A stretch of DNA of 64,000 nt from Dudresnaya verticillata (taxonomy: Eukaryota): positions 1,612,001 through 1,676,000 of the forward strand of contig OZ374562.1 in assembly GCA_977862235.1 (NCBI GenBank), written 5' to 3'. This document shows, one piece after another, positions 1-64,000 of this stretch; positions within the stretch are counted from its first letter, which is position 1; each line of letters starts with the position of its first letter. The notes under the pieces are model-generated. The model was not told the origin of the DNA and ran no database searches. It saw nothing but the letters and a program-made list of their open reading frames with translations. The translations under genes were made by a program, and so were the position numbers.

Positions 1-2201
1 TGGTACGAGAGGGTATCGGTGATTTTCTTTTGGCCGGCACTGGGGACCCAGCTTGCGGCAGGATTGCTAATGTTTTGCAGGTTTGCGGGTATCTTTCCTT
101 CTCGTCTTCCGACATGGGAGGGTAGTCCTGACAGGGCAGAGTCGGTATTGATGAGAATGGGAGAAAAGGAGAGAATTTTACACTCATATATTGGGAACAT
201 TTCGGCACAGCATAGCAGTGGGTCGGCAACTTATGTTAGAAGGGCGGTCATTAGAAGTGGTGCTCTCCGGGTCCCTCCAATTTCCAAGGAGAGCGCCAAC
301 TATGGCGGTATCGTCACCACGGCGAGAGGAACAGCGATCAGTCTATTCAACCTCGATGAAGCAAGGTTCTCCGAAGATGGTAAGCGACTGAAGTGGATGC
401 CAGTTTCTCGACGGGGCCGTCTAACAACACTAGAAGACAAAGAATTTGGACCCTTGGTGTAAGACGAGCGTGATAGCGTTGCAACTTTCAACTTGAAAGC
501 ATTGAATGTATTGCAAAAGCTCTCCATGTCACCGCCCTTGCTTCCTTTCTTTCTCGGTGCTTTGTCTACTCCTCTGATTTTTCTACGCGGGCCCAAGTGC
601 TGAAGGGTGGACCACCAGACTACCGTAAGTGCAACAGCTATGTGCTAGAAATGTAACAAGTCTTCAAGCTGCAGGACAAAGGCTTCACTATTATCATCTA
701 TCTCTCACCACTTGTCCTGCGACTTCATGTGGATGCAAGACGATCTCAGCAGGCTAAGCTCTCCTAGTGTCTATCGACATAACCTACAGCAGGAATAAGC
801 CCAACTACAACTTTGCGTACTACAGCATGGTAACAACTAGCCTAGGCCACTCTATTCTTTCAAGTTTTGCACTATAGCACTATCCACTGCAGCGTGCTTT
901 GTATCGATACCAAGTAACGCTACTTGGCCCTCAGGGCTGGTGTGCCTGCTAATGGCCCAGTGTCGCCCGCGTAGGACCACCTTAAACAACCCATTAAAAA
1001 TTGAATCATCATTAGAGACAAGAGGTTAGATCAGTGATAGTACATATCTGTTTGAGAGCATTTCAATTGGACCAGGAAAAGCTGCGTAGAACTATTGGGA
1101 GTTTTCCGTGTGCCTTCGATTTTTGACTCCATTCGCCATCCTGTAGGAAGCCACCATCCGACGATGGAGCTGGTGGAGCGAACAGTTCGGCGGGCAGCAC
1201 TGAATCACCGGAAGAGCTTACAATAGTTCCTCAAGACTACACTGACACCTTTTGAATAGAGTACAAAATGGCCCTTTAAAGAGGATCCTTCCGGAATGGG
1301 CTGGTACCCTGAGCACTGATGTGAAAACAACGTAGAATGGTGGTTCACCATTGCTAAAGATTGGTCTGTTATTTTACAGCTGCTAGAATTGAAGATATTT
1401 GTCCATGTCGATGCGTATTTGGCGCTGTAGTAGAACTTAGTACTCGAAGCAAAGTGGTCTTCGACATTTCCACAACGATGCATCCTTCCAAATCTGTTCC
1501 ATAAATTGGAGCATGTGGTTGATGCACAGTGCAAAAAAATGCCCATGCTCAGTCTCACGCCTCCCGCAGAGTGCTATCGCGATGAGGAGACCGTCTAAAC
1601 GAGAGATACAGAAATCTACGGCGATCTCCGTGACGTTCCTTGAATAGTAGAAGTTCTACACAATGTCCCCGGTTTGCAACTAAAATCAAGCACTGTTACA
1701 AAGGGCAGGTGGAAGCCAACAAGGGAATGCCCAGCATAATTTCTATTGTAGCCCGAGATTAGATTATCGGCTTGGCATCTCACAAGATTGCTGCTGAGGG
1801 CGAAGCAAGACACCGTGCGTCTCTGCCACTTGATCCATCACAACGGTATATACTGCGTAGCCCGAGGAAAGACCTGAAAACGACAATGACAGCTATGCCC
1901 CTTTGCCCGCTTGCCTGTTTTGGAAGCCGTGACAGCAGCGTGTGGTGCTGCCAAGATCGGCCGGCATCATGGAGAGACTGAGACAACAGCCACCGGCGAG
2001 AGCAGCGCGAAATTTGCGCGCAGAAAGCGACGAGTGCAACTCTTACACCGCAACGCTCAAATTCTGCCACGAGAGGCGGCAGCCATCCGCGCGGTGGCTG
2101 CCACGCCACTTGTCGCGCACTGCCACCTACCTAAGCACGCGCGTCTCGCACGCACGAACGCAGCCCCCTGACACTGGGAGTGCGCGCGGCCGGTGCCCCG
2201 C

Positions 2202-2207
2202 TATAAA
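2202..2207 (+). promoter_or_regulatory. putative TATA box (TATAAA) of the first pyruvyltransferase-like gene
   Basis: TATAAA in a very GC-rich context, ~55 nt upstream of the ATG at 2260 (context CACCATGG). Confidence 0.45.
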
Positions 2208-2259
2208 CCCGCGCGACGCCCCGCCCCCGTCCCGCCGAACCGCCCCACCGCAACCCACC

Positions 2260-3843
2260 ATGGACGCCCCGCTGCTCGCCGCGCTCGCGCTGTCCGCGCT
2301 GTTCGCCGCGCGCTTCACGCGCGCCGGAAAGCCCGGCGCGCCGCGCGTCGTCACGCTCGTGCTCTCCGCGCTCGTCTTCGTCGTCGCGTACGTCCTCGGC
2401 CTGGCCACGCTGGGCCGCCAGCTGCCGCATCTACGCGCGGCCACCGCCGTCGCGCCACCAGAAGCCGCCGCGCCGGATGCGCTGAAGCGCGCCCCAGCGC
2501 CTGTTGGTGGGCCACTAAAGGGTGCTGGAGTTGGATCTGGTGGGAAGGGCGCTTTGGCCCCTGTCAAGAGCGCTGCTGCTCCCCCTGCTATTGCAAGGGC
2601 GGACGATGATGACGAAGAGGCCGACAGACAGGGCTCCGCGGTTGCGGCAGCGCCTGTCGCGCCGCGTAAGCTGGAAGATACATACATTGTGTACGTTCCG
2701 GATCGCTCTGGGCTGTATAGCGGCAACCTGCCGGCGGAGGCGGCGCACACGTCGTACGCGGGAGCAATGGCGGACCACAATCTAGGCAATGTGGGAAACT
2801 TTGTGTGGCAGTACGGGGCTTATGTCGGGCTGCCGGACTTTTCGTCGACACGGACGTGCAATGTTTCGCGGGGGGCGTGTGACAAGAAGCTGCGCGAGGA
2901 GGGCGGGAAGGGTGTGGTGGAATACCGGCCTGTGTCCAACTTTTTTAACAAGCAGCGCGGGAACGACTTTGGGTACGACAACGGACTGATTGACCGCAAC
3001 GGAATCATGCCGCTGTTCGTCGGGATCGGGGTGCAGGACTACTTCAACCCTGACGCGGACAACGACATCGTTTCCGGACCGGAGATCGTGACGCGAGCGC
3101 AGGACTTTGAGTTTCGGCCTGGTGAGCGAGGCGTTCTGACCAAGCTGCAGAAGCACAAGTTTCCGATGCTGGTGCGCGGGGACTACACGCGGGACGCAAC
3201 ACGGGCGTTTGGGTACGAGTACGCGGTGTCCAACGGGTGCCCTAGCCTGATGATCTCGCGCGACGTGCATCTCGGACAGACACTGCAGCGCAAGTACGAG
3301 GCGCTGCGCGGGCGGATCGGGGACCGCAGCCTGCGCGTGGCGATCAACATCAAGAACAAGCCCGGGTTCACGCGGCTGTATCTGGGGCTTCTGAAGCGGT
3401 ACCCGAACAGCTTTGTTTATGCGCAGGGGATGGGGGACTTCCGGGCGCTGCGCGACGCCGGCGTGGGATTTGAGCGGATGCGGATCTTCAACACGGTGGC
3501 CAAGTGGCGCGAGAGCGTGGCCACGATGGACGTGTCGTTCGGCGGACGCATTCACGGGAATATGGTGTCGCTTAGCGTGGGTGTGCCGGTGGTTGTGATC
3601 GCGCCCGACCACCGCGTGCTGGAGCTGGTGAGGCGCATGAAGGTGCCGCATACGCATGTCTACGCGGGGGCCGTGGATGTGGACGCGGAGGTGGACGTGG
3701 CGCGCGTGGCCAGCTCTGCTGGGTTTGATGGGGACGCGTTCGATCGGAACCGTTGCGAGATCGCGAAGACTTATGTGGACGTGCTGGGGCGGTTTGGGAT
3801 CGGGGTGCAGGCACATGTGCGCGCGATTGCGGGGCTGTGCTAG
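2260..3843 (+). CDS. polysaccharide pyruvyltransferase-family protein with N-terminal membrane anchor (~527 aa)
   Basis: Within ORF 1942..3843; likely start is ATG 2260 (MDAPLLAAL). Hydrophobic N-terminal segments, then an Ala/Pro-rich stem, then a domain with GNVGN, LVRG, SNGCPSLM and GGRIHG motifs typical of PS_pyruv_trans-like GT-B proteins. No intron needed. Confidence 0.75.
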   Translation: MDAPLLAALALSALFAARFTRAGKPGAPRVVTLVLSALVFVVAYVLGLATLGRQLPHLRAATAVAPPEAAAPDALKRAPAPVGGPLKGAGVGSGGKGALAPVKSAAAPPAIARADDDDEEADRQGSAVAAAPVAPRKLEDTYIVYVPDRSGLYSGNLPAEAAHTSYAGAMADHNLGNVGNFVWQYGAYVGLPDFSSTRTCNVSRGACDKKLREEGGKGVVEYRPVSNFFNKQRGNDFGYDNGLIDRNGIMPLFVGIGVQDYFNPDADNDIVSGPEIVTRAQDFEFRPGERGVLTKLQKHKFPMLVRGDYTRDATRAFGYEYAVSNGCPSLMISRDVHLGQTLQRKYEALRGRIGDRSLRVAINIKNKPGFTRLYLGLLKRYPNSFVYAQGMGDFRALRDAGVGFERMRIFNTVAKWRESVATMDVSFGGRIHGNMVSLSVGVPVVVIAPDHRVLELVRRMKVPHTHVYAGAVDVDAEVDVARVASSAGFDGDAFDRNRCEIAKTYVDVLGRFGIGVQAHVRAIAGLC

Positions 3844-4395
3844 ATGTTGTAGCGGTGGTGTAGTGAGTGTGACTGTTTGGGTGCGTGCTCTTGTTGGAGG
3901 GGTTGTACGGGCAGCGGAGATGGTCTAAAAGTTGTGGTAAAGGTTGTTGTGCTCGTGAAGGTTGTGCGTGCGGGTGATTTGCGCGACGGGTGAGAGGCAG
4001 CAGCGGGCAGGCAAAGTTTGCCTCACCTCGCCAGAGCTTTCCGAACTCGGAGGCCGAGGCGGAGGCGTTTTTGCGGTATGCGGCACGCAACGCGGCAAAG
4101 TGGCTGTCAGGCGCGCGCGCGACAGCGGAACGCGCGGTCGCCGTTGCGCAGACAGAGCCTCTCAGAGGCGCTGAGAGAAGCGATCTGCAGCGGCTGCGTC
4201 CGGAGCCGCGCGTGACAAGTGATGTTTGCTCCGCCACACCCGCCGCGCCGCCGCCGCCGTTCCTGACAGTCGCGCCGCATTGCCAACACACCTGTCACGC
4301 CCCTCCCTCTCCCGCCGATTACCGCACATCCACCCTTCTCCGCCCCCGCCCCCACCCCGTCCCTCCCCCTCCTCCCCGCCACCACCCCCACCGCA

Positions 4396-6855
4396 ATGGA
4401 CCCCAACCCGCCCACCCCCACACCCGCCCCCCCGCCGCCTCCCCCACCCCCACCGCCGCGCCGCCGCCGCCAGCAGCTCACGCTATTCCTGCAGGTCGCC
4501 GTGTGGTGGGGCGCCAACAACGCCTTCGCAGTCGACGCGCACCGCCTGCTGGCCGCGCACCCAGCGCACGTCTTTGTCGACCTAACCTTCACGCAGCTCT
4601 TCCTAGGCCTCGTTCTCTCCGCGCTATACCACGCGCACGCGCGCCCCTCCACGGCGAGCCGCTCGCTGCGCGCCGCGGCGCGCCCGCGCTCGGCGCCCGC
4701 GCTGCTGGCCGCGCTGCTGCATCTGTGCGGCTCCGCGCTGACCAACGCGTCGTACCGCGCCATCGGCGCCGCGTCCACGCTGGTGTGGAAGCTTTCCGAG
4801 CCCGTGGCCACGGTCGGCCTCAAGCGCGTGGTGCTGCGCGAGGCCACGCCGCCGCTCTCGCTGCTCGGCGTCGCGTGCGTGCTCGCCGGCGTCCTGATCT
4901 TCTCCGCGCGCAGCCTCACCGCGCTCTCCGTCTCCCCGATCGTCCTCGCCAACCTCGCCTTCCCGTCCCGCAACGTCCTGCTCAAACTCGACCAGCGCAG
5001 AGACACTTCCCCCGCCTCGCCCTCCTCCCCCACCTCCTCCGGAGCCGCTGGAGCCGCACGCCCCACAGAGCTCCGCTTCTTCGCCCTCCACGCCGCAGCC
5101 ATCCCGTTCGCAACAGTCGCTCTCCTCGTCAAGCTCATCTTCACAGGCCCGTCCCTCGCACTCGCTCCTGTCATGATCCGGAATGCCCTTCTCTTCAATG
5201 CATACCAGTTTGCCTCCATCGCCATTTTGGAAAAGCTCGACGCCCTCACACACTCCCTCGCCAACACCATGAAGCGCTTCACCGGCATTCTCTTGTCCTT
5301 CGTCGTCCTCCAGGAGGCTGTCGAGCCCCGCCACGCCCTCGGGCTCCTCTGCACTGTCATTGGCTTCCCCATGTACGTCTTTGGCGGAAAGAAGTTTACC
5401 GCCCCTGCATCGTCGTCGGACGTTCACCACACTCCACGGAAGGGAAGCAACTCCAGTAACAAGCGCTTGTACCTCTTGCTCGCAGTCGCCGGCGCTCTGC
5501 TCGCCGCCCTAGCCGCATCCTTGACGCATGCCGGTCACGTCTCCGGCATGGTCGACTCCCTCATTAACAGCCAAGTTTCCTCTGTTGGCGGTAGAGGTGC
5601 TAGAGCTGGTTCTGGTGTTAATGCTGGTGCTGATTCTCATTCTGGTGGTGGCAGCGCGGTGATGCCAAAACATCTCCCGCCCCAGTCTGCTCGAAAGTAC
5701 CTCGTCTTTGTACCGGACCGTTTTGAGTTGTACACAAAGGTGCAGCCGGTCTCTCGCATCTTCAAAAACTACGAAGAGGCCACTGATCCCGCGGGCAACA
5801 TGGGGAACAAGGTTTGGCGTCATGGGGCGTATCTGAGCCTGCCCGACTTTTCCGAAACAAAGACTTGCAATGGCTCGAAAGCAAGATGTGTTGACATGTT
5901 GAATCCGTCAGGAGACCATTCCCGCCTTGTCGAGTATCATCCGTGCGCCAATTACTTTAACCGGCAGCGCAAAGCAGACTTCGTGTACGACCTCCGCGCT
6001 CTCAAAAATCCGCGCATGGATATCCTGTACGTTGGAATTGGCATTCAGGCGTACTTCACACGCGACATGTCCAACAACGACCTCAACCCAGGCATGCGAA
6101 TCGAGTTCAGCCCGAAGGATTTCCGGTTTACACCGGGTGCGCGTCAGCTGCTTCGAGTCATGCAGCAGCGCAAGCTGCCCATGCTATTCCGCGGCGACTT
6201 CACATTACAAGCGACGCGGGAAGCTGGATATACCTACGGCATATCCAACGGGTGCCCCAGCCTGATGATCTCAACCGATGTACATCTCGGAAAGACACTG
6301 CAGAAGCGGTACGACGCCCTCAACCTCCGTGTTGGAGACAAGTCGCTCAAAGTCGCGATCAACATGAAGAACACAGCGCGCTACACGCAATTCTACAAGC
6401 GGCTCCTGGAAATGTACCCCAACTCCTTCATATTTGCGCAGGGAAGCGGGGACATTGCTGCACTGCAGGCCCAGGGCGTCCCGTACAGCCGTGTGAAGTT
6501 CTTCGAGGGCGTAGAAGAGTGGCGCGCTGCGCTACGAGAGATGGACGTGTCGATCGGGGCGCGAATCCACGGGAACATGATTGCGTTGAGCGTCGGGTTG
6601 CCTGTGTACGTCATAGCGCCGGACCATCGTGTACTGGAGCTGGTTCAACGAATGCGGTTACCGCATGTGACGTGGTACGATGATGGTCTTAGCACAGATC
6701 CTGGGGATGTCGCCGAGCGTATTGGTGGTTCCGGGTTTGACGGCAAGGCATTTGACGAAAACAGATGTCGAATTGCCCAGACTTACGTCAGCGTGTTTGG
6801 ACAGTACGGTATTCATGTATCAAAACATGTTAGGGATATTTCGCGCATATGCTAA
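4396..6855 (+). CDS. fusion of a triose-phosphate/PEP-translocator-like (TPT/SLC35E) transporter and a polysaccharide pyruvyltransferase-like domain (819 aa)
   Basis: The N-terminal ~330 aa are multi-pass hydrophobic with TPT motifs (VWKLSEPVATV, ANLAFPSRNV, LTHSLANTMKRFTGI). An extra TM and Gly/Ser linker follow, then a domain clearly paralogous to 2260..3843 (GNMGN, SNGCPSLM, GARIHGNM, IAPDHRVLELV). Confidence 0.8.
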   Translation: MDPNPPTPTPAPPPPPPPPPPRRRRQQLTLFLQVAVWWGANNAFAVDAHRLLAAHPAHVFVDLTFTQLFLGLVLSALYHAHARPSTASRSLRAAARPRSAPALLAALLHLCGSALTNASYRAIGAASTLVWKLSEPVATVGLKRVVLREATPPLSLLGVACVLAGVLIFSARSLTALSVSPIVLANLAFPSRNVLLKLDQRRDTSPASPSSPTSSGAAGAARPTELRFFALHAAAIPFATVALLVKLIFTGPSLALAPVMIRNALLFNAYQFASIAILEKLDALTHSLANTMKRFTGILLSFVVLQEAVEPRHALGLLCTVIGFPMYVFGGKKFTAPASSSDVHHTPRKGSNSSNKRLYLLLAVAGALLAALAASLTHAGHVSGMVDSLINSQVSSVGGRGARAGSGVNAGADSHSGGGSAVMPKHLPPQSARKYLVFVPDRFELYTKVQPVSRIFKNYEEATDPAGNMGNKVWRHGAYLSLPDFSETKTCNGSKARCVDMLNPSGDHSRLVEYHPCANYFNRQRKADFVYDLRALKNPRMDILYVGIGIQAYFTRDMSNNDLNPGMRIEFSPKDFRFTPGARQLLRVMQQRKLPMLFRGDFTLQATREAGYTYGISNGCPSLMISTDVHLGKTLQKRYDALNLRVGDKSLKVAINMKNTARYTQFYKRLLEMYPNSFIFAQGSGDIAALQAQGVPYSRVKFFEGVEEWRAALREMDVSIGARIHGNMIALSVGLPVYVIAPDHRVLELVQRMRLPHVTWYDDGLSTDPGDVAERIGGSGFDGKAFDENRCRIAQTYVSVFGQYGIHVSKHVRDISRIC

Positions 6856-7921
6856 AGTGCAGTGCACTGTTCCCTGTACTGCAGTTCACAATATCTTCAG
6901 GATCATAGGTTTATGACTTTCCCAGATTTACTGTATTAGTGGTGGGCATTGCGCGCTACTATTAGTATTGATAGGCGCCATAGCTGATCAAATGTGTCGC
7001 ACCATTTAGCCATCATCGAGTTTCCCTCTTCTCCGCAACACTCCTTCTACTGCAGTAGTGATCATTCCCCAGTCCGGTCCCTATCAGTGTGCCTGTCAGT
7101 ACACAGACCGTTCGATGACCGAGCCGGGACCAACTCGGGCGAACAATACGAACAATACTAACAATATAAGTTCAATATTACTACAATTTCCATCTACGCC
7201 GGGTGACCATCATTGTGAGGCGCAATTGGAATTCCTTTTGATGGTCAGGTCTAGTTTGGTTGCATTCTGTCGATGTTGATGTCGCATAGATGAAATGTGA
7301 TGGCGTTTCAAGGGCTCCAGGTCTAGTTTGCAGCATTTCACGCATGACACAGTCTGTGGTGATGCTAACATCTTTCTCAATATGAAGCTCCTCCAGTCCC
7401 ATTCTATAGAATGTTCTATACAGTATACCTTCAGGGCTTGTTTGGGCATGTCCTGCGGTTGTGTCCAGCCAACCTACAAATGGTGCACTTTTTATAATGG
7501 TGTCGGCGACGTTTCCTCACAGGACCAGACAAACCTAAATTGGCCGAGGCTCGGAGCCGCTTCGAATTGGCACGGCCCTTGAAGATTTCATTCGCGTCCT
7601 TGCATGCCTTTTCCTGACCTGCTCTGATCCTTGCAGGAGAGGAGCCTTGAGTGGCGTGAGGTGTCGCCGCACCTTTGTCTTGGGTACAAGTATTTCAAGC
7701 ATACTGTAGAGAACCGTTGCCAAGTGGCACTACAGGCTTACTAGCTTGAAGCTTTTGTTATGCAATTTAGAATTGTCAGCTCTACTCTAATCCAAGAAGA
7801 TGTTCCGTTGCAGGAACAACTTCTTCCGTTGAAGACGTAACATCTTCAAGCCTGTCCCCGGAGATAGATGCTTTGAACTACCATGTCCCCGGGGGTAGTT
7901 GTTCTGAGGGCATGGCGGTTT

Positions 7922-8831
7922 AACACTAATTTCGCCGGCTACAGAATTTCCAAAACAGAACAGAATTTTTTGAGGGTCCTTGAATCCCTGCGTTCGATAG
8001 CGCGTTGGAAAAGGGGCGCTAACCTGAGAATAGTGGTGCAAACAGATCGGAGGAAACGCAAATAGTTTCGGAGTTATGCGCTCCGGCATATGGCCCCCCC
8101 GAGGTCGAAAGTTCCCGAAAGTTGTGATTTTTCCGAAAAGTTCCAATTAAAAATTCTCCAGAAATTGATTCTGCCCCGTCCCGCTGCCCGCGCCCCCGAC
8201 CCCCGACCGCACACCGCATTCTGGCGACTTCCCGCCGCATTCCGACGCGCTCGGACTTGGCTTCCCACCGCATTCCGACGCGCTCGGACTTGGCTTCCCA
8301 CCGCATTCCGACGCGCGCTCGGCCACCTCCCCACGTCCGACAGCCACTCCCACCATCACCCTTCCTGGTGCTGCTACTGGCCCACGCATTCCGCATTCCG
8401 GCGCGTGCGCACACGCTCTGCTTCTGCCTTGCGCGTAATGAGGCGCGCTTCCCCACCCCCTCCCAGACCCGTAGTGCCGCTCGCCGCCCCAGACCGTCCT
8501 GTGACCGCACTCTGTCTCAAGGTCCCTGCCGTTCACCGACACCTCGCTGTCACCCTTCCCCGCGCTCCTGCGCACCGCGCCCGGCCGCATTCTGACACGT
8601 CCACATCAAGTTGCCGCATTCGGGCACACGGTCAGCCCCTCCCAGCAGTCCCCCTACACGCCTCCCTCACCCCTACCCCGCTCCTATGCGGCACGGCCAC
8701 CCGCATTCTGACCCTTCCTCACAACTGGGCCTACTACCCGCCCGACTTGGTACACTACCAGGTAGCTAAGCCGGTTGCGCACCCGCGGTTCGGACTTAAC
8801 TTGTGGCGTAGACGGGAGCTACAGGCGTCGA
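7922..8831 (+). repeat. left terminal inverted repeat (~910 bp)
   Basis: Aligns as reverse complement with 20853..21875; contains 33-bp tandem units at 8235, 8268 and 8301. Confidence 0.9.
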
Positions 8832-8901
8832 ATGGCCTTGCATTTCTCGTGTGCTGCATCAACCTGAGAGTAGAATTTACTGGTTGTAGCTGTTTCTCGT
8901 A

Positions 8902-11889
8902 TCAAGAGCCGGCATACCTAACTAACAACGGCGATTCTCTGATTCTCTTCTTGACGAGCTGCGGTAGACGTCTCTTCGTAAGAGCTTCGAATTCGACCAT
9001 TACGGTCGCGACGCCGACAGTACCAGTCCATGGCTGCTTAGTCGCTGAGTATATGGATGCCTTGTACTTTCCGTCCCAAGCACCCTTACCGTCATACGCC
9101 TCGTACCATATTATATACAGCTCAGTAGCCTTTCCCGTAGCGTCCTGCACAACATCTAGAATCTGTCCAACCCAAAATGGGCATCGTGCGGTGGCGTTCT
9201 CCCTCACAACGGCAACGAAGTAGTTCTTCGTGTACTGCAGGTCTGAAGAGGGGGTCACAGTTTCCTCCTCACCGTCATCCCCTTCCGGTACGTACTCCAG
9301 CGCCGCTCTTCCGCTGTACTTTTCCCTTGTCTCAAATATGTGTCCCATATCCCAATGAAACGTTTCCAGCCTATCTCTGTACACGTGGTCACGCAATTCC
9401 TGCAGCTCCCTCATGTTTCCCGTGTCATTCACACGTGTCTCTTCAGAACGAAACCTGTAGTTGACTTCCTTCAAATCTGGCGGCGATTTGACCACTGTTG
9501 CTGGAGTCTTGCCAAGGTCAGGAGGGGATAGTATGAACCCCTTATGCTCTCCTCCTGTCTGCAACGGAACCCAGTCATCCGCGCATGTCATTCTCAATTG
9601 ACAGCCTGTCACAAAAGCTGCAACAGATTCTGCCTCTTCCGTCGCAGCTGGACCCACACGGTGGAATCTGAAATAGCGATAGGTCGTGAATGCCTCAACA
9701 TTACCAATGCATCCTTCCTGTCGACACAGGCCTGAGAAATTCGCAATTTGAAGCATGCGACTGACAACTGGTTCTGGACTGTACGACTGCCGAAGCTCTT
9801 CCATCAATTCAGTCATTGTGACTGCGTCCCGAACTTTAAGCCGGCGTGCCGTGCACGAAAAGGCCTGATCTATATCTGTGTGAGTGTGCCCGACGGGCAG
9901 GAAAGACACGAAGACCTCTTGGAACACACTCCATGTAACAAGACTCTCCAGGTATGAGAACAAAAAGGTATTTTTGTTCTCTCTCGAACAGTTGTCTACT
10001 TGTAGAAATAAAGTCCCTTGTAGCTCTCCTCTGGACTGTTTGTCCGAAAGTGTTCTGTGCAACGCCTCGATAATGTGGTTCGCGCCGGTCTCGAACTCAC
10101 CGGTCATTGTGTACAAGTGCAGACGCTTCTCAGCCCTGTGTTCAAGCACCCCAATAAGCTTCGCTTTCATGGCATGCACAATGCTGGCTTTGGACGACAC
10201 CACAAAATGGGGAAGTCCAAATGCGGACTGATCAGCACCATCCACTATGAGGGAGCAATACTCTTGCGGAAATAGTATCGCCTTCTCACATTTTTTCTGA
10301 TATTCACGTCTCTCTGCCTGTATGAATTTCAAGTGAATGTTGCGCCGCCCATGCAGGTGTTCAGTGCCTGCTCCAGAGGTCCCTGCCTGAGCAAGTCGCT
10401 CCAGAATGAGTTCGCCTTCGCTGCACTTTGCAAATCGGTGTGTCTTTCGCACCTTAATGCGGGAGCAACTGTGTTTCTATACAAAGTAAAAGTAACTCTG
10501 ACACGGAATTTCCCTGTTTCTGTACAGCCTGGTGTGGTCCAATTTGAAGATGTCATACACAACTGATTTCTGAACGTAGGGGAGGTGTGACTCCCCATTA
10601 TCGGGCATTGGTTCAGCAGTGCTGTCTGCAAGACGTTCAAGGAAGCAAATGATAGTATCCTGCCGATGGGATGAGGTATCACGCCTCGCATTGTTTGGGA
10701 GCTGCAGCTTCCGGGACGGCCTCGTGCCTTTTACAGAGGTCTGTAAGTCACGGGAGAATCCAAAGGCCTGCTCCAGAAAGTTGTAACAGACCGGCTGGCG
10801 GTTGAAAAAGTATTTCATCTTTGTCGTGTCCAACAGATTGCGAACATTCGTTCGCCTTGCTTCTACGTTCATTCCGGCAATTTTGCGCGCCTCCGCCTTT
10901 AAGTACACTTGATCCACACTTTGGAAGCATTTCTTCCCGATACAGCATATCATTGACTGCGTGTTTGCGCGTTCCAGGTCTTTGAAGAGGTTCTTACGTC
11001 TCTTCTGAAGACTTCCTCTCCCACTGAATGTCTGCGGCTTTCTCTTCCTGTAAGTATACTTTCGCTTCGTCCTGACCTGCACCTTCTGAAAAGGGTCATA
11101 CGCATCGTCATCACTTTCCGACACGTGTCGTACGGCGTCCGCATCATCATGGCTGGCCTCCCTCAAATGCTCTCGCGGTTCACTCAATTCCTCACTGCTC
11201 GGAGCATTGCCAGGCGGGGGTGTTGTTCGAATTGACCGCGCTCCGGCATCCGCTTGCGGACCCGCACTTTGTTGGAGGGGTGATGCTGGCCTGGTTGTGT
11301 CAACTGGTATCATCTGCTGGGGCGATGCGGTAGGGGCCACCGCTGCGGCAGTGTTTTCTGCAGTTGACGTCGGGGGGCAATTGCTCAGTATTGGGTAAAT
11401 TCTGCGACGAACTATGGCCTGTCGTGGAGAGTACAACCGTCTCTGGCACAACGGCGCGATTTCTCGATTGCCGAGCTCCTGAATTTAGTTCACATCCCAT
11501 GCATGAAAACCCCCACCCATCTCCCCAAGTGTGTGCGGAACTGAGTCCGTTGTCTTGTACTTGTATTTGTACTGAAGTTTCTCATGCGGTTGCATGATTT
11601 GTGCTCGGTAAACCACAACCAATTTCTCCCCTTTTTTCTGACTGGGAGAAAATTTGTGGCCATGCAGGGTGACACAATACCTGCCAGACTGGTCTGCGTC
11701 CTCTTTTGTCCCCGGTCTCTTGACAATAGCAGTGCCGACCATTTCCCTTTCATACAGAAGAACAACACGCCCTTCGTTGCGCGCTTTGCCTCCTCCTTTC
11801 TTTGCTTCATTTTCTCGCTCAGCGCAATCCGTAGTTGACGGGCTCATTTCCATGTCGTTCAAAATGTCCTTCCGCGACGGCATGTGCAC
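8902..11889 (-). pseudogene. Sola-like (DUF7869-type) DDD transposase with premature stops
   Basis: ORFs 11485..11889, 10477..11451 and 8902..10452 are in the same frame, separated by single stops (e.g. YFYFV*KHS, probably TGG>TAG). Motifs RFAKC, IVDGADQ, QVDNCSRENKN, FLPVGHTHTDIDQ. Confidence 0.75.
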
Positions 11890-12639
11890 ACAGCTTGTGA
11901 GAGTGCCACTCGTTCTGTCTTCCCTTCAGGCTCTAAGCAGAGCGCCCGCTTTGCAGTCTGTTAAGGCACCTGGCCGACCTGGCGGGGAGGCGCAACCCTT
12001 CGCAGTAAAACGCTTGCGCAGTAAATACCCTCTGTGATACCGCGGCGCGCCGCCTGTTGCCTGCTCTTGACGCTGCACACCCATGGAGCGGCACGAGTGG
12101 CTGCACGGGGTGCATCTGGGTTATTCTGCGACCCAGATTCTGTTTGTGATCAGATTCTGGTTCTGCACTTGGCCAATTACATATCAGGACAACTCTCCGC
12201 ATGCCTGCGGAGCCACACAAGCTGCAGCTTCTGGGAGGCGGACACACACAGCTGACAGTCACCCTGGGGTGACCTGGCGGCTGCAGTGCGGCGACATTAC
12301 GAGTTGATATCGTTTTCACACGCTTCCAAGGAAGTCGCCGCACAGCATGAATGGCAATGCTGCTGCTCCAGTTGTTTCAGTCTCTCTGATGGTTTTGGGA
12401 TCGGCGAAGCAGACAACAGGGCTCGTATCTCTCCTCGACAGCAACGTCCGGTTCACGACGCACATCACCAAGCCTGGCGCGAGCGCGGGCATCATGGGCA
12501 GGCGCATTTCAGCCAAACGGGCCTAGCTCATCTCAGCCGTCCGCACTGCGAACCGTGTGAGTCGTCTGCAGATTGCCGTGCATGGGTGAGCATGCTCATC
12601 CTGGACGGTACGCATTGGCGGTCAAGAATTCAGCAATAG

Positions 12640-13540
12640 AGAAGCTGAGAATGTTGCCACGCCTGTGTATCCAAATGATGAACTTGTTCCTATCATTACA
12701 ACGAACTTGGTGGAAGAGTTAGAAAGCGGTGTATCTGTTATTGGCAATGACTTTCAAGAGCCGAATGTTTCCAGCTCAAGACAGAGGGAGGCTTCGACAC
12801 GTGCATCGAGAGCTTATGAATGTGTTAAACTCATCGGCCGACTCGCAACATTTGATTCAGGCGCAGTGAGTGTGATCAGCCCGGGCTGATCGAATGGCCA
12901 TTCGAAGAAGTGATGGTGCAAACATCTTCATCTAAGCTGTTATCACTGCTTGATATCGTCTTACAAAAGCTGCTTCGAGGGCTTTCTACGAATAGTTCTG
13001 TGCTCTCAGCTGATGCATTCACAGTCAGTCATCAACCTCTAACCGAAGGCACAAAGCCGAAGGGGAAGGAGCTCATTACCGCCATTTCTGATTCGCGTGG
13101 TGAAGAGGACGAACTGAGAAACACTGGAGCTAATAGGCATCGAATGATCAGTTTTGGTATGCTGTTGTTGGGAAGCACGATCAACAAGATCATGGACGTC
13201 GTAATGGGCTTTGGTACAGAATCACGTGAGTTACAAGCAATGGTAGAGCCCTTTTTGCCTATGGTTGTCCAATCGCTGAGAACATCCCAGGATTCCTTAA
13301 CTCTGAATGCAGTCAACAACGTGCAAAAGCTCCTGAAACTTACCCTTCCCAACAAAGCTTCCGTTGCAGGATAAATGTCGGAAACAATTGTCAGCGTTCT
13401 CTCACGAAAGGCAGGACTAGTCACATATACAGAAGACTTATTTCACGCTTGCCTGCGGGCAGCAGCGGCATTGATTTACGAAGTCGGCGGTAAGCAATTC
13501 AAGGTAACCGAGTCGAAGCTCTTGTTGGGATATCGTGTAA
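12640..13540 (+). pseudogene. UTP20: captured fragment of a UTP20-like (SSU processome HEAT-repeat) gene, part 1
   Basis: Broken helical-repeat ORFs (12665..12889, 12910..13374, 13375..) with ASRAYECVKLIGRL resembling the UTP20 C-terminal half; stops and frameshifts; boundaries approximate. Confidence 0.5.
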
Positions 13541-13589
13541 CTGCCTTGAGAATGCAAAGGCCGCATCAGGGGCTTGTATTGCAGTGCGG

Positions 13590-14140
13590 AAAACTTGACT
13601 ACCAGGATCCTGGTATTTCGGCATCTCCTTGAGCTCGAGCTCAAGGAGATGCCGAAACCTGGGGAGAAGAAGGAGTGTTGGCTTGTGCTACATGAAGTGA
13701 GTGCCCCGCAAAACGCTGGCGCCTTATTGCGCTCGGCGTACTTTCTCGGTGCGGACGGTGTCATTGCCTGTAAGAGAAATAGTACGAAGTTGACACCTGT
13801 GGTGTCGAAGGCGTCTGCTGGTGCACTCGAGGCGATGCCAGTGTACGGTGTTCGCTCTTTACCGAGCTTTGTCAGGGCAGCGAGGAGGGATGGATGGCGT
13901 GCGATTGGTACTGCCCTTGGGGACGGGACAGTCGATGAAAAGACGGCTGAGCTGGACAGTTCATCGCTGGTTGTGATGGGCAGTGAGGGGCATGGTCTGA
14001 GGACTATGGTGAGGTATGAGTGCGATTTACTGGTCAGGATACGCGGTCGAGAGGAAGAGGACGACGCGGAGGATGCCGTAGACTCTCTCATTGTGAGTGT
14101 CGCCGGTGCTGTGACGTTGTTTCAACTGTTAGGGCGATAA
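13590..14140 (+). pseudogene. captured 5'-truncated SpoU/TrmH-family (MRM1/RlmB-like) rRNA 2'-O-methyltransferase
   Basis: PQNAGALLRSAYFLG, VSKASAGALE, VMGSEGHGLR and DSLIVSVA (canonical SLNVS with N>I); lacks the N-terminal domain and a true start. Confidence 0.8.
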
Positions 14141-14214
14141 GCTGGAGATTTCTATTCATGAGTACGGGTCTTCCAAGGCGTTAATGATGGCGCTAGGATG
14201 AATTGTGGTTTTAA

Positions 14215-15534
14215 TTCAAGCACCTCTGCCTGCCTTCAGATACCGAAAATCGAAACGATGCTACTGATAATGCATTATCATGAGAAAAGCGAAACACGGA
14301 AGCGCTAACTGTAAACATCATGGCTGTAATGTGGCAAGATATGGACCTGGAAGGGCCATGGCATGCTTGACCGAGGCCACAGAAGCTAAGACACAATGGG
14401 AACAGGGGCTCTGGCAAGCGGCTCTGCAGGCCATCAATACAGTATTTCTCGAGTTCCCTGCGGAGGTGCTGGAGGCTAGCCTCACTCTGCTGAGTGGGAA
14501 TACTTGCACTGGGTGGCGAAGACCATGATGCGGACTGGAAGAAAACGTACGCCGTCTTGCAGGGCATAGAGATTGCTTTACGTAAGCAACAGGACAGGAG
14601 CAGGGCGTTACAGTTAGCATTGCAGCTTGTTATGTGCCCTTTGTGGGAGAGGTTGCCAGTCCTTTTAGTTCACAAACAGCAATGGATTCGACTGTCTTCA
14701 GCACAGCTCTTAGGAAAGCATTTATCTGCGTCAGGTGGTCGATATTCTTCTCCGAAGGAGGCCAACGACACTGTTCATTTTGTTTTGTGGTCAACAACTG
14801 GAACAGTCCGCGCCATTTTGAAGTCTAGCTGTCTTCAGCTAGAAGCAAACATTTATGAGAAGACCTAGCTCATCAGTGCTTGAAGAACTTACTTTGCATC
14901 GCACACGCGACCTACAATAATTCTGATATTGCAGAGCTCGCGGAAAGTGACAGTACAGCAATGGGGGGCAGCAGTGTAGCTAAAGAAGAAGATTCTTCCG
15001 GGCTGTGGTGCCTGCTGGCACGAATGAGTGGGCTTTCTGTGCAATTCGGTGAGACAGAAGCAGCCATGCTTCATCGAGGCTGCTCATTACGATTCTTACT
15101 GATAACAAGCAAATGGGGGGGCTTTGACTGGGTCCAACGCCAAAAGGAGTTTAACATTTCTCCTGTTGTCAAAATGTTTGGAGTCTGGGCAGGGTTCACA
15201 TAAGACTAGCATGGCCGCTATCAATGCTGGTGTCAACAATGAGTCTAGACGCAGCTACTCAGCTGAGAAAAGCCAGATGCTAAGTGTCGAAAACTTGCGG
15301 GCGATGGCAAGCACACTTCAAGAAGCGCTAATTGACGGGCTCGGCGCAACAGAATACTACGGGGTATATCAAACCTTTCGCCAGAAGCGAGAGGACCAGA
15401 AGCAAGGGAGAAAACGACAAGCGGTGCTTGAATTGGCAGTCAATCCCGAGCGAGCAGCAAAGAGATGTAGGAAAAAGGCGGATGATCGGAAACATCGGAA
15501 AGCAGGCCGTGATGTGAATAGGCGACTATTCTGA
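14215..15534 (+). pseudogene. UTP20: captured fragment of a UTP20-like gene, C-terminal part
   Basis: WERLPVLLVHKQQWIRLSSAQLLG and the basic tail KREDQKQGRKRQAVLELAVNPERAAKRCRKK match the UTP20 C-terminal pattern; several frameshifts. Confidence 0.6.
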
Positions 15535-16600
15535 CGCGCGTCAGGCGGACTGGAAGGGGAGTCGGGCAGGATACCGTGAGTGATGGATTCGCGGGGCGGG
15601 AGTCGTCGCGGCGAGGGTAACGGCGTTTGTGGGGCAGTGTGTTGTGGCAGGCGTATTTGTGTCCACATTCTGGGCATTCAGGTCGTGAGCTCGCAGCGCC
15701 GAGGCCAGATAGATTGTGGAGTTTGCGTGCTCTCAGGACCTGTTCCCCGATACTGATATTGCACTTTGGGCTTCTGGGTTGCCGTGAAGCGCAATATCTG
15801 TTCTCATAGCAATGTGACTTGGCCGCATTCAGAAGCTGTAAAGGTGTTGACGGCGGCCCAATGGAAATACCCTTTTACAAGCTTATTCAATATCATTGGA
15901 CAGAAAATCTATACAGGTTTTTCAGCGCGCAATTTGCCACATCAAATGAACAGCTATTTGGCCCGGTGCTCTCGCCCAACCTGTTCCCTGATACTGATAT
16001 TGCACCCACAGGTGTTGACACCTCCCACCCCCGAGAACCTGTTCCTCGTAAATTGACCGCCGCGCCCCCTGCTGGCACGCCGCTGGAAACGGTGTGCCAG
16101 TACTCACCGAAACAGTATGTGGCATGCTATTTTGCTCGCAGTATCAGCACCTGGCCAGGCCGGCCTCAACTTCAAAGCCCGGCCAAGTCGGCTGGGACAG
16201 CGAGCAGCATGCCGTAATTGACTTTGTTACATCTCGCCGTGCAGGTCCGGTGAAACCTGCATTCTACCAATTCCAACTGTACGGCCTGTGCTAAGAATAG
16301 TTCTGATGGAGACTGCCCACACCCGGTGAACAATCCACGTGACCTCCCGTGCCATCTCAGAATTTGCGGCACATCCATGTCGACAGTACGATCGTACTCC
16401 CGCCGTCCAGTGTGTCGAAAGCCCGTATGGTGTCAGTCGAAAACGGCACCCTGCAAACATGAGCCGGGGACGTAAAGAACTTGTTGCGGGAGGTTTTCTG
16501 AACAGAATCTGGACAACTCGTCGGACATGCTGTACCCCTTTCCGAACTATTTCAAGGAGAGCGGTTTTCACCTGCACAGTGAGTCCTTCTCTCGCACACC

Positions 16601-19600
16601 ATGTCTAAGCGCAAGAAGCGGAGCAGGGGGTCAAGTGAGCCCTTGAGGAAGGAGGAGATGGCACAGGCACTGTTTGGAGATGTCATGGAGGGGTCTACCA
16701 ACATTCGAATAGACCCCAGGTCCTGTGTTCCGATGACTGATATAAGGGACATCTCGAGATCCGGTGTTGAGAGGCTCAAGAAGATTTTCAGGGGTGGTGG
16801 GACGAGGAGCGCTAACTACAACAACGGGTACATTGCCGGTTCTGATGCGCCCATACTGGCTCGCCTAACAGGTCCCTTCAGGAGTTTCATTTTTGAGTTT
16901 CTACGAGCTAAACGGAATGCGGATGGGACAGGGTACACAGAGAAACAGGTGAAAGAAGAGGCCTCCAGTCGGTTGGAGTGGTTCGGAGTTGTTGATGGCA
17001 TGCATCAACTTATCGCCGTTATGGAGCTAATCGATGAAGACCGGGAGACATGGAAGGGGTTTGCTTTGACTGCCACTATGCTTAAAGGGGGGCACAACAT
17101 CCAGATTCTGAAGAAACTGGCTCTTCATCAGAACAGAAAGTACGACTCCAGCTTTTTTGTAGAGACCACGTTTTACGATCAGATATGCGGTCTGAGGAAA
17201 GCGGCAGACCGTCTCGAAGCCAGTAATGGGAAGATTCCGACTGCGACGGCAGTTGCCGAAGCATATGATGGATGCAGTCACCTATCGGAAAACACTATCA
17301 AACAGACAGCGGCAACCGTTCTTGGTCTTGACCGTCGAGTTATCGATGCAATTGGGAAGGTAATGAAGGAGGAGGTCCCTGAACTAGCAACTATGCAACT
17401 GTTGACTGCTTCCGGAAAGGCCATAGACTCAAATGTTCCGATGCAGAATCTGGATTGCAGAGTATACAGACGCTTCATTCAAGTCAGTTCCATCAAGTCT
17501 TCCAAGGCCTTTATGAATGCAGGCAGCTCTGACAACGGCATTACTGTTCAAATAGCTACCCTGTACAGGCTTCGAGAGGTGTCAAGGACACACAATTTCA
17601 AACCTGTTTCGGCCAAACACACACAAGAGCAATTCGTGAAAGCTTCAGCCGCCCTTTCCGAGACTCGGATGTTTGAAGCGATGAGGGAGAGGACAGAATG
17701 CCTGTCAGGCATGGTTACATTAAGAGAAAACCTGCTACACGCTACGAAGCTGGACGTCGAGGTCATCATGAGTCGAGGTAATGACCGTACACTGTTGAAA
17801 ACAATAGTTGAGATGTACAGAGAGTGTTGTCCGGAAGAGGCCCCAGTGAAGTTGCAGAAGTACAAAGATCTGCAAACTGTGATGGATTCGACAGAAGGCA
17901 GACGTGATGACGCTGTCATGACCCGCCCGGGTTCCAATGAATGTGGAGCAAAAGATTCTGACGGTCAACAGAATTTGGACTGCACGTTGTCACCGCAGGT
18001 GGACGCTACCGGAATCTCTAACGACGACGAGGTTTTAGACTTAGTAACATCAACCAATTCGAAAAGGGAAGAAGGTTGCGAACCAGCAGAATCTGGACAG
18101 GCACCCGTCCAGAACGCAGACCCTACAGCTGCATGTGCAGCCAAAGACCATTATGTACCGGAAAAGAGTCCCAAAGACCCCACTATATCAACTGTGTCAT
18201 CAAAGCAGTCTGTTCGCCTCAACATGGGTACTAAGCCTGTGCTGGTGGAGGATGGATCGCTTTCTGTTCCAATAGATTATCTTGCGTAAATGAAACTGAC
18301 ATGCTTTCAGATGACATGGCAGAGCTACGACAGTACCGTTAGGAAGGAAGGTGACAAACGATTCGATTTAATCCTCACAGATCCACCATATGGTACACCG
18401 AAATCGCAGTCTAAGTCGGGGAGTTCATTCTATAATTACCTCAGCGAGGAAGACATTAAGAAGATAGTAGAGTTCTCGAGGCGCGTACTTGTAGCAGGGG
18501 GTGGTTGTTTGTTTTCACGTCATTCCTGAACTTCAGTGTATTCCACGATGCTCTGAAGAAGGCACAATTCATGTGCCCAGCATACCCATTCGTATTCTCC
18601 AAAGACCCCAAGACCATGCAGGAACATCGGGGGAGCGATATGCCCCAGAACTGTGTGGAAATGGCCATCATGGCGCGTGTCGCAGGTCAGCATGGCGGAG
18701 GGTTCTCGCTCGACCTTAGGAGCGAGTATCACTGCATCCCCTCCCCAGAAAAGGGGAAATTCGCGTCCATGTCCTCTCTACCAACACCGAAACACAAGTT
18801 GCTACGCCCAGGCACAAAGTCCCCAGTTCTGGTCGAAGAGAAGTCTCCCGAAGTACTTGTGGAGATAATGACAATATTCTGTCCGGAGGGCGGGTCAGTT
18901 CTGGATATGCACAGCGGAACCATGACGACTGGGATTGCAGCTCTCAAAACAGATTGTCGGTGTACACTAATCGAATCACAGGTCGAAACATTCAAGCTGG
19001 GGGCTGAACGTTTGCGTAGGCTTTTCACGGAAGCATATGAAATGAAGACAGGTCGTAAACGTTTGGAATCAAGTGCTCATGACGAACTGAATGGTATCGG
19101 TGAGGCAGCAAGAGGTAGTGTTGTCAAAACACATTCTGCTCAACCAACAAACCATTCCGTAACGAGGAAGGGACCTGAAATGTCCCATCTGACGACACCG
19201 TCCGAGCACGTATTGGATGTCCCCGAAGAGAGTATCGAGAAGCACGGCAGGAGTGAAGACATAGTTGTAGGAAGTGTGGAGCTGAATGAAAATTGCAGGA
19301 GAAGGAAAACACCTGAACCTTGTGCAATGCCCAAGGCCGGAGACAAAGTCACGCTTCTTGCAGATGATAAGGAAGTGGGGGAGGCCGTGTTGCATCCTGA
19401 AAAGACTCCAGGAGGGAACTGGAATGAACGCTTGCACGGCCACGATCTGTCAGAATCTGCCAAACCAGGGGAGCATCTTGTGGTCGTCTACAGTTTGAAG
19501 GTCATGGCAGAGTATGAGCTAAGTTCGTATCCGTATATATTCAAGGGAGTAGAGGACCCTCCTGCCAATCTCAAGGGCCTAAACGGCTTGTTGTTCTCGT

Positions 19601-19632
19601 GGGACTTGCACAACATGAAGAAGATTGGGTAG
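16601..19632 (+). pseudogene. ParB/Srx-like domain + beta-class DNA amino-(N6A/N4C) methyltransferase + C-terminal beta domain; one in-frame stop and one frameshift
   Basis: 16601..18289 (SRSGVERLK..., FGVVDGMHQ resembling ParB DGxHR) is followed in frame by 18290 (FDLILTDPPY). After a frameshift near 18500 come EKSPEVL..FCPEGGSVLDMHSGTMTTGIAA..CTLIE. Motif IV precedes motif I, the beta arrangement. Confidence 0.75.
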
Positions 19633-20140
19633 GAATTATAGTCAGTACAGTACTATTGTCATAGGCCGAATTGAACATTTCTCGAGCATCCGTATTCTGA
19701 ACACGTCTTTGCGTCTTGCTTCCGCCATGGTCCATGAATTCGACGTTGTTCAGGCACCATTTACTCGAATAACGCCAGTGCTTCCACGTGCCCTACTATG
19801 AACCCGGGGGTTATATTTGGTCCACCAAACAGAATCTGTCACGGAAGGCTGTCGCGAGTGTGGCACATGTACCGTACTGCTGCAGCTGTTGGCAACGTTG
19901 CGGCATATTGGCAGTAAGTGATTGATCGACTACGTACCGGAGTGCGCCCAGGGCTGTCTCCAACGCATATGAAATGGACACCCGTGAGCTCGTGGAAAGA
20001 TGGACCATGTGTTGTCCAGGCACGCAGTGATCCTGTCGCAGTTAAAGGCCTCGGCCATTTCGGAAAGAGAGCTGAGATGAAACGAAGTGTTCGTTCACCA
20101 CCGTAATCTGCTGTGACCAGAATACCGCTGTATTTAGACC

Positions 20141-20662
20141 ATGGATGACTTGATTCTGGATGTGGAAAAGCTGTACAACGCCGTTAAACATCGGATGGAG
20201 GAAGATCTCAATCTTGAGGCACGAAAATGGACGCATCAAAGCCCTAGCAGTGACGATGACATTCTGGACAACCACAATGACCTGGATCGTGCCCAAATGG
20301 CTTGGGAATCATCACAGCAATTTTACGCAGACAAGACGATGATGGAGCATTCCCACCATCAGAAAGCTTTGGAAAAGTTGTACAGGTTGTTGCTGAAGAA
20401 AATCTTTCTCGTGGGAAGGGGCAAGTACGTACGCGGTGCAGCCCATGCTATAGACTTCGCGATCGTGGAAACGCTGCACAGGGGCGGAGAGAACGCGTAT
20501 CAACTGGACCGCTACACACGTCTGCTTTGTACAAAATTCTACATGTCCAACAGCCGCGCAATGAAACCGGAGGTGAGGATGTGCATCATGAGGAGCCTGA
20601 ACAATGAACTGTCTAGTTGTGAAGGGCTGTATATGCGGAGGCATGATAGCAGCGATTGCTAA
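20141..20662 (+). CDS. hypothetical alpha-helical protein (173 aa) inside the TIR element
   Basis: ATG-started uninterrupted ORF with protein-like composition; no family recognised. Confidence 0.35.
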   Translation: MDDLILDVEKLYNAVKHRMEEDLNLEARKWTHQSPSSDDDILDNHNDLDRAQMAWESSQQFYADKTMMEHSHHQKALEKLYRLLLKKIFLVGRGKYVRGAAHAIDFAIVETLHRGGENAYQLDRYTRLLCTKFYMSNSRAMKPEVRMCIMRSLNNELSSCEGLYMRRHDSSDC

Positions 20663-20852
20663 CTTTAGAGATAGTAAAGTGGTGGCCTTCTCCCATGAGT
20701 ACAGCAATGCGCTTCATTCCATTTGGCGGCCTACAATCGGGGATGTGCCCCATTGAAGTATGGCATGGCCGTCAGCTGTGGCGCAATAAACGCGGCGCAG
20801 ACAACAGAATGCAATGGGGTCAGGCTGGCATTGTGCAGAACCGCAAGAGAAA

Positions 20853-21875
20853 TCGACGCCTGTAGCGTCAGTCCACGCCACAAGTTAAGTCCGAACCGCG
20901 GGTGCGCAAGTGGCTTAGCTACCTGGTAGTGTACCAGGTCGGACGGGTAGTGGGCCCAGTTGTGAGGACGGGTCAGAATGCGGGTGGCCGTGCCGCACGG
21001 GAGCGGGGTAGGGGTGAGGGAGGCGTGTCGGGGGACTGCTGAGCGGGGCTGAACATGCGTCAGAACGCGGGCACTTGATGAGGACGTGTCAGAATGCGGC
21101 CGGGGGCGGTGTGCAGGACCGCGGGGAAGGGTGAGGGAGGCGTGTCGGGGGACTGCTGGGAAGGGCTGACCATGCGCCCGAATGCGCCAACTTGATGTGC
21201 ACGTGTCAGAATGCGGACGGGCGCGGTGCGCAGGAGCGCGGGGAAGGGTGACGGCGAGGTGTCGGTGAACGGCAGGGAGCGTGAGACAGAGTGCAGTCAC
21301 AGGCCGGACTGGGGCGGCGAGCGGCACTACGGGTCTGGGAGGGGTGGGGAAGCGCGCCTCATTACGCGCAAGGCAGAAGCAGAGCGCGTGCGCACGCGCC
21401 GGAATGCGGAATGCGTGGGCCAGTATCAGCACCAGGAAGGGTGATGGTGGGAGTGGCTGTCGGACGTGGGGAGGTGGCCGAGCGCGCCGGAATGCGGTGG
21501 GAAGCTAAGTCCGAGCGCGTCGGAATGCGGTGGGAAGCCAAGTCCGAGCGCGTCGGAATGCGGCGGGAAGTCGCCAGAATGCGGTGTGCGGTCAGGGGCG
21601 GGGGCGCGGGCAGCGGGACGGGGCAGAATCAATTTCTGGAGAATTTTTAAATGGAACTTTTCGGAAAAATCACAACTTTCGGGAACTTTCGACCTCGGGG
21701 GGGCCATATGCCGGAGCGCATAACTCCGAAACTATTTGCGTTTGCTCCGATCTGTTTGCACCACTATTCTCAGGGTAGCGCCCCCTTTCCAACGCGCTAT
21801 CGAACGCCGGGATTTAAGGACCCTCAAAAAATTCTGTTCTGTTTTGGAAATTCTGTAGCCGGCGAAATTAGTGTT
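20853..21875 (-). repeat. right terminal inverted repeat (~1020 bp)
   Basis: Reverse complement of 7922..8831 plus an extra ~117-bp internal duplication (units starting ~21012 and ~21129). Confidence 0.9.
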
Positions 21876-23500
21876 GTTTGGGCTACTGTAGAAGATACCG
21901 TTTACGAATAGAACAACTACTTTATCCATACCGTTTAGAATCAGCAGTAGTGCTTTTCTTTATCAAACTCATAGAGTAGGCTCGGAGCTTTGGAGCAAGC
22001 GGCTCCGTAATAGAATATAAAAGCTCCGCCCTTTTCTCTCTCGAGGAAGAAAAGGGCAGAGGTCTTCGTATTGAGCACAAACAAGACAGCATGCAACAAG
22101 TCAAGGAGGAAGTGTTTATAATACACCCTGTCACTCGTCGTAGCGCCATGGCCTCTTGCCGGCTGAGACTGGGCCTTGTTACTTGATACATTTTGGATCT
22201 TTGACGCTTCTAAGTTTTCAGCAGTCGCCATGTCTTCTCGTTCAGGGCTGATTCTATTATTTGCTTCGCTCTTATCGATTTTCGAAGAGCCATGCACAGC
22301 AACTTGTCGATCTGTCGTCCGTCGTTGAACCCTGGCCTTACCATCGTGGATCACTTTCTGTCCCTGCAGAGGTCCTTGAGCAACAAAAGCGGTGTTTGCG
22401 CCGTTTCTAGGGTTTCTGCCTTGAAGAAATTTTGCATCGTATTACTGAAGCGAAGAATGTACACCGGTTTGTAGAAAACAGAACTAAAAATATGCTGAAG
22501 AAACCTTCAGAGATGCTTTGAAGCCCTGACAAGGACTGAAAAAGAGAAAAACATGTGGGTGAAGGAGCAAGAGCGAAGAGTGTGGTGCAAACTGTCTCTT
22601 GACGGGTAGCACGTCCGGGGTTCGGGGCCCGGCGGGTAGTGTCGTCCTACGACGGTAGTGGTAGAGTGGTGGGCAACGCCATAGGGCGTACTGTAAACGC
22701 CCGGGGGGAATTCGGGTAAAGGAAAAGGAAAAGGAAAAACAATAGGCAAGAAAAACAAACGAAGCACGTTTATGAGACCGTAGGAAACGTGGAAGCACGA
22801 AGGTACTGACGTATAAGAATCAGGCTGCGGTAGGTGGTACGCGCAAGCGGAGAAGGACATTCAAGTCCCGGACTGGCTTAGCCGAGTTTATTGTGACGTC
22901 TTCAGACGGACTAATTAAGTACTACTACTACGCTCCTGGCGGTGGCAGTACGCAGACGCGCGGGAAGTCTGAACACGTCTCGTTACGGCGCTTGTCTGAC
23001 AAGTACGGTCGCGATGCAGCCCTGTGCTGATAGATCCGTGCGCCCTCGTTGCTGACAGATACGCACGCACCCGTTGCTTACATAAACACGTGGACACGGC
23101 CTATGCTTTACAGTGTGTTCCACGCTTATACCGTACACGTGTGTGATCCCATTTCCCTGCTATGCGCATGCCCGCGTGTACCAGGTGTATGCGTACAGCC
23201 GCGTATGCCACGTCACAAGCACTCGGCATTTCGCCGCACCTGAGCCGCGGCCGAATTGGCCACGGTTTGTACGCCAATGGCGGTTTCCTTCCGCGAAGCG
23301 AGCGGGCTGGCGCCAACGCCTGTGGGAGGTTATGAAATTGCGTCCCACGCCGAACGGCGGTAAACGCCCGTCTTCGACGGTATCCACACGCCTGCGGCGG
23401 TAAGATATATCAGGGGCTCCGCGCGTAGTTTGCACCACAAAGACCGGGGAGAGCGAGTGGAAAAAGCGAAACAGACATGCCGGAGTGTACTTGACGCATT

Positions 23501-24068
23501 TCCTAGTGTCTATTCGACAAGTGGCCTCACCTGAAGTCAAATGACCTCATATGAGGCCACTTTTCGAACACTTCTGCAGCTTAAGAAAAGCACTAATTCC
23601 TAAACTTTTTTGTGTTATGTCGTAGAGAATTGAGCAGTGTTTCATTGCGGACTTGAACGAACGGGCATCACTGACGCACTACGCAGCTAGAGTAAAACGT
23701 CTGGAATAAGAGCCTTTTAGATCCCCCTTTTAACGATTTTTCAAGGAAGAAGCCTATGTATCTTTCTGCTGGTCTTCCTACCCTCTATCAGACGTGCAAG
23801 CACCACAGCTTCCGAACAGAAATAAATTTTCTACTTATTGAACTGCCATGCACTAGTTAAAGAGGGTTGACCTAGGTCGTATTACACTACTTCTGAGCTC
23901 ACTTTGCCGTACCTACATTCTCGTTCGTGTGTAATCCTTATTTGGCCCGACATTTTCGATGGTAGGCGAAGAAAAATGTTGTAAATTGGATTAATGTATA
24001 TGTCTGCCTCATTTGAGGCCAACGATGGCCTCAGATGAGGCAAAACGTCGGTCGAATAGACACTAGGA
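23501..24068. mobile_element. MITE-like non-autonomous element
   Basis: 18-bp perfect inverted repeat TCCTAGTGTCTATTCGAC / GTCGAATAGACACTAGGA, subterminal CCTCAnnTGAGG palindromes at both ends, AT-rich non-coding interior. Confidence 0.7.
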
Positions 24069-24275
24069 CATGGTTAACTACTGTCCCAGACTTAGTTGCA
24101 GTCACAGAAGCCAACCACGTCATGGGCTTGTGCGCCGACTAGCGACCCAAATTAGGACGCTCGACATGTTATCGAAAGAGTAACCGCTCGCGGCTCCCCG
24201 GTAGACCTCGTCAAGGGTATACACAACTTGTACACGAACCCGAAGGCGATCTAATACTCGTGATGCTTCTGGGGG

Positions 24276-24769
24276 TGGGAATACCGAGCTGATCGGGTCC
24301 AATGCGGAGATTGTATGCCATCGCCGTTGTTCGACGCCAGGGGGTTCCCTTTATTAATACTACAGCTAGACAGCTCTGTGAAACCCATAGTAAATCGTGA
24401 CTTGCGTACGCAAGCTCCGTTCCCAACAGCCATGGACAAGTGCCGCAACAGGCACCAGCGATCCCGACGTCGCCGATGATGGACGGCACGTCACTGAGGC
24501 CCTCGCCCTAGTCCTGGCCACAGACCAATCATGTAGAAAGGCATAGCATCCCGGCACATTTTAGCAGCGTAAGCTCGCAGCGCAGACCCAGCGCACATAC
24601 GTACCCTACATTAGAGCGCATCGCTCGGAGCATCAGAACGGCGAGCCGGTTGATTACTCAGCACGCATCCGTACTCTGTACAGAGCTCATCTCATGGCCC
24701 CACGGCAGGTTGGGAGTCGGGTCTATTGGCCTGCGGGCGCTTCGTCGTCTTCAGCGCCAACAGGTTACA
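24276..24769 (-). repeat. solo-LTR-like dispersed repeat, copy 1
   Basis: Diverged reverse complement of 58116..58599; reads TGTAAC...CCCA on the minus strand with AATAAA near the 3' end; no TSD seen. Confidence 0.6.
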
Positions 24770-26061
24770 GTTCGTATTGAATCTTTACCCTTATCCATAA
24801 CCCGTTGCCGTAAGACCTGTATCGCGTTTGGTTCTCCCTGAACGCAGACATATACCACAGTAACCGTGCCCTGAACGCGTATGACCTCAAGTAGTCGCCG
24901 AACTCCAGTTCGTCCTCGTTGCCTCGCTCGCGCCGGCGAGGCTGTACAGGCAGGTTCGGTAGCTCGTACAATGATAGTGGTACCAATAGCGATGTGAGCC
25001 ACACGATGGAACTGACTGTGATGCTAGCAGCGTTCTTCCAGTATCTGTGACGTCAGGTGACGGATACTGGCACAGCAAGGGAGATTCCTTGAGCGAGATC
25101 TTAAAACCAGTCTCAGTCAAGGAAGTTGAGTGCACCAGGGTCCTGCTGTTAGGCAAACTTTGCGTGGGCGGCAATGTGCAGAATGAGAGTTCTGGTGACA
25201 AGGAAAACTTCGCCAGGAGCGGCATCGCCGTCAAGAACACTACTGGTGATGTTTTTCTAGAGCCTGGTAGGGGTGTTTACATGCACAAGGACGGCTGCAT
25301 CTCGATCTTTGTCGGCGACTTACAAAATGGTCAGCGGAAGATCTCCATATTCTCACACACATCTGTCTGCGCGGTTAAGGAGAGAAAATAGTCTCACATG
25401 GCGATAGGACACCAAATAGCGTTGCAGCACTAAAGACTGCTGACTACAAACACAACGTCGACCTCCACATTCCCTTCAACAGAGTGAAACGTTTGGCTTA
25501 CCCCTCCGAGCCCGCCGATTGGCCATCCCGATTGTCACCAGACAAACCAGGCCTGACTAAGGACAAGTCACAGCCCTCATGTGCGGCAGCTCTGTAGAAG
25601 TGCGGTGACGATGAAGACTCGACGGCTATGCCACGCAATGGATAATATTGACTCTCCTCCTTCCAGGAGAGTCAAGGCTACCGCGGGAGTCTTAGTAATC
25701 TTTTCGTTGCTCCCTCCCCGGCTCCGACTAGCGGAACCGTACTGGACAAAGCTTACTTAAGGTGTTCTCGCCTGCCGGCTAGCGGCAGACAGACACACAC
25801 AGAACAACACGCTCAGCCAGCTCACTTTAGTAACGGTCCTTCCGCTCTACAACTGATCGCCGTCCGCACTGCGCGCGCCCCCCGAGGCACCCCATAGCGA
25901 AACCCTACCAAGTTGCCGCTACCGTCTATCTCCGCTTACACACCGCAGTTCGCGTGTTCCGACTGCCTCGCCCGTCTCACTGGACCACAACATTACACAA
26001 AATGACGTCACATGCCAACATGTTAACACCCAACCGTCATCTCCTCACCTCCACTGGGCCC

Positions 26062-26148
26062 CATACCGAAAGACGTCAGAACTTGTCAGAAAGCCACCCG
26101 CGCCATACCGAAAGACTTCAGAACTTGTCAGAAAGCCACCCGCACCAT
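26062..26148 (+). repeat. 42-bp tandem duplication
   Basis: CATACCGAAAGAC(G/T)TCAGAACTTGTCAGAAAGCCACCCGC occurs twice. Confidence 0.7.
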
Positions 26149-26199
26149 AACTTCGTACCCAGGTATCCAAACACCTTGCCCACGATTCCAACTCCGAAC

Positions 26200-29100
26200 C
26201 CCCGTCCCTGATCGTGCCGGACTCTCTCACGACCCTTGCCACACTGCACGCCCCTCCCTCTTCGACCCTTCGACCCTCCATTACGCCCTCTGCTCCCGTT
26301 GCACCTCCCGAAGACCTCAAACGCTAGTGCCGAACGCAGTAAATTACCAAAGCCTCAAGAGCACCTCTTGTGGCTCCATGCTTTCTGGCAGCGGACTGTT
26401 TCGCGTTCTCCACATCTCCCGCACCCTCCGCGCCGCGGCTCTCGAGATGGCCAAGCCGGCCGCAGTGACAAAGCCCTCCCGCCGAACCTAAGGTGTAACT
26501 TCTCTGAGTACCGACGGTCTCCTGAAACATCTCACCAATTATTTCCAAGAGCAAACCGATGGGCTGAGTGCCACTCAGGTTCGAGTCGAGCTGATTGAAG
26601 TGCAACAGAACGCACGAATGACAAAACTTGAGCAGCAGAAGAACGAGCGCATGACAAAAATCGAACAGAACCTCCAACCGTACGAGGGAATCGCTCGCAC
26701 AACAGATCTACAATCGAGCAGTGGATTCTGCTCGGCTTTCAAAGACCCTTGCTGAAAAACAATGTAGAGACTGGCTGAAATGTTTTCAATCAGCCACAAG
26801 GCCCAGACGGAACTACCTGCCCGTCTGTTATCGCATGTCTTACGCCCCATGCGGCCCCACCCAAACGAAACAGCATACTGCCGTGCAAGGAGGTACTGCC
26901 TCTGCGTCACTCCCCCCGCAATCCTACGCCCAGGCCGCGGCGCGTGATCCTCCCGAAGCCCCACGGCCGATGACGATGAAAGAAATATCAAGGAAGTACA
27001 TTCAAGACCTCCAGCCTCTGGCGACTGAATGGGAACTCGAGTCCCCACTAATCGCGTCCTACTATGAATATGACAAATGGATCCCGATTGGCGAGCTCTA
27101 TAGATGTCTTCTTCACAACGCAATGAATGGGAGCCGCAAGCTATCCGCGTACTATTATACCACTCTACCTCCAAGCCCTTTGTCCTGGAAGTCATCCACG
27201 AAGAAAACATGAGCCCCTTCGTACCGTCGCGCCTCGCCAATCTAATGAAACCAGTTTCAGCGAACTTTAACCCACTTGAACTGTACGTTGTGCTTGAAAC
27301 AAACACTCTGTGTCGGCATGCGGATGAGCATGTGCTCTCGTCTCTCTTCGGTGGTGGCGGAACGGCAAACGCACACCCCATCTCCCTACTGCCCAATGGT
27401 ACTACAGTAATTTGCGAACTCCAGTCGTTGCCCACCCAGATGTTCGCACTGCACTACTGAAGCGCCTTGAATCCAAAGGTGCCGAGAAGACTCTCGGCCT
27501 CCATCGCAGAACAACCCGCTCGCGAACTTCCACGTTTTCCACTGGGACACAGCTCCCCGAACTAGCTCTGCCCCCCCAGAAGTGACGTGCAACCACACTC
27601 TGCACTGATGAGCTTCTTTGACCCCCTGGGCCCCACTCGCCAATCCCGAAACGCACCAATACAGAGCCCCCTGCACAGGCAGGACAATACAATATGGACT
27701 AAGCTTGATGATCATCAGTACTTGGAATGTAGTTGGCCTTCTGCCCAATATCCATGAAGTTATGCATCTCTTTACCTCCAAACATCCCGATATCTTCGTC
27801 ATAACAGAAACCCACTCCCCGCCCTTGTCCGCTCCCCTGCTCCCCCAGCACTGCTTCTCACTTGCTGCAACGCGCTCTGCTTCACGCGGGACATGGCTTG
27901 GTGGGGTCCGTATTGCAAAAAGACCAAACGCTGGTGCCTCGCTTCGTTTCACCCTCTCCCCCGGATCCCTTGCACCGATCTCTTACCAAGTCGTATGCAT
28001 CAACGTGCCTACAGTTGAAGGTATTTTCGAATGCTATATTAACCCTCGTGCAGGCGCCAACTCCGTTTCCGTGCTCCTTTCCAAGGTAAACGACAGTGTT
28101 TTCGCCTCGCGTGTCGTACTCATTGAAGATTTCAATGCACGCCATCCCGCCTGTGGTGCAGTGCCAGGACCCTCTTTTCGCGCGGACACCCGCTGCTTTA
28201 CACGCGCACGCACGTGCCACATGCACACGCGCAAACGCGCGCCACATATATCGGAGGGAGTCCTCGATCGGATGGGCGCCAGCAATGCGCACCCTCAGAT
28301 TACACTGATTTACAGTGCGAGCATAGTAGTTCTACATAGAGAGTTAGCGCTATATTTAGGAGGCTCGCGGGGTGCGCGCGTGAGAAGTGGCAGGCTCACA
28401 GCGCCTGACACGCACGCCCATCTCCCGCAAGAGTACTTAGTATACGGGGTGAACCCCTCTCTCAATAAATCGCCAAGTCCGCATTGGAGTCTAGGGAACC
28501 CCCGTACTTGCACCCGGTGATGCCACCGCTTGCAACTCGGACTACGTAACCCTACTCTTTCCTGCGCGGCCAAACCGCTTCATTCATCCTGCAGCCGACG
28601 TCGGCTTTTTTGTTCGTGGATTGAACCACGGTTAGCCACCAACGTGGCCGGGGCTTTACAGTCGACCCGACCCCGTTGTTCTACTTTTAGGGGTACACCC
28701 CGTGCTCCGTGCTCTACCCCCCGCGATGGCCTCACAGCCGCTCGCCTGCTACCATCCGTGGGAGACCACTCGAACGGTGGTTTTGGGGCAACCCCCGTCT
28801 CTCGGTGTTACAATACACCGCTTGGAGCTCTCAACGCAATTCCCGTGGGCAAACTCTTCCCCACTGGTAATCCCGCGGTCCCTACAGCATATATGCCCCG
28901 CCGCACCCAATGTCCCACAGCTCCAATGGGAGTTCTGGTAAAAGCACAATAGACCTCTGCATCTCAAACGCGCCTATCGAGTCGGGACCCTTCGTAGCCG
29001 AAGGAGCGTGGGAAGGCGCTAGAAACCACGCTCCAGTTCTTGTAAGCATCCATGAAACCGCAGTACTAAGTGCAAGACAAGCTACTGCTGCACAACCGCC

Positions 29101-32100
29101 GGCTACACCTGTTTCGAAAACTCGACTCTTGAACAAACATTACCGCCGGAAAGCCGTTCTGCACTACCGTACTGCCGTCCCGGATATATCTCGCATATAT
29201 CTAGCGCACTTTCATCTGCAAAGTCAGCGGAGGACGCCCAACGGCTCATCGCTAATCTCCCAGAGACACTCTGTGCACCTTGGCAGGATACGCGCCCAAA
29301 TGCACCACGTACGACGCAACACCCGTGGCGTGCCGTATTAGAGGCACTCCGCGGCGTACTTCAAAGAGCATACCACAAAATGAGGACGGCACGGGACACG
29401 GTCGCAAGATCTGAAACTGAGGAACAGCACCGCTCTGCACTACGCATTCGCTCCCGCTCGAGAGCTCTACGTAAATCCGGAGAGAAAAAGAGGGGTACCG
29501 AGCTATTACGTCGCCCGAACTCGTGTCTGGCTTGCGCAGTCCGCTGTAAACACCTTAAACGTCCACGTCGTTCCCGCAAGTTGTAATGTGCTGCTCTACA
29601 ACCTGCTGTGTTCAAACTCCCATATGAAGTCGCCACCCACTACCCAGCCCCCCCAGAATTGTGCGGATTTTATGTTTCAGCTTCGTTTCGAGCCTCACTG
29701 CAGCGCGCTATTATCTCAATGCCCAACGCGAGAGCTGAAGGGACCGGTAATACGCATGTTGAAATGCTAAAAACATACAGCCCGCAACTTGCTGCTGATC
29801 TGCTCTTCGCTTTGTGCCAGTGCTGCGGGCGGTTCGGTATCTTCCCGGATTCCTGGAACCAAGGCCTCCTTGTTCCCGTATACAAGAAAGGAGAGAAGAA
29901 AGACCCAGCGAACTACCGTCCCATTTGCACCCTGTCGCATCTACGTAAGACAATCGAACATGCGATTGTCTATGAAATCGATGCTTTCTTCAAGCCCCAT
30001 AGAATGAAGATTAGGTTTAAACGCCGCTTGCCCACGGAAATGGCTGTTGAGATGAAACTAGCTGCCCACAAGGACGGAGACAACTACACAGCGATCCTGG
30101 AAAGCTATGGTAAGGGCAACGATGGGGTCCCTCTCTATGAAAACTGTAGGATAAATGCCACGAGATTCAAAGCACCCGTTCGTCGAGGTGTCGTACAGGG
30201 CTCACCGTTGAGCCCTGTTCTGTTGAACCTATTCATCGATACACGCGCATGCTCACTCTGTGAAGATCTCGAAGGATCCCAGAATACCCTCCGGGGGAAA
30301 CTTTTGCGGGTGACTGACTTTTGCACGTCCGCTAAACTGCGGAGCTCCGCGAAGCACTCTCAATCTACGAAAACTGAGCCCGCCGCTATGATATGCTCTG
30401 GGTGGTCAACAAGTGTGCCGTCATCCTCCCCAACACAATTCGCTGTCGCTCGATCTCTGTGGCTTTCTACCTCAATGGAGAGTAATTCCCAGTCCGCGCG
30501 TCTACAGTATACCTAGGATTGTATATTTGCTCTACTGGCGTTCTCCCCTCGACGAATGTGAAGCGAATCGCTGCGGCAAAGAAGAAATTAGGCATGTTAG
30601 TCTGGATGGGCTTCGTCACCTCTGAAATTCCGGCAGACGCATTACGGTTCATTTACAAGACATTATTCGGACCACGGTCTGTGAATTCCTGAGGCTAGCG
30701 ACGCAGTGGGCAACGCGGATTTCTTGACTATTATCGCTCCAACGTATGTTGGAAGGTTGTAGGACCTGATCCGAATGTGGAGCAATAGTCTCTACCTCAA
30801 ACGGAAGGTGCTCCGAAAAGTTCAGGTTAAGACTTGAGACGTTCAGGTTGAGATCTGAGAAGTCCAGATCTCGGGAGTATAGTTCTGAACTATTACAGCT
30901 TGGTTCGAGCGTAATCTGCAAGGGCGTAGCAGGCTGGCAGGAGGTGCAGCACGGTCAGCGAAAGGATAGTGATTAGGGAGACGGAGGTCGGAATAGTGAG
31001 AGGGCGCTACCTCTCTGCTCGGTCGGTTCGCCAAGAGAGGGCTGCCTTCATTGTGAACGCGGTTCGCGTCGTGCTACAAAAGACAGAGAAACTGCGCCTC
31101 GCGCAGCGAGAAGCACAGGGAGATCGGCTTGCCGCGTTCAACGTGGGCCGCTGGCCACACATGACGCCGGGTCGGAGCTACCAATCACAGACTGAATTAA
31201 TCCAGGTCATCTGATATTATAATACGACATCAGCCAAGTGGCTGCACGTGGCACCCGGTCGCAGACCTGGCGGCAACACGTCGCTCAATTGCGCAGCCAT
31301 TGTCCGCCGAGCAGAATTCAGGCCGGGAGCTCAACGTCGCAGCCGTTACCGCGCAGCGGGTCCTGACCTGAATAGCACGTCGCAAATGGTGCTCTGGTGT
31401 AACAGGTCGAACACGGCTGCCCCTTGTACCCCACAAAGCCACGCTCCTCTCCGCTCTGGATGCGATAGACTCCTCATTTTCCGAATTCCCATCTCTCAAG
31501 GCGCCATGCGACTGTCAAAGAACCGCCTGCGGAAACTGCGCGCAATTTTTCGTATCGATTCCCCACTGACCCCGCCAAGAATCTCTCCAGTACAAATTTG
31601 TTGCAAGCCTGCTCAAGAATAAGCGCCGAACCGATGCAAACAGCGGCTGGCATGCTCAACAAAACCTCGATGCACTCCGAAACCTCCCACTGTATAAGGC
31701 GCCCTGCTTTACTTTATCGCCGAAAACTCTCTCCGCTGCTCTTCTCATAGAATGGAATACTGCGCTCTCGGGGTGCCGCCCGGCCCCGGTCTACCCATCA
31801 CCTCACGTTTTGCCCCCGAATTCCTACTCAGTCACCACAAGGACAGGAAACGCGCCGTTGGTACCTGGGAACATTTCCCATCCCGCCACGCTGCCTGTCC
31901 GCCCTCAATTTAGTTCGCAAAAGCCCCCGCACACTCCACGACCTCTCCAAGCCACACCCCTCCCCCCAGACCATTGTAGCCATCTCGGGTGCAATTTATG
32001 CGATCAGGACCCTCTGTGCACTTGGGTTTCCCACCTCCCATACCGGCGGGACCCCAAAATAGATCATCTCCCCTTGCTACAGTAATGTCGCCACGACCCC

Positions 32101-32185
32101 AGTAAGAACCTTATTAGCGGTGCGCCAGCACACACATAGGGTCCCAAGTTGCCTGCGTTGGATCACGTTAAACAACAAATAAATA
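26200..32185 (+). mobile_element. decayed LINE (ORF1 remnant, APE endonuclease, reverse transcriptase)
   Basis: ISTWNVVGL / PDIFVITET / DFNARHP and STIDL..NHAP (APE); VPVYKKGEKKDPANYRPI and GVVQGSPLSPVLLNLFID (RT); coiled-coil and SYAQAA ORF1 remnants; A-rich end near 32170-32185; many frameshifts; boundaries approximate. Confidence 0.8.
28152..28754 (+). repeat. probable solo LTR inserted in the LINE endonuclease
   Basis: The APE reading DFNARHPA|...|WGDH is interrupted by ~600 bp starting TGTGGTGCAG (same TGTGGTG start as both Gypsy LTRs) with AATAAA near 28465; TSD degraded. Confidence 0.5.
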
Positions 32186-32305
32186 CAGCATCAAATGGGC
32201 GATTTGCTCTCTTGCCAGATGCTGTACAAGAAGCTCGTCGTCAGATTCAAGTGGCACTGATCTTTACGATGCCACATACGAAACAAAGAGAGCGTCAAAG
32301 TGTAA

Positions 32306-32884
32306 ATGAACGTCGGCTATCATAGCTGCAAGAATTCGCGTTGGAAAATCGACCTCACCGCCACATTCTTCGACGATGTGCGCGATATCAGGAAGAAATA
32401 TTGCGGCATTGTGCTCGAACCAAGCAGCCTACACTTCCTGGGCTGGATGTGGTTTAAGCTCAAGGTCAATCCGGATCAACGCTGCACACTAGTCATCGAC
32501 GAGGTGGTTGACAAGGACGATACATTCGCAGTCTTCGATAGCACGTGTGCACGGTCAATTGGCAAACTGGAGAAGAAGATAATCCTGGTAGTCGCTTTTG
32601 CTGAGAAGCTTTACGATCTTGCGCGGGGCAAGAGAGATCTAGAGAGGATGAACAGGGACCGCAACCTACATCGACGTAAGTGCGCGGCCGTGAAGAGCTA
32701 CCATCGGTGGATGGCGGAAAAGGATTGGAGCCGGGACGAGGCAAATTTCAACGGTGATGTAGAGCGTGGTGACGGCCTGGAAAGGTACTTTCAGGCAGTG
32801 GTGAAGGCAGAGGAGTCGTTGACAGCGCTTGACCATGCGTTAGACTGCCTGGAACTAAGATGGTCGACCTTGAAGGATATATAA
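32306..32884 (+). CDS. hypothetical protein or gene fragment (192 aa)
   Basis: Uninterrupted ORF with protein-like composition and a helical C-terminus; no family recognised. Confidence 0.3.
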   Translation: MNVGYHSCKNSRWKIDLTATFFDDVRDIRKKYCGIVLEPSSLHFLGWMWFKLKVNPDQRCTLVIDEVVDKDDTFAVFDSTCARSIGKLEKKIILVVAFAEKLYDLARGKRDLERMNRDRNLHRRKCAAVKSYHRWMAEKDWSRDEANFNGDVERGDGLERYFQAVVKAEESLTALDHALDCLELRWSTLKDI

Positions 32885-33302
32885 AGAGGAATGTGGATGA
32901 GATTTGCGGTTTGAAGCTGTTGGAATAACCGTCCGATTCGTAGGGTTTCAGGCGGCAAACAGAAGCAGAGTAAATTGCAAGCAGATTTTCTTGCGACTCA
33001 CTCGCAGTTCTGAAACTTTTCTCTCTTGTCTGAAAAGGAAATTATTAATTTATTACGTAGTGCTGCAATCATCCAAACCCAATGAAAAGATAGGAAGGTA
33101 GTGTAAATGTAAGGTAAAAACGAAGGGAAATATTTGAAGAGTCTTAAGAACAGTAGGGAAGGGAGGGAGGGAGAACGAAGGAAAGAACTTGGCGCAGGTG
33201 GGTGAAAAACTAGAGATACTGGCTGGGGCGGCTAGCGGATATAACGGTGGTAGAACAGTAGAACCATTAGAACTTTTGCTGATCGGTCCCCCCTCGGGTT
33301 GA

Positions 33303-34340
33303 TGTTGTTCAGACACTGAGCAACATCCCCTTTTTATGCCTATCGATATTAGCTCTAGATTCTTCCAAAGCTTCTAGAAACATCTAGAATGCTCAACATC
33401 TAGAAACTGCTAAACTACATAAAACTTACAAATATAGACTAGAAAGTGTGGTATAGACGCTATCCGCGAAACGACTCCGTGGTCTACGTGAAAAAAATCG
33501 AGAAATACGAATTTCGAAGTGACTCCGTGAATGCGCACGCCACGATGGCAAACGTATTACAGTGCGCATACTGTGCGCGCGCCACGGTGGCATTCGCATT
33601 ACAGCACGCACGTGATACGAAATCGCTGACACCTCCGGACGAATCCCGAGCCGACTTCGTGATCGCGCGCGCCACGATGGCATTCGCATTACAGTGCGCA
33701 CCCGATACGAAATCGCTGACACCTTCGTGACTTTCCCGTTGTTTCCCGCGCGTAACGGCACCGGGGCCCACGAGACACGCGCACCTCCGTATGCATCGCT
33801 GGCGCACTTCGCAACCGCCATCATACGTGAGGCGACCGTTCGTTGGCACCGAGGCCGTTACGAATCATTCGAGTACGAACCGTCTCCCGCGTTGACGTGT
33901 ATTCGTGCTCACGTAGTATTACTTAGCCAGTCGTCTGGCACAACCTCCGAGGGTTTCCGGCAAGCGACTAGTGCCCGGACCTCGGAGTCTTCGGTAAACG
34001 CCTGTTTCTTCGAGTTCGGTGTCTTCGTCTTCGTGACCGCGGATACGGTCGAGCCTCGCTTTCGATAGCCCCGCGCACCCGGAGTCATCCCCGGTGATCG
34101 ATCGCTCGAGTTCTCCCTCCCGCACACGAATACGTTGACACCGTGGTCCTTCGTGTTGGTCGCTCGACTCTACCACGCTACCACCCCTTTTCGTTTCTCC
34201 GTTAGGCTACGAGGCCATTCATTAGGATCCGAGGCCATTCCTTACAGTGCGAGACTTCCCCGCGTCACCGTGGACTTCGTTTTACCACAGAAAGATCTAG
34301 AGTAGAACGTTCTAGTACATCCAGAATCATCTTCGTTACA
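33303..34340. repeat. non-coding repeat remnant (possibly LTR-derived) with internal tandem units and TCTAGA clusters
   Basis: GCCACG(A/G)TGGCATTCGCATTACAG...GATACGAAATCGCTGACACC recurs at ~33540-33725; TCTAGA cluster at 33354-33404 and another copy at 34296. Confidence 0.35.
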
Positions 34341-34483
34341 GTGGGAGAGTGCGGCACCTAATCCGCCTCTTATATCGAGAGTCATTACACAGAGCCGGAG
34401 TCTGAGAAGCAGTAGGAGTAGTGTGTAGTAAGATCCAAAAACGGTGTTGTTGAATAGTTACCATAAACTGGCACACCCCTTTT

Positions 34484-35248
34484 TGTGGTGCAACGGCAAG
34501 GAGGCCACCAAAAGGAAGCAAATCGACGGGCCAACTGTACGATCGGCCCAACCAAACGAAGACACTTGGCTAATGAAGTCGTGCCGTCGGCGCACGGACG
34601 GCGGTGAGCGCGCGCAAGTATGAAACGTGGCCACCGACTGTACACGTGGCTCACACGTGGCCACCTACGACACCTAGGCGCACCACGTGGCCCGCTGTAC
34701 ACGCATGATCTGATTTTGCGGCCAGACGCAAATCGAAATTGGATTTGGCCGCACGGTGAATCAAAAGGAAGACAGTGGAAAAATCAAGGGAAAATCTAAC
34801 TCGCAGAGCCAACCATTAACGCACAAGTACTTGGTTTAGTCTCGCAAGGGCCTCACATTGGCCCGACGCCGGAACACAAGTAGATATTTATGGCCGACCT
34901 GAGTAACCTCGGCCACTAACTGTAGAATAGCTCTAGATTAGCTCAGATAGCCGATTTTGGGCCTACTTAGCTGGCCACACACTACGGCTAAGCCGAAAAA
35001 GGTACGAAGCCGTCCCGCCAGAGGTTGGGAGTAAAGTTAACAACTGAACCCCCGACTTGGCCATTCTCCGTCCTCATCACGGATTCTGGCCACGACTTCG
35101 TCTGCGCGCTCCCGCTCTACCACGCTTGCTACCGGCGTGCAGGTCCGTTCTACGTTCTGGCCAGTTTTGGTTGAATCCGACAGGTCTTTGTGGTCTTCTT
35201 GGGGTCTCGTTTGGCTGCCGTACGCGGTGGTCCACTAGAGATACTGCA
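34484..35248 (+). repeat. 5' LTR of element A
   Basis: Direct repeat of 47032..47796, about 15 substitutions by eye. Confidence 0.95.
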
Positions 35249-35249
35249 C

Positions 35250-35267
35250 TGGTCTCCCGACCTAGAA
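35250..35267 (+). promoter_or_regulatory. primer-binding site of element A
   Basis: TGGTCTCCCGACCTAGAA, 1 nt after the 5' LTR, complementary to a tRNA-like 3' end (...GGGAGACCA). Confidence 0.85.
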
Positions 35268-35616
35268 GATCAGTTGTGATTCCGGCCGTATTGCTCCGTT
35301 AGAAGACTCGAGTAGCTGGCCGTAGTCGACGACGGCCAGTTTCTTCCTCGCTACTGTGGCGGCCAAACCCCGCAAGTTGCAGATTGCGGGTTAGTAACTA
35401 CCCGGTTCCGCAATCTGATTGTCAGTTTACTTCAACCCGCTTCTGTGGCCACAGTCTAGGTCACAGGCCAGATACCCTTCGCTTGGTTCGTTCCCAGGTT
35501 GGCCACTTTGCACACTCGCTGGTTCGTTCCCAGCACAGGGAGCTTTGCACACGGCAGTGTCCGGCCCTTGGTATAGGGACTATTAGCTCGGAATCGTCCG
35601 TTCCCACCCCTGTGTT

Positions 35617-38063
35617 TTGCACACGACAGTGTGGTTCCCAGGAAGGCCACTTTGCACGCGTCGGCTACGGGGTGGCCACGAATCGCTAGAAGTATCTGGC
35701 CAATCAGTCTCCGACGTACTTCGTCATGTATTCTTCTTCTTCACAGGCAGGCGGACAACCGCAGTCCTTACAAGACTCGGCTCCGCCTCCCTCCACGTTG
35801 GGCGCTCCCATAGGCCCACCCCTGCTCCTGGCCTGTATCCACCGCTATCGGGGCCAACACCAGCCCCTCCGGTCCCGTTATCGGCTGGCCAGTTCATTCC
35901 TCCGACAGTTGGACGAGCAGGGTCAGCTTCCACAGCAGGTGCCGTCCGTAATGAGGACCTGCCGCGGACAGCCCCACCGGTCTCGCCGTGGCGCACGCCA
36001 CCGGCGGCTACAGCGCCGCCGATGACCCCGCTGGCCGCTCCTGCCAATCTTCGTCCACCTCCAGTTGATGATGATTCCCAGCCAGAACACGACGTTTGGT
36101 TGGGCCGGCAGGAGTTCTACCAGTATAAGCGACGTACGGCCGAGTGGCAACAAGAGGTGAAGAACCAGTTTGGCGAGATGCAAGTCAAGATGTCCACCAC
36201 GGCTCTGATTAGGGACCAGCAGCTTCGCCAGGAGATACACTCCGTCATCCTAGACGGTGCACTTACGGCCATAGCAGAACGTTATGATGAGCGTCTGGAA
36301 AAGGTTGAGAAGGCCGTTTTCTCTTCCGACGGGAAGGGGAAACTCCCCGCTCCTCCTGGCCAGACAAGGTCCGAGTCCGCTCGGATAACACCGGCCAACC
36401 CACCAGTTTTGGCACCGCAGGTGGGTGAACCGGTAGCAGCAGTGCGGAAGCAACTGGATAAGTTGCAAGATGAGATAACAGCCTTGTCGCATCCTGACAA
36501 GGCTCGGCCAAAGATTCCTGGTGAAGGGGTACCACCGCAAGAGGGCAACACTCCGAACAGTGGTGCCACCCCACGGCCTGCTTTAGTTGGACCTTCGGGG
36601 CCAGTTGATGCAGGGGAACCTTCCTTGGGATATACTGGCCAGTTGGATGAAACAGGTCTTCCTGTCGCGATGATGGGGCCAATGGAACCAGGTCTAGAGC
36701 CTCTCAAGACCCTGCAAGAACCCTTCCGGCAGGTAGTGGACTACCGAACCCAGGCCTGCTGGATACTCGGCCAACGATGACTATGGAGGATGCGCGGCGC
36801 TTGTCCCGGATGACTCGCCAAATCCGGAACTTGTTCCCGCAGATGAACCCATTTGATGGCCGACGTCCGATCGAGCTCCTGTCCTTCCTCAAGGAGCTCA
36901 AGGATGCCTGTGATGGGATAAACGTCCATGAAGGGGCCGCTCTGCGTCTACTAGCCTTCTTTACGGCCGGTGATGCGAAGAGGTTCTATTCCGGCCGGAT
37001 GTCCCGTGGTATAAGGTCAGTACACTCCATCTTTCCGATGAGTGGATTTTCACAAATCAGCTGGCCACACTTAGTCCACGCTCTCATCAAGCGCTACTGT
37101 ACCGAACATGTTCTGGCCGCTGCGTTCGACAAAGTGGCAAGAAGCAAACAGAAAGATACCGAGACAGAAGCGGAATTCGCTGACCGGTTGGGGGATGCGG
37201 CGCTGTCGTGCGCCGATGTCTTCTCGTAGAATACCCTGATCAACCATTATGTGAGGGGTTTACCTTCGACCACTCGTTCGGCCGTAGCTGAGAAGCTTAT
37301 GCAGATGCGGCCGGAGGAGAAGGACTTCTCGACGGTGCGCCGAATCGCCATCGCCGAGGGGGAGACACACAGAGCCTACTTGGCTTCTGCACGTCCCAAA
37401 ACAAGGTCGGCCAGTTCTCGAAGTGCGTTGGTCATCCCTACCCTTACGGCCGAGCCTGCTTGGCAGGCGGAGCCCGAGGATATAGCGGCCAACTATGATG
37501 ATCCGTTTGACACCATACCGGTTATGGCCATTACCCCTGGCCAGAATGGTGCTCAGCAAACACCGACGATGACGCCGACAACGCCGTCACCGGCAGGGTC
37601 GGTGTCCGGGGGTAATACCCCGGACCCACTCCGGAAACCTCCGACGTTAACGTCGGATGAGCTGGCCAAAGTCGCTATCATGCTACGCAGTGACAAAAAC
37701 AGTGCCCGTTGTTGGGGCTGTCGCGAATAAGGCCATGATTTGTACAGTTGTGCGTACCTACCACTGGCCATCAGGAACTTGTTTGCCATACGTAACTTCC
37801 GCTTCCGAGATGAATTCGCTAGATGGCACCCCGAACAGTTTGCTGGCCGAGGTGGTCGAGGCTACCGCCCCGACCAACGGAATGTCTCCTTTGGGGATGG
37901 AAGGGGACGCCCTCCCCCTCAGGGAATACTCCGACGGCCACAACAATCATCTTCGAACCGTGGGAATCGGCAGGCCACGTTAGTCACTACGCAAGAACAT
38001 CCGTTGGATGAGGTGGTGGCCGATGTGGAGTCCGATAATTCTTCGTTAGCATCGGGAAACTAG
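35617..38063 (+). pseudogene. gag: gag of element A
   Basis: VVDYRT / PFDGRRPIELLSFL capsid-like segment and zinc knuckle CWGCRE*GHDLYSC; frameshift near 36750 and stops at 37229 and 37730; true start uncertain. Confidence 0.8.
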
Positions 38064-38169
38064 CCGGGCCGAGATCTTCGGTCGTGATCCCGTTGCCCTA
38101 CACGTCCCAAAACCGGCTAGTCTCGTTTCAGGTAAGTTATTTCCTTTTAGTCATTTCCATTTTTCTTCT

Positions 38170-41100
38170 TTGTTAGCCATTACATGGCGTCTGGCAACGC
38201 CAATCCAGGTTTGGTCAACCCATGATTTGACCTACCACTGCCCATTTTCATCTAACGGTCTGGTGTGGTCACCGCCCTGGAGGTCTGGCCATACTACGTC
38301 ATCATCCACCCCCACAAACAATGGGGGTTCTTTGCCAAAGAGTGGCCGCAAATCATCGAACGACGAACAGAAAGAAGAATCCCAACTGGCCAGTGTTTCA
38401 TCACAAGGTATGGTCTGCATCCTGGGTGGGGCCAACTATACCCTTTCGGGTTCATTTGGGCTCACAATTTTCGCCTTGTTACCAGGGCCAATTGTCTTAG
38501 ACACGTGCTCGGGTTGGAACATCATCCGGTTGGATGCGTTACCTCCCAACTGGAAGGACAACGCACTTGGGTTAACGTCCCCTCCCCTTCTGGGGGACGC
38601 CAACCAACGGCCGATTCATTTTCGAGGGGCTGTTTCCTTGGTCGTACGCTTAGGCCGTCACTCATATCGAGTGCCGTTCCTTATCGCCGACCTTCGCTTC
38701 GCCGTACCCGTTTTGTTGGGTACGGCATTTCTGAACACGCACGTGGATAGAATCCAGTGCCGTGCACAGACCGTGCAATTAGTGCGCGGTGACGTCCTTC
38801 CTTTGTTACCCGACAGCACTTCGATGGCTCTGGGGGCAGAGCCAACCGCTGCGAAGGGGGCCCCGCCTCCGGGTAATTCCAATTCGGCCAGTGTGGAACG
38901 CAAGACCCCGCGACACTACGCGGCCACTGCACGCTTGACGAAAGGTCTAACCATACGGGCAGGCCAACAGGCCACCGTGTCTGTTCGCAGCGATGGCCGA
39001 GGATTATGTGTGTTGGAGCCCAAACATTCTTTGAGCTTTCGACACCATACGCGGATGGCCAATGGAGTTGCCGAAGTTCGGCCGCAGAAACCATTCCAGG
39101 TAATGCTGGCCAACTGGGGAAGAAAGGATGTCTTACTGCCAAAGGGTACCGTGGTCGGCTATGCTGTCCGCCACCCCATGGCAATCCTGACGCCACATCG
39201 ACGGAGTGTGGAGAATATGGCCAGTGTACTTGGGCTTACTCCACTTGTGGATCAGGGTAGTAGTCAAGTAGAAGTAGAAGAATCTGGCCAAGAAACAGGG
39301 GAACCTGCGGAACCGAAGGTACCCAGACAAGAGGCACAAGAATGGCGGGATAAGATCAATCTTGACCATATTCCGGACAAGAAACAACGCGAAAAGATAA
39401 TGGCCATTCTAGAGAAACACAGTGCAATGTGGGACGGTTCTCTGGGACAGATCATGGCCACCGAACATCGGATAGACTTGGAAGATGGAACACGGCCAAT
39501 AAGAGCGATGCCCTATCGGCAGGGCCCTGCGTTACGCGCGATCGCAGAGGCCGATATTAGGAAGCAGTTGGAGGCCGGAGTGATAGAGCCATCGCACGGA
39601 GAATGGGCCTCGCCAATTGTGATGGTACCGAAAAAGGACGGCACCCTTCGTTTCGGCGTCGACTACCGCCGACTCAATGCGAAGACAGTTGGTGACGCAT
39701 ACCCGCTCCCGCGCATGGACGATTGTATAGACTCCCTGGGGGATGCGGCCGTGTTTTCAACCTTGGACTGCAACTCCGGATATTGGCAAATACCAGTGGC
39801 CGAGGAGGACAAGGATAAGACGGCCTTCACCTCTCACTTGGGGACATTCAGGTACAATCGAATGCCGTTTGGCTTGAAGAACGCACCAGCCACATTTCAG
39901 CGTGCGCTTGACATAGTTCTCTCTGGCGTCCGATGGCAGATCTGCCTCATCTATCTGGACGATGTCATCGTGTTCTCCAAAAGTGTGGAGGACCACCTTG
40001 GCCATCTAGACGAGGTCTTAACCTTGTTGAAGGCGGCCGGCATTACGTTGAAGTTGAAGAAGTGTTCCTTATTTCAGGCCAAAGTAGATTATTTGGGCCA
40101 TGTAGTGACTCCCGGAAAACTAAGTATGGCCATGCAGGGTACCAAGGCAATACAAGAAGCCGAGTTTCCAGGGTCCCTGACGGAACTTCGGTCTTTCTTG
40201 GGAGCTTGCAATGTCTACCGAAGGTTCGTGGCCAAATACTCCACTATCGCACGGCCACTTACGCGCATGTTGTGCAAGGATGCCGAGCCGGACTTCGAAC
40301 GGCCAACGGAGGAAGAACTTCATAGCTTCGAGAAACTGAAGGCCGCCCTCGTCTCGCCGCCGATTCTGGCCTTACCTAGATACGGCCGGCCATACGTGAT
40401 TGAGACCGATGCCAGCGCATATCAGATTGGATGCGTTCTGCTCCAAGAACAAGAGGACGAGTCGTACCATCCCGTAGGATATTGGTCTCGTTCCCTAACG
40501 TCGGCCGAGAAGAATTATTCGGCCACTGGGCGCGAATGTTTGTCTGTGGTGTGGGCCATTACATCACTACGGCCATATGTTGAAGGTACCAAGTTCACAG
40601 TCCGTACGGATCATGATGCCCTCCGTTGGTTGATGTCGCTCACTGATTCGTCTGGCCGTCTTACAAGATGGAGATTACGTCTGGCCGAGTTCGACTTTGT
40701 GATTGAGTATAACCCGGGCCGTAAGAACCAAGTACCCGATGCCTTGTCCCGCTTGGTGGCCCCGCAAGAGCGCGGAGACGCACGGCCAATAGATGATACT
40801 GTACCTGTATTGGACGGTACCCCCTCTATTCTCACGACCACGCGGGCCCGGAGAAATCGAGAAACTAATATGGCCGACAGGAGGGAAAGAGATGATGGAG
40901 TCGACGCATGGGAAGAGGAACATTTGATGGCCGACTATACGGTTAATGGCCGAGCGGAAGTCTTCAGTCGTGCACAAATGGAAGTGAAGACAGCAGAGAC
41001 TCTCCCAACACCAGTAACACAGACTGAAATAATAGAAGGCCAGAAAAACGATGACTTCTTCCAGACCATTCTCGCCACGCGAGCTGGCCTGGGACGACCC

Positions 41101-42491
41101 AAGAAACCTCTCTTCTTCGAAGGGGTCGATGGGGTCCTCTACAGACGTTGTCCAACAGATGGCCAGAAACAAATGGTGCTTCCAGCCTCGTTGCATGGCC
41201 GCATTCTTCGGTTGTGTCACCATACCGTTCTGGCAGGTCACCCTGGCCAGAATCGAATGTATCAGACTCTTCGACGGACATACTATTGGCCACACATGGC
41301 CGCTGATTGCCTAGCAACAGTTCGGAACTTTGGCCATTGCGCGAAGAACCGGATTCGTCGCCTCCGACATACATCGAAGTTACAGCTGTTCCCGGCCAGT
41401 CAACCATTAGAGAGTGTGGCCATGGATCTTCTCGGGCCGCTCCCCAGGACTAAGAAGGGGTTCGAGCACATATTAGTCATTACATGCCGCTTCTCGAAGC
41501 TGACTCAGGTGGTGCCGTTGACAAAGATAACCGCCTATAATGTGGCCACGGCGTTCTGCGTTCACTGGATTTTCAAGTACGGCGCACCAAAGACAGTTCT
41601 TACCGATAACGGAGGGCAGTTTGCGGCCAAGTTCTTCCAGGCAGTCTGCCGGCAATTACAGGTGGCCAACATCTTCACAACAACATATCATCCATAAACA
41701 AATGGCCAAGTGGAAAGGTACAATCGAACACTGGCCGCAATGCTGAGGAGCTACGTGAAAGAACACCAGACTGACTGGGATGAATACGCTGCGGCATTGA
41801 CGTATGCTTATAATTGCCATATACATCACTCGACTGGAACCACGCCGTTTGACTTGGTTCTCAGTCGGCCGCCGAGCTCATTCTCACTTGAGGCTACGTT
41901 AAACCGGCCAAAGCCAACAGGGACTGTGAAAGAAGCGTTCTTGCGCCGATTATCAGAGGCCGTGGATAAAGCTTCGGCTAGTTTAACTCGCACACAAGCG
42001 CGCTACAAGAAGGACTTTGACCGCTCGGTTAGGACGGGTAATAAGATGCTGGCCGCTGGGGGGTTTGTCTTCTTGGACAACCCAGAAAAACAGCCAAAGA
42101 AACTAGAGCATCATGCCCAGGGGCCGTACAAAATTTAAGCAACGATGGCCGTACGTTCGTCATCGACAGAGCTGGCCAACTAGAGCGTGTTAGCTCGGAC
42201 CGAGTAGTAGCCGCGCCCAGGCCACAGGGGCAACCGATGGCTACGGAGACAATGGCCAGCGCCGCATTGGGAACCCTTCCGGAAGGAGTCGCTGCGTCGG
42301 CCGAGGAATATGTCATTGATAAGCTCACGGATATGCGCGAGGATTCAACTGGCCAGCGATGGTTTCAGGTCAAGTGGTATGGGTATAATGGCCGAACGTG
42401 GGAACCCGAGGCTCTTCTGCCAGCCACGTTGGTATCCCGCTTCTTCGCGCGCATGAAGCGCCGAGCTACGCCGGGCCAAAACAGTTCGTAA
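38170..42491 (+). pseudogene. pol: pol of element A (PR-RT-RNaseH-IN-chromodomain)
   Basis: VLDTCSG protease, YLDD RT, IETDAS RNase H, DLLGP/TDNG integrase, stop in YHP*TNG (41697), frameshift near 42135, EYVIDK...VKWYGY...TWEP chromodomain. Confidence 0.92.
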
Positions 42492-43346
42492 GGTCAACAT
42501 CGACATGATCAGGGGAGTCGAGCGAGAGGAGTCAGAGTCTCGCCAAAAACTTGTGAAGACGGAGGTGAAGGGTGGTTGTGGACGGAGGAAGGAGATGCTG
42601 GGTGACAAAATACCCCGGCTGGAACCCCATCACCAAAAACACGACGGCGGTGTTTAGGGTTAACCCAGAATAATGTAAGCTGGCCAATCATGTGTGAGAA
42701 AGTCGTGGCCAGCAAATCTCCCGGTGTACGCCGAAATTCAGTGGATGTGAATGGACGGTAGAAACTACCTCATCTTTTGTTGCCTTTTCCAGGTAACTCT
42801 AATTCCCACGCGTCGTGCTCCCGAGCGGGGGTTTGCGCAGAGTGAGAGAACAAGGGAAACGATGATAGCCCCTACCGACAACGAGAGGGAAATTGGCCAG
42901 AGAAGAAGACATGGCCGGATAAGGTGCTTGAGGCTGATGAGACGAAGACAATAGCTGGCCATTGCTCGTCCCCCGGCGCCTTGAAGAGGGTAGCCCCACA
43001 CCAAGGCCACTCTACCCCACCACTTGAACTGGCCATTTTTTGTGCTTTGACTTAACCACTAACTCCCTTAACCCCGTTTTTCCAGCTGTGCTCATGAGCA
43101 TTGGCCAGAAGCAAGACTTACGACCCGAACTAACAAAGGCCTTACGGCCCCATTAACTAGTAACTGGGCACGGCAACACACAACATTTTTGAAGGTAACC
43201 AGTGCACTTTACCTCAAGACTGGCCAGACAGACTCATTAACCCCCAAAGACAAGGGGGCCCGTCCAACCTTAAGACGCACTAACTTGGCCACCAACTTTT
43301 GATAACGCAAACACAAGACACAGGAAATCACAAGACCAACAACAAC

Positions 43347-44960
43347 TCATTGGCAAGCATAAGAGCACAAGACGAGCTGGCCAACTACTAATCCAAGACC
43401 TTGACAACTAACGACCATAGGGACTTGCGAGCGAGGAGAACCCGAAGCATAGGGCTCTCTGCGCCTTGCCTGTGAAGGCGCCTGAGGCGCTGTCGCAGGC
43501 GCACGTGGGGCCGTCGCGGGAACAGTTGGCGGCGTCACGAAGGGCGAAGTGATCGGTAGAGCTAAACTGCCAGGAACATGGCCAGGTTGAGCAACATTGG
43601 CCACAGGAGTAGGTGGAGCCGACACCACCGGACGCGTTGGCTCTGGCTGATAGTCAGCCGGTCGAGACGGCGCGCGCGGATGGCCAGAGACGTCACCAGC
43701 GTAAGACGGCGTGGGGGTTGTGGCCGGTGCCACTGAGACCCCAGGATATTGCGGCATAGTTGGAGCCGGCGCAGGCGTTGGCAGGGAGGACAAAGGAAAC
43801 TGAGGCACCTGGCCAAAGACAGACGGTGCACAAGCTGCACGCAAACTGGCCATCTGATGAAATCCACGGTTACGCTCCAAGTCAAGTAAGGCCTGTTGGT
43901 TATGAGTTTCGTCACACCAACGGTCGCGCTGCCTCTTCCATTCGAGACCTTGCTCATTGGACCTGGCCAGTGACTCCTTCGCAGCTCGCAACTCAGCCTC
44001 AATCTGATCCTTCTGACTCCTAACATTGGCCAGCCGCTCTTCGCCCCGTCCGATAACTCCTTCCACTTCATCAACATGATGACGAAGGCGGTTAAGTTCA
44101 TCGGTCTGGCCACGCTTCGTGTCGCTGAGACGGCTAAGGCTTTGGTTCAGCTGCCGTAAGACGTTGGCTAAAGACATTTGCCTAACATTGCAGCGTACAG
44201 AGAGTTCGGCCACCACATGCGGATGAGGATGCAAGATAGCGGGCCGCACGATGGAAGCGTCATTGGCCACATCAACTCCAAAGCTACTACCATGCCGAAA
44301 AGTCACTTGCTTATTCCAGTCGAAACCGCAATACTTCTCATCATGACCCGCTCGACGTTGGAACAAATGGTCGCGGTGTAGCACTGTGTCGGCCAGCTTC
44401 TCGTACAACGATACAACATCTGGCCAATACACATGGTTGAATTGATGCTGGTGCTCCTGGCTGACGGGAAGATAAGTAAGGCCTTTCACCACTTCAATCC
44501 GTCGAGTAATGGCCTGAGGAGACATCCACCACATCCTCTTCGACGCTTGCGCTTCGAAGCGGAAGAAGATACTGGCCATTATGTGCAACTCCATGACAGC
44601 GGTTTCTTGGAAGCACTCAACCCAAGTGGGTTCGTGCGCATGACGACGATACTGGCCAACAAAATAATAAGCCAGAGGGCTAAGTAGACAAGCTGCTCCC
44701 TTCGATGGCCACTCCTTCCAAAGAAAAGCGGGAACGCTAGGGAAGTATTCGACCGAGGGCCAAAACCCTTCCTGGCCACGAGTATTACCATGGTAGACAT
44801 AGCTACCACCCGTGCGATGGGCCAACCAATCTCCCGGCGCTATGATGCGACGAAGGTCGGTAATGGCCATTTTCGCGTTTCGCACGGTCGTCTGCTCCCA
44901 GCGCTCAAGCATCCACGAGTGAGGGAAGGCGTAATACCAGGTGGAAGTATGAGGGTACAC
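43347..44960 (-). CDS. antisense accessory ORF 2 of element A (Trp/aromatic-rich domain, coiled coil, Pro-rich tail)
   Basis: 537-codon open frame between pol and the 3' LTR; probably continues ORF 44962..46800 across a frameshift. Confidence 0.55.
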   Translation of the reverse strand: MYPHTSTWYYAFPHSWMLERWEQTTVRNAKMAITDLRRIIAPGDWLAHRTGGSYVYHGNTRGQEGFWPSVEYFPSVPAFLWKEWPSKGAACLLSPLAYYFVGQYRRHAHEPTWVECFQETAVMELHIMASIFFRFEAQASKRMWWMSPQAITRRIEVVKGLTYLPVSQEHQHQFNHVYWPDVVSLYEKLADTVLHRDHLFQRRAGHDEKYCGFDWNKQVTFRHGSSFGVDVANDASIVRPAILHPHPHVVAELSVRCNVRQMSLANVLRQLNQSLSRLSDTKRGQTDELNRLRHHVDEVEGVIGRGEERLANVRSQKDQIEAELRAAKESLARSNEQGLEWKRQRDRWCDETHNQQALLDLERNRGFHQMASLRAACAPSVFGQVPQFPLSSLPTPAPAPTMPQYPGVSVAPATTPTPSYAGDVSGHPRAPSRPADYQPEPTRPVVSAPPTPVANVAQPGHVPGSLALPITSPFVTPPTVPATAPRAPATAPQAPSQARRREPYASGSPRSQVPMVVSCQGLGLVVGQLVLCSYACQ

Positions 44961-44961
44961 A

Positions 44962-46800
44962 CTAGACTTGCCCTTGAATCAACCAAGCCCCGTGGACGAA
45001 CATCACGTCCTGCGCGCACAACAAGAAGGCACGGTCGCACTCAATCTCCAGAGGGATCCAATAGAGATGGCCATTGTCGTGCGACTCGCGATATTGATGC
45101 CACGCCTCCTTGAGAGGGCAACGGCTTTCCCGCACGCGAATCATGTCCAGCTTGTCACTATTGGCCACCAACTCGGTATAAGGAATATCCACTCGAGGAA
45201 GCTTTGGCCAGATGGAAGTCCCGGGCAGTCGTTCGTCCAAAACTAACTCAGGGCCATCCTGATCTTCTAGTCCCGATGGGAGGTCGGAACGGAAAGGTAC
45301 AGCAGCACGAGTGTGCGAAGCTGGTTCAAAATCCGGATGCGTCGGAACAGAGGGGCCAGCGCTTGAACTTGGGATATCCTGGCCAGCCTTGGTGATATCT
45401 AAGGTCTCTTCGCGCGGAGTAACTTCCTTTGCGCGGGGATCTTCAATCTGGCAAGATGACTTGGGCTGCACGCCTACAGAAGGTGTAGACGAAGAATGGC
45501 CAGTTTTAAGCTCATCGGCGTCAGGGAGCAAAGCCACAAACCGACGCCGATCGCCGTCAGACATGAGGTTGGCCGGTGGAATCGGTGTGGAAGCATCGAC
45601 GTCAATAACTTCGTCGCGGGATATCTGGCCAACTTCCTTAGGAGGCAACCGCTGCTTCTTCGCAGGAGGACCCTGAAAAGCGGGCTTGCCGGTGTTTAAC
45701 TTGGCCAGCTCACGCGCACGGCTCGCAACCGTCGGCATGAAAGGAGAAGGCGCCGAGCGCAGTCGTGGTGTAGATTTATTCGAAGCACTGGGTGTCACCC
45801 AACGCGATGACTTGCGTGGCACGGGAATATTGGCCAAAGCTTCTGGGACCTTCTGCTCTGGCTTATCTCCTTCCTTCTGCTCTGGCCCAACCTTCTCAAC
45901 TCTTCCAGGTAACTCTTCTTTACTGGCCAGCGGTTCTTCTCGAGCGGGCACAAACACCATGGCCGAATCAGAAGCCTCGGGTTGAGCCGAAGCTACTTCT
46001 TCGGCTGCCGCAGTAGTGGCTCGGGTAACCAGTGGACGAGAGATGGCAATAACAGCCCTCTCAACAGCGCTGGCCAACGGCGGTGGCGTCGGATTAATGG
46101 CCGTTGGCACCGAAGTGCTTGCGGCCATCGACTTCTTCGCCTCGAGACGCTTCACTTCGGCCTGTACCAACCCTTTCTCAGGCGCTTCTGCTACCTTCTG
46201 GCCAGTTTTCCTCGTCTCCTTGGCTAGCGGGCCGACGATAGAAGACGCTATCGGCTTACCCCTTTCAAGTTGGCCTGTTGCCGCCGCTGCCTCCTCCGAC
46301 GAGGATGACGCGACGATGGTCACACTGCGCACCACCTTGTCCTTCTGCGCATCAGCAAGTTTCTTCTTCAGACTGGCCAGTTGTTGCTCCTCAGCTTCGC
46401 GCCTCTTCTGACTGGCCGCTATCTCCTGCATTAACTTGTCGGTGCCAACGTCGGGCGTACCTTGCACCATGGCCGGAGTCGCGGAAGCAACAACACTCTT
46501 CTTCTGGCCAGTTGTGACGGGCTTCTCCACCGCGGTCACCTTCGCAGCGACCAGCGGATCGTTAGATGCACGACTTGGGGTCTTAGGGGCCGGGGCGGAA
46601 GATGCCCTGGGCGCCTTCATCGCACGCGGTCTCGAACTCTGGCCAGTCTTCTTGGTGGTCGCCTTCACTTTGGCCGCAACAACTTCTTCATCGCTCGACG
46701 GCGGCGTAGAGGATGAGCTGGAAGAAACGGTCGGCCGTACAGTCTTCTTCTTGGCGGATGCGGTGCGGCGCGGACGCGCTTTCGCAGGGCCACCCGCCAT
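44962..46800 (-). CDS. antisense accessory ORF 1 of element A (Lys/Ala/Ser/Pro-rich, largely low complexity)
   Basis: Part of the 650-codon ORF 44962..46914; first in-frame ATG at 46800 (MAGGPAKARPRR); NLS-like PPAKKQRL. Confidence 0.55.
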   Translation of the reverse strand: MAGGPAKARPRRTASAKKKTVRPTVSSSSSSTPPSSDEEVVAAKVKATTKKTGQSSRPRAMKAPRASSAPAPKTPSRASNDPLVAAKVTAVEKPVTTGQKKSVVASATPAMVQGTPDVGTDKLMQEIAASQKRREAEEQQLASLKKKLADAQKDKVVRSVTIVASSSSEEAAAATGQLERGKPIASSIVGPLAKETRKTGQKVAEAPEKGLVQAEVKRLEAKKSMAASTSVPTAINPTPPPLASAVERAVIAISRPLVTRATTAAAEEVASAQPEASDSAMVFVPAREEPLASKEELPGRVEKVGPEQKEGDKPEQKVPEALANIPVPRKSSRWVTPSASNKSTPRLRSAPSPFMPTVASRARELAKLNTGKPAFQGPPAKKQRLPPKEVGQISRDEVIDVDASTPIPPANLMSDGDRRRFVALLPDADELKTGHSSSTPSVGVQPKSSCQIEDPRAKEVTPREETLDITKAGQDIPSSSAGPSVPTHPDFEPASHTRAAVPFRSDLPSGLEDQDGPELVLDERLPGTSIWPKLPRVDIPYTELVANSDKLDMIRVRESRCPLKEAWHQYRESHDNGHLYWIPLEIECDRAFLLCAQDVMFVHGAWLIQGQV

Positions 46801-47031
46801 CAAGAGCGAACTGGCCAGACACGCACGTCGGAAGCAAGGGAAAGCACGCGCAGGTTGGCAAGAAGGGAGATGTCTGCGCGATGTTTTAGCAAGTGTTGGT
46901 AAGAGGAAGCACAATGCGACTGCGATGGTGATGGCCGGTTGCCGGGAGAGGGGAAGCGGCGCGGATCATGCGCGCTGATATGGCCAGATGAAACCCTCGC
47001 GGCCAGGAGTCCGCGCTTGCAAAGGGGGCTC

Positions 47032-47796
47032 TGTGGTGCAACGGCAAGGGGGCCACCAAAAGGAAGCAACTCGACGGGCCAACTGTACGATCGGCCCAAC
47101 CAGACGAAGACACTTGGCCAATGAAGTCGTGCCGTCGGCGCACGGACGGCGGTGAGCGCGCGCAAGTATGAAACGTGGCCACCGACTGTACACGTGGCTC
47201 ACACGTGGCCACCTACGACACCTAGGCGCACCACGTGGCCCGCTGTACACGCATGATCTGATTTTGCGGCCAGACACAAATCGAAATTGGATTTGGCCGC
47301 ACGGTGAATCAAAAGGAAGACAGTTGAAAAATCAAGGGAAAATCTAACTCGCAGAGCCAACCATTAACGCACAAGTACTTGGTTTAGTCTCGCAAGGGCC
47401 TCACATTGGCCCGACGCCGGAACACAAGCAGATATTTATGGCCGACCTGAGTAACCTCGGCCACTAACTGTAGAATAGCTCTAGATTAGCTCAGATGGCC
47501 GATTTTGGGCCTACTTAGCTGGCCACACACTACGGCTAAGCCGAAAAAGGTACGAAGCCGTCCCGCCAGAGGTTGGGAGTAAAGTTAGCAACTGAAACCC
47601 CGACTTGGCCATTCTTCGTCCTCATCATGGATTCTGGCCACGACTTCGTCTGCGCGCTCCCGCTCTACCACGCTTGCTACCGGCGTGCAGGTCCGTTCTA
47701 CGTTCTGGCCAGTTTTGGTTGAATCCGACAGGCCTTTGTGGTCTTCTTGGGGTCTCGTTTGGCTGCCGTATGCGGTGGTCCACTAGAGATACTACA
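47032..47796 (+). repeat. 3' LTR of element A
   Basis: Direct repeat of 34484..35248, preceded by a polypurine tract. Confidence 0.95.
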
Positions 47797-48001
47797 CTTT
47801 TGTGCTTGCTTCTTAAAGCAGTACTTAATGTTGAATGTTTCGACGCGCATTTGCGTCGTCTTTAATTTGAGCCGCATCGGGATCTCCATAGGGCTGTGGA
47901 GTAAATTACGCTCGGCACGTCTCGCTACCCATACCGTGATCTTTTCGTGTGCTGTAAAGCCTGTACGGAAATGAAAAGGTACTACTAAGGATAGAGAGCA
48001 A

Positions 48002-48656
48002 TGTGGTGTAGTGAAAACCCACGAACTCCGAGACGGACAGCTGGCCTGACTTTCCTTAACGGACGAGAGCAACACTACCTCCACGGGGTGGTAGAGCAGT
48101 TCGCACCGAGACGGGAGAACAGCGAGCGGCTAACCGAGACGGATATTGGGAAGCAACAGACAAGGGGGTGGTACAAGTGCCGGGACGGGCTCCGTAACGG
48201 TGGTGGTGGTAGACCGCAACGGGCTCGGCGCAGGGAAAACCGTAAAGGATTGGGCTAAGGTTGCTTACCCGTTTACCTTAGGAGCCGCTGCGGTGCCGCC
48301 CTGATATACAAGTCAGGGTGGCACCGAGCGGTCCGGTCCGTGGGGGCCAGACCCTAGTGGTCTGGTCCTATGGTGGAATCGGCCCTGCTGGTCCCAATCT
48401 CCGACACGGACATGCGCAGCATTCTCATTGGCTGGCGCGCTACTCTAGACACTGTACAGATACTCACTAAAAATAAAGAATAAGTACTACAAATACTCCG
48501 CTTCGGTTGGTGCGCTCCACTGCTGACAACAATGTACGCCAGCACACAACAATGCACCCAAAACCGACACGGATACACGTGCACAAATCCCACAACGGTT
48601 CAGGCCACACTATATGCATTTCCACCGTTTCGGATGCCGAATCTCACTTCACCACA
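48002..48656 (-). repeat. 3' LTR of element B
   Basis: Direct repeat of 56905..57559, about 6 substitutions by eye. Confidence 0.95.
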
Positions 48657-49968
48657 GACCCCCCTCCTTAAATGGCGCCACGCCCTCGTGCGCCCACCTT
48701 CAAGGGGTTGCGGTTTGGGTCCGACGCACCATCAACGGATTCGAGAAGCTTTTCCAGGTCTCTCATCAACTTCTCAACTGCCGTCACGGTTTGCTTCGAT
48801 GCATTGGGAAACGCCACGCACCCCCGATACTAGGACTTCCGTCACGGAGAATAAGCAAAACGCGCTGGACGCGAGTGTCGCGCTCCATCCGCAAGGGTTT
48901 CCTGCCCAGGCTGGTCGCCAGTCTTCTGCCTCATAAAACATCCGCAACGGGTTCCTCCAGCGTGTCAGCGGAGCAGACGCCAGATCTTACCCCTCTTTCA
49001 CCGTAACGGGAGTGCAATCCAGACACCTCACAGATAGCCGTATTTGCAAAAATCCGACATGGGGGTCCTACCACACATAAAGGAGCAAACACTCTTGGAG
49101 AGTGTTGCTCTCACCGTAGCGGAATAAGTTTCCCCAACGTGTGGTACACAACGGTCTGCTCGAACGCGCAGTCGATTACGCTCCCATATCCACAATGGAC
49201 AATTCGTACTCCGATCGGATGACGGTACTTCACACCCGCTACCTCCTGACGGAAGTTGTTCCGACTTGGGTGGCGAGAAGTTGGGGGGCTAGATACGCCA
49301 CAAACCGTCGCAGGCGGCGTGTTTCAGGAATCCGTAGCGGTTACAGGCGAATACCTTCACTCCTGCTCTTATGAGACACACCACGAACCTCTTCCTCTTG
49401 AGATGAACCCAACCCGCGACGGTGTTAATATATTATTTTGAATATAATAATATATTGAAAATGTTAATATTAACACCAATATTAATATATTCCCCGGGAC
49501 TCTGAGAAGAATAATGAGACCGAGGAATTTTCCTGTACCGTCGCGGAAGGGGCCGTTCTTGGCCCAAACGTGCTGGGGCGGCCGCCCATCGCAAGAAAAA
49601 GGCGTGCCCCTCCCGGAAAGGTCGACGACGAACACCGTTACGGTGGCTGACGGGGTGTTCAGAGCGATTTCCGTGACGGAAGAGTGCCGCGTAAGCGGTG
49701 GAACCTGGGCAAAGTACGCCGGCTGCGATATTGCGGAAAAACGAGAGTACCGTTTCGGGAAATGGGTCGCGTCATCAGCAGGGTACGCGACCCACGCTGG
49801 CAAAATCCGTGACGGAGCGGTATGCCCCAGTTTGAGCAGCAACGATCGTTGGATGTCGACATCCCGTAACGGTAGCAGGCGTCGACAAGATGCAGTTCCC
49901 GAACCGGGTCGCCACATCGCGGGGAGTTGCGATTACCGCAAGCGACAGTAGCTTGTTTTCCGTTACGG

Positions 49969-52900
49969 TTAGCGGCGTGCCTTGGCTGGGCGTCGCAGTG
50001 GCTTTCCCTTAGCGGAGCTCTTGCGTTTTTGCTTCCAATAGCGGTAGATGAAGTTCTGCGGCAATTCCTCGGCGGGTTCGTAGGTATCCTGATCCGGAGG
50101 GTAACCATACCAGCGGACTTTGTACGTCATCCCAGTAGGTTCGTCGCGGTGACCGACAATCTTGTCGATCACATATTCCGTATCGGCTTGTAGTGGTTCC
50201 GTCGCGGAGGGAGTAGTACCTTCAGAAGGAGGTACTACTATAGTACCTTCTGGATGTGGCACTACTTCTCCGTAGACGGTTGATGGCGTGACAGGCGGCA
50301 CTGTTAAGGGTGCCGGCTGAACCGCAACTCCGATCGGAACCTTCGTGATGCGATCGATACTTACGGGGATCAATACCCCTTCCTTTCGGATTGTAACAAC
50401 ATGTTCCGTTGCGGATTCCACTTCGTAAGGCCCCGTGGCTCTCGGAAGGAGTTTCTTCATTTCCTGAGCCACCTCGCCTACATCATCCGGCTTGCCTTCC
50501 AATCGGTCCCGTTCACGGCGTTCGGCAGGCCGCAAGTTATGGGGCGGCCTGTCGACGTAGACTTGATCTCCGTTACGGATTATGGGCCTAAAGCGCACCT
50601 TACGGTCAAACAGTGCCTTGGCTTTTTGCTGAGCCACTGTTTGCTTCGTGCGCGCTGTTTGGAGCGCATACCGTAAACGGCGCATGGTACTCCGCTTATG
50701 TAGCACCGGGGTCATAAGCCCTTCCGTAACGGTTTCTTGATGCTCGACAGGAGCCCCTCGTACTACAATGTCCGATGGGTGGCGTGTCAGCACCAAATCA
50801 AATGGCGTTGTTTCCGTAATACGGTGTACCTGCATGTTGTACGCATATGTCAACGGTTGCAGGTACAAATCCCAATCGGAGTGATGATCCTCAACGTAAT
50901 GGCGCAAACGCTGAGCGATTGTCTTATTAAATCGCTCAGCTTGCCCATTTGTCTGCGGATGGTAGGCAGCGGTAAGTAGATGCCTGACTCCGAGTAAGGA
51001 ACACACTGCGTCAAAGAACTTAGCAGTAAACTGCGGTCCATTATCGGTTAGGACAAATTGGGGTGCGCCGTAGGCGTACACCCAAAAGTCCAGAAAGGCG
51101 TTAGCCACCACAACGGCTGTTGTTGTCCGTAACGGAATACAGCGCGTCAGCTTAGAGAACCGATCGGTTATTACCAAAACGTAGACATAACCCCGTTTTG
51201 TCTTCGGAAGCGGCCCGAGAATGTCGATAGCGACGAACTCCAAAGGTCCGCTAGCGGGGAAAAGCTTCATAAATCTTTGATTCCGAAAGCGGGTTCCCTT
51301 TGTCTTCGCGCAGGAGCGACATGTCCGAACGGATTCAAGTACATCGTTGGCCATATGAGGCCAATAATAATCCTGTCGGAGTGTATAATACATCTTAATC
51401 CCGCCTGGGTGACCCGACATCAGGGTGTAGTGGGATAAATACAATACCCGTCCACGGAGTTCGCTTGGCACCACCTTTTGTAGAGCGCCATCCAATTGGG
51501 ACTTGCGTACCAAGAATCCGTTACGGTCATAGTCAAACTGTGATCCAGAGGAGCCTACCGTATCGGCTTTGAGACGACAGAAAGGGTCTCTGGCTTGCGC
51601 TTCGAGGAACTCCTCCCTGGTAATTGTCTCATCCTTAACGTCGGATTCTTGTATTACAGTAAACCGTGACGGTATTGCGTCGGGCTTGTCAGGGGAGGCG
51701 GATGCACTCCCACTGGCGGGCTCCACGGCGCATATTACGTTATTTTCCGTAGCGGTTTCTTGTGATGTGGCCCAATCGGTTAAATAGACTCCATGCTCGT
51801 ATAATCCGTCGACGGTATTTTCGGCGACAAAGCAGGGTATCTCTTCATCCAAAGGTCTATTGTCACCGCCATCCGTTCGGAGTCGCGACATCCCATCGGC
51901 GAGTTGGTGCTTAATTCCAGGACGGTATTGCACCTCGAATTCAAATTCCGATAGGCGGAGCCTCCACCTGGCTAGGCAGCCAGATGAGTCTGCGAGGTTC
52001 AGGATCCACCGCAGGGCATCGTGATCCGTTCGGAGAATAAACTTGTCACCGTAAAGGTAGGGTCGTAGTGTTAACATGCTCCAGACCACGGCTAAGCATT
52101 CCTTTTCGGTTGTCGTATAATTTTTCTCCGCATCGGTGAGGCTTCGGCTCCAGTATCCAATAGGGAGGTGATCGCCATTCGGTTGTTCCTGCAGAAGGAC
52201 ACAGCCGACTTGGTGGTCACATGCGTCAGTGTCCAACGTATATTTATATCCGTGACGGGGTAGAGCCAATATAGGTGGAGAGATAAGGCGTCTCTTCAGT
52301 TCCTCGAAGGCTTCATATTCCGTATCGGATAATATTCCAAACTCAAAGGGTGAGCCCTTGCCGGTTTTCTTATTTAGCGGAGCTGAAATCCGAGCGAAGT
52401 TGGGTACAAAGCGACGATACACGTTGCACATTCCCAAGAAGGATCGCAATTCCGTTTGGTTAGTCGGCGGCTTCGCGACCTTGACGGATTGGATATTTCG
52501 ATTATCCACTTCTAATTTTCCGGGACGGATAACATGCCCCAGGTATTGTACAGACGCGTTAAAGAAGTCACACTTTGACAATTTCAACGTTACCCCAGCG
52601 GATCGTAAAAGCGTAAGGACTTCCTTCAGGTGGTGGAAATGTTCCGTAACGGTTTTTGAGTAGACAATTACATCGTCTAGGTAGACGAGGGCAAATTGCC
52701 ATTTAACCGTAGAAAGGATTATATCCATTGCCCGTTGGAAGGTTGCCGGTGCATTTTTCAATCCGAATGGAATTCTCCGAAAACGGTTTAAGCCAAAATG
52801 GCTAGTGAAGGTAGTTTTGTCCCTTTCCTCTTCCGGAATCTCGACTTGCCAATATCCGCTATTGCAATCCAGGGTGGTAAATACAGTAGCTTCCCCAAGG

Positions 52901-54237
52901 GAATCTATGCATTCATCCATCCTGGGCAAGGGATATGAGTCCCTAACCGTTACGGAATTTAGCCTTCTATAGTCAACACAGAACCGCATGGTGCCGTCCT
53001 TTTTTGGAACGAAAACCACGGGGCTGGTCCACTCCGATGAGGCTGGTTCAATTACCTTAGCGGAAAGCATGCGATCGATCTCTGTCTTTTCGAGATCTCG
53101 CTGCTTATGTCCGGCACGGTATGGGGCTTGGTATACTGGCTTAGCTCCGGGAGTTAACTCGATGCGGTGCTTGGCAGCTGTAATGTTGCCAAGATCGCCA
53201 CTCCACATCGACTTATATTCCTCGAGTAGGGTTAAAATCCGTTTGCGGAGCGATGCTTCTTCTGTGCCGATCTGGACTTGATCCTTCCAGTCGGTAGTAT
53301 TTGTATTTTCCGTTACGGGTTTGCTTACTTCCTTGTCGTGAGGGGAGATGCTGCTGGCCTTTTCGGAGGTAGGGTTAGAATTAAATGAGTGAATAATTCC
53401 TCCCCCTCCTTAAATGGAGGTATACCGTCAACGGTAAAAAATAGCAGAGGGGGCAGCAGTAGCGAGGCCCACGACAGTAGATTTGGGCAACCGTACCGGC
53501 TTGTTAGAAAAAGTAGAGACCCAGATCCGAAACGGTTTGTTAGGTACAACATCCATAATACCATTAGCCATTAACGTAAGGTGCTTAAAAGCCGGCTTAG
53601 GATGATTTTGTAGAAAGCATAACCCACCCGTGGGGGTATTAACCGTTACGGTGGTTTGAGTCATAGGGGGAATAAGGGTAGATTTTGCTAAACGAAGTTT
53701 CTGAGAAACCGTAGCGGTAGAGAGAGGTGAGGGCTGTAGGGTTGCAGTGGTTCCCGTCTTCGGAATTTTGGCTTGACCAACAAGGGATACCGGTGGGTAA
53801 TGATGAAAAACAACTTTCCGTAACGGAGGGAGTATTGCCTTCACGTAGCGGTCGATGAAGGTAGTTCCCAAAATACAGGGAGCCGCCAAGTTCGCGACCA
53901 CTAGAAAATGGACGCGAGCACGGAGCTCTCCGATACGGACGAAAAGTTGGATCTGACAAAGAGGGCGTATAGCGCGATTAGACGCATCCCGTAATGGAGG
54001 ACTGGCTGCTGGGCGTATGAGTGGGAGCCATTGGCGCGGAAGGCGCCTGGCACTAATGAGATTGGGCCCAGCGCCAGAGTCCAAGACGGAGATTAAAGGA
54101 AGCATCACGCTATCTGTCCGTCCCACGGTAATTTGCATCTTGTAATTTTGATGTTGCATAAAGCAGATAGTATCATTGGTCTGATAAGCCAATGGGAGTT
54201 CCGTAACGGTATCTCGCCGATCCCCTGGCGGGTCCAC
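49969..54237 (-). pseudogene. pol: pol of element B (protease ORF 53428..54237, frameshift, then RT-RH-IN-chromo ORF 49969..53208)
   Basis: VLDSGAG, YLDD, LDTDAC, HYTLMSGH..CRSC, DILGP/TDNG/QAER, EYVIDKI..KVRWYGY..DTYEP; a frameshift near 53430 separates PR from RT. Confidence 0.92.
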
Positions 54238-54381
54238 ACTCGCGAGAGGTGGAACGCCGTGAGGCGGGGATGGCGGCGCCCTTACGCATCCCCCCTTGAG
54301 TTTTCCGAATTCAAGGTTGCACCAGTCGGATCCGCCTCCATGGGCTCGCGCAATTCTGCGAGTTCCACTCCGTCATGGTCC

Positions 54382-56649
54382 TCACACCGATAGTATCGGG
54401 GCATTCCGTTGCGGAGGGGGCGTTTGCGGTCTGCCCCGATTCCCTTGCGGATTCGAACTGGTTCCTACTACGAACCTGCGACCTACAGGGTAGTGCTTCT
54501 GGAAGTTGCGCTCGCGCTCTTCCATAAGCCTAACCCGATCGGAGTCATGTATCCATGGGCAAACAACGTGCTCTGGAGAAAGGCAGATGCGACAGTTACC
54601 ACTTCCGTAAAGGCGTCGGACCCGAGGATCCGACTCATCCCGTAGCGGAGGTGCTGGTTGCTGCTGTCCTCGCCCATCGTGGGCATTATTTCCGTAACAG
54701 TGACTCGGCTGCTGTTGGGGGCCAGGAGGCAGGCGAGATCCATCATAGGGGGGACCTTGCGCGCGTGGCATCCTGGGCGGAGTAGGGTGGACGCTTTGCG
54801 GGGGCGAGGAGTACGGGGTAGAAAAGGTAACCCCCGTGCTCGTTCCCGTAGCGGCACCGTGGCCTCCCTCGACGGCTAGCACTTGATTATCCGTAGCGGA
54901 AAGATTCCCTTGCGGCTCATAGTGTACATCCGATACGGAATCCAGCGACAACACCTTAGACGGGCGCGCTTTAGTGAGCCCATCAAAGGCGTGAGCCGGA
55001 ACGGTTTGGCGTCGAGCTGCCCGATGGGACTGACCCAGGCCAGTCGCATAGCGAGTGATGGCCTGATAATCCAACTGGGAATGTGTCGCTAGATAATTTC
55101 TCATCTGTTGACGAGTACCCGGTAGGAGTCCTTCAATGAACAGTGACTTCAATGCCCGATCGGAAAATACTGTACCGCAATGGAGAGCCTTGGCCCAGAG
55201 CTGGTTCGAGTACTGCTCTTCCGTCATGGCGGATGTTTGCCTGAAGTTGCTGACATCCGTATAGGCAATCACTTCATCCGTAGCGTAGGTTCTCAACAAA
55301 GAGTTCACCACCTCGGAATATGTGCGGAGCATCTCGGCCTGCTCCACGTCAACCGCCATGGTACCTCCAGCAAGCCTAGCCTGTAGAAGGGCTTCGGCCT
55401 GTCCTTTAAGTAAAAACTGGAAGCACCAGACGGCAACCCCTTCGGCGATGCCGTTGATGTTACAACCGTCACGGAACTTAGCGAGAAATCCCAAGACGGT
55501 AATAGGGTCCGTCCCATCGAATGTATGGGACGACATCTGGACGTCGAGTTTCTTCCGTATACGGCTCATGTTCTGTGAGAACTTATAGCCGTAGGTCTTA
55601 CTCCTCTTATCCAATCGGTAGGTGCGGTAGTCCAGCGCCTTGACAAACTTGTCATGTAGCGGCCGGATTACCTTTACCTTTCCGGATTTGGCACCGTGTT
55701 TTCTGGCCCGGTGCCTATTCTCTCTATCCGTTACGGAAGAACTCTCTGAGTCTGAATCCGTAGAAGTAGAGGAGTTATGCCCTTTTTCGCGTTTCCGCGA
55801 TCTTCTGTTTCTCCTCTTGCGGCGACGGTGTTGGCTATCCTCTGAGCTGCTCTCATTGGATTCCGTACCGGATTGGTGGCGTCGTCGCTGGGTGTGGTCG
55901 CCCATGTGCGACCGACGGGGAGGGTCAGAGCGGGAGTGTCGGGCATCTCGTTTATGCCGACCTCGACCGGTCCTCCGACTCGGATGGGGTGAGCTGGACG
56001 CATCGCTGAGATGGTCGCTGCCTCCACCTGGTTGAACCGGAACGGTATAGCGCTCTTGCTGATAGCGCCCTGGCGTAGGCACATCTACGTGTCCAGGCGA
56101 ATACCGTAACGGTGGCTGAGTGTGTGTTGGTCCCGTAGGGGCTTGTTGATCTTGAGAATCCGTTACGGGAGCCGGTGGCAGTGGCCCAGAGGGTACTGTG
56201 CCCGGCGGCAATCCCATAACGGGGGGTTGTTGCGGCTGCTGCGTTCTTCCCTCGACCGGGAAGTCATTCCGTAACGGTGGTTGCTCAGTGAAAACTTCCG
56301 TAGCGGGAGGCCTTGCCATGCCGGGAGCAATCTGGCTCTCGAGCTCGGCGGCCACCTTTTCCTGTAGGATCAAAGCTTGCACTATCCGAGGAAGGTGCTG
56401 CTCCAGATAGGAATTAACCAAAGACGGAACAGTTTCCGAGAGGGATATCTCCACCTCTTTTACCATTCCAGGTTGTACTTCCAATCGGAGATGCTCTAAC
56501 ACCCTAGGAAGGACCTCCGACAGGACCCAGTGGACCCGATGGGATTCCGGCATGGGTTGCGGAGTGGCCTTCTTGGAGGCGTCTGATCCGACACGGGAAC
56601 GGGGAGCTTTACCAGCAGCACCCTTTAGGATTTCTTCTGGGTTCTCCAC
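54382..56649 (-). CDS. gag: gag of element B
   Basis: 755-codon ORF with LDYRTYRL, TFDGTDPITVLGFL and CRICLSPEHVVC knuckle; start uncertain. Confidence 0.8.
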   Translation of the reverse strand: MENPEEILKGAAGKAPRSRVGSDASKKATPQPMPESHRVHWVLSEVLPRVLEHLRLEVQPGMVKEVEISLSETVPSLVNSYLEQHLPRIVQALILQEKVAAELESQIAPGMARPPATEVFTEQPPLRNDFPVEGRTQQPQQPPVMGLPPGTVPSGPLPPAPVTDSQDQQAPTGPTHTQPPLRYSPGHVDVPTPGRYQQERYTVPVQPGGGSDHLSDASSSPHPSRRTGRGRHKRDARHSRSDPPRRSHMGDHTQRRRHQSGTESNESSSEDSQHRRRKRRNRRSRKREKGHNSSTSTDSDSESSSVTDRENRHRARKHGAKSGKVKVIRPLHDKFVKALDYRTYRLDKRSKTYGYKFSQNMSRIRKKLDVQMSSHTFDGTDPITVLGFLAKFRDGCNINGIAEGVAVWCFQFLLKGQAEALLQARLAGGTMAVDVEQAEMLRTYSEVVNSLLRTYATDEVIAYTDVSNFRQTSAMTEEQYSNQLWAKALHCGTVFSDRALKSLFIEGLLPGTRQQMRNYLATHSQLDYQAITRYATGLGQSHRAARRQTVPAHAFDGLTKARPSKVLSLDSVSDVHYEPQGNLSATDNQVLAVEGGHGAATGTSTGVTFSTPYSSPPQSVHPTPPRMPRAQGPPYDGSRLPPGPQQQPSHCYGNNAHDGRGQQQPAPPLRDESDPRVRRLYGSGNCRICLSPEHVVCPWIHDSDRVRLMEERERNFQKHYPVGRRFVVGTSSNPQGNRGRPQTPPPQRNAPILSV

Positions 56650-56881
56650 TCCGGAACGGATTTCACCTCCTTCACTGCGCAGACTGCGCGCAGGGGGGTA
56701 GTGTCATCCGCTTTAGGTTCCGTAACGGGAGGGTCTGCGTGTTCTTCGTTCTGCATGATACCTTAACGGAACACAACGGTTGTTCTTGCTTGTCTATCCA
56801 ATATTCCGTAACGGGTTGTCGGTACAGCCGAATTCCTACCGTAGCGGATTTCGACGGCTGTTTCTTCCAACCGTGACGGTG

Positions 56882-56899
56882 TTCTAGGTCGGGAGACCA
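56882..56899 (-). promoter_or_regulatory. primer-binding site of element B
   Basis: TGGTCTCCCGACCTAGAA on the minus strand, 5 nt from the 5' LTR; identical to the element A PBS. Confidence 0.85.
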
Positions 56900-56904
56900 A
56901 AAGA

Positions 56905-57559
56905 TGTGGTGTAGTGAAAACCCACGAACTCCGAGACGGACAGCTGGCCTGACTTTCCTTAACGGACGAGAGCAACACTACCTCCACGGGGTGGTAGAGC
57001 AGTTCGCACCGAGACGGGAGAACAGCGAGCGGCTAACCGAGACGGATATTGGGAAGCAAAAGACAAGGGGGTGGTACAAGTGCCGGGACGGGCTCCGTAA
57101 CGGTGGTGGTGGTAGACCGCAACGGGCTTGGCGCAGGGAAAACCGTAAAGGATTGGGCTAAGGTTGCTTACCCGTTTACCTTAGGAGCCGCTGCGGTGCC
57201 GCCCTGATATACAAGTCAGGGTGGCACCGAGCGGTCCGGTCCGTGGGGGCCAGACCCTAGTGGTCTGGTCCTATGGTGGAATCGGCCCTGCTGGTCCCAA
57301 TCTCCGACACGGACTTGCGCAGCATTCTCATTGGCTGGCGCGCTACTCTACACATTGTACAGATACTCACTAAAAATAAAGAATAAGTACTACAAATACT
57401 CCGCTTCGGTTGGTGCGCTCCACTGCTGACAACAATGTACGCCAGCACACAACAATGCACCCAAAACCGACACGGATACACGTGCACAAATCCCACAACA
57501 GTTCAGGCCACACTATATGCATTTCCACCGTTTCGGATGCCGAATCTCACTTCACCACA
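56905..57559 (-). repeat. 5' LTR of element B
   Basis: Direct repeat of 48002..48656. Confidence 0.95.
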
Positions 57560-58115
57560 AGCAATGCCGATCGTTCTACGGTTTATCGATCATAAGCTAT
57601 CAACGATACTTTCGTCGATACTCTCTTATATATATCGTATGAGCAATCCCGATATGCCATCAGGATGAATGCGGTCAAGCCAACGAGAACAGGACCAACG
57701 CAGAATGTTCGAGGTCTCCATATAAGGACAATAACAGTCCTAGAGCCACCAATCTACCGTGGTAAGTTCCGTCCCTTCTCCCACCCACCCGCTCTTTTTC
57801 ACACAGACTTTAAGTTCACAAGTTACCGTCCATTCTGGTCATGCAGACCTGGCAAAACAATGCAGAAATAGACTTTCTTTGCATTACTCATTTCTGAATG
57901 AAGTGGGTCTTTAAGAATAAAGGCTACATTTCCTTTTTCACTGCTGTCAAGCACCTTGGGACACACAACATAAAGCATCACCGACACACAATTTTTTAAT
58001 GTGTCAATGACGCTCATTCACAGGACAGAGTTCATCATGCAGTCTTTCACCAGACGGGCCTGGTTCACTGTGTTCGGCAAATGCAGCCGGAGCGCGAGTA
58101 GCTCAGCCCAGCACT

Positions 58116-58599
58116 TGTAACCCCTGGGCGCTCAACACGCGGAAGCACCCGCAGGCTAATACCCCCGACGCCCGACCCGCTGTGGCGTCGTGACGTGAGC
58201 TCTGTACAGAGTACGGACGCCTGCTGAGTACTCAGCCGACTCGCCGTGCTGATGCTCCCAGTGATGCGCTCTACTGTAGCGTACGCTCACAATGCAGACC
58301 CAGCGCACATGCGCCGGGCTGCCATGCCTTTCTACATGATTGGCCTGCTGCCAGGTCCTACGACTAAGACGCGGGCCTGGGCGACTTTCCGTCCATCACC
58401 GGCGACGTCGGGATGGCTGGTGGCTGTGGCGGCACTTGTCCATGGCTGTTCGGAACGGAGCTTGCGTACGCAAGTCACGACTTACTGTGGGTTGCACAGA
58501 GCTGTCCAGCTGTAGTATTAATAAAGGCAACCCGCTGGCGCCGAACGACGGCGAGGGCATGCAACCACTGCATCGGACCCGACCAGCGCGGTATACCCA
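58116..58599 (+). repeat. solo-LTR-like dispersed repeat, copy 2
   Basis: TGTAAC...CCCA with ATTAATAAAG near the end; diverged inverted copy of 24276..24769. Confidence 0.6.
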
Positions 58600-58975
58600 T
58601 CTACTCGCCTTCCTTGTGCTTTCCGCCTCTATCCTTCACTTTCTCTTTTCATCTTCGCGTACGCGAGACTGTTTCGGACACGGACGTGCCCACTTGTCAC
58701 ACACTCCTCACTGAAGCCTGAAGCCTCACAGTTGTACAAACCCTGGCGACCGCAATGTTGCCTATTTCGGGCTCAGTAAATGGGACCAGTCTCTCGCAAA
58801 AACTCGTTGGGTACAGTATAGTGCATTCTTTTGAGGCCTTTGACATGTCTAAGACGATACCGTTTTGATTGAGTTGATGAAATAAGGTTACCTGGTCTCT
58901 ATCTCGAGACAAGACGCCAGCTAGGGATGGCCATCTTCGAACAGTTTCTCATCTTGTTGCAATTATTGGGCTCTA

Positions 58976-61565
58976 CTACAGTACGGCCGCTGAGATATCA
59001 ACGCTAAACAGGCGATACCCGAACCTGACTGGTGCGAGTAGTCCATGTGCAATTCTGGGAGCAATTGAGCGTGTGTAAGTGGATGTTGTGACTCCATTCA
59101 CAACAATGTCTCCATGGATTGTTTGCGGGTTAAAAAGACCTCGAGATAATAGAACCGACACCTTCGATATTGACAACGAACTGCCGTCAGCAAGCGTCAG
59201 GGCATCGCCAACGATAGCTGTTCCGGCCATTGAAAGTTTGCTGTTTAGGTACAAATAGTGACCTCGAGTCAGTTGCAGAGATATTCCTTCCCTTGTTTCC
59301 AGAAGCATGAAGCTATACACGATGTGGTGATCCCGATGAGTGAACATGAATACCTCAGAGAACATCTCACGACTGACTTGGACCTCATCCCCAATTGCAA
59401 GTTCATCCATCCGTTTCGACGACCCGTCCTTGAGTCGCACCGAAGCATCAGCCGGGAAGCACGTATTCTCATCATCTTCATTAGGTGGAGCCGCGGAGGA
59501 TGCAGGGGAACCGCTTGACTGAACCGGAGTTGTTAATGGAGACAGGGTTGGCGCATCAGTCGCAGTGGGACTGGATGTCCTCGTCGGTTGGGGCATGGAA
59601 GTCGGTTGCACTGGAGAGCTCGGTGTAGAACATGTGTCCACGTCGTCTCCAAATGTGGTTAGTGCCCCTTTCGTATCACTGAACTTCGGGTTTGGCGATA
59701 AGATGACAGAGTCGTTGCTGAGATTAGCATTGTCCCCGCAAAACGTAAACGTCATGTTGTCTTGCCTCCCATACGAGCACATGTTGATCTCAGTATTGGT
59801 GCTTACCTCCACTTGCAGTGGCCAGTATCCGACGAAGTCCATGCACATCTCATCCTTCGTTTCAAGCCCAAAGATTGTCCCTGGTTTTTTGGAAGTATCA
59901 TAGACGCAGGTAGTTTGCAGCTGTTCTCCAGGGCTGAGGGATAATGGAGGGTCGAAGAAGATATATTTCTGAAAGCTGTCGCTCCAGAAATTCACCTGTT
60001 TGTTCGAAGAAAAAAATGTTGCACGCGAAGTGTCAGAATGTAACAGTCGTTGGAATACAAGGCGTTCGCTCAGAAGTTGTGTAGCTTTTTAAAAAGCCGC
60101 CTACCTGATTCATAGTCTCAATGTATGTGCCATTCTTTGAGAACTTGTTCGTATATATCTCCCGACCTGTTGTGTGCATGTGAAGAAAGCTTCCAAAAAT
60201 GTTAATCTTCTCGTCCATCCTCTCAGTACATTCTGACGGACACGAATGCTCATACTCGAAGTCGGTTCTTACAACATCTGGAGCCCTAGCCACAACACTA
60301 TCTCCAATTAGCAGGGAGCCGGCATCATTGTCCCGCATTGTATCGGTGTAGTATAGACGGACACCGGAACTATCAATGTTACCTACCTTGTCTTCAGGGT
60401 TGTCATAATGCGTCTCCATGACGACGAAGGGGCGATCTTTCTTTACGCGGAAACCTGCCTCCCTTGGAACCAAGAACCGGCCCATTCCCTTTGCGTCTGT
60501 CAGATAAGGGAACGGCATTTTTAGATAGAGGAAGAATTCATGAAGGGTCAGACACAATTCAAATGCTGTAACAAGTACTAGAAGCAAGTTCTCAAGAGTC
60601 TGATGGGAGGTTGACTTACATGCATAGATAAACGTTGAGCAGCCAGATTCTGGATTTCCAAGGGGCCCGCTGACGCTGTTGGCACCATCTGCGGTAGTAC
60701 ATTCGGTCGTTGTCTTAATCTTGTTGGCATATCCGGCCCCACTGCAGACGAACAAAGTCAGATGGTGAACCATATTGATGTGACTATCTATAATGTGCTC
60801 CGCTGCAATAATCATCCGGTCCCGACCAAGTTCAAGCTCGAAAACCTTGCTCGTGCAGGCGTAGATGGTTTCCTTGTTGTCGGGTACTGTGTAGTTAGTT
60901 GCGAGCACGTCCATAAATCCATCGACATCATCTGGCAAAGACGGTTCAGCCTGGATAGGCTCATCAGGATCAACGCCGGTTTCATACAAGACAACCTGTG
61001 TGCTCCCACGGTTCCCACCATGATATCCGAAGTTTCCGCCGTATCCGAAAATGACACTGTTTTGCCCTTCGACAATATCGCGGTCCTGGGTGTCATGCGC
61101 GTCGAGTGGGCGACTGACCTCAAGCAGCATCTCGCCACTGCCAAAGTCGCGTTCAAAGTTGACAAGAACCCAGCTCCCATCTTCCTGACAGTCATCTGGG
61201 ATAGGGAAGGCACCGGGGGGCTCGAGCAGTGGGAAGGGCACAAACGGGACGTAGCGGTCCGTCACTTTGCACTTTTTGAGGTCATCGCCAGTAAACTCGG
61301 CAGTGACAACATCCCCACCCAGCATGCTCCCAGAGGTGGGCTCCGAAAACCCGACGCCTAGCCAGGAAGCAGCGCTCAGCGAAAGCGCTCTTGAGTCGTT
61401 GACCAACAGCGCCAAGTATACCGTACGTGTAGACAGGTCGACGCGGTGCCATAGCCTGCCCATGTTGGAGAGCACAATTGGGCCCTGCGAGTAGTTGCCT
61501 GTGGGGCTGAGCGCGGTGCAGAGGCTGATGCATAGAGCAGAGAGTACGGTGAGCGGCAAGAACAT
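58976..61565 (-). CDS. secreted DOMON + copper type II ascorbate-dependent monooxygenase (DBH/MOXD1-like) + Ser/Thr/Pro linker + Hedgehog-type Hint domain (~785 aa; exons 61565-60620, 60496-60105, 59995-58976)
   Basis: Signal peptide; WLGVGFS..SMLGGD DOMON; Cu ligands VHHL, ETHY, HMH, DEMC; CFPADASV...GLFNPQTIHGDIVVNG..STYT Hint; GT-AG introns 60497-60619 and 59996-60104 restore one frame. Confidence 0.85.
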
Positions 61566-62739
61566 TTTTCTGTTGTCGAACGGTGACGGTGGTACGGAAA
61601 ATGTTTGAGGGTGCGCTACCGCGGTGCTGGCGAGAAGCTAATCTCAAGACAAGTCTACACGATGCCGAGGCCACTAAGTGGGCGTGATGGCATTGTTGCT
61701 GAGCTGGAGGGGTAAGCGCTCCCAGCCAGATGCGCGAAATGGGGCATGCTACCGATATGGGCAGGAGCCATCACATTTAGGCTGGGGCCCATTGCTGTGA
61801 TGAACGAGCAAGACCCATGCGGCCCCGAAACCTGTTAGATACCGTATCAGTCCGCTGTTGCGTGGAGGCGGTTTTCGTGGGTTATTCAGAGACCATCACG
61901 GTCATGACATCATCTGTGAGAGGAAAATCCGAACGACAAGGCCAAGTAACCTGGGATGGAAGGGCGACCGCGTGAGTCATGGAGCATAGGGAAAAAGGGA
62001 CCGAGTAGATGTTGGGAATAGTATATACTCTACTGTAGAGGCGACGGTAGGGAAAAAGAGGGGTATCGACACTCAGAAGTTAGGAGTTGCTGTATGCGGC
62101 TTCCAGCGGGCTCGATGAGGAGAAGATATCTACGACGCAACTTTTTGCTACGATAGCTGAAGGAGAGAAGCGAAACACTGGTATCTTCGAAACTCGGTGA
62201 GCTTTTTGGGAGCTCCTAGTTTAGACAAGATTTAGCGGCAGATGTTTGCTGTGTTGCATTCAAGCAGGATAGCTTTAGCGCTACTGAATATATCCGTGGA
62301 AAGATACCATTACTCTTCAAAACTGGAGGCGGTCAGCATTGTTCATCAACACGTTCTCCGTTGCTGTCATCGTGATGGTGCGCGGGAAAAACGTTCACAA
62401 ACAGCGTTAGGACAGTACCAACCAAACCGCCACAGCGACCAAGGCCCAACATGGCGGAAGTGACAGTCATCGAAACACCCGCCTCGGAGCCAGACTCGGC
62501 TGCACTATCCAAAACCCCACTGGCACCGTTGCGGTTACCGCAAACCTTCCCGATTCCACTGCCCCCGCTACCGCCACCGTTACCGCCACCGTTACCCCCA
62601 CCGGTGCCCCTGCTGAACCATCAGGGAACAGCGCTGCTCGCCCACGCCTCTAGCCTTCTACATTCATTGCAATGTACGACATCTACTTACTTCGCCCAGT
62701 GGCGAGTAAGGGCGCGCTTGTTGCCCCATGGTGAAAGAA

Positions 62740-63223
62740 GACCACATTATTTGAGGAGGCGAGGCATTTATTTCTGTTTGAAGACCGTTTCGAAGAAGAC
62801 CGACGTGACCATCTTCGTATGGATCTCTATGTTGCTGACCCTGCGTTTGCCCCCCTCCCGCAAGCGTTTGACGTCTCCGTGGTGACCCCACACCATCCAA
62901 CTGCACTGTCCAACCCGCCTCGCTCTCAACATCAAGCTATTCACCGCCGCGAGCAAGCGAAAGCCCGTCATTATCGTCGCTTATGTTCTACCAACCGGAT
63001 AGATCTCCATCCTATGGTGATGGACATCTATGGTGCCATTGGTTCTGGGTTCGATCGAGGCGCTCAGCGCGTGGCGAATTTCCTAGCTACTATGAAGGGT
63101 ACTTCGCCGATATCTGAGAAACTATCTCTTCTCACCCACCTCACCTCTCTTGTACTTCAATCTGTCGCGGTGGCTGTTAACCGCCGTTTACTCTTCGACC
63201 GTCGCCTTTCAGGTGAGTTTTAG
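62740..63223 (+). mobile_element. remnant of a restriction-like-endonuclease (RLE) non-LTR retrotransposon C-terminus
   Basis: MDLY...AFDVSVVTP...REQAKARHY...PMVMDIYGAIG matches the PD..D / K..KY / P..E..G pattern of CRE/NeSL/R2-type elements. Confidence 0.55.
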
Positions 63224-64000
63224 ATAAGTCCCCTTACGGGGCTGTAGTCTTTCCTATGCATAAAGGTCTCCATCTCTGTTTGAAGAAACTCATTGTCTCT
63301 TAACCGATTCGATTTGGAAGCTCAGTTCTCTACCGCTGCGATCTGGTGGCCTAGGACTGAGTAGAGCTTCTGGTGTGGTGGATCTCAGCTATCTAGCGTC
63401 TCTCGGTTCAAGCAAGTCTACCATCCGGACATCTCTTAGTCTTTTCCCTTCCCTGCTGAAAAGACCCTTGGGCCTTCCCTAGGCCGTCTCCGCTCTTCTG
63501 TTGGCAACAATTGTCAAGCCTGACTTAATGATGTAACCACGTTCTTGAATTATTTCCATGCTACTCCTCATGACTCAAGGTCTCCCGGGTCTGTGCATCA
63601 TGAGCTTAATGCCGTGGTTTTGGCCTCTGTGACTCCGTCATCCAACTCTAGTGATGACCTCGCTTTCGTCTTCGTCTGCAATCTACCTGCACGGCCAGTT
63701 CTGCGCGCGCATTTGCTGCTGTACCTTCCTCCTTTTACGGTACTCGAGTCAAACCTGAAGTTTGGATATCGATGATCCAGCTACGACTCGGACTTCCTAT
63801 CTTCAGTGGAGAGGACCCATTCTTCCGTTGTGTTGATGGTACCGCTTCTGTCGCCCCTCTTCTTGATGTTTATGGGCATCACGCTACGGTCTGCTCTTTT
63901 CGTGAGGGCACGATACGCCGTCATGATCATCTTCGGGATCGCTTAAGCGTTCTATTTCAGACTATCGCCCGCCCCCATGGCGTGCGTGTTGAAGTTGAAC

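Follow-up and report, generated by a model that had tools for sequence, protein, structure and literature searches.

Does a single red-algal polypeptide import PEP and pass its pyruvate on to a cell wall galactan? The question is raised by one ORF in a 64,000-nucleotide stretch of Dudresnaya verticillata DNA (the window), which a sequence-only reading had described as an intronless fusion of a TPT-type multi-pass domain, an extra membrane helix with a linker, and a pyruvyltransferase-like domain. Pyruvate ketals determine how charged agarans and carrageenans are, and influence agarose quality. That red-algal galactans carry pyruvate, as the reading had noted, is upheld by the occurrence of 4,6-pyruvylated galactose in them (PMC6801904); we found no proven enzyme for pyruvylation of these wall galactans in the literature searched, in which red-algal pyruvyltransferases are annotation labels only and the PEP supply route is not addressed. 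No publication on the fusion was found, and 0 papers combined PF04230 with PF03151, in a search that most subscription journals lay outside; 'pyruvyl' is absent from two diatom TPT papers, and 'pyruv' from a seaweed wall review.

The claim of a single 819-aa ORF was borne out: the frame runs from ATG 4396 to TAA 6855 uninterrupted by stops, and the window contains zero N. An AlphaFold2 model of the protein (mean pLDDT 87.9) places ten helices within aa 22-329 and one more, hydrophobic, at 354-378; a linker of low confidence (379-425) leads to an alpha/beta domain that starts at 430, in agreement with the extra membrane segment and linker proposed earlier (Table 1). When architectures of this kind were sought elsewhere with the full-length protein, 10 of the 12 matches contained both Pfam domains in colinear order (identity 37-60%). 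Two of these ten are complete transcript-derived ORFs, from Gracilaria changii and Agarophyton chilense, and the colinearity of the fused homologues supports the description of the gene as intronless. Short relatives with the carrier only or the enzyme only also occur, and could suggest that the frame joins two distinct genes, or arose as an assembly chimera, by accident. We regard this as extremely improbable, given the complete fused ORFs in independent transcriptomes and the colinear full-length matches; the distances of carrier halves and enzyme halves are also correlated across 38 fused proteins (Spearman 0.40, 0/999 permutations), a correlation for which kinship alone suffices. Many of the 'standalone' relatives are probably truncated fusions (P0011 and P0017 start in the last carrier helix), and a carrier-only query returned two proteins, each a fragment of a close relative. 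When JGI metagenome contigs were scanned with the close alignment, none of the 214 pattern matches was confirmed. The transporter-enzyme fusion is confirmed as real, and is more than chance or an artefact of one assembly.

Table 1. Features of the fused gene and its upstream neighbour (positions in the window)
Feature	Position	Strand	Basis
ORF of 819 aa that fuses a TPT-family carrier, via an extra membrane helix and a linker, to a pyruvyltransferase-family domain	4396..6855	+	
Carrier domain (aa 22-329) with DMT fold and ten predicted membrane helices; among solved structures GsTPT2 (5Y78) is closest	4459..5382	+	
K132, equivalent to GsTPT2 Lys204, phosphate binding	4789..4791	+	alignment; 10.1101/169169
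F189, equivalent to GsTPT2 Phe263 (Asn in plant PPT); speaks against PEP preference	4960..4962	+	alignment; 10.1101/169169
Y270, equivalent to GsTPT2 Tyr339, phosphate binding	5203..5205	+	alignment
K293-R294, equivalent to GsTPT2 Lys362-Arg363, phosphate binding	5272..5277	+	alignment
Hydrophobic helix 11, aa 354-378, following basic residues; predicted to act like a type II anchor, directing the enzyme to the lumen	5455..5529	+	
Linker, aa 379-429, Gly/Ser/Ala-rich, variable in length, mostly pLDDT <50	5530..5682	+	
Pyruvyltransferase-family GT-B domain, aa 430-819	5683..6852	+	Pfam, motifs, fold comparison
Tandem upstream paralogue, 527 aa from ATG 2260 (frame open from 1969): membrane anchor and enzyme domain, all motifs, no carrier	2260..3843	+	

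The pyruvyltransferase-like character of the C-terminal domain was supported by a match to Pfam PS_pyruv_trans (PF04230) at aa 598-744, with 34 bits against a cut-off of 25.3 (E 3.8e-8), over the C-terminal half of the profile only; bacterial relatives cover the whole profile (1-279/280) and lie in glycan clusters, where their annotation reads polysaccharide pyruvyl transferase. All 30 Atlas matches to the domain were PF04230 clusters. Its motifs are N468-x-G-N471 (N-M-G-N), R599-GDF-T603, G-C-P-S at 619-622, and R723-I-H725. The residues of the PEP site described for characterized enzymes, R-xxx-S/T and R-x-H (PMC10629545, PMC10435577), are present, their equivalence being taken from motif order rather than superposed coordinates, and R599, R723, and H725 are retained in 88, 91, and 89 of 94 relatives, respectively. 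A structural comparison with 48,161 chains placed WbbZ (6X1L) first (Z 13.2, rmsd 3.6, 214 aligned) and Pvg1p (5AX7) third (Z 12.1, rmsd 4.2, 244 aligned), with a UDP-GlcNAc 2-epimerase level with both pyruvyltransferases (Z 12.3). Because other GT-B proteins tie in Z, the fold alone does not pinpoint the reaction. Foldseek with the enzyme model likewise returned GT-B proteins, with neither Pvg1p nor WbbZ among the matches listed. By sequence, neither the protein nor two profiles matched Pvg1p (5AX7) at E 10, and the enzyme profiles detected no relative among solved structures; the enzyme thus lies outside the Pvg1p subclass. The Asp of NxGD is essential in Pvg1p, as judged from D106A (PMC4872226); here the position is N471, and among the 94 relatives it is Asn in 73 and Asp in 14. 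No assayed NxGN-class enzyme was found in the literature. This replacement, the half-profile coverage, the missing sequence matches to Pvg1p and WbbZ, and the shared Z scores could all be read as signs of a PF04230-like GT-B enzyme that catalyzes another reaction or is inactive. We consider such an outcome improbable, since the Arg/Arg/His of the PEP site is retained, the bacterial kin in glycan clusters span the full profile, and the Asp does occur within the family.

The TPT-type multi-pass domain was equally evident. Pfam TPT (PF03151) matches aa 30-327 with 79.2 bits (cut-off 30, E 4.5e-22) over profile positions 3-290/291, and this whole-profile match, together with the ten modeled helices, places the domain in the TPT family of 10-TM DMT carriers. 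The Pfam family includes nucleotide-sugar carriers too. A search of the PDB with the carrier profile gave 5y78 at E 2.5e-41 and SLC35B1 at E 6.5e-11, the latter being the sole nucleotide-sugar carrier among the 15 matches listed, and Foldseek also ranked 5y78 first (TM 0.78, E 2.5e-9). On alignment, K132, Y270, K293, and R294 correspond to all four GsTPT2 phosphate ligands, so that the pPT-type phosphate site is intact; of 49 aligned relatives whose carrier is nearly complete, 43 keep all four. The Asn that marks the PEP-preferring PPT at GsTPT2 position 263 is absent here (F189) and in all 49 relatives; Phe at this position disfavors PEP in plant TPT (10.1101/169169). The carboxyl ligand His185 is replaced by S113, with His in 1 of the 49. 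Against the plastid pPT subfamily model TIGR00817 the carrier scores 63.5 bits, far under the cut-off of 317.9, which sets it apart from ordinary plastid translocators and means that rules of specificity may not transfer in either direction. Only 27 residues, rich in Pro, precede the carrier (median 11 across 42 fusions), and in 39 of the 42 there are 30 or fewer, too short for a transit peptide; a plastid location was therefore rejected.

The retained Phe and lost His185 bear on the cargo, as do Atlas neighbors of the carrier that include nucleotide-sugar carrier clusters at 0.96-0.97, near the top score of 0.98. These observations would fit a carrier that moves phosphate only, triose phosphate/3-PGA, or a nucleotide sugar, in which case PEP would enter otherwise and the fusion would serve co-localization or phosphate removal. 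We think this rather unlikely, because the full pPT phosphate site is present, GsTPT2 is well ahead of nucleotide-sugar carriers by both profile and fold, and the carrier is repeatedly fused to differing types of PEP-using enzymes. Moreover, GsTPT2 itself, its Phe263 notwithstanding, binds PEP (Ki 8.3 mM).

Topology was assessed from the region between the two halves. Exactly one hydrophobic segment separates carrier and enzyme in 50 of 57 proteins, and Lys/Arg residues are richer ahead of this segment than behind it in 47 of the 57 (Wilcoxon p 2e-9, the rows being non-independent). The enzyme domain contains the conserved Cys pairs 491/498 and 791/819 and a sequon at N492; the four Cys are retained in 14/14 close relatives and the sequon in 10/14. 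The enzyme domain is thus predicted to be luminal, behind 10+1 helices, on the membrane face opposite the cytosol, as the sequence-only reading had anticipated.

That reading overlooked an enzyme-only tandem paralogue upstream of the fusion, which is 51% identical to the fusion enzyme over 388 aa. ATG 1969 is unlikely to be its start, because the sequence ahead of 2260 has a TATA-like word as well as a C-rich leader.

The same architecture occurs beyond red algae. In a choanoflagellate, the fusion partner of a carrier of this type with all four phosphate residues is a true Pvg1 homologue (P0161; 5AX7 E 1.6e-19); the carrier type is fused also to other PF04230 types, and a carrier-enzyme fusion is present in an amoeba, Amoeba proteus. 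Neither the choanoflagellate nor the amoeba has agar or carrageenan, which points to a general glycan-pyruvylation module. The earlier proposal of a candidate for agar/carrageenan pyruvylation therefore stands as a lineage-specific inference, and not for the architecture as such. That the design recurs in distant eukaryotes suggests a wider occurrence of glycan pyruvylation among them than the few described cases.

This distribution also bears on the acceptor. PEP import and pyruvyl transfer might proceed as proposed with a glycoprotein glycan or a minor glycoconjugate, rather than bulk wall galactan, as the substrate: Pvg1p acts on N-glycans (PMC4872226), fusions are found in Amoeba proteus and Stephanoeca, and neither sugar nor linkage sorts the pyruvyltransferase clades (PMC10629545). 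This alternative is unlikely, with a modest chance of being correct, for the pyruvylated red-algal glycans known from a review are galactans (PMC6801904), and the family has grown in this lineage (the tandem paralogue and several clades, in midpoint-drawn trees with long branches that leave out ordinary pPT, SLC35E, and Pet1/Pet2 rows). A further point comes from G. changii unigene GC_3116, which a 2017 study labels 'polysaccharide pyruvyltransferase' (PMC5402284). Its forward primer encodes GRYGLQ, and of 204 proteins the G. changii fusion P0005 is the sole one with this peptide, so GC_3116 is probably the orthologue. In that study it is thallus-expressed and drops twofold under sulfate deprivation with other wall-modifying transferases, which is only suggestive; it is apparently treated there as a pyruvyltransferase only, with the carrier unmentioned and activity not assayed.

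The fusion, its conservation, the family membership of both halves, and the intact site residues are established. We consider it fairly probable that the protein is one TPT-carrier/pyruvyltransferase chain, likely of the Golgi, that couples PEP/Pi exchange to luminal pyruvylation of galactose, most likely in wall galactan. Seated in the Golgi membrane, the carrier would bring cytosolic PEP in and luminal phosphate out, and the tethered enzyme, predicted to be luminal, would move the pyruvate of PEP onto galactose in a secreted glycan. The phosphate freed by transfer is the counter-substrate that carriers of this kind require for strict 1:1 exchange, and the two halves would thus close a cycle. 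Because the link is a loose tether, local PEP supply is more plausible than direct channeling. As to the single-chain PEP-import and galactan-pyruvylation module proposed earlier, the single chain, intact phosphate site, family assignments, and topology agree with it, whereas the absence of the PPT-type Asn does not. Enzyme motifs are lost in some relatives (P0066, P0071, P0079, P0111) and carrier residues in others (P0089, P0094, P0106, P0038), so the coupling is not obligatory. More tentatively, the locus could encode a self-fueling galactan pyruvylation enzyme whose carrier represents a class of non-plastid PEP translocators with a remodeled pocket, with the carrier-less paralogue using the same PEP supply; this class would have been recruited more than once across eukaryotes to unrelated pyruvyltransferase types. 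If so, the enzyme would be the first of the NxGN class to be assayed. Since both parts lie in one intron-free ORF that could be expressed in yeast, the galactan pyruvylation step is directly testable.

Each part of this system has known counterparts. Plastid phosphate translocators (GsTPT2 5Y78, plant TPT/PPT) share the ten-helix DMT fold, and equivalents of GsTPT2 Lys204, Tyr339, Lys362, Arg363, Thr188, and Phe263 are all present in the fusion carrier; in contrast to them, the fusion has no transit peptide, replaces His185 with Ser/Thr and Phe192 with Tyr, bears an eleventh helix and an enzyme, and scores far under the TIGR00817 cut-off. WbbZ of K. pneumoniae, a proven beta-Gal 3,4-pyruvyltransferase (PMC10629545) and the best structural match, has the RxxxS/T and His motifs in common with the fusion enzyme, but is bacterial, carrier-less, of the NxGD type, and only 11% identical. 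Two PF04230 genes on Sinorhizobium meliloti pSymB encode NxGN, RG, GCPS, RxHG, and DxR motifs as in the fusion enzyme (24% identical over 265 aa, with roughly 100 bits against the family profile); they too are bacterial and without a carrier, and no assay of their proteins was found. In gene content their cluster matches the description of the exp locus, although the record does not use the gene names exp/wga, and the exp product (galactoglucan, EPS II) contains pyruvylated galactose (PMC1403797). The bacterial search was made by plasmids only, and the S. meliloti genes need not be the closest bacterial kin; actinobacterial and Aminobacter proteins outscore the pair on the family profile. The closest parallel to the pairing is in S. 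pombe, where, as the earlier reading had noted for Pet1, Pvg1p depends on Golgi PEP carriers (Pet1/Pet2; PMC4872226, PMC6801904). There, too, a membrane-anchored GT-B enzyme of the pyruvyltransferase family is paired with a carrier, and Pvg1p shares the Arg/Arg/His PEP site and the fold (Z 12.1) with the fusion enzyme; Pet1p/Pet2p are set beside the fusion carrier by description, not by sequence. Carrier and enzyme are separate proteins in S. pombe, whereas here they form one chain with an enzyme of the NxGN/GCPS subclass. Chemically, nothing in the fusion is new: fission yeast already provides both halves and also pairs them.

The fused ORF encodes both halves without an in-frame stop. Pfam assigned TPT (PF03151) to aa 30-327 (79 bits, cut-off 30) and PS_pyruv_trans (PF04230) to aa 598-744 (34 bits, cut-off 25.3). 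An AlphaFold2 model, built from an alignment of 110 relatives (mean pLDDT 87.9), has ten helices at aa 22-329, an eleventh at aa 354-378 followed by a linker of low confidence, and, from aa 430 on, an alpha/beta domain. Thus, the layout proposed by the sequence-only reading, a TPT carrier, extra transmembrane segment, linker and pyruvyltransferase-like domain in one ORF, is borne out. Both Pfam domains occur in 10 of 12 full-length matches, with end-to-end alignment, and two fused relatives, from G. changii and A. chilense, are complete ORFs of transcript assemblies. The carrier-enzyme fusion is therefore real, as had been claimed, and also conserved; that it represents two separate genes is highly improbable. 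Those of its close relatives that carry a species name come from Gracilaria and Agarophyton, at below 50% identity, which makes a florideophyte red alga the most likely source. A six-frame scan with profiles of both halves found two enzyme domains and one carrier in the window.

Features of the window and, in the last row, of the Sinorhizobium meliloti pSymB locus L020
Feature	Position	Strand	Remarks
Carrier-less tandem paralogue	2260-3843	+	upstream of fused ORF; anchor and all enzyme motifs
Fused ORF, 819 aa	4396-6855	+	ATG 4396 to TAA 6855; stop-free
DUF7869 ORF (E 1.8e-46) and unmatched 278-aa ORF	8902-11313	-	Pfam; possibly a DNA transposon
SpoU methylase ORF (13649-14140) and weak UTP20-like piece	12913-14140	+	Pfam
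Weak RT piece	29719-30516		Pfam
LTR-retrotransposon pol ORF	38410-41697	+	Pfam; RT, RNase H, integrase
LTR-retrotransposon pol ORF	49969-56553	-	Pfam; RT, RNase H, integrase, chromodomain
Hint-module protein (E 1e-27)	58976-59848	-	Pfam
Copper type II ascorbate-dependent monooxygenase ORF	60033-61565	-	Pfam
Two tandem PF04230 genes	L020:15704-18097		NxGN/GCPS/RxHG

To assess the carrier, we compared it with solved structures. The closest by single sequence was GsTPT2, the Galdieria plastid phosphate translocator, which also led the profile search (E 2.5e-41; SLC35B1, 6.5e-11) and the fold comparison (TM 0.78). The phosphate ligands of GsTPT2, which exchanges strictly 1:1, are Lys204, Tyr339, Lys362 and Arg363 (Lee et al., 10.1101/169169); these align with K132, Y270, K293 and R294. 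The 110-row alignment has 49 other rows with at least 75% carrier coverage, and 43 of them retain all four. PEP preference has been linked to Asn at GsTPT2 position 263 (10.1101/169169). Our carrier has Phe there, and Asn occurs in none of the 49 rows, which argues against a PEP preference. Despite its own Phe, GsTPT2 binds PEP, with a Ki of 8.3 mM versus 0.6-1.0 mM for 3-PGA/triose phosphate (10.1101/169169). Because the position of GsTPT2 His185 is Ser in our carrier, and His in just 1 of 49 rows, the pocket is remodelled and plant specificity rules may be inapplicable. In the Atlas cluster resource, the carrier's neighbours are TPT, EamA and nucleotide-sugar clusters together, not separated. 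Cargo other than PEP is, on balance, rather unlikely. Identity as a plastid translocator was rejected, since a transit peptide is lacking (no more than 30 residues precede the carrier in 39 of 42 fusions); the TIGR00817 score is also far under its cut-off.

The enzyme domain was modelled as GT-B (pLDDT 94.5) and compared with 48,161 chains. WbbZ, a K. pneumoniae pyruvyltransferase (6X1L) of proven activity (PMC10629545), ranked first (Z 13.2) and the S. pombe pyruvyltransferase Pvg1p third (Z 12.1); a UDP-GlcNAc 2-epimerase took second place (Z 12.3), and these ranks amount to ties. Neither WbbZ nor Pvg1p was among the matches listed by Foldseek, and a profile search found no sequence match to solved structures; all 30 Atlas matches were PF04230 clusters. 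NxGD, RxxxS/T and H, described as motifs of the family (PMC10629545), correspond to N468-M-G-N471, R599-GDF-T603 and R723-I-H725. R599, R723 and H725 are retained in 88, 91 and 89 of 94 rows, and the residues of CsaB that correspond to R599 and H725 are reported to be important for activity (PMC10435577). The NxGD Asp is Asn in our enzyme, as in 73 of the 94 rows (Asp in 14); D106A abolishes Pvg1p activity (PMC4872226). A different reaction, or none, appears quite improbable. Some fused relatives have lost one half's residues: P0066, P0071, P0079 and P0111 keep the carrier site with decayed enzyme motifs, and are possibly pseudo-enzyme carriers, and P0089, P0094, P0106, P0038 and P0065 keep the enzyme motifs with altered carrier phosphate residues. 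Coupling of the halves is therefore useful, not obligatory.

A 10-helix DMT carrier has its two termini on the same side of the membrane (10.1101/169169), so an eleventh helix would place the enzyme opposite. Of 57 fused proteins, 50 have a single extra hydrophobic segment between the halves, 4 have none and 3 have two; in 47 of the 57, Lys/Arg are commoner before this segment than after it. All 14 close relatives retain four Cys, and 10 of them the N492 sequon. This fits a prediction in which the N-terminus is cytosolic and the enzyme, stabilized by disulfides, lies in the lumen on a type II anchor, as in Pvg1p, in agreement with the luminal catalytic domain expected earlier.

A wider profile search of 1.8 billion representatives, from which the best 150 were taken, found the architecture in more distant eukaryotes also. 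We scanned 54 of 132 new proteins (45 of at least 600 aa and 9 carrier-only), and 27 matched both families at E <=0.01; profiles built from the same proteins, hence partly circular, found both halves in 54 of 166. Ten distant fusions were checked; two come from transcriptomes of named organisms, the choanoflagellate Stephanoeca diplocostata and Amoeba proteus, and a third is an MMETSP transcript. In the Stephanoeca fusion, the partner of this carrier type is a true Pvg1p homologue (E 1.6e-19). Against our enzyme's profile, this protein and the Amoeba fusion reach only 4-6 bits; thus, different pyruvyltransferase types are joined to one carrier type. P0065 (1387 aa) has one carrier and two enzyme domains. 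P0017 (Gracilaria domingensis, 488 aa), annotated as a polysaccharide pyruvyl transferase, starts within the carrier's last helix and so is probably the fusion in a truncated gene model. In the tree of enzyme domains, the upstream paralogue (51% identity to the fused ORF across 388 aa) nests within a group of largely fused proteins, which suggests duplication with carrier loss. For its closest relative, P0016 (55%), and for carrier pieces P0014/P0015, the longest contig is in each case 5492 bases, so a relative may have kept the tandem pair.

We favor, as reasonably probable, a carrier that imports PEP and exports Pi and an enzyme that pyruvylates galactose. Cytosolic PEP would be exchanged for luminal Pi, the luminal enzyme would form a pyruvate ketal on galactose, freeing Pi (the CsaB assay rests on Pi release; PMC10435577), and this Pi would return as counter-substrate. 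Pet1p and Pet2p provide PEP to Pvg1p likewise (PMC6801904, PMC4872226). Red-algal galactans would be the likeliest acceptor because they commonly bear 3-linked 4,6-pyruvylated galactose (PMC6801904); an acceptor other than wall galactan is unlikely.

The G. changii unigene GC_3116, which is listed as a polysaccharide pyruvyltransferase and drops twofold when sulfate is withheld (PMC5402284), is probably the orthologue, judging from a primer hexapeptide found, among 204 stored proteins, only in the G. changii fusion; the accessible part of that paper mentions no carrier. A Gracilariopsis genome paper gives two pyruvyl transferase gene ids (PMC5970526), and the accessible parts of PMC6981301, PMC5635587, PMC9127767, PMC9933657, PMC9319447 and PMC4496566 hold nothing bearing on the fusion. 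We found no description of it in literature outside subscription journals and bioRxiv supplements. Red-algal galactan pyruvylation becomes testable via this gene.

A plasmid search with the enzyme matched 163 records; among the 20 best, all 10 with annotation beneath the match read polysaccharide pyruvyl transferase. The S. meliloti pair, which shares the NxGN motif with our enzyme, is flanked by glycosyltransferases and rfbACBD, beside a MarR regulator, a type I secretion pair and a calcium-binding protein. The exp cluster has the same gene content, and its galactoglucan carries pyruvylated galactose (PMC1403797); from genetic context, these genes, without names in the record, are candidates for the galactoglucan pyruvyltransferase. 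The fusion, already present in databases and not found described in the literature searched, is a variant of the Pet/Pvg1 kind: S. pombe offers the known pairing of PEP carriers with a pyruvyltransferase, whereas the red-algal gene joins a putative PEP carrier and a pyruvyltransferase-family domain in one chain.

Follow-up and report, generated by a model that had tools for sequence, protein, structure and literature searches.

Between positions 7922 and 21875 of the 64-kb window (the whole stretch of Dudresnaya verticillata DNA analysed, 64,000 nucleotides) lies a 14-kb element bounded by long terminal inverted repeats (TIRs) and carrying two broken, divergently oriented genes, a transposase and an accessory gene for a predicted ParB-methylase fusion, with pieces of captured host genes in the spacer. 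Its features are as follows.

7918..7921, plus strand: left target site duplication (TSD), GTTT, read from the sequence
7922..8847 (end approximate), plus strand: left TIR, 926 bp, starting AACACTAAT, with 33-bp tandem units and 8 CCGCATTC boxes
8902..11925, minus strand (read 11925-8902): DUF7869 (Sola1-like) transposase frame, from the Pfam match (E 1.3e-47) and conserved motifs
11488..11781, minus strand: domain X at the transposase N-terminus, from alignment of the two genes
12856..15534, plus strand: decayed UTP20-like pieces (Pfam UTP20 E 1.6e-4, UTP20_C E 3.7e-4, both under cut-off), split by the MRM1 piece
13540..14140, plus strand: captured piece of MRM1 (SpoU, mitochondrial rRNA methyltransferase), C-terminal ~40%
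16601..19632, plus strand: accessory gene, with ParB/Srx-like N-terminus, helical region, acidic linker, beta-class amino-methyltransferase and domain X
19333..19629, plus strand: domain X at the methyltransferase C-terminus, from alignment of the two genes
20141..20662, plus strand: 173-codon ORF without Pfam match or relative among the fetched sequences
20837..21875, minus strand: right TIR, 1039 bp including an extra 117-bp unit, with 8 inward-reading CCGCATTC boxes
21876..21879, plus strand: right TSD, GTTT, read from the sequence

The TIRs, put at ~0.9–1.0 kb in the initial annotation, measure 926 and 1039 bp, and the 4-bp GTTT duplication that it reported is present at both flanks. When the arms are aligned, 881 of 922 columns are identical and the outermost 60 bp are perfect; the right arm is longer by the one 117-bp unit. 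The termini read AACAC...GTGTT and, among seven registers compared, GTTT/AACAC alone combines a perfect inverted end with a duplication, the terminal 18-mer being found within the window solely at the two element ends. The CCGCATTC box occurs 8 times in each arm, always in a single orientation, versus 5 times in the remaining 62 kb, while in 300 shuffles any 8-mer reached at most 4; the role of these boxes may be for the transposase alone. A methylation scar was sought in the differences between the arms (20 transitions, 21 transversions) and in dinucleotide ratios and none was seen, and a search for terminal repeat pairs in seven relative loci found none.

The transposase frame has two in-frame stops (11485-11487 and 10477-10479) and is free of frameshifts. 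Its conserved motifs are DGADQ (DGADQS), DNCSRENKN and GHTHTDIDQAF, and the three Asp-bearing motifs are kept in 104, 103 and 108 of 111 homologous matches, which, with the DUF7869 match, upholds the minus-strand DDD transposase originally proposed; the three aspartates are the putative catalytic residues, judging from their conservation. We take DUF7869 to be a Sola1-type transposase, as the precedent of Sola1-1_Ec32 (see below) also suggests. Sola elements make 4-bp TSDs, have TIRs reported in the range of 11–1124 bp and vary greatly at their termini (PMC10741241), and both the duplication and the two TIR lengths of this element agree with the Sola-like assignment made earlier; in the available description of Sola1-1_Ec32 the terminus is AACCG, compared with AACAC here. 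The element is likely a Sola1-type cut-and-paste transposon. Two other placements were tried and rejected. EnSpm/CACTA elements are recognized by a CACTA terminus with a 2–3 bp duplication; here CACTA sits 2 bp inside the end, in a register without duplication, and Pfam gives DUF7869 only, which sets aside EnSpm/CACTA (Plavaka). The Sola2 motifs DFxENY, SDGxxxQYKN and FFATSHGKxxCDG, taken from the accessible part of their source and compared by eye in the alignment, are unmatched by the transposase.

Divergent from the transposase, the accessory gene is the ~1000-codon gene with DGMHQ and DPPY described initially, and its landmarks follow in order: the ATG at 16601, DGMHQ (DGMHR in its 8 closest matches), a stop (18287-18289), DPPY, a frameshift (near 18497-18502), VLDMHSGTMTTG and the end at 19632. 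The catalytic motif IV (DPPY) lies ahead of the SAM-binding motif I. Against Pfam N6_N4_Mtase the broken pieces score E 0.014 and 0.0014, under the cut-off, whereas intact relatives pass. With one stop and one frameshift here and two stops in the transposase, the copy is disabled, as had been noted; it could make neither protein whole and could be moved only in trans.

The nature of the enzyme was read from intact relatives, which are included in a family of 217 clusters (50% identity, E up to 1e-30). N6_N4_Mtase matches 37 of 38 relatives (E up to 0.01), and the best matches of a profile search are M1.HpyAVI (E 4.5e-19), M.BceJIV (8urk, E 4.6e-15) and CcrM (E 3.4e-9). For structural comparison the model of the intact relative P0008 was used (pLDDT 84; a first model, from 11 sequences, had reached pLDDT 45), and it resembles CcrM (Z 23.7; Foldseek E 7.9e-12), M.BceJIV (Z 23.1), M1.HpyAVI (Z 21.9), N4CMT (Z 19.9) and PvuII (Z 19.4). 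Profiles and folds thus favour DNA enzymes over RNA or protein methyltransferases, supporting on intact relatives the beta-class N6_N4_Mtase-type assignment. The predicted fold order in these relatives is ParB/Srx, helical region, beta-class DNA amino-methyltransferase and a tail of ~100 residues. Residues ~20–175 of P0008 have a predicted ParB/Srx fold (ParB-like 5k5d Z 8.4, PadC 8.1, KorB 6.7, Srx 6.4, with SerK and SbnI lower), these Z-scores, obtained with the whole-protein model, being moderate and close to the level of common arrangements; the nucleotide-binding motif G-x-x-R-x-x-A is present in 21 of 51 full-length relatives, and the top viral fold match is a phage protein annotated as ParB/Sulfiredoxin, over 783 aligned columns. 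Pfam ParBc matched none of the 38 relatives, in which one DndB match (E 5e-4) was seen. For the methylase, none of 198 candidates from metagenome contigs and none of 49 from viral contigs was confirmed; for the transposase, none of 511 from viral contigs was. The accessory protein is accordingly predicted, from sequence and model together, to be a ParB-fused beta-class DNA amino-methyltransferase, and within this clade it is quite probably active. As for the base, bacterial N6A enzymes carry DPPY and most N4C ones SPPY (PMC8885841), and 6mA and 4mC enzymes differ little in Z; 6mA is somewhat favoured over 4mC as the predicted product.

The initial annotation had assumed a family trait and not a host gene captured only here. 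Among relatives the methylase recurs beside the transposase, as a divergent gene upstream of it in 4 of the 6 testable loci (L001, L007, L015 and L016), testable meaning at least 2.9 kb upstream of the transposase. At L022 and L024 a convergent ParB-MTase-SET gene sits beside the transposase, and no methylase match was found at L012 (5.4 kb upstream and 4.5 kb downstream of the transposase) or L071 (3.3 kb upstream). Eleven of the 20 methylase contigs of at least 5 kb are equal in length to a transposase contig, against 0.2 expected and a maximum of 4 in 20,000 jitters; each is roomy enough for both genes, and together they collapse to 5 element families. A chance length match was seen once (P0174/P0055), too short to hold both genes. 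Transposase and methylase co-diverge (Mantel rho 0.94, p 2e-4, 10 pairs), although 5 of the 10 pairs are set by equal lengths and common host ancestry would produce the same correlation. The two genes are, with hardly any doubt, integral parts of one transposon family.

A stretch of ~100 amino acids common to the two proteins of this copy (domain X; 35% identity, E 7e-15) was missing from the initial annotation. Exactly one of the two genes has it in 5 of 5 length-paired elements, compared with both genes here, and this methylase tail also begins some relatives' transposases. Searches found no match among Pfam and PDB sequences and no usable match among Atlas models (the models being poor), and domain X does not resemble the C-terminal domain of the transposase.

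The literature was searched for functional tests and family surveys; no test of self-marking turned up, and two accounts were relevant. In the first, as far as its accessible text goes, the Ectocarpus element Sola1-1_Ec32 carries an opposite-strand ParB-N4/N6-methylase for which self-binding and self-modification were proposed (PMC12477816). Compared by description, both are giant Sola-type elements with 4-bp TSDs, AAC-starting termini (AACCG-CGGTT there, AACAC-GTGTT here) and an opposite-strand gene of ~1,000–1,100 aa that joins a ParB-like domain to an N4/N6 DNA methyltransferase; they differ in size (21.5 kb versus 14 kb) and TIRs (282 bp and imperfect versus 0.9–1.0 kb). Neither a domain shared with the transposase nor dead clades nor co-divergence is mentioned in the available description. 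In the second, again from its accessible part, Plavaka PAG2 and PAG3 of red algae are PF01555 methylase and ParB-like domains on giant DNA transposons, crossing superfamilies, also with self-modification proposed (bioRxiv 10.1101/2025.02.11.637652). Those EnSpm/Plavaka elements keep methylase-SET and ParB-2OG oxygenase in two distinct genes, whereas here ParB and methylase form one protein on a DUF7869 element; the ParB-MTase-SET genes of L022 and L024 look like intermediates between the two types. The transposon-borne ParB-methylase architecture is already known and this element is a further member, so that the novelty first implied was overstated, the same architecture and hypothesis having been published for Sola1-1_Ec32. 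Domain X at the transposase start, the clades without the catalytic Asp and the CCGCATTC arm boxes were not found in the accessible parts of these accounts. More distantly, the bdelloid rotifer N4CMT is likewise a bacterial-type beta-class amino-methylase in a eukaryote, but a host gene with SPPY, a chromodomain and a part in transposon silencing, as available from PMC8885841, and not transposon-borne, DPPY-bearing and ParB-fused. The accessory protein shares the predicted fold and the order of motif IV before I with CcrM, M.BceJIV, M1.HpyAVI and the phage ParB-annotated relatives, but has ~20% identity to the bacterial beta-class enzymes, adds a 250-residue helical region, the acidic linker and domain X, and resides in a eukaryotic transposon. 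VANC, an anti-silencing protein of VANDAL elements, takes 5mC away instead of being a methylase; if our model is right, the analogy would lie in a transposon-encoded accessory protein working on its own family's DNA.

The initial interpretation, of a family that writes 6mA/4mC and possibly does so on its own ends, is supported in part. We lean, if only slightly, towards reading the locus as a decayed two-gene Sola1-type transposon whose intact copies encode a ParB-fused methylase that marks the DNA of the element itself, with adenine N6 a more probable target than cytosine N4. The transposase would bind the repeated arm boxes and cut at AACAC, the ParB/helical half would carry the methylase onto element DNA, with the CCGCATTC array as the obvious candidate target, and the mark would keep the element expressed or tune the access of the transposase to the ends. 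That methylation is mainly self-directed is, on its own, reasonably probable. Self-marking transposons have been proposed for algae, and a large family with intact members, dead clades and a candidate TIR array makes the idea directly testable: if it is true, 6mA/4mC would be expected to concentrate on copies of the family, chiefly at CCGCATTC/GAATGCGG, such elements would offer bacterial-type 6mA/4mC writers a route into and through eukaryotic genomes, and algal 6mA maps should be taken with caution as host-made. A more elaborate version, unlikely as a whole, would make methylase and transposase one machine at the ends, with the ParB half on the CCGCATTC arrays, 6mA licensing or limiting cutting, domain X as a shared module and the cassette as one of phage origin that has long accompanied DUF7869 transposons and in some lineages persists as a catalytically dead binder; it would be akin to Dam control of bacterial transposons, but self-encoded.

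The motif-IV Asp is lost in 20 of 51 full-length relatives, comprising whole clades whose long reading frames are still open, and the accessory genes at L001 and L007, both without it, adjoin open transposase frames; methylation is thus not required in every lineage. As the N-terminal half is also conserved as strongly as the transposase, the protein might be mainly a cofactor that binds DNA or blocks chromatin through its ParB clamp, helical region and domain X, with dispensable methyl transfer. We think this doubtful: all 8 full-length members of the nearest clade, down to ~40–45% identity, keep DPPY and the SAM-binding motif, and distant loci retain variants (DPPF in L016, DPPW in L022/L024). 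A shade less probable is an active enzyme that methylates a short motif genome-wide and in this way alters host chromatin or tags sites of insertion. The nearest relatives of known structure act on short motifs and our measurements give no tie to the arms, but the long ParB/helical half and the domain shared with the transposase suggest local targeting, and a local benefit would more easily account for the tight cis linkage. An RNA methyltransferase working on element transcripts is very improbable; MT-A70/METTL3 share the permuted fold and are listed (E 0.005; METTL3/MTA1 Z 14–15), but eleven DNA enzymes (Z 19.4–23.7) score 4 to 9 Z units higher, and the PHROGs and NCBIfam matches are DNA methyltransferases. 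That the gene is passive cargo, captured as the UTP20 and MRM1 pieces of this copy were, is scarcely credible and largely ruled out by the linked loci, since those pieces are truncated while the methylase gene has a complete layout, and its linkage spans elements whose transposases are only 25–74% identical.

The host-gene pieces in the spacer are an addition to the initial annotation. Of these, the SpoU methyltransferase piece, frameshifted at a 42-bp palindrome (13616-13657), has no relation to the DNA methylase gene.

The ends of the Sola-like element are formed by terminal inverted repeats (arms) of 926 bp (left) and 1039 bp (right), identical at 881 of 922 aligned columns, the right arm being longer by one additional 117-bp unit. 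Their outermost 60 bp match perfectly and GTTT is present at both flanks; among the seven registers tried, a perfect end and a duplication coincided in only one, and the CACTA register, having no duplication, was ruled out. The initial annotation had correctly described a real element, with long inverted repeats, a 4-bp GTTT duplication, a minus-strand transposase and, in a copy disabled by stops and a frameshift, a divergent ParB-fused methylase gene. The features are (window coordinates):

7922-21875, Sola-like element with both arms and flanking GTTT
11925-8902, minus strand, transposase frame, DUF7869 (E 1.3e-47)
12300-15534, captured host-gene pieces, UTP20-like segments flanking the 3' part of MRM1
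16601-19632, plus strand, accessory methylase gene, one stop and one frameshift

The transposase frame contains two in-frame stops and no frameshifts, and neither protein is made whole by this copy. Each arm holds eight copies of CCGCATTC in a single orientation, against five across the remaining 62 kb of the window. The transposase ends in a conserved, beta-rich domain (8902-9200, minus; FWxG...V.WYE...W) with no Pfam match, resembling chromatin-reader barrels by eye; directly inside the right arm lies an ORF of 173 codons (20141-20662) for which no relatives were found. The element agrees with the Sola criteria in the accessible text of PMC10741241 and does not match the Sola2 motifs in the first of the two supplement parts of PMC3627910; it probably belongs to Sola1. 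The UTP20-like pieces in its spacer are decayed and fall under the Pfam cut-off, and the MRM1 piece covers the last 40% of the gene (69% identity to its best match), with a 42-bp perfect palindrome at its frameshift (13616-13657) that looks like a fold-back scar. These pieces are a Pack-type capture, distinct from the methylase gene.

Among 7,998 candidates, the first 632 codons of the accessory gene found eight relatives, four of them 887-1010 aa long with PF01555. With E values no higher than 1e-30, an 11-sequence profile reached 217 clusters (the best 150 listed), Pfam N6_N4_Mtase matched 37 of 38 selected relatives (E up to 0.01), and the best matches of a 62-sequence profile were M1.HpyAVI, 8urk (M.BceJIV) and CcrM. 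For structural comparison the intact relative P0008 was modelled (pLDDT 84) in place of the broken copy. The model scored Z 19.4-23.7 with eleven beta-class DNA enzymes, above METTL3/MTA1 (14-15), and its N-terminus 6.4-8.4 with ParB-like proteins and sulfiredoxin; Foldseek concurs on the methylase part. Profiles and model place the protein with DNA methylases. The top viral structural match, a phage protein annotated ParB/Sulfiredoxin and spanning 783 columns, suggests, short of proof, a phage origin.

Is the methylase a regular partner of this transposase? Six of the 73 transposase loci surveyed extend 2.9 kb or more beyond the match on its upstream side, and four of these (L001, L007, L015, L016) carry a divergent methylase gene arranged as in the window. 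Capture in this copy only, which the initial annotation had named as a refuting case, is contradicted by these four; the other two, L012 and L071, show no such gene. In two more, L022 and L024, the transposase is faced by a ParB-methylase-SET gene that introns divide; the other loci, each with less than 2.6 kb upstream, gave no methylase matches. The closest relatives were compared through equal contig sizes: of the 20 methylase contigs that reach 5 kb, 11 are identical in size to a transposase contig (0.2 expected), all with space enough for both genes, and collapse into five element families. One further, shorter match was a coincidence. Methylase and transposase identities correlate over 10 pairs (the window, four loci and five size-paired; rho 0.94, p 2e-4), to which common host history could contribute. 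The pairing is therefore old and family-wide.

In L016 (1095-8339), which is AT-rich, an intact 1335-codon ParB-methylase frame (DPPF), well suited to assay, is divergent from an intact transposase of 25-28% identity to the others. The minus-strand genes of L022 (4404-8887) and L024 (4516-8790), ParB-like/DPPW methylase/SET, lie opposite DUF7869 transposases with short inverted repeats between, and combine features of Plavaka PAG2 and PAG3 genes. In the accessible text of a Bostrychia preprint (bioRxiv 10.1101/2025.02.11.637652), methylase-SET and ParB-oxygenase genes occur on Plavaka and other elements, and in that of PMC4738411 methylases of another group are fused to ParB-HTH. The element is a fresh example of a kind already known from algae; our search of mainly open-access literature found no functional test of such elements.

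From this anatomy and linkage we infer an activity, base, target and effect that, taken overall, seem somewhat probable. The transposase would bind the arm repeats and excise the element; the ParB/helical half would take the accessory protein to element DNA, which it would methylate, and the mark may sustain element expression or gate the ends. 6mA is preferred over 4mC because DPPY points to it (accessible text of PMC8885841), although 4mC enzymes score nearly as well against the P0008 model. A domain of ~100 aa (domain X), common to the methylase end and the transposase start in the window copy (35%, E 7e-15), hints that the two proteins act together: with a 7-sequence seed it was found in 11 of the 142 proteins in the transposase set and 38 of the 179 in the methylase set (redundant sets, partly fragments), on exactly one of the two genes in each of the five size-paired elements, and in none of the 73 loci.

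The main rival, a non-catalytic binding role, is a minority prospect that gains from dead clades: among the 51 relatives that reach 780 aa, DPPY/F is retained in 18, Asp persists within an altered motif in 13 and is lost in 20, across whole clades. The clade nearest to the window's methylase has DPPY in 8 of 8. Methylation across the genome is slightly less likely still, RNA methylation is improbable given the scores of METTL3/MTA1, and passive cargo is very unlikely in view of the linked loci. Methylation of the element itself can be given a first test with the intact enzymes, dead controls and candidate target supplied here. The published text consulted makes no mention of domain X, dead clades, CCGCATTC arm boxes or UTP20/MRM1 capture.

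Elsewhere in the window, the genes neighbouring the element are compact and contain few introns, which might suit a red seaweed. Two tandem paralogous host genes lie at 1933-3843 and 4267-6855; in the second, a polysaccharide pyruvyl transferase domain is fused to one of the triose-phosphate-transporter family. At 27612-30516, decayed frames resembling endonuclease and reverse transcriptase are, by eye, a LINE remnant. A second inverted pair (24276-24769 and 58116-58599; ~500 bp, 81-87%, 33 kb apart) probably belongs to another repeat, either as two copies of it or as its two ends. Two LTR retrotransposon-like elements (34484-47331 and 48001-57203) carry direct repeats, 300 bp or longer and 98-99% identical, the first with additional long minus-strand ORFs (43347-46965).

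Follow-up and report, generated by a model that had tools for sequence, protein, structure and literature searches.

A dispersed palindrome overlies the genes of a Ty3/Gypsy retrotransposon, and a different palindrome those of its neighbour

We analysed a 64,000-nucleotide stretch of Dudresnaya verticillata DNA (hereafter the window), in which two Gypsy elements, A and B, are separated by a gap of 205 bp. Element B has the LTRs, the target-site duplication (the same 5-mer, 5 bp, flanking both ends), the primer-binding site and the polypurine tract of a Ty3/Gypsy element, and its Pfam domains follow the order RT, RNase H, integrase and C-terminal chromodomain (Chromo, E 1.4e-10). Dispersed over B is a dyad, for which we distinguish the strict motif, CCGTNACGG, the core, CCG-N3-CGG, and the wider consensus in B, W-CCG-TNA-CGG-W. 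The features are as follows; 'reader' denotes the protein that would bind such a motif.

34484..47796, + strand: element A, the second Gypsy element, with 765-bp LTRs and a 5-bp duplication, Pol identity to B 48%
43347..46965, − strand: a pair of antisense ORFs in A that overlap each other (667 and 543 aa), family unplaced, candidate reader
48002..57559, − strand: element B, a full-length chromodomain-bearing Ty3/Gypsy LTR retrotransposon (LTR pair, target-site duplication, Pfam domains)
48002..57559, no strand: dispersed dyad W-CCG-TNA-CGG-W, 30 strict and 83 core copies (72 counting one LTR)
56905..57559, − strand: 5′ LTR of B, 655 bp, 11 core sites (16.8 per kb)
56882..56899, − strand: primer-binding site of B, 18 nt, shared without mismatch with element A (35250-35267)
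56704..56904, − strand: leader of B, from LTR to gag, 4 core sites (19.9 per kb)
54382..56703, − strand: gag ORF of B, 773 aa stop to stop, 17 core and 5 strict sites
53428..54372, − strand: protease ORF of B, 314 aa, DSG motif, 7 core and 3 strict sites
49969..53409, − strand: RT-RNase H-integrase-chromodomain ORF of B, 1146 aa, 18 core and 9 strict sites
48657..49968, − strand: 3′ region of B, 15 core and 8 strict sites (11.4 per kb)
48660..48675, − strand: polypurine tract of B, its 16 nt recurring unchanged at 53402-53417
48002..48656, − strand: 3′ LTR of B, 655 bp, identified by comparison of the LTR pair

The two LTRs of B differ at 6 positions over 655 bp. Between its protease and RT ORFs lies a short stretch interrupted by two stops, where most close relatives have a single continuous ORF, and its 3′ region contains short ORFs only (150-187 aa). 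B shares LTRs, a 5-bp duplication and the gag-protease-RT-RNase H-integrase-chromodomain order with red-algal chromodomain Ty3/Gypsy elements (chromoviruses). In our tree it is sister to a clade containing a Chondrus crispus protein (support 0.988); the Pol identity of its closest relatives is only about 60-67%, and its gag has four homologues (identity 33-61%). No relatives were found in viral and prokaryote sequence collections.

The first-pass annotation had reported about 30 copies of the strict motif in B, including copies inside gag and pol. All 30 of the 30 positions were confirmed, with no copy elsewhere in the window, as was the presence of strict sites in gag, protease and the RT-RNase H-integrase-chromodomain ORF (5, 3 and 9, respectively). 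Dinucleotide shuffles of the window gave a mean of 1.27 copies and a maximum of 6. The spacing is strict: within 48002-57559, CCG-N3-CGG occurs 83 times, versus 2-12 times at spacers of 1-2 and 4-12, and the remaining 54.5 kb of the window has 16. Counting one LTR, the 72 core sites compare with 5.7 under an order-2 Markov null (maximum 15 of 200). The outer dinucleotides behave likewise, CC-Nk-GG in B peaking at N5 (160 versus 32-94 at other spacers). Other palindromes occur in B at the background density of the window (4.83 versus 4.52 per kb for 4-N-4; 16.1 versus 16.9 for 3-N3-3), and the host ORFs of the window are without the strict motif.

Core sites occur on average once per 125 bp of B and are densest in the LTR and leader. 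They are dispersed and not tandem, as had been proposed; Tandem Repeats Finder gave a single array in B, of 2 copies of 27 nt. Their spacing is slightly more even than random (p=0.024), and no helical or nucleosome phasing stood out. Since the flanks of B do not match the motif, we rejected the idea that the motif was the integration target at this site.

The same annotation had interpreted the palindrome as an element-specific cis code overlaid on coding sequence, and this interpretation is supported, the motif being confined to B in the window, present in all frames and robust to codon-preserving shuffling. With the protein and codon usage fixed (2000 shuffles each), core sites numbered 18 versus 2.82 in the gag frame (maximum 9), 7 versus 0.77 in protease (maximum 4) and 18 versus 2.11 in pol (maximum 9); the corresponding strict counts were 6 versus 0.28, 3 versus 0.23 and 9 versus 0.47. 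The shuffled gag segment took in 17 codons ahead of the ORF, hence one extra site. Core sites occupy all three reading-frame phases (10/23/10). Coding positions compatible with the motif are nearly saturated: 17 of 21 are filled by the strict motif (0.94 expected) and 42 of 63 by the core (5.5 expected). The overlay reaches the protein as well. A blind scan of protein sequence alone ranked B's motif at the top of 256 palindromes, and 9 of the 14 motif-compatible peptides that B has in protease-Pol were near-private (mean 1.15 and maximum 4 in 125 relatives). The motif has altered the amino-acid content of B.

The motif had gone unnoticed in element A. Its absence there holds (0 strict and 3 core copies), but A is no blank control, as it carries an equally strong palindrome of its own. 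TGGCCA occurs in A 80 times counting one LTR, where about 8-16 copies are expected, and YGGCCR in all four forms occurs 154 times versus 50 expected. TGGCCA also passes the synonymous-codon test and fills 62 of 90 compatible coding positions in A (14.4 expected), whereas the cross-tests between the elements and the motifs were at background (0/4 and 1/24). The two motifs are nearly mutually exclusive; family A bears a different dyad in place of B's.

We surveyed 80 related loci, which form 12 clusters with 64 loci in one of them. The strict B motif is present in 0-3 copies per locus, and 78 of the 80 have no strong dyad among the results listed. In a screen of 256 dinucleotide pairs at 11 spacers over 87 coding sets, the top three scores belonged to B, A and the metagenomic relative L001, all of them palindromic. 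L001 has 67 CG-N3-CG versus 29.2 (maximum 37 of 150). Ordinary codon-pair bias takes GC-rich loci to z 5-8, so at a z of 8.6-8.9 on a single 3-kb contig the third dyad, that of L001, is probable but not certain. Another metagenomic element, L064, has a weaker variant (CCG-N3-CGG, 26 versus 7.2; maximum 16 of 200), the excess of which is not significant in homologous coding segments (3 versus 1.6). Several other candidates were rejected. The dyads of L006, L053, L071, L073, L012 and L020 were local clusters or low-complexity runs without pol enrichment. The CC-N4/N5-GG and GG-N1-CC signals of L008, L039, L048 and L080 were dropped because they fall among GC-rich loci that reach z 5-8, mostly with non-palindromic pairs. 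Protein sequences hinted that B's motif recurs in P0005, P0008, P0125 and P0129, but this was discounted, as each has at most 3 near-private sites; in P0005, P0125 and P0129 about half of the sites are peptides common with B.

Single mismatches in B total 1 at the four outer positions and 38 at the two positions flanking the centre, a pattern of fixed half-sites and a tolerant centre. The centre reads TTA 12, TAA 9, TCA 5 and TGA 3 times, so that its middle base occurs in both orientations. In sum, the B motif is specific in sequence and strict in spacing, with a two-fold symmetry that extends to its centre; it is distributed over the whole length of the element and comes close to saturating the coding sequence.

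Of the three functions offered by the first-pass annotation, a protein-binding site fits these properties best, and the other two fared poorly. A role in RNA, where the palindromes would be kissing or packaging sites at which same-family genomes pair or Gag binds, is improbable. RNA viruses and retroviruses do have dispersed packaging signals in coding RNA, as well as kissing-loop palindromes that pair genomes; self-complementary words could pair two RNA copies, family-specific words would make packaging self-selective, and the flanks of L064 sites covary (9/9 versus 2.5), unlike those of B. The viral signals, however, need stem-loops and strand polarity, and in B and A we found neither covariation that would mark a stable stem nor such polarity. 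Flank covariation was absent from both B (28/72 versus 25.3) and A (28/80 versus 23.2). Nor was there a G:U preference of the kind left by RNA wobble pairing: in B the variant compatible with G:U on the sense strand is outnumbered by the one with a C:A mismatch (3 versus 13), and in A it is not favoured (31 versus 27). A compensated inner pair occurs once only, local hairpins at B sites are weak (mean probability 0.12; above 0.5 at 4 of 72), an Rfam search gave no match, and other self-complementary words are not enriched. A neutral origin is very improbable, whether reverse transcriptase made the words by template switching or copy-paste, or they came from quasi-palindrome repair or from mutation or protection linked to methylation. 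It could accommodate the unexplained strand asymmetry in B (C-N-A 13 versus T-N-G 3, p=0.02) and the extended stems of L064, which resemble palindrome repair; CGGCCG with CpG deamination on both strands would give the TGGCCA of A. CpG is not depleted, however (observed/expected 1.08 in B and 0.94 in A), which leaves an origin by methylation-linked decay unsupported, and the enrichment of every YGGCCR form in A goes beyond decay alone. Flank sharing between sites is at chance (6 site pairs with at least 6 nt versus 4.8), there is no tandem origin, and a general repair process would enrich every palindrome, including those found at background. With the hairpin, wobble, tandem/copy-paste and CpG-decay tests all negative, what remains is a site in duplex DNA, of fixed spacing, for a protein that binds as a dimer.

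Who would supply such a protein, and when it would act, can be read in other ways. One rather unlikely reading is that a host factor has been captured per family, for B a zinc-cluster-like dimer on everted CCG-N3-CGG, so that the element would serve as a distributed enhancer. Zinc-cluster (Zn2Cys6) dimers bind everted CGG half-sites at a fixed spacing, and B likewise has a strict single spacer, but the spacers cited for these proteins are 4 and 0 (Leu3 CCG-N4-CGG, Pdr3 CCGCGG; PMC10954478) and that of B is 3. B carries 72 copies over 9 kb, compared with a few per promoter; no zinc-cluster domain was found among 25 window ORFs scanned, B's included; and A's TGGCCA is not a CGG dyad. The host-factor reading requires no element-encoded reader, and none was found; yet the window's host ORFs are without the strict motif, and the dyads of B, L001 and L064 are related but different, which a co-evolving reader fits better than a fixed host set. 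It is also unlikely, though conceivable, that the reader acts on reverse-transcribed cDNA, with Gag, integrase or a partner coating own-family duplex to compact it, bring it into the nucleus or keep it from self-integration, and with sites accumulating by drive as uptake sequences do. This would account for whole-length coverage, duplex symmetry and family specificity with B-encoded proteins alone. Bacterial uptake sequences are non-palindromic. As described in PMC2817400, those of Pasteurellaceae and Neisseriaceae are dispersed, lineage-specific 9-10 bp coding words that raise the frequency of the encoded peptides, and B matches them in its use of all reading frames and its shifted peptides. 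They are genome-wide and read by an uptake machinery, whereas the present motif is much denser and belongs to single retrotransposon families of a eukaryote, being confined to B in the window. Against cDNA coating, Gag and Pol of B have no recognised sequence-specific DNA-binding domain, we know of no sequence-specific cDNA coating in retroelements, and sites are denser in the LTR and leader than in pol, a difference for which coding constraint could account.

Our preferred reading, to which we give a probability of roughly 0.4, is that the B palindrome is the duplex-DNA site of a B-family-specific dimeric protein that would keep family copies open and transcribed. Sites would arise singly, by point substitution, and would be retained as copies with more sites out-replicate their siblings. 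That the reader is a homodimer on double-stranded DNA is fairly probable; the least secure step is that the element family supplies this reader and that, like VANC, it works against silencing. The comparison with VANDAL/VANC, an anti-silencing system of Mutator-like elements in Arabidopsis, was raised earlier and stands as a functional analogy only. The likeness lies in a dense motif of about 9 bp, in one family and differing in sister families, where density confers specificity (PMC5735166); B's motif is similarly dense in one family and rare in A and the 80 relatives (window and fetched loci). According to the same source, VANC motifs are mainly non-coding, lie in one orientation and spread by tandem repeats, and the DNA transposon encodes the reader. 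Here the sites are palindromic, dispersed and within gag/pol of an LTR retrotransposon, with no trace of tandem or copy-paste spread and no reader found.

The search for a reader covered the window ORFs and the element proteins and found none for B's motif. B has no large accessory ORF and no VANC-like ORF; its short ORFs had no tblastn match in the 80 loci, and Pfam, searched with four of them and with the two antisense ORFs of A, gave no match, a VANC or PMD-like reader included. The downstream antisense ORF of A had no homologues and its predicted fold was unusable (pLDDT 35); the upstream one was searched against Pfam and the 80 loci. The N-terminus of B Gag had no Atlas match and no informative solved relative, and the predicted fold of the conserved Gag region was likewise unusable (pLDDT 39).

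These observations bear on how retrotransposons distinguish members of their own family from copies of other families, and on how they escape silencing. The sequence-specific anti-silencing system met in the literature consulted belongs to a DNA transposon and relies on non-coding arrays (VANC; PMC5735166), and among the search results listed there was no coding-wide palindrome overlay in an LTR retrotransposon, red-algal chromoviruses included. Different, near-saturating palindromes in the synonymous sites and amino-acid choices of A and B imply strong selection on cis sequence inside gag/pol. As the motif can be removed silently, its function is directly testable. More broadly, and doubtfully as yet, a red-algal Gypsy clade may use a self-recognition code, in which each family would have its own palindrome along its whole length, in coding sequence too, and a fast-diverging dimeric DNA-binding module that it encodes, so that neighbouring families would be addressed separately. 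If element-encoded, the readers would constitute a new family of programmable dimeric DNA-binding proteins. It is likely that the palindromic word of each family is bound by a protein that would let the family recognise its own copies.

The palindrome CCGTNACGG occurs 30 times in the 64-kb window, and all of the copies lie within element B, a Gypsy retrotransposon (shuffled window: mean 1.27, maximum 6). The first-pass annotation had placed about 30 dispersed copies there, and 30 of 30 positions proved exact. The features referred to below are as follows.

48002-57559 (-): element B, a complete Gypsy element coding for gag, protease and RT-RNase H-integrase-chromodomain in this order, with LTRs of 655 bp each (6 differences between the pair) and a 5-bp target-site duplication
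34484-47796 (+): element A, the neighbouring Gypsy element
43347-46965 (-): two long antisense ORFs in the 3′ region of A (667 and 543 aa)
8902-10476 (-), 16583-19632 (+) and 29587-30516 (+): a DUF7869 ORF, two unannotated long ORFs and a degenerate reverse transcriptase
58976-61637 (-): host gene whose copper type II monooxygenase domains precede a Hint module
1933-6855 (+): two polysaccharide pyruvyl-transferase-like ORFs, one fused in frame with a triose-phosphate transporter domain

These 30 strict copies mark the summit of a broader motif with the consensus W-CCG-TNA-CGG-W. Its core, CCG-N3-CGG, occurs 83 times in B, as against 2–12 times for spacers of 1–2 and 4–12, and 16 times in the remaining 54.5 kb of the window. 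With one LTR counted, B has 72 core sites, where an order-2 Markov null predicts 5.7. Symmetrising the profile gives W-CCG-T-W-A-CGG-W, and CC-Nk-GG words reach their maximum at N5 (160 copies). Within 48002-56904, CG-N3-CG words lacking both the outer C and G are scarce (8 versus 23.4 expected), and CCGT-N2-ACGG occurs seven times. The B motif is genuine, strong and out of the ordinary, and it is broader than first described.

We compared the coding regions with 2000 synonymous shuffles each, in which the protein and the codon usage were held fixed. Core sites numbered 18 in the gag frame (2.82 expected), 7 in the protease (0.77) and 18 in pol (2.11), exceeding all 2000 shuffles in every case, and they occupied all three reading phases. 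The proposal that the motif overlies gag and pol coding sequence therefore survives codon-preserving shuffling. At coding positions where the amino acids permit it, the strict motif was present in 17 of 21 (0.94 expected) and the core in 42 of 63 (5.5 expected). Such compatible positions are themselves in excess, the B motif ranking first of 256 palindromes in a protein-only scan; in protease-Pol, 9 of the 14 compatible peptides fall in columns where they are used by at most 3 of 127 proteins, whereas the relatives have on average 1.15 such peptides. These results, from shuffles and saturation to excess compatible positions and rare peptides, show that the motif has moulded which codons and residues the lineage of B uses.

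By membership, B ranks among the ordinary chromodomain Gypsy elements. Of the named relatives, a protein from Chondrus crispus comes closest (60%); a FastTree tree of 44 sequences puts it in the sister clade of B with support 0.988, so the host is probably a red alga. A short stretch with two stops breaks the protease-RT junction, which is continuous in most close relatives; this may be a mutation or an assembly error. The polypurine tract (48660-48675) has an exact 16-nt duplicate at 53402-53417, between protease and RT. As KEG or KEGG is encoded at this place in several relatives, the duplicate may be a conserved internal primer for the plus strand.

The Pol proteins of A and B are 48% identical; even so, both LTRs start with TGTGGTG, and the elements share an identical 18-nt primer-binding site (35250-35267 in A, 56882-56899 in B). 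As the first reading had it, the B motif is not a feature of A (no strict and three core sites). A carries 80 copies of TGGCCA, versus 8.4 or 15.8 expected depending on the null, and 154 of YGGCCR; B has a single TGGCCA. Under synonymous shuffling, TGGCCA was in excess in A pol (18 versus 6.1, maximum 13), the first gag ORF (5 versus 0.48) and both antisense ORFs (15 versus 2.7; 16 versus 2.6), while four short ORFs had 1–3 copies each, none significant singly. It occupies 62 of 90 compatible coding positions (14.4 expected). Neither antisense ORF matched Pfam; the downstream one, whose N-terminal half is rich in aromatic residues and precedes a predicted coiled coil, had no homologue in homology searches. 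The rest of the window held no enriched palindrome (best p about 1e-4, 960 patterns per segment), and the DUF7869, unannotated and reverse transcriptase ORFs showed no palindrome excess.

Among 538 confirmed metagenomic loci, we kept 80 related to B (39–57% identical; 12 clusters, one of 64 loci). Each had 0–3 strict B motifs. The top-ranked locus (L001:1-2968), an independent Gypsy pol with CpG o/e 1.51, has 74 CG-N3-CG words (W-CG-N-W-N-CG-W); in the synonymous-shuffling test 67 were observed versus 29.2 expected (no more than 37 in any of 150 shuffles), and other spacers showed no excess. A full-length element (L064:1-10184) has 26 CCG-N3-CGG words versus 7.2, mostly around CCGA-N-TCGG, an excess not significant in homologous coding segments; the flanks of its nine CCGA-N-TCGG sites covary, differing yet self-complementary for 1–4 further bases (9/9 at the first flank). 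In a screen of 87 coding sets for all 256 dinucleotide pairs, each at 11 spacers, the three highest scores belonged to B, A and L001, each palindromic; the top pair was palindromic in only 6 of 87 sets, the chance rate. Four weaker dyad signals were discarded because GC-rich loci reach z 5–8, mostly through non-palindromic pairs. A family-specific dyad is thus firm in A and B, probable in L001 and possible in L064; none was seen in the other 78 of the 80 loci. Some GC-rich relatives cluster a longer, imperfect palindromic word downstream of pol (L071:4000-6100 and L073:4000-6000, about 20 copies; L006:7000-8100; L053:9000-11000), an arrangement closer to that of VANC, the anti-silencing protein of VANDAL transposons.

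Other palindromes in B stand at background, so general self-complementarity is not involved. Kissing loops and dispersed packaging signals are the RNA systems for comparison, and a packaging or dimerisation signal had been suggested. Such a signal is improbable. The sites are no hairpins, as flanks do not covary in B (28/72 versus 25.3) or in A (28/80 versus 23.2) and local arm pairing is weak (mean probability 0.12); nor do they behave like pairing between RNAs, the wobble-compatible variant being the rarer on the B sense strand (3 versus 13). A neutral process is more improbable still, given that we detected no block copying, tandem origin or CpG depletion; the last, absent in B and A, leaves an origin by methylation-linked decay without support. 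In B sites the outer positions are nearly invariant, those beside the centre tolerant and the spacing strict, a pattern expected of a homodimer on duplex DNA. The motif would accordingly bear the signature of such a protein.

We favour, with a probability of roughly 0.4, a family-specific dimeric reader that would bind along the integrated element and keep it active, the sites building up through point mutations as copies compete with one another. This reading is weakened above all by the failure to find a reader: B encodes nothing sizeable besides Gag and Pol, the downstream antisense ORF of A has no detectable relative, and the predicted folds were unusable (pLDDT 35 for the downstream antisense ORF of A, 39 for the conserved region of B Gag). 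That a reader acts instead on the cDNA is rather unlikely, and a captured host factor somewhat more so.

Zinc-cluster dimers recognise CCG-Nx-CGG in everted arrangement (PMC10954478). The motif bound by VANC21 is 9 bases long and abundant in the family it belongs to, but lies chiefly in tandem arrays that are non-coding and share one orientation (PMC5735166). B resembles a VANC-type code by analogy, yet falls outside it, its motif being dispersed, palindromic and within coding sequence. By analogy, it would work like bacterial uptake sequences, which overlay coding sequence and double matching tripeptides (PMC2817400). The accessible portions of PMC13547354, PMC12859917 and PMC9861306 hold nothing on such a motif, nor those of the first two the word palindrome. 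Searches of a mostly open-access literature turned up no description of a palindrome code running across coding sequence in LTR retrotransposons or red-algal elements, a silence that is not proof of novelty. It is conceivable, if doubtful, that the motif belongs to a new element-encoded system of self-recognition.
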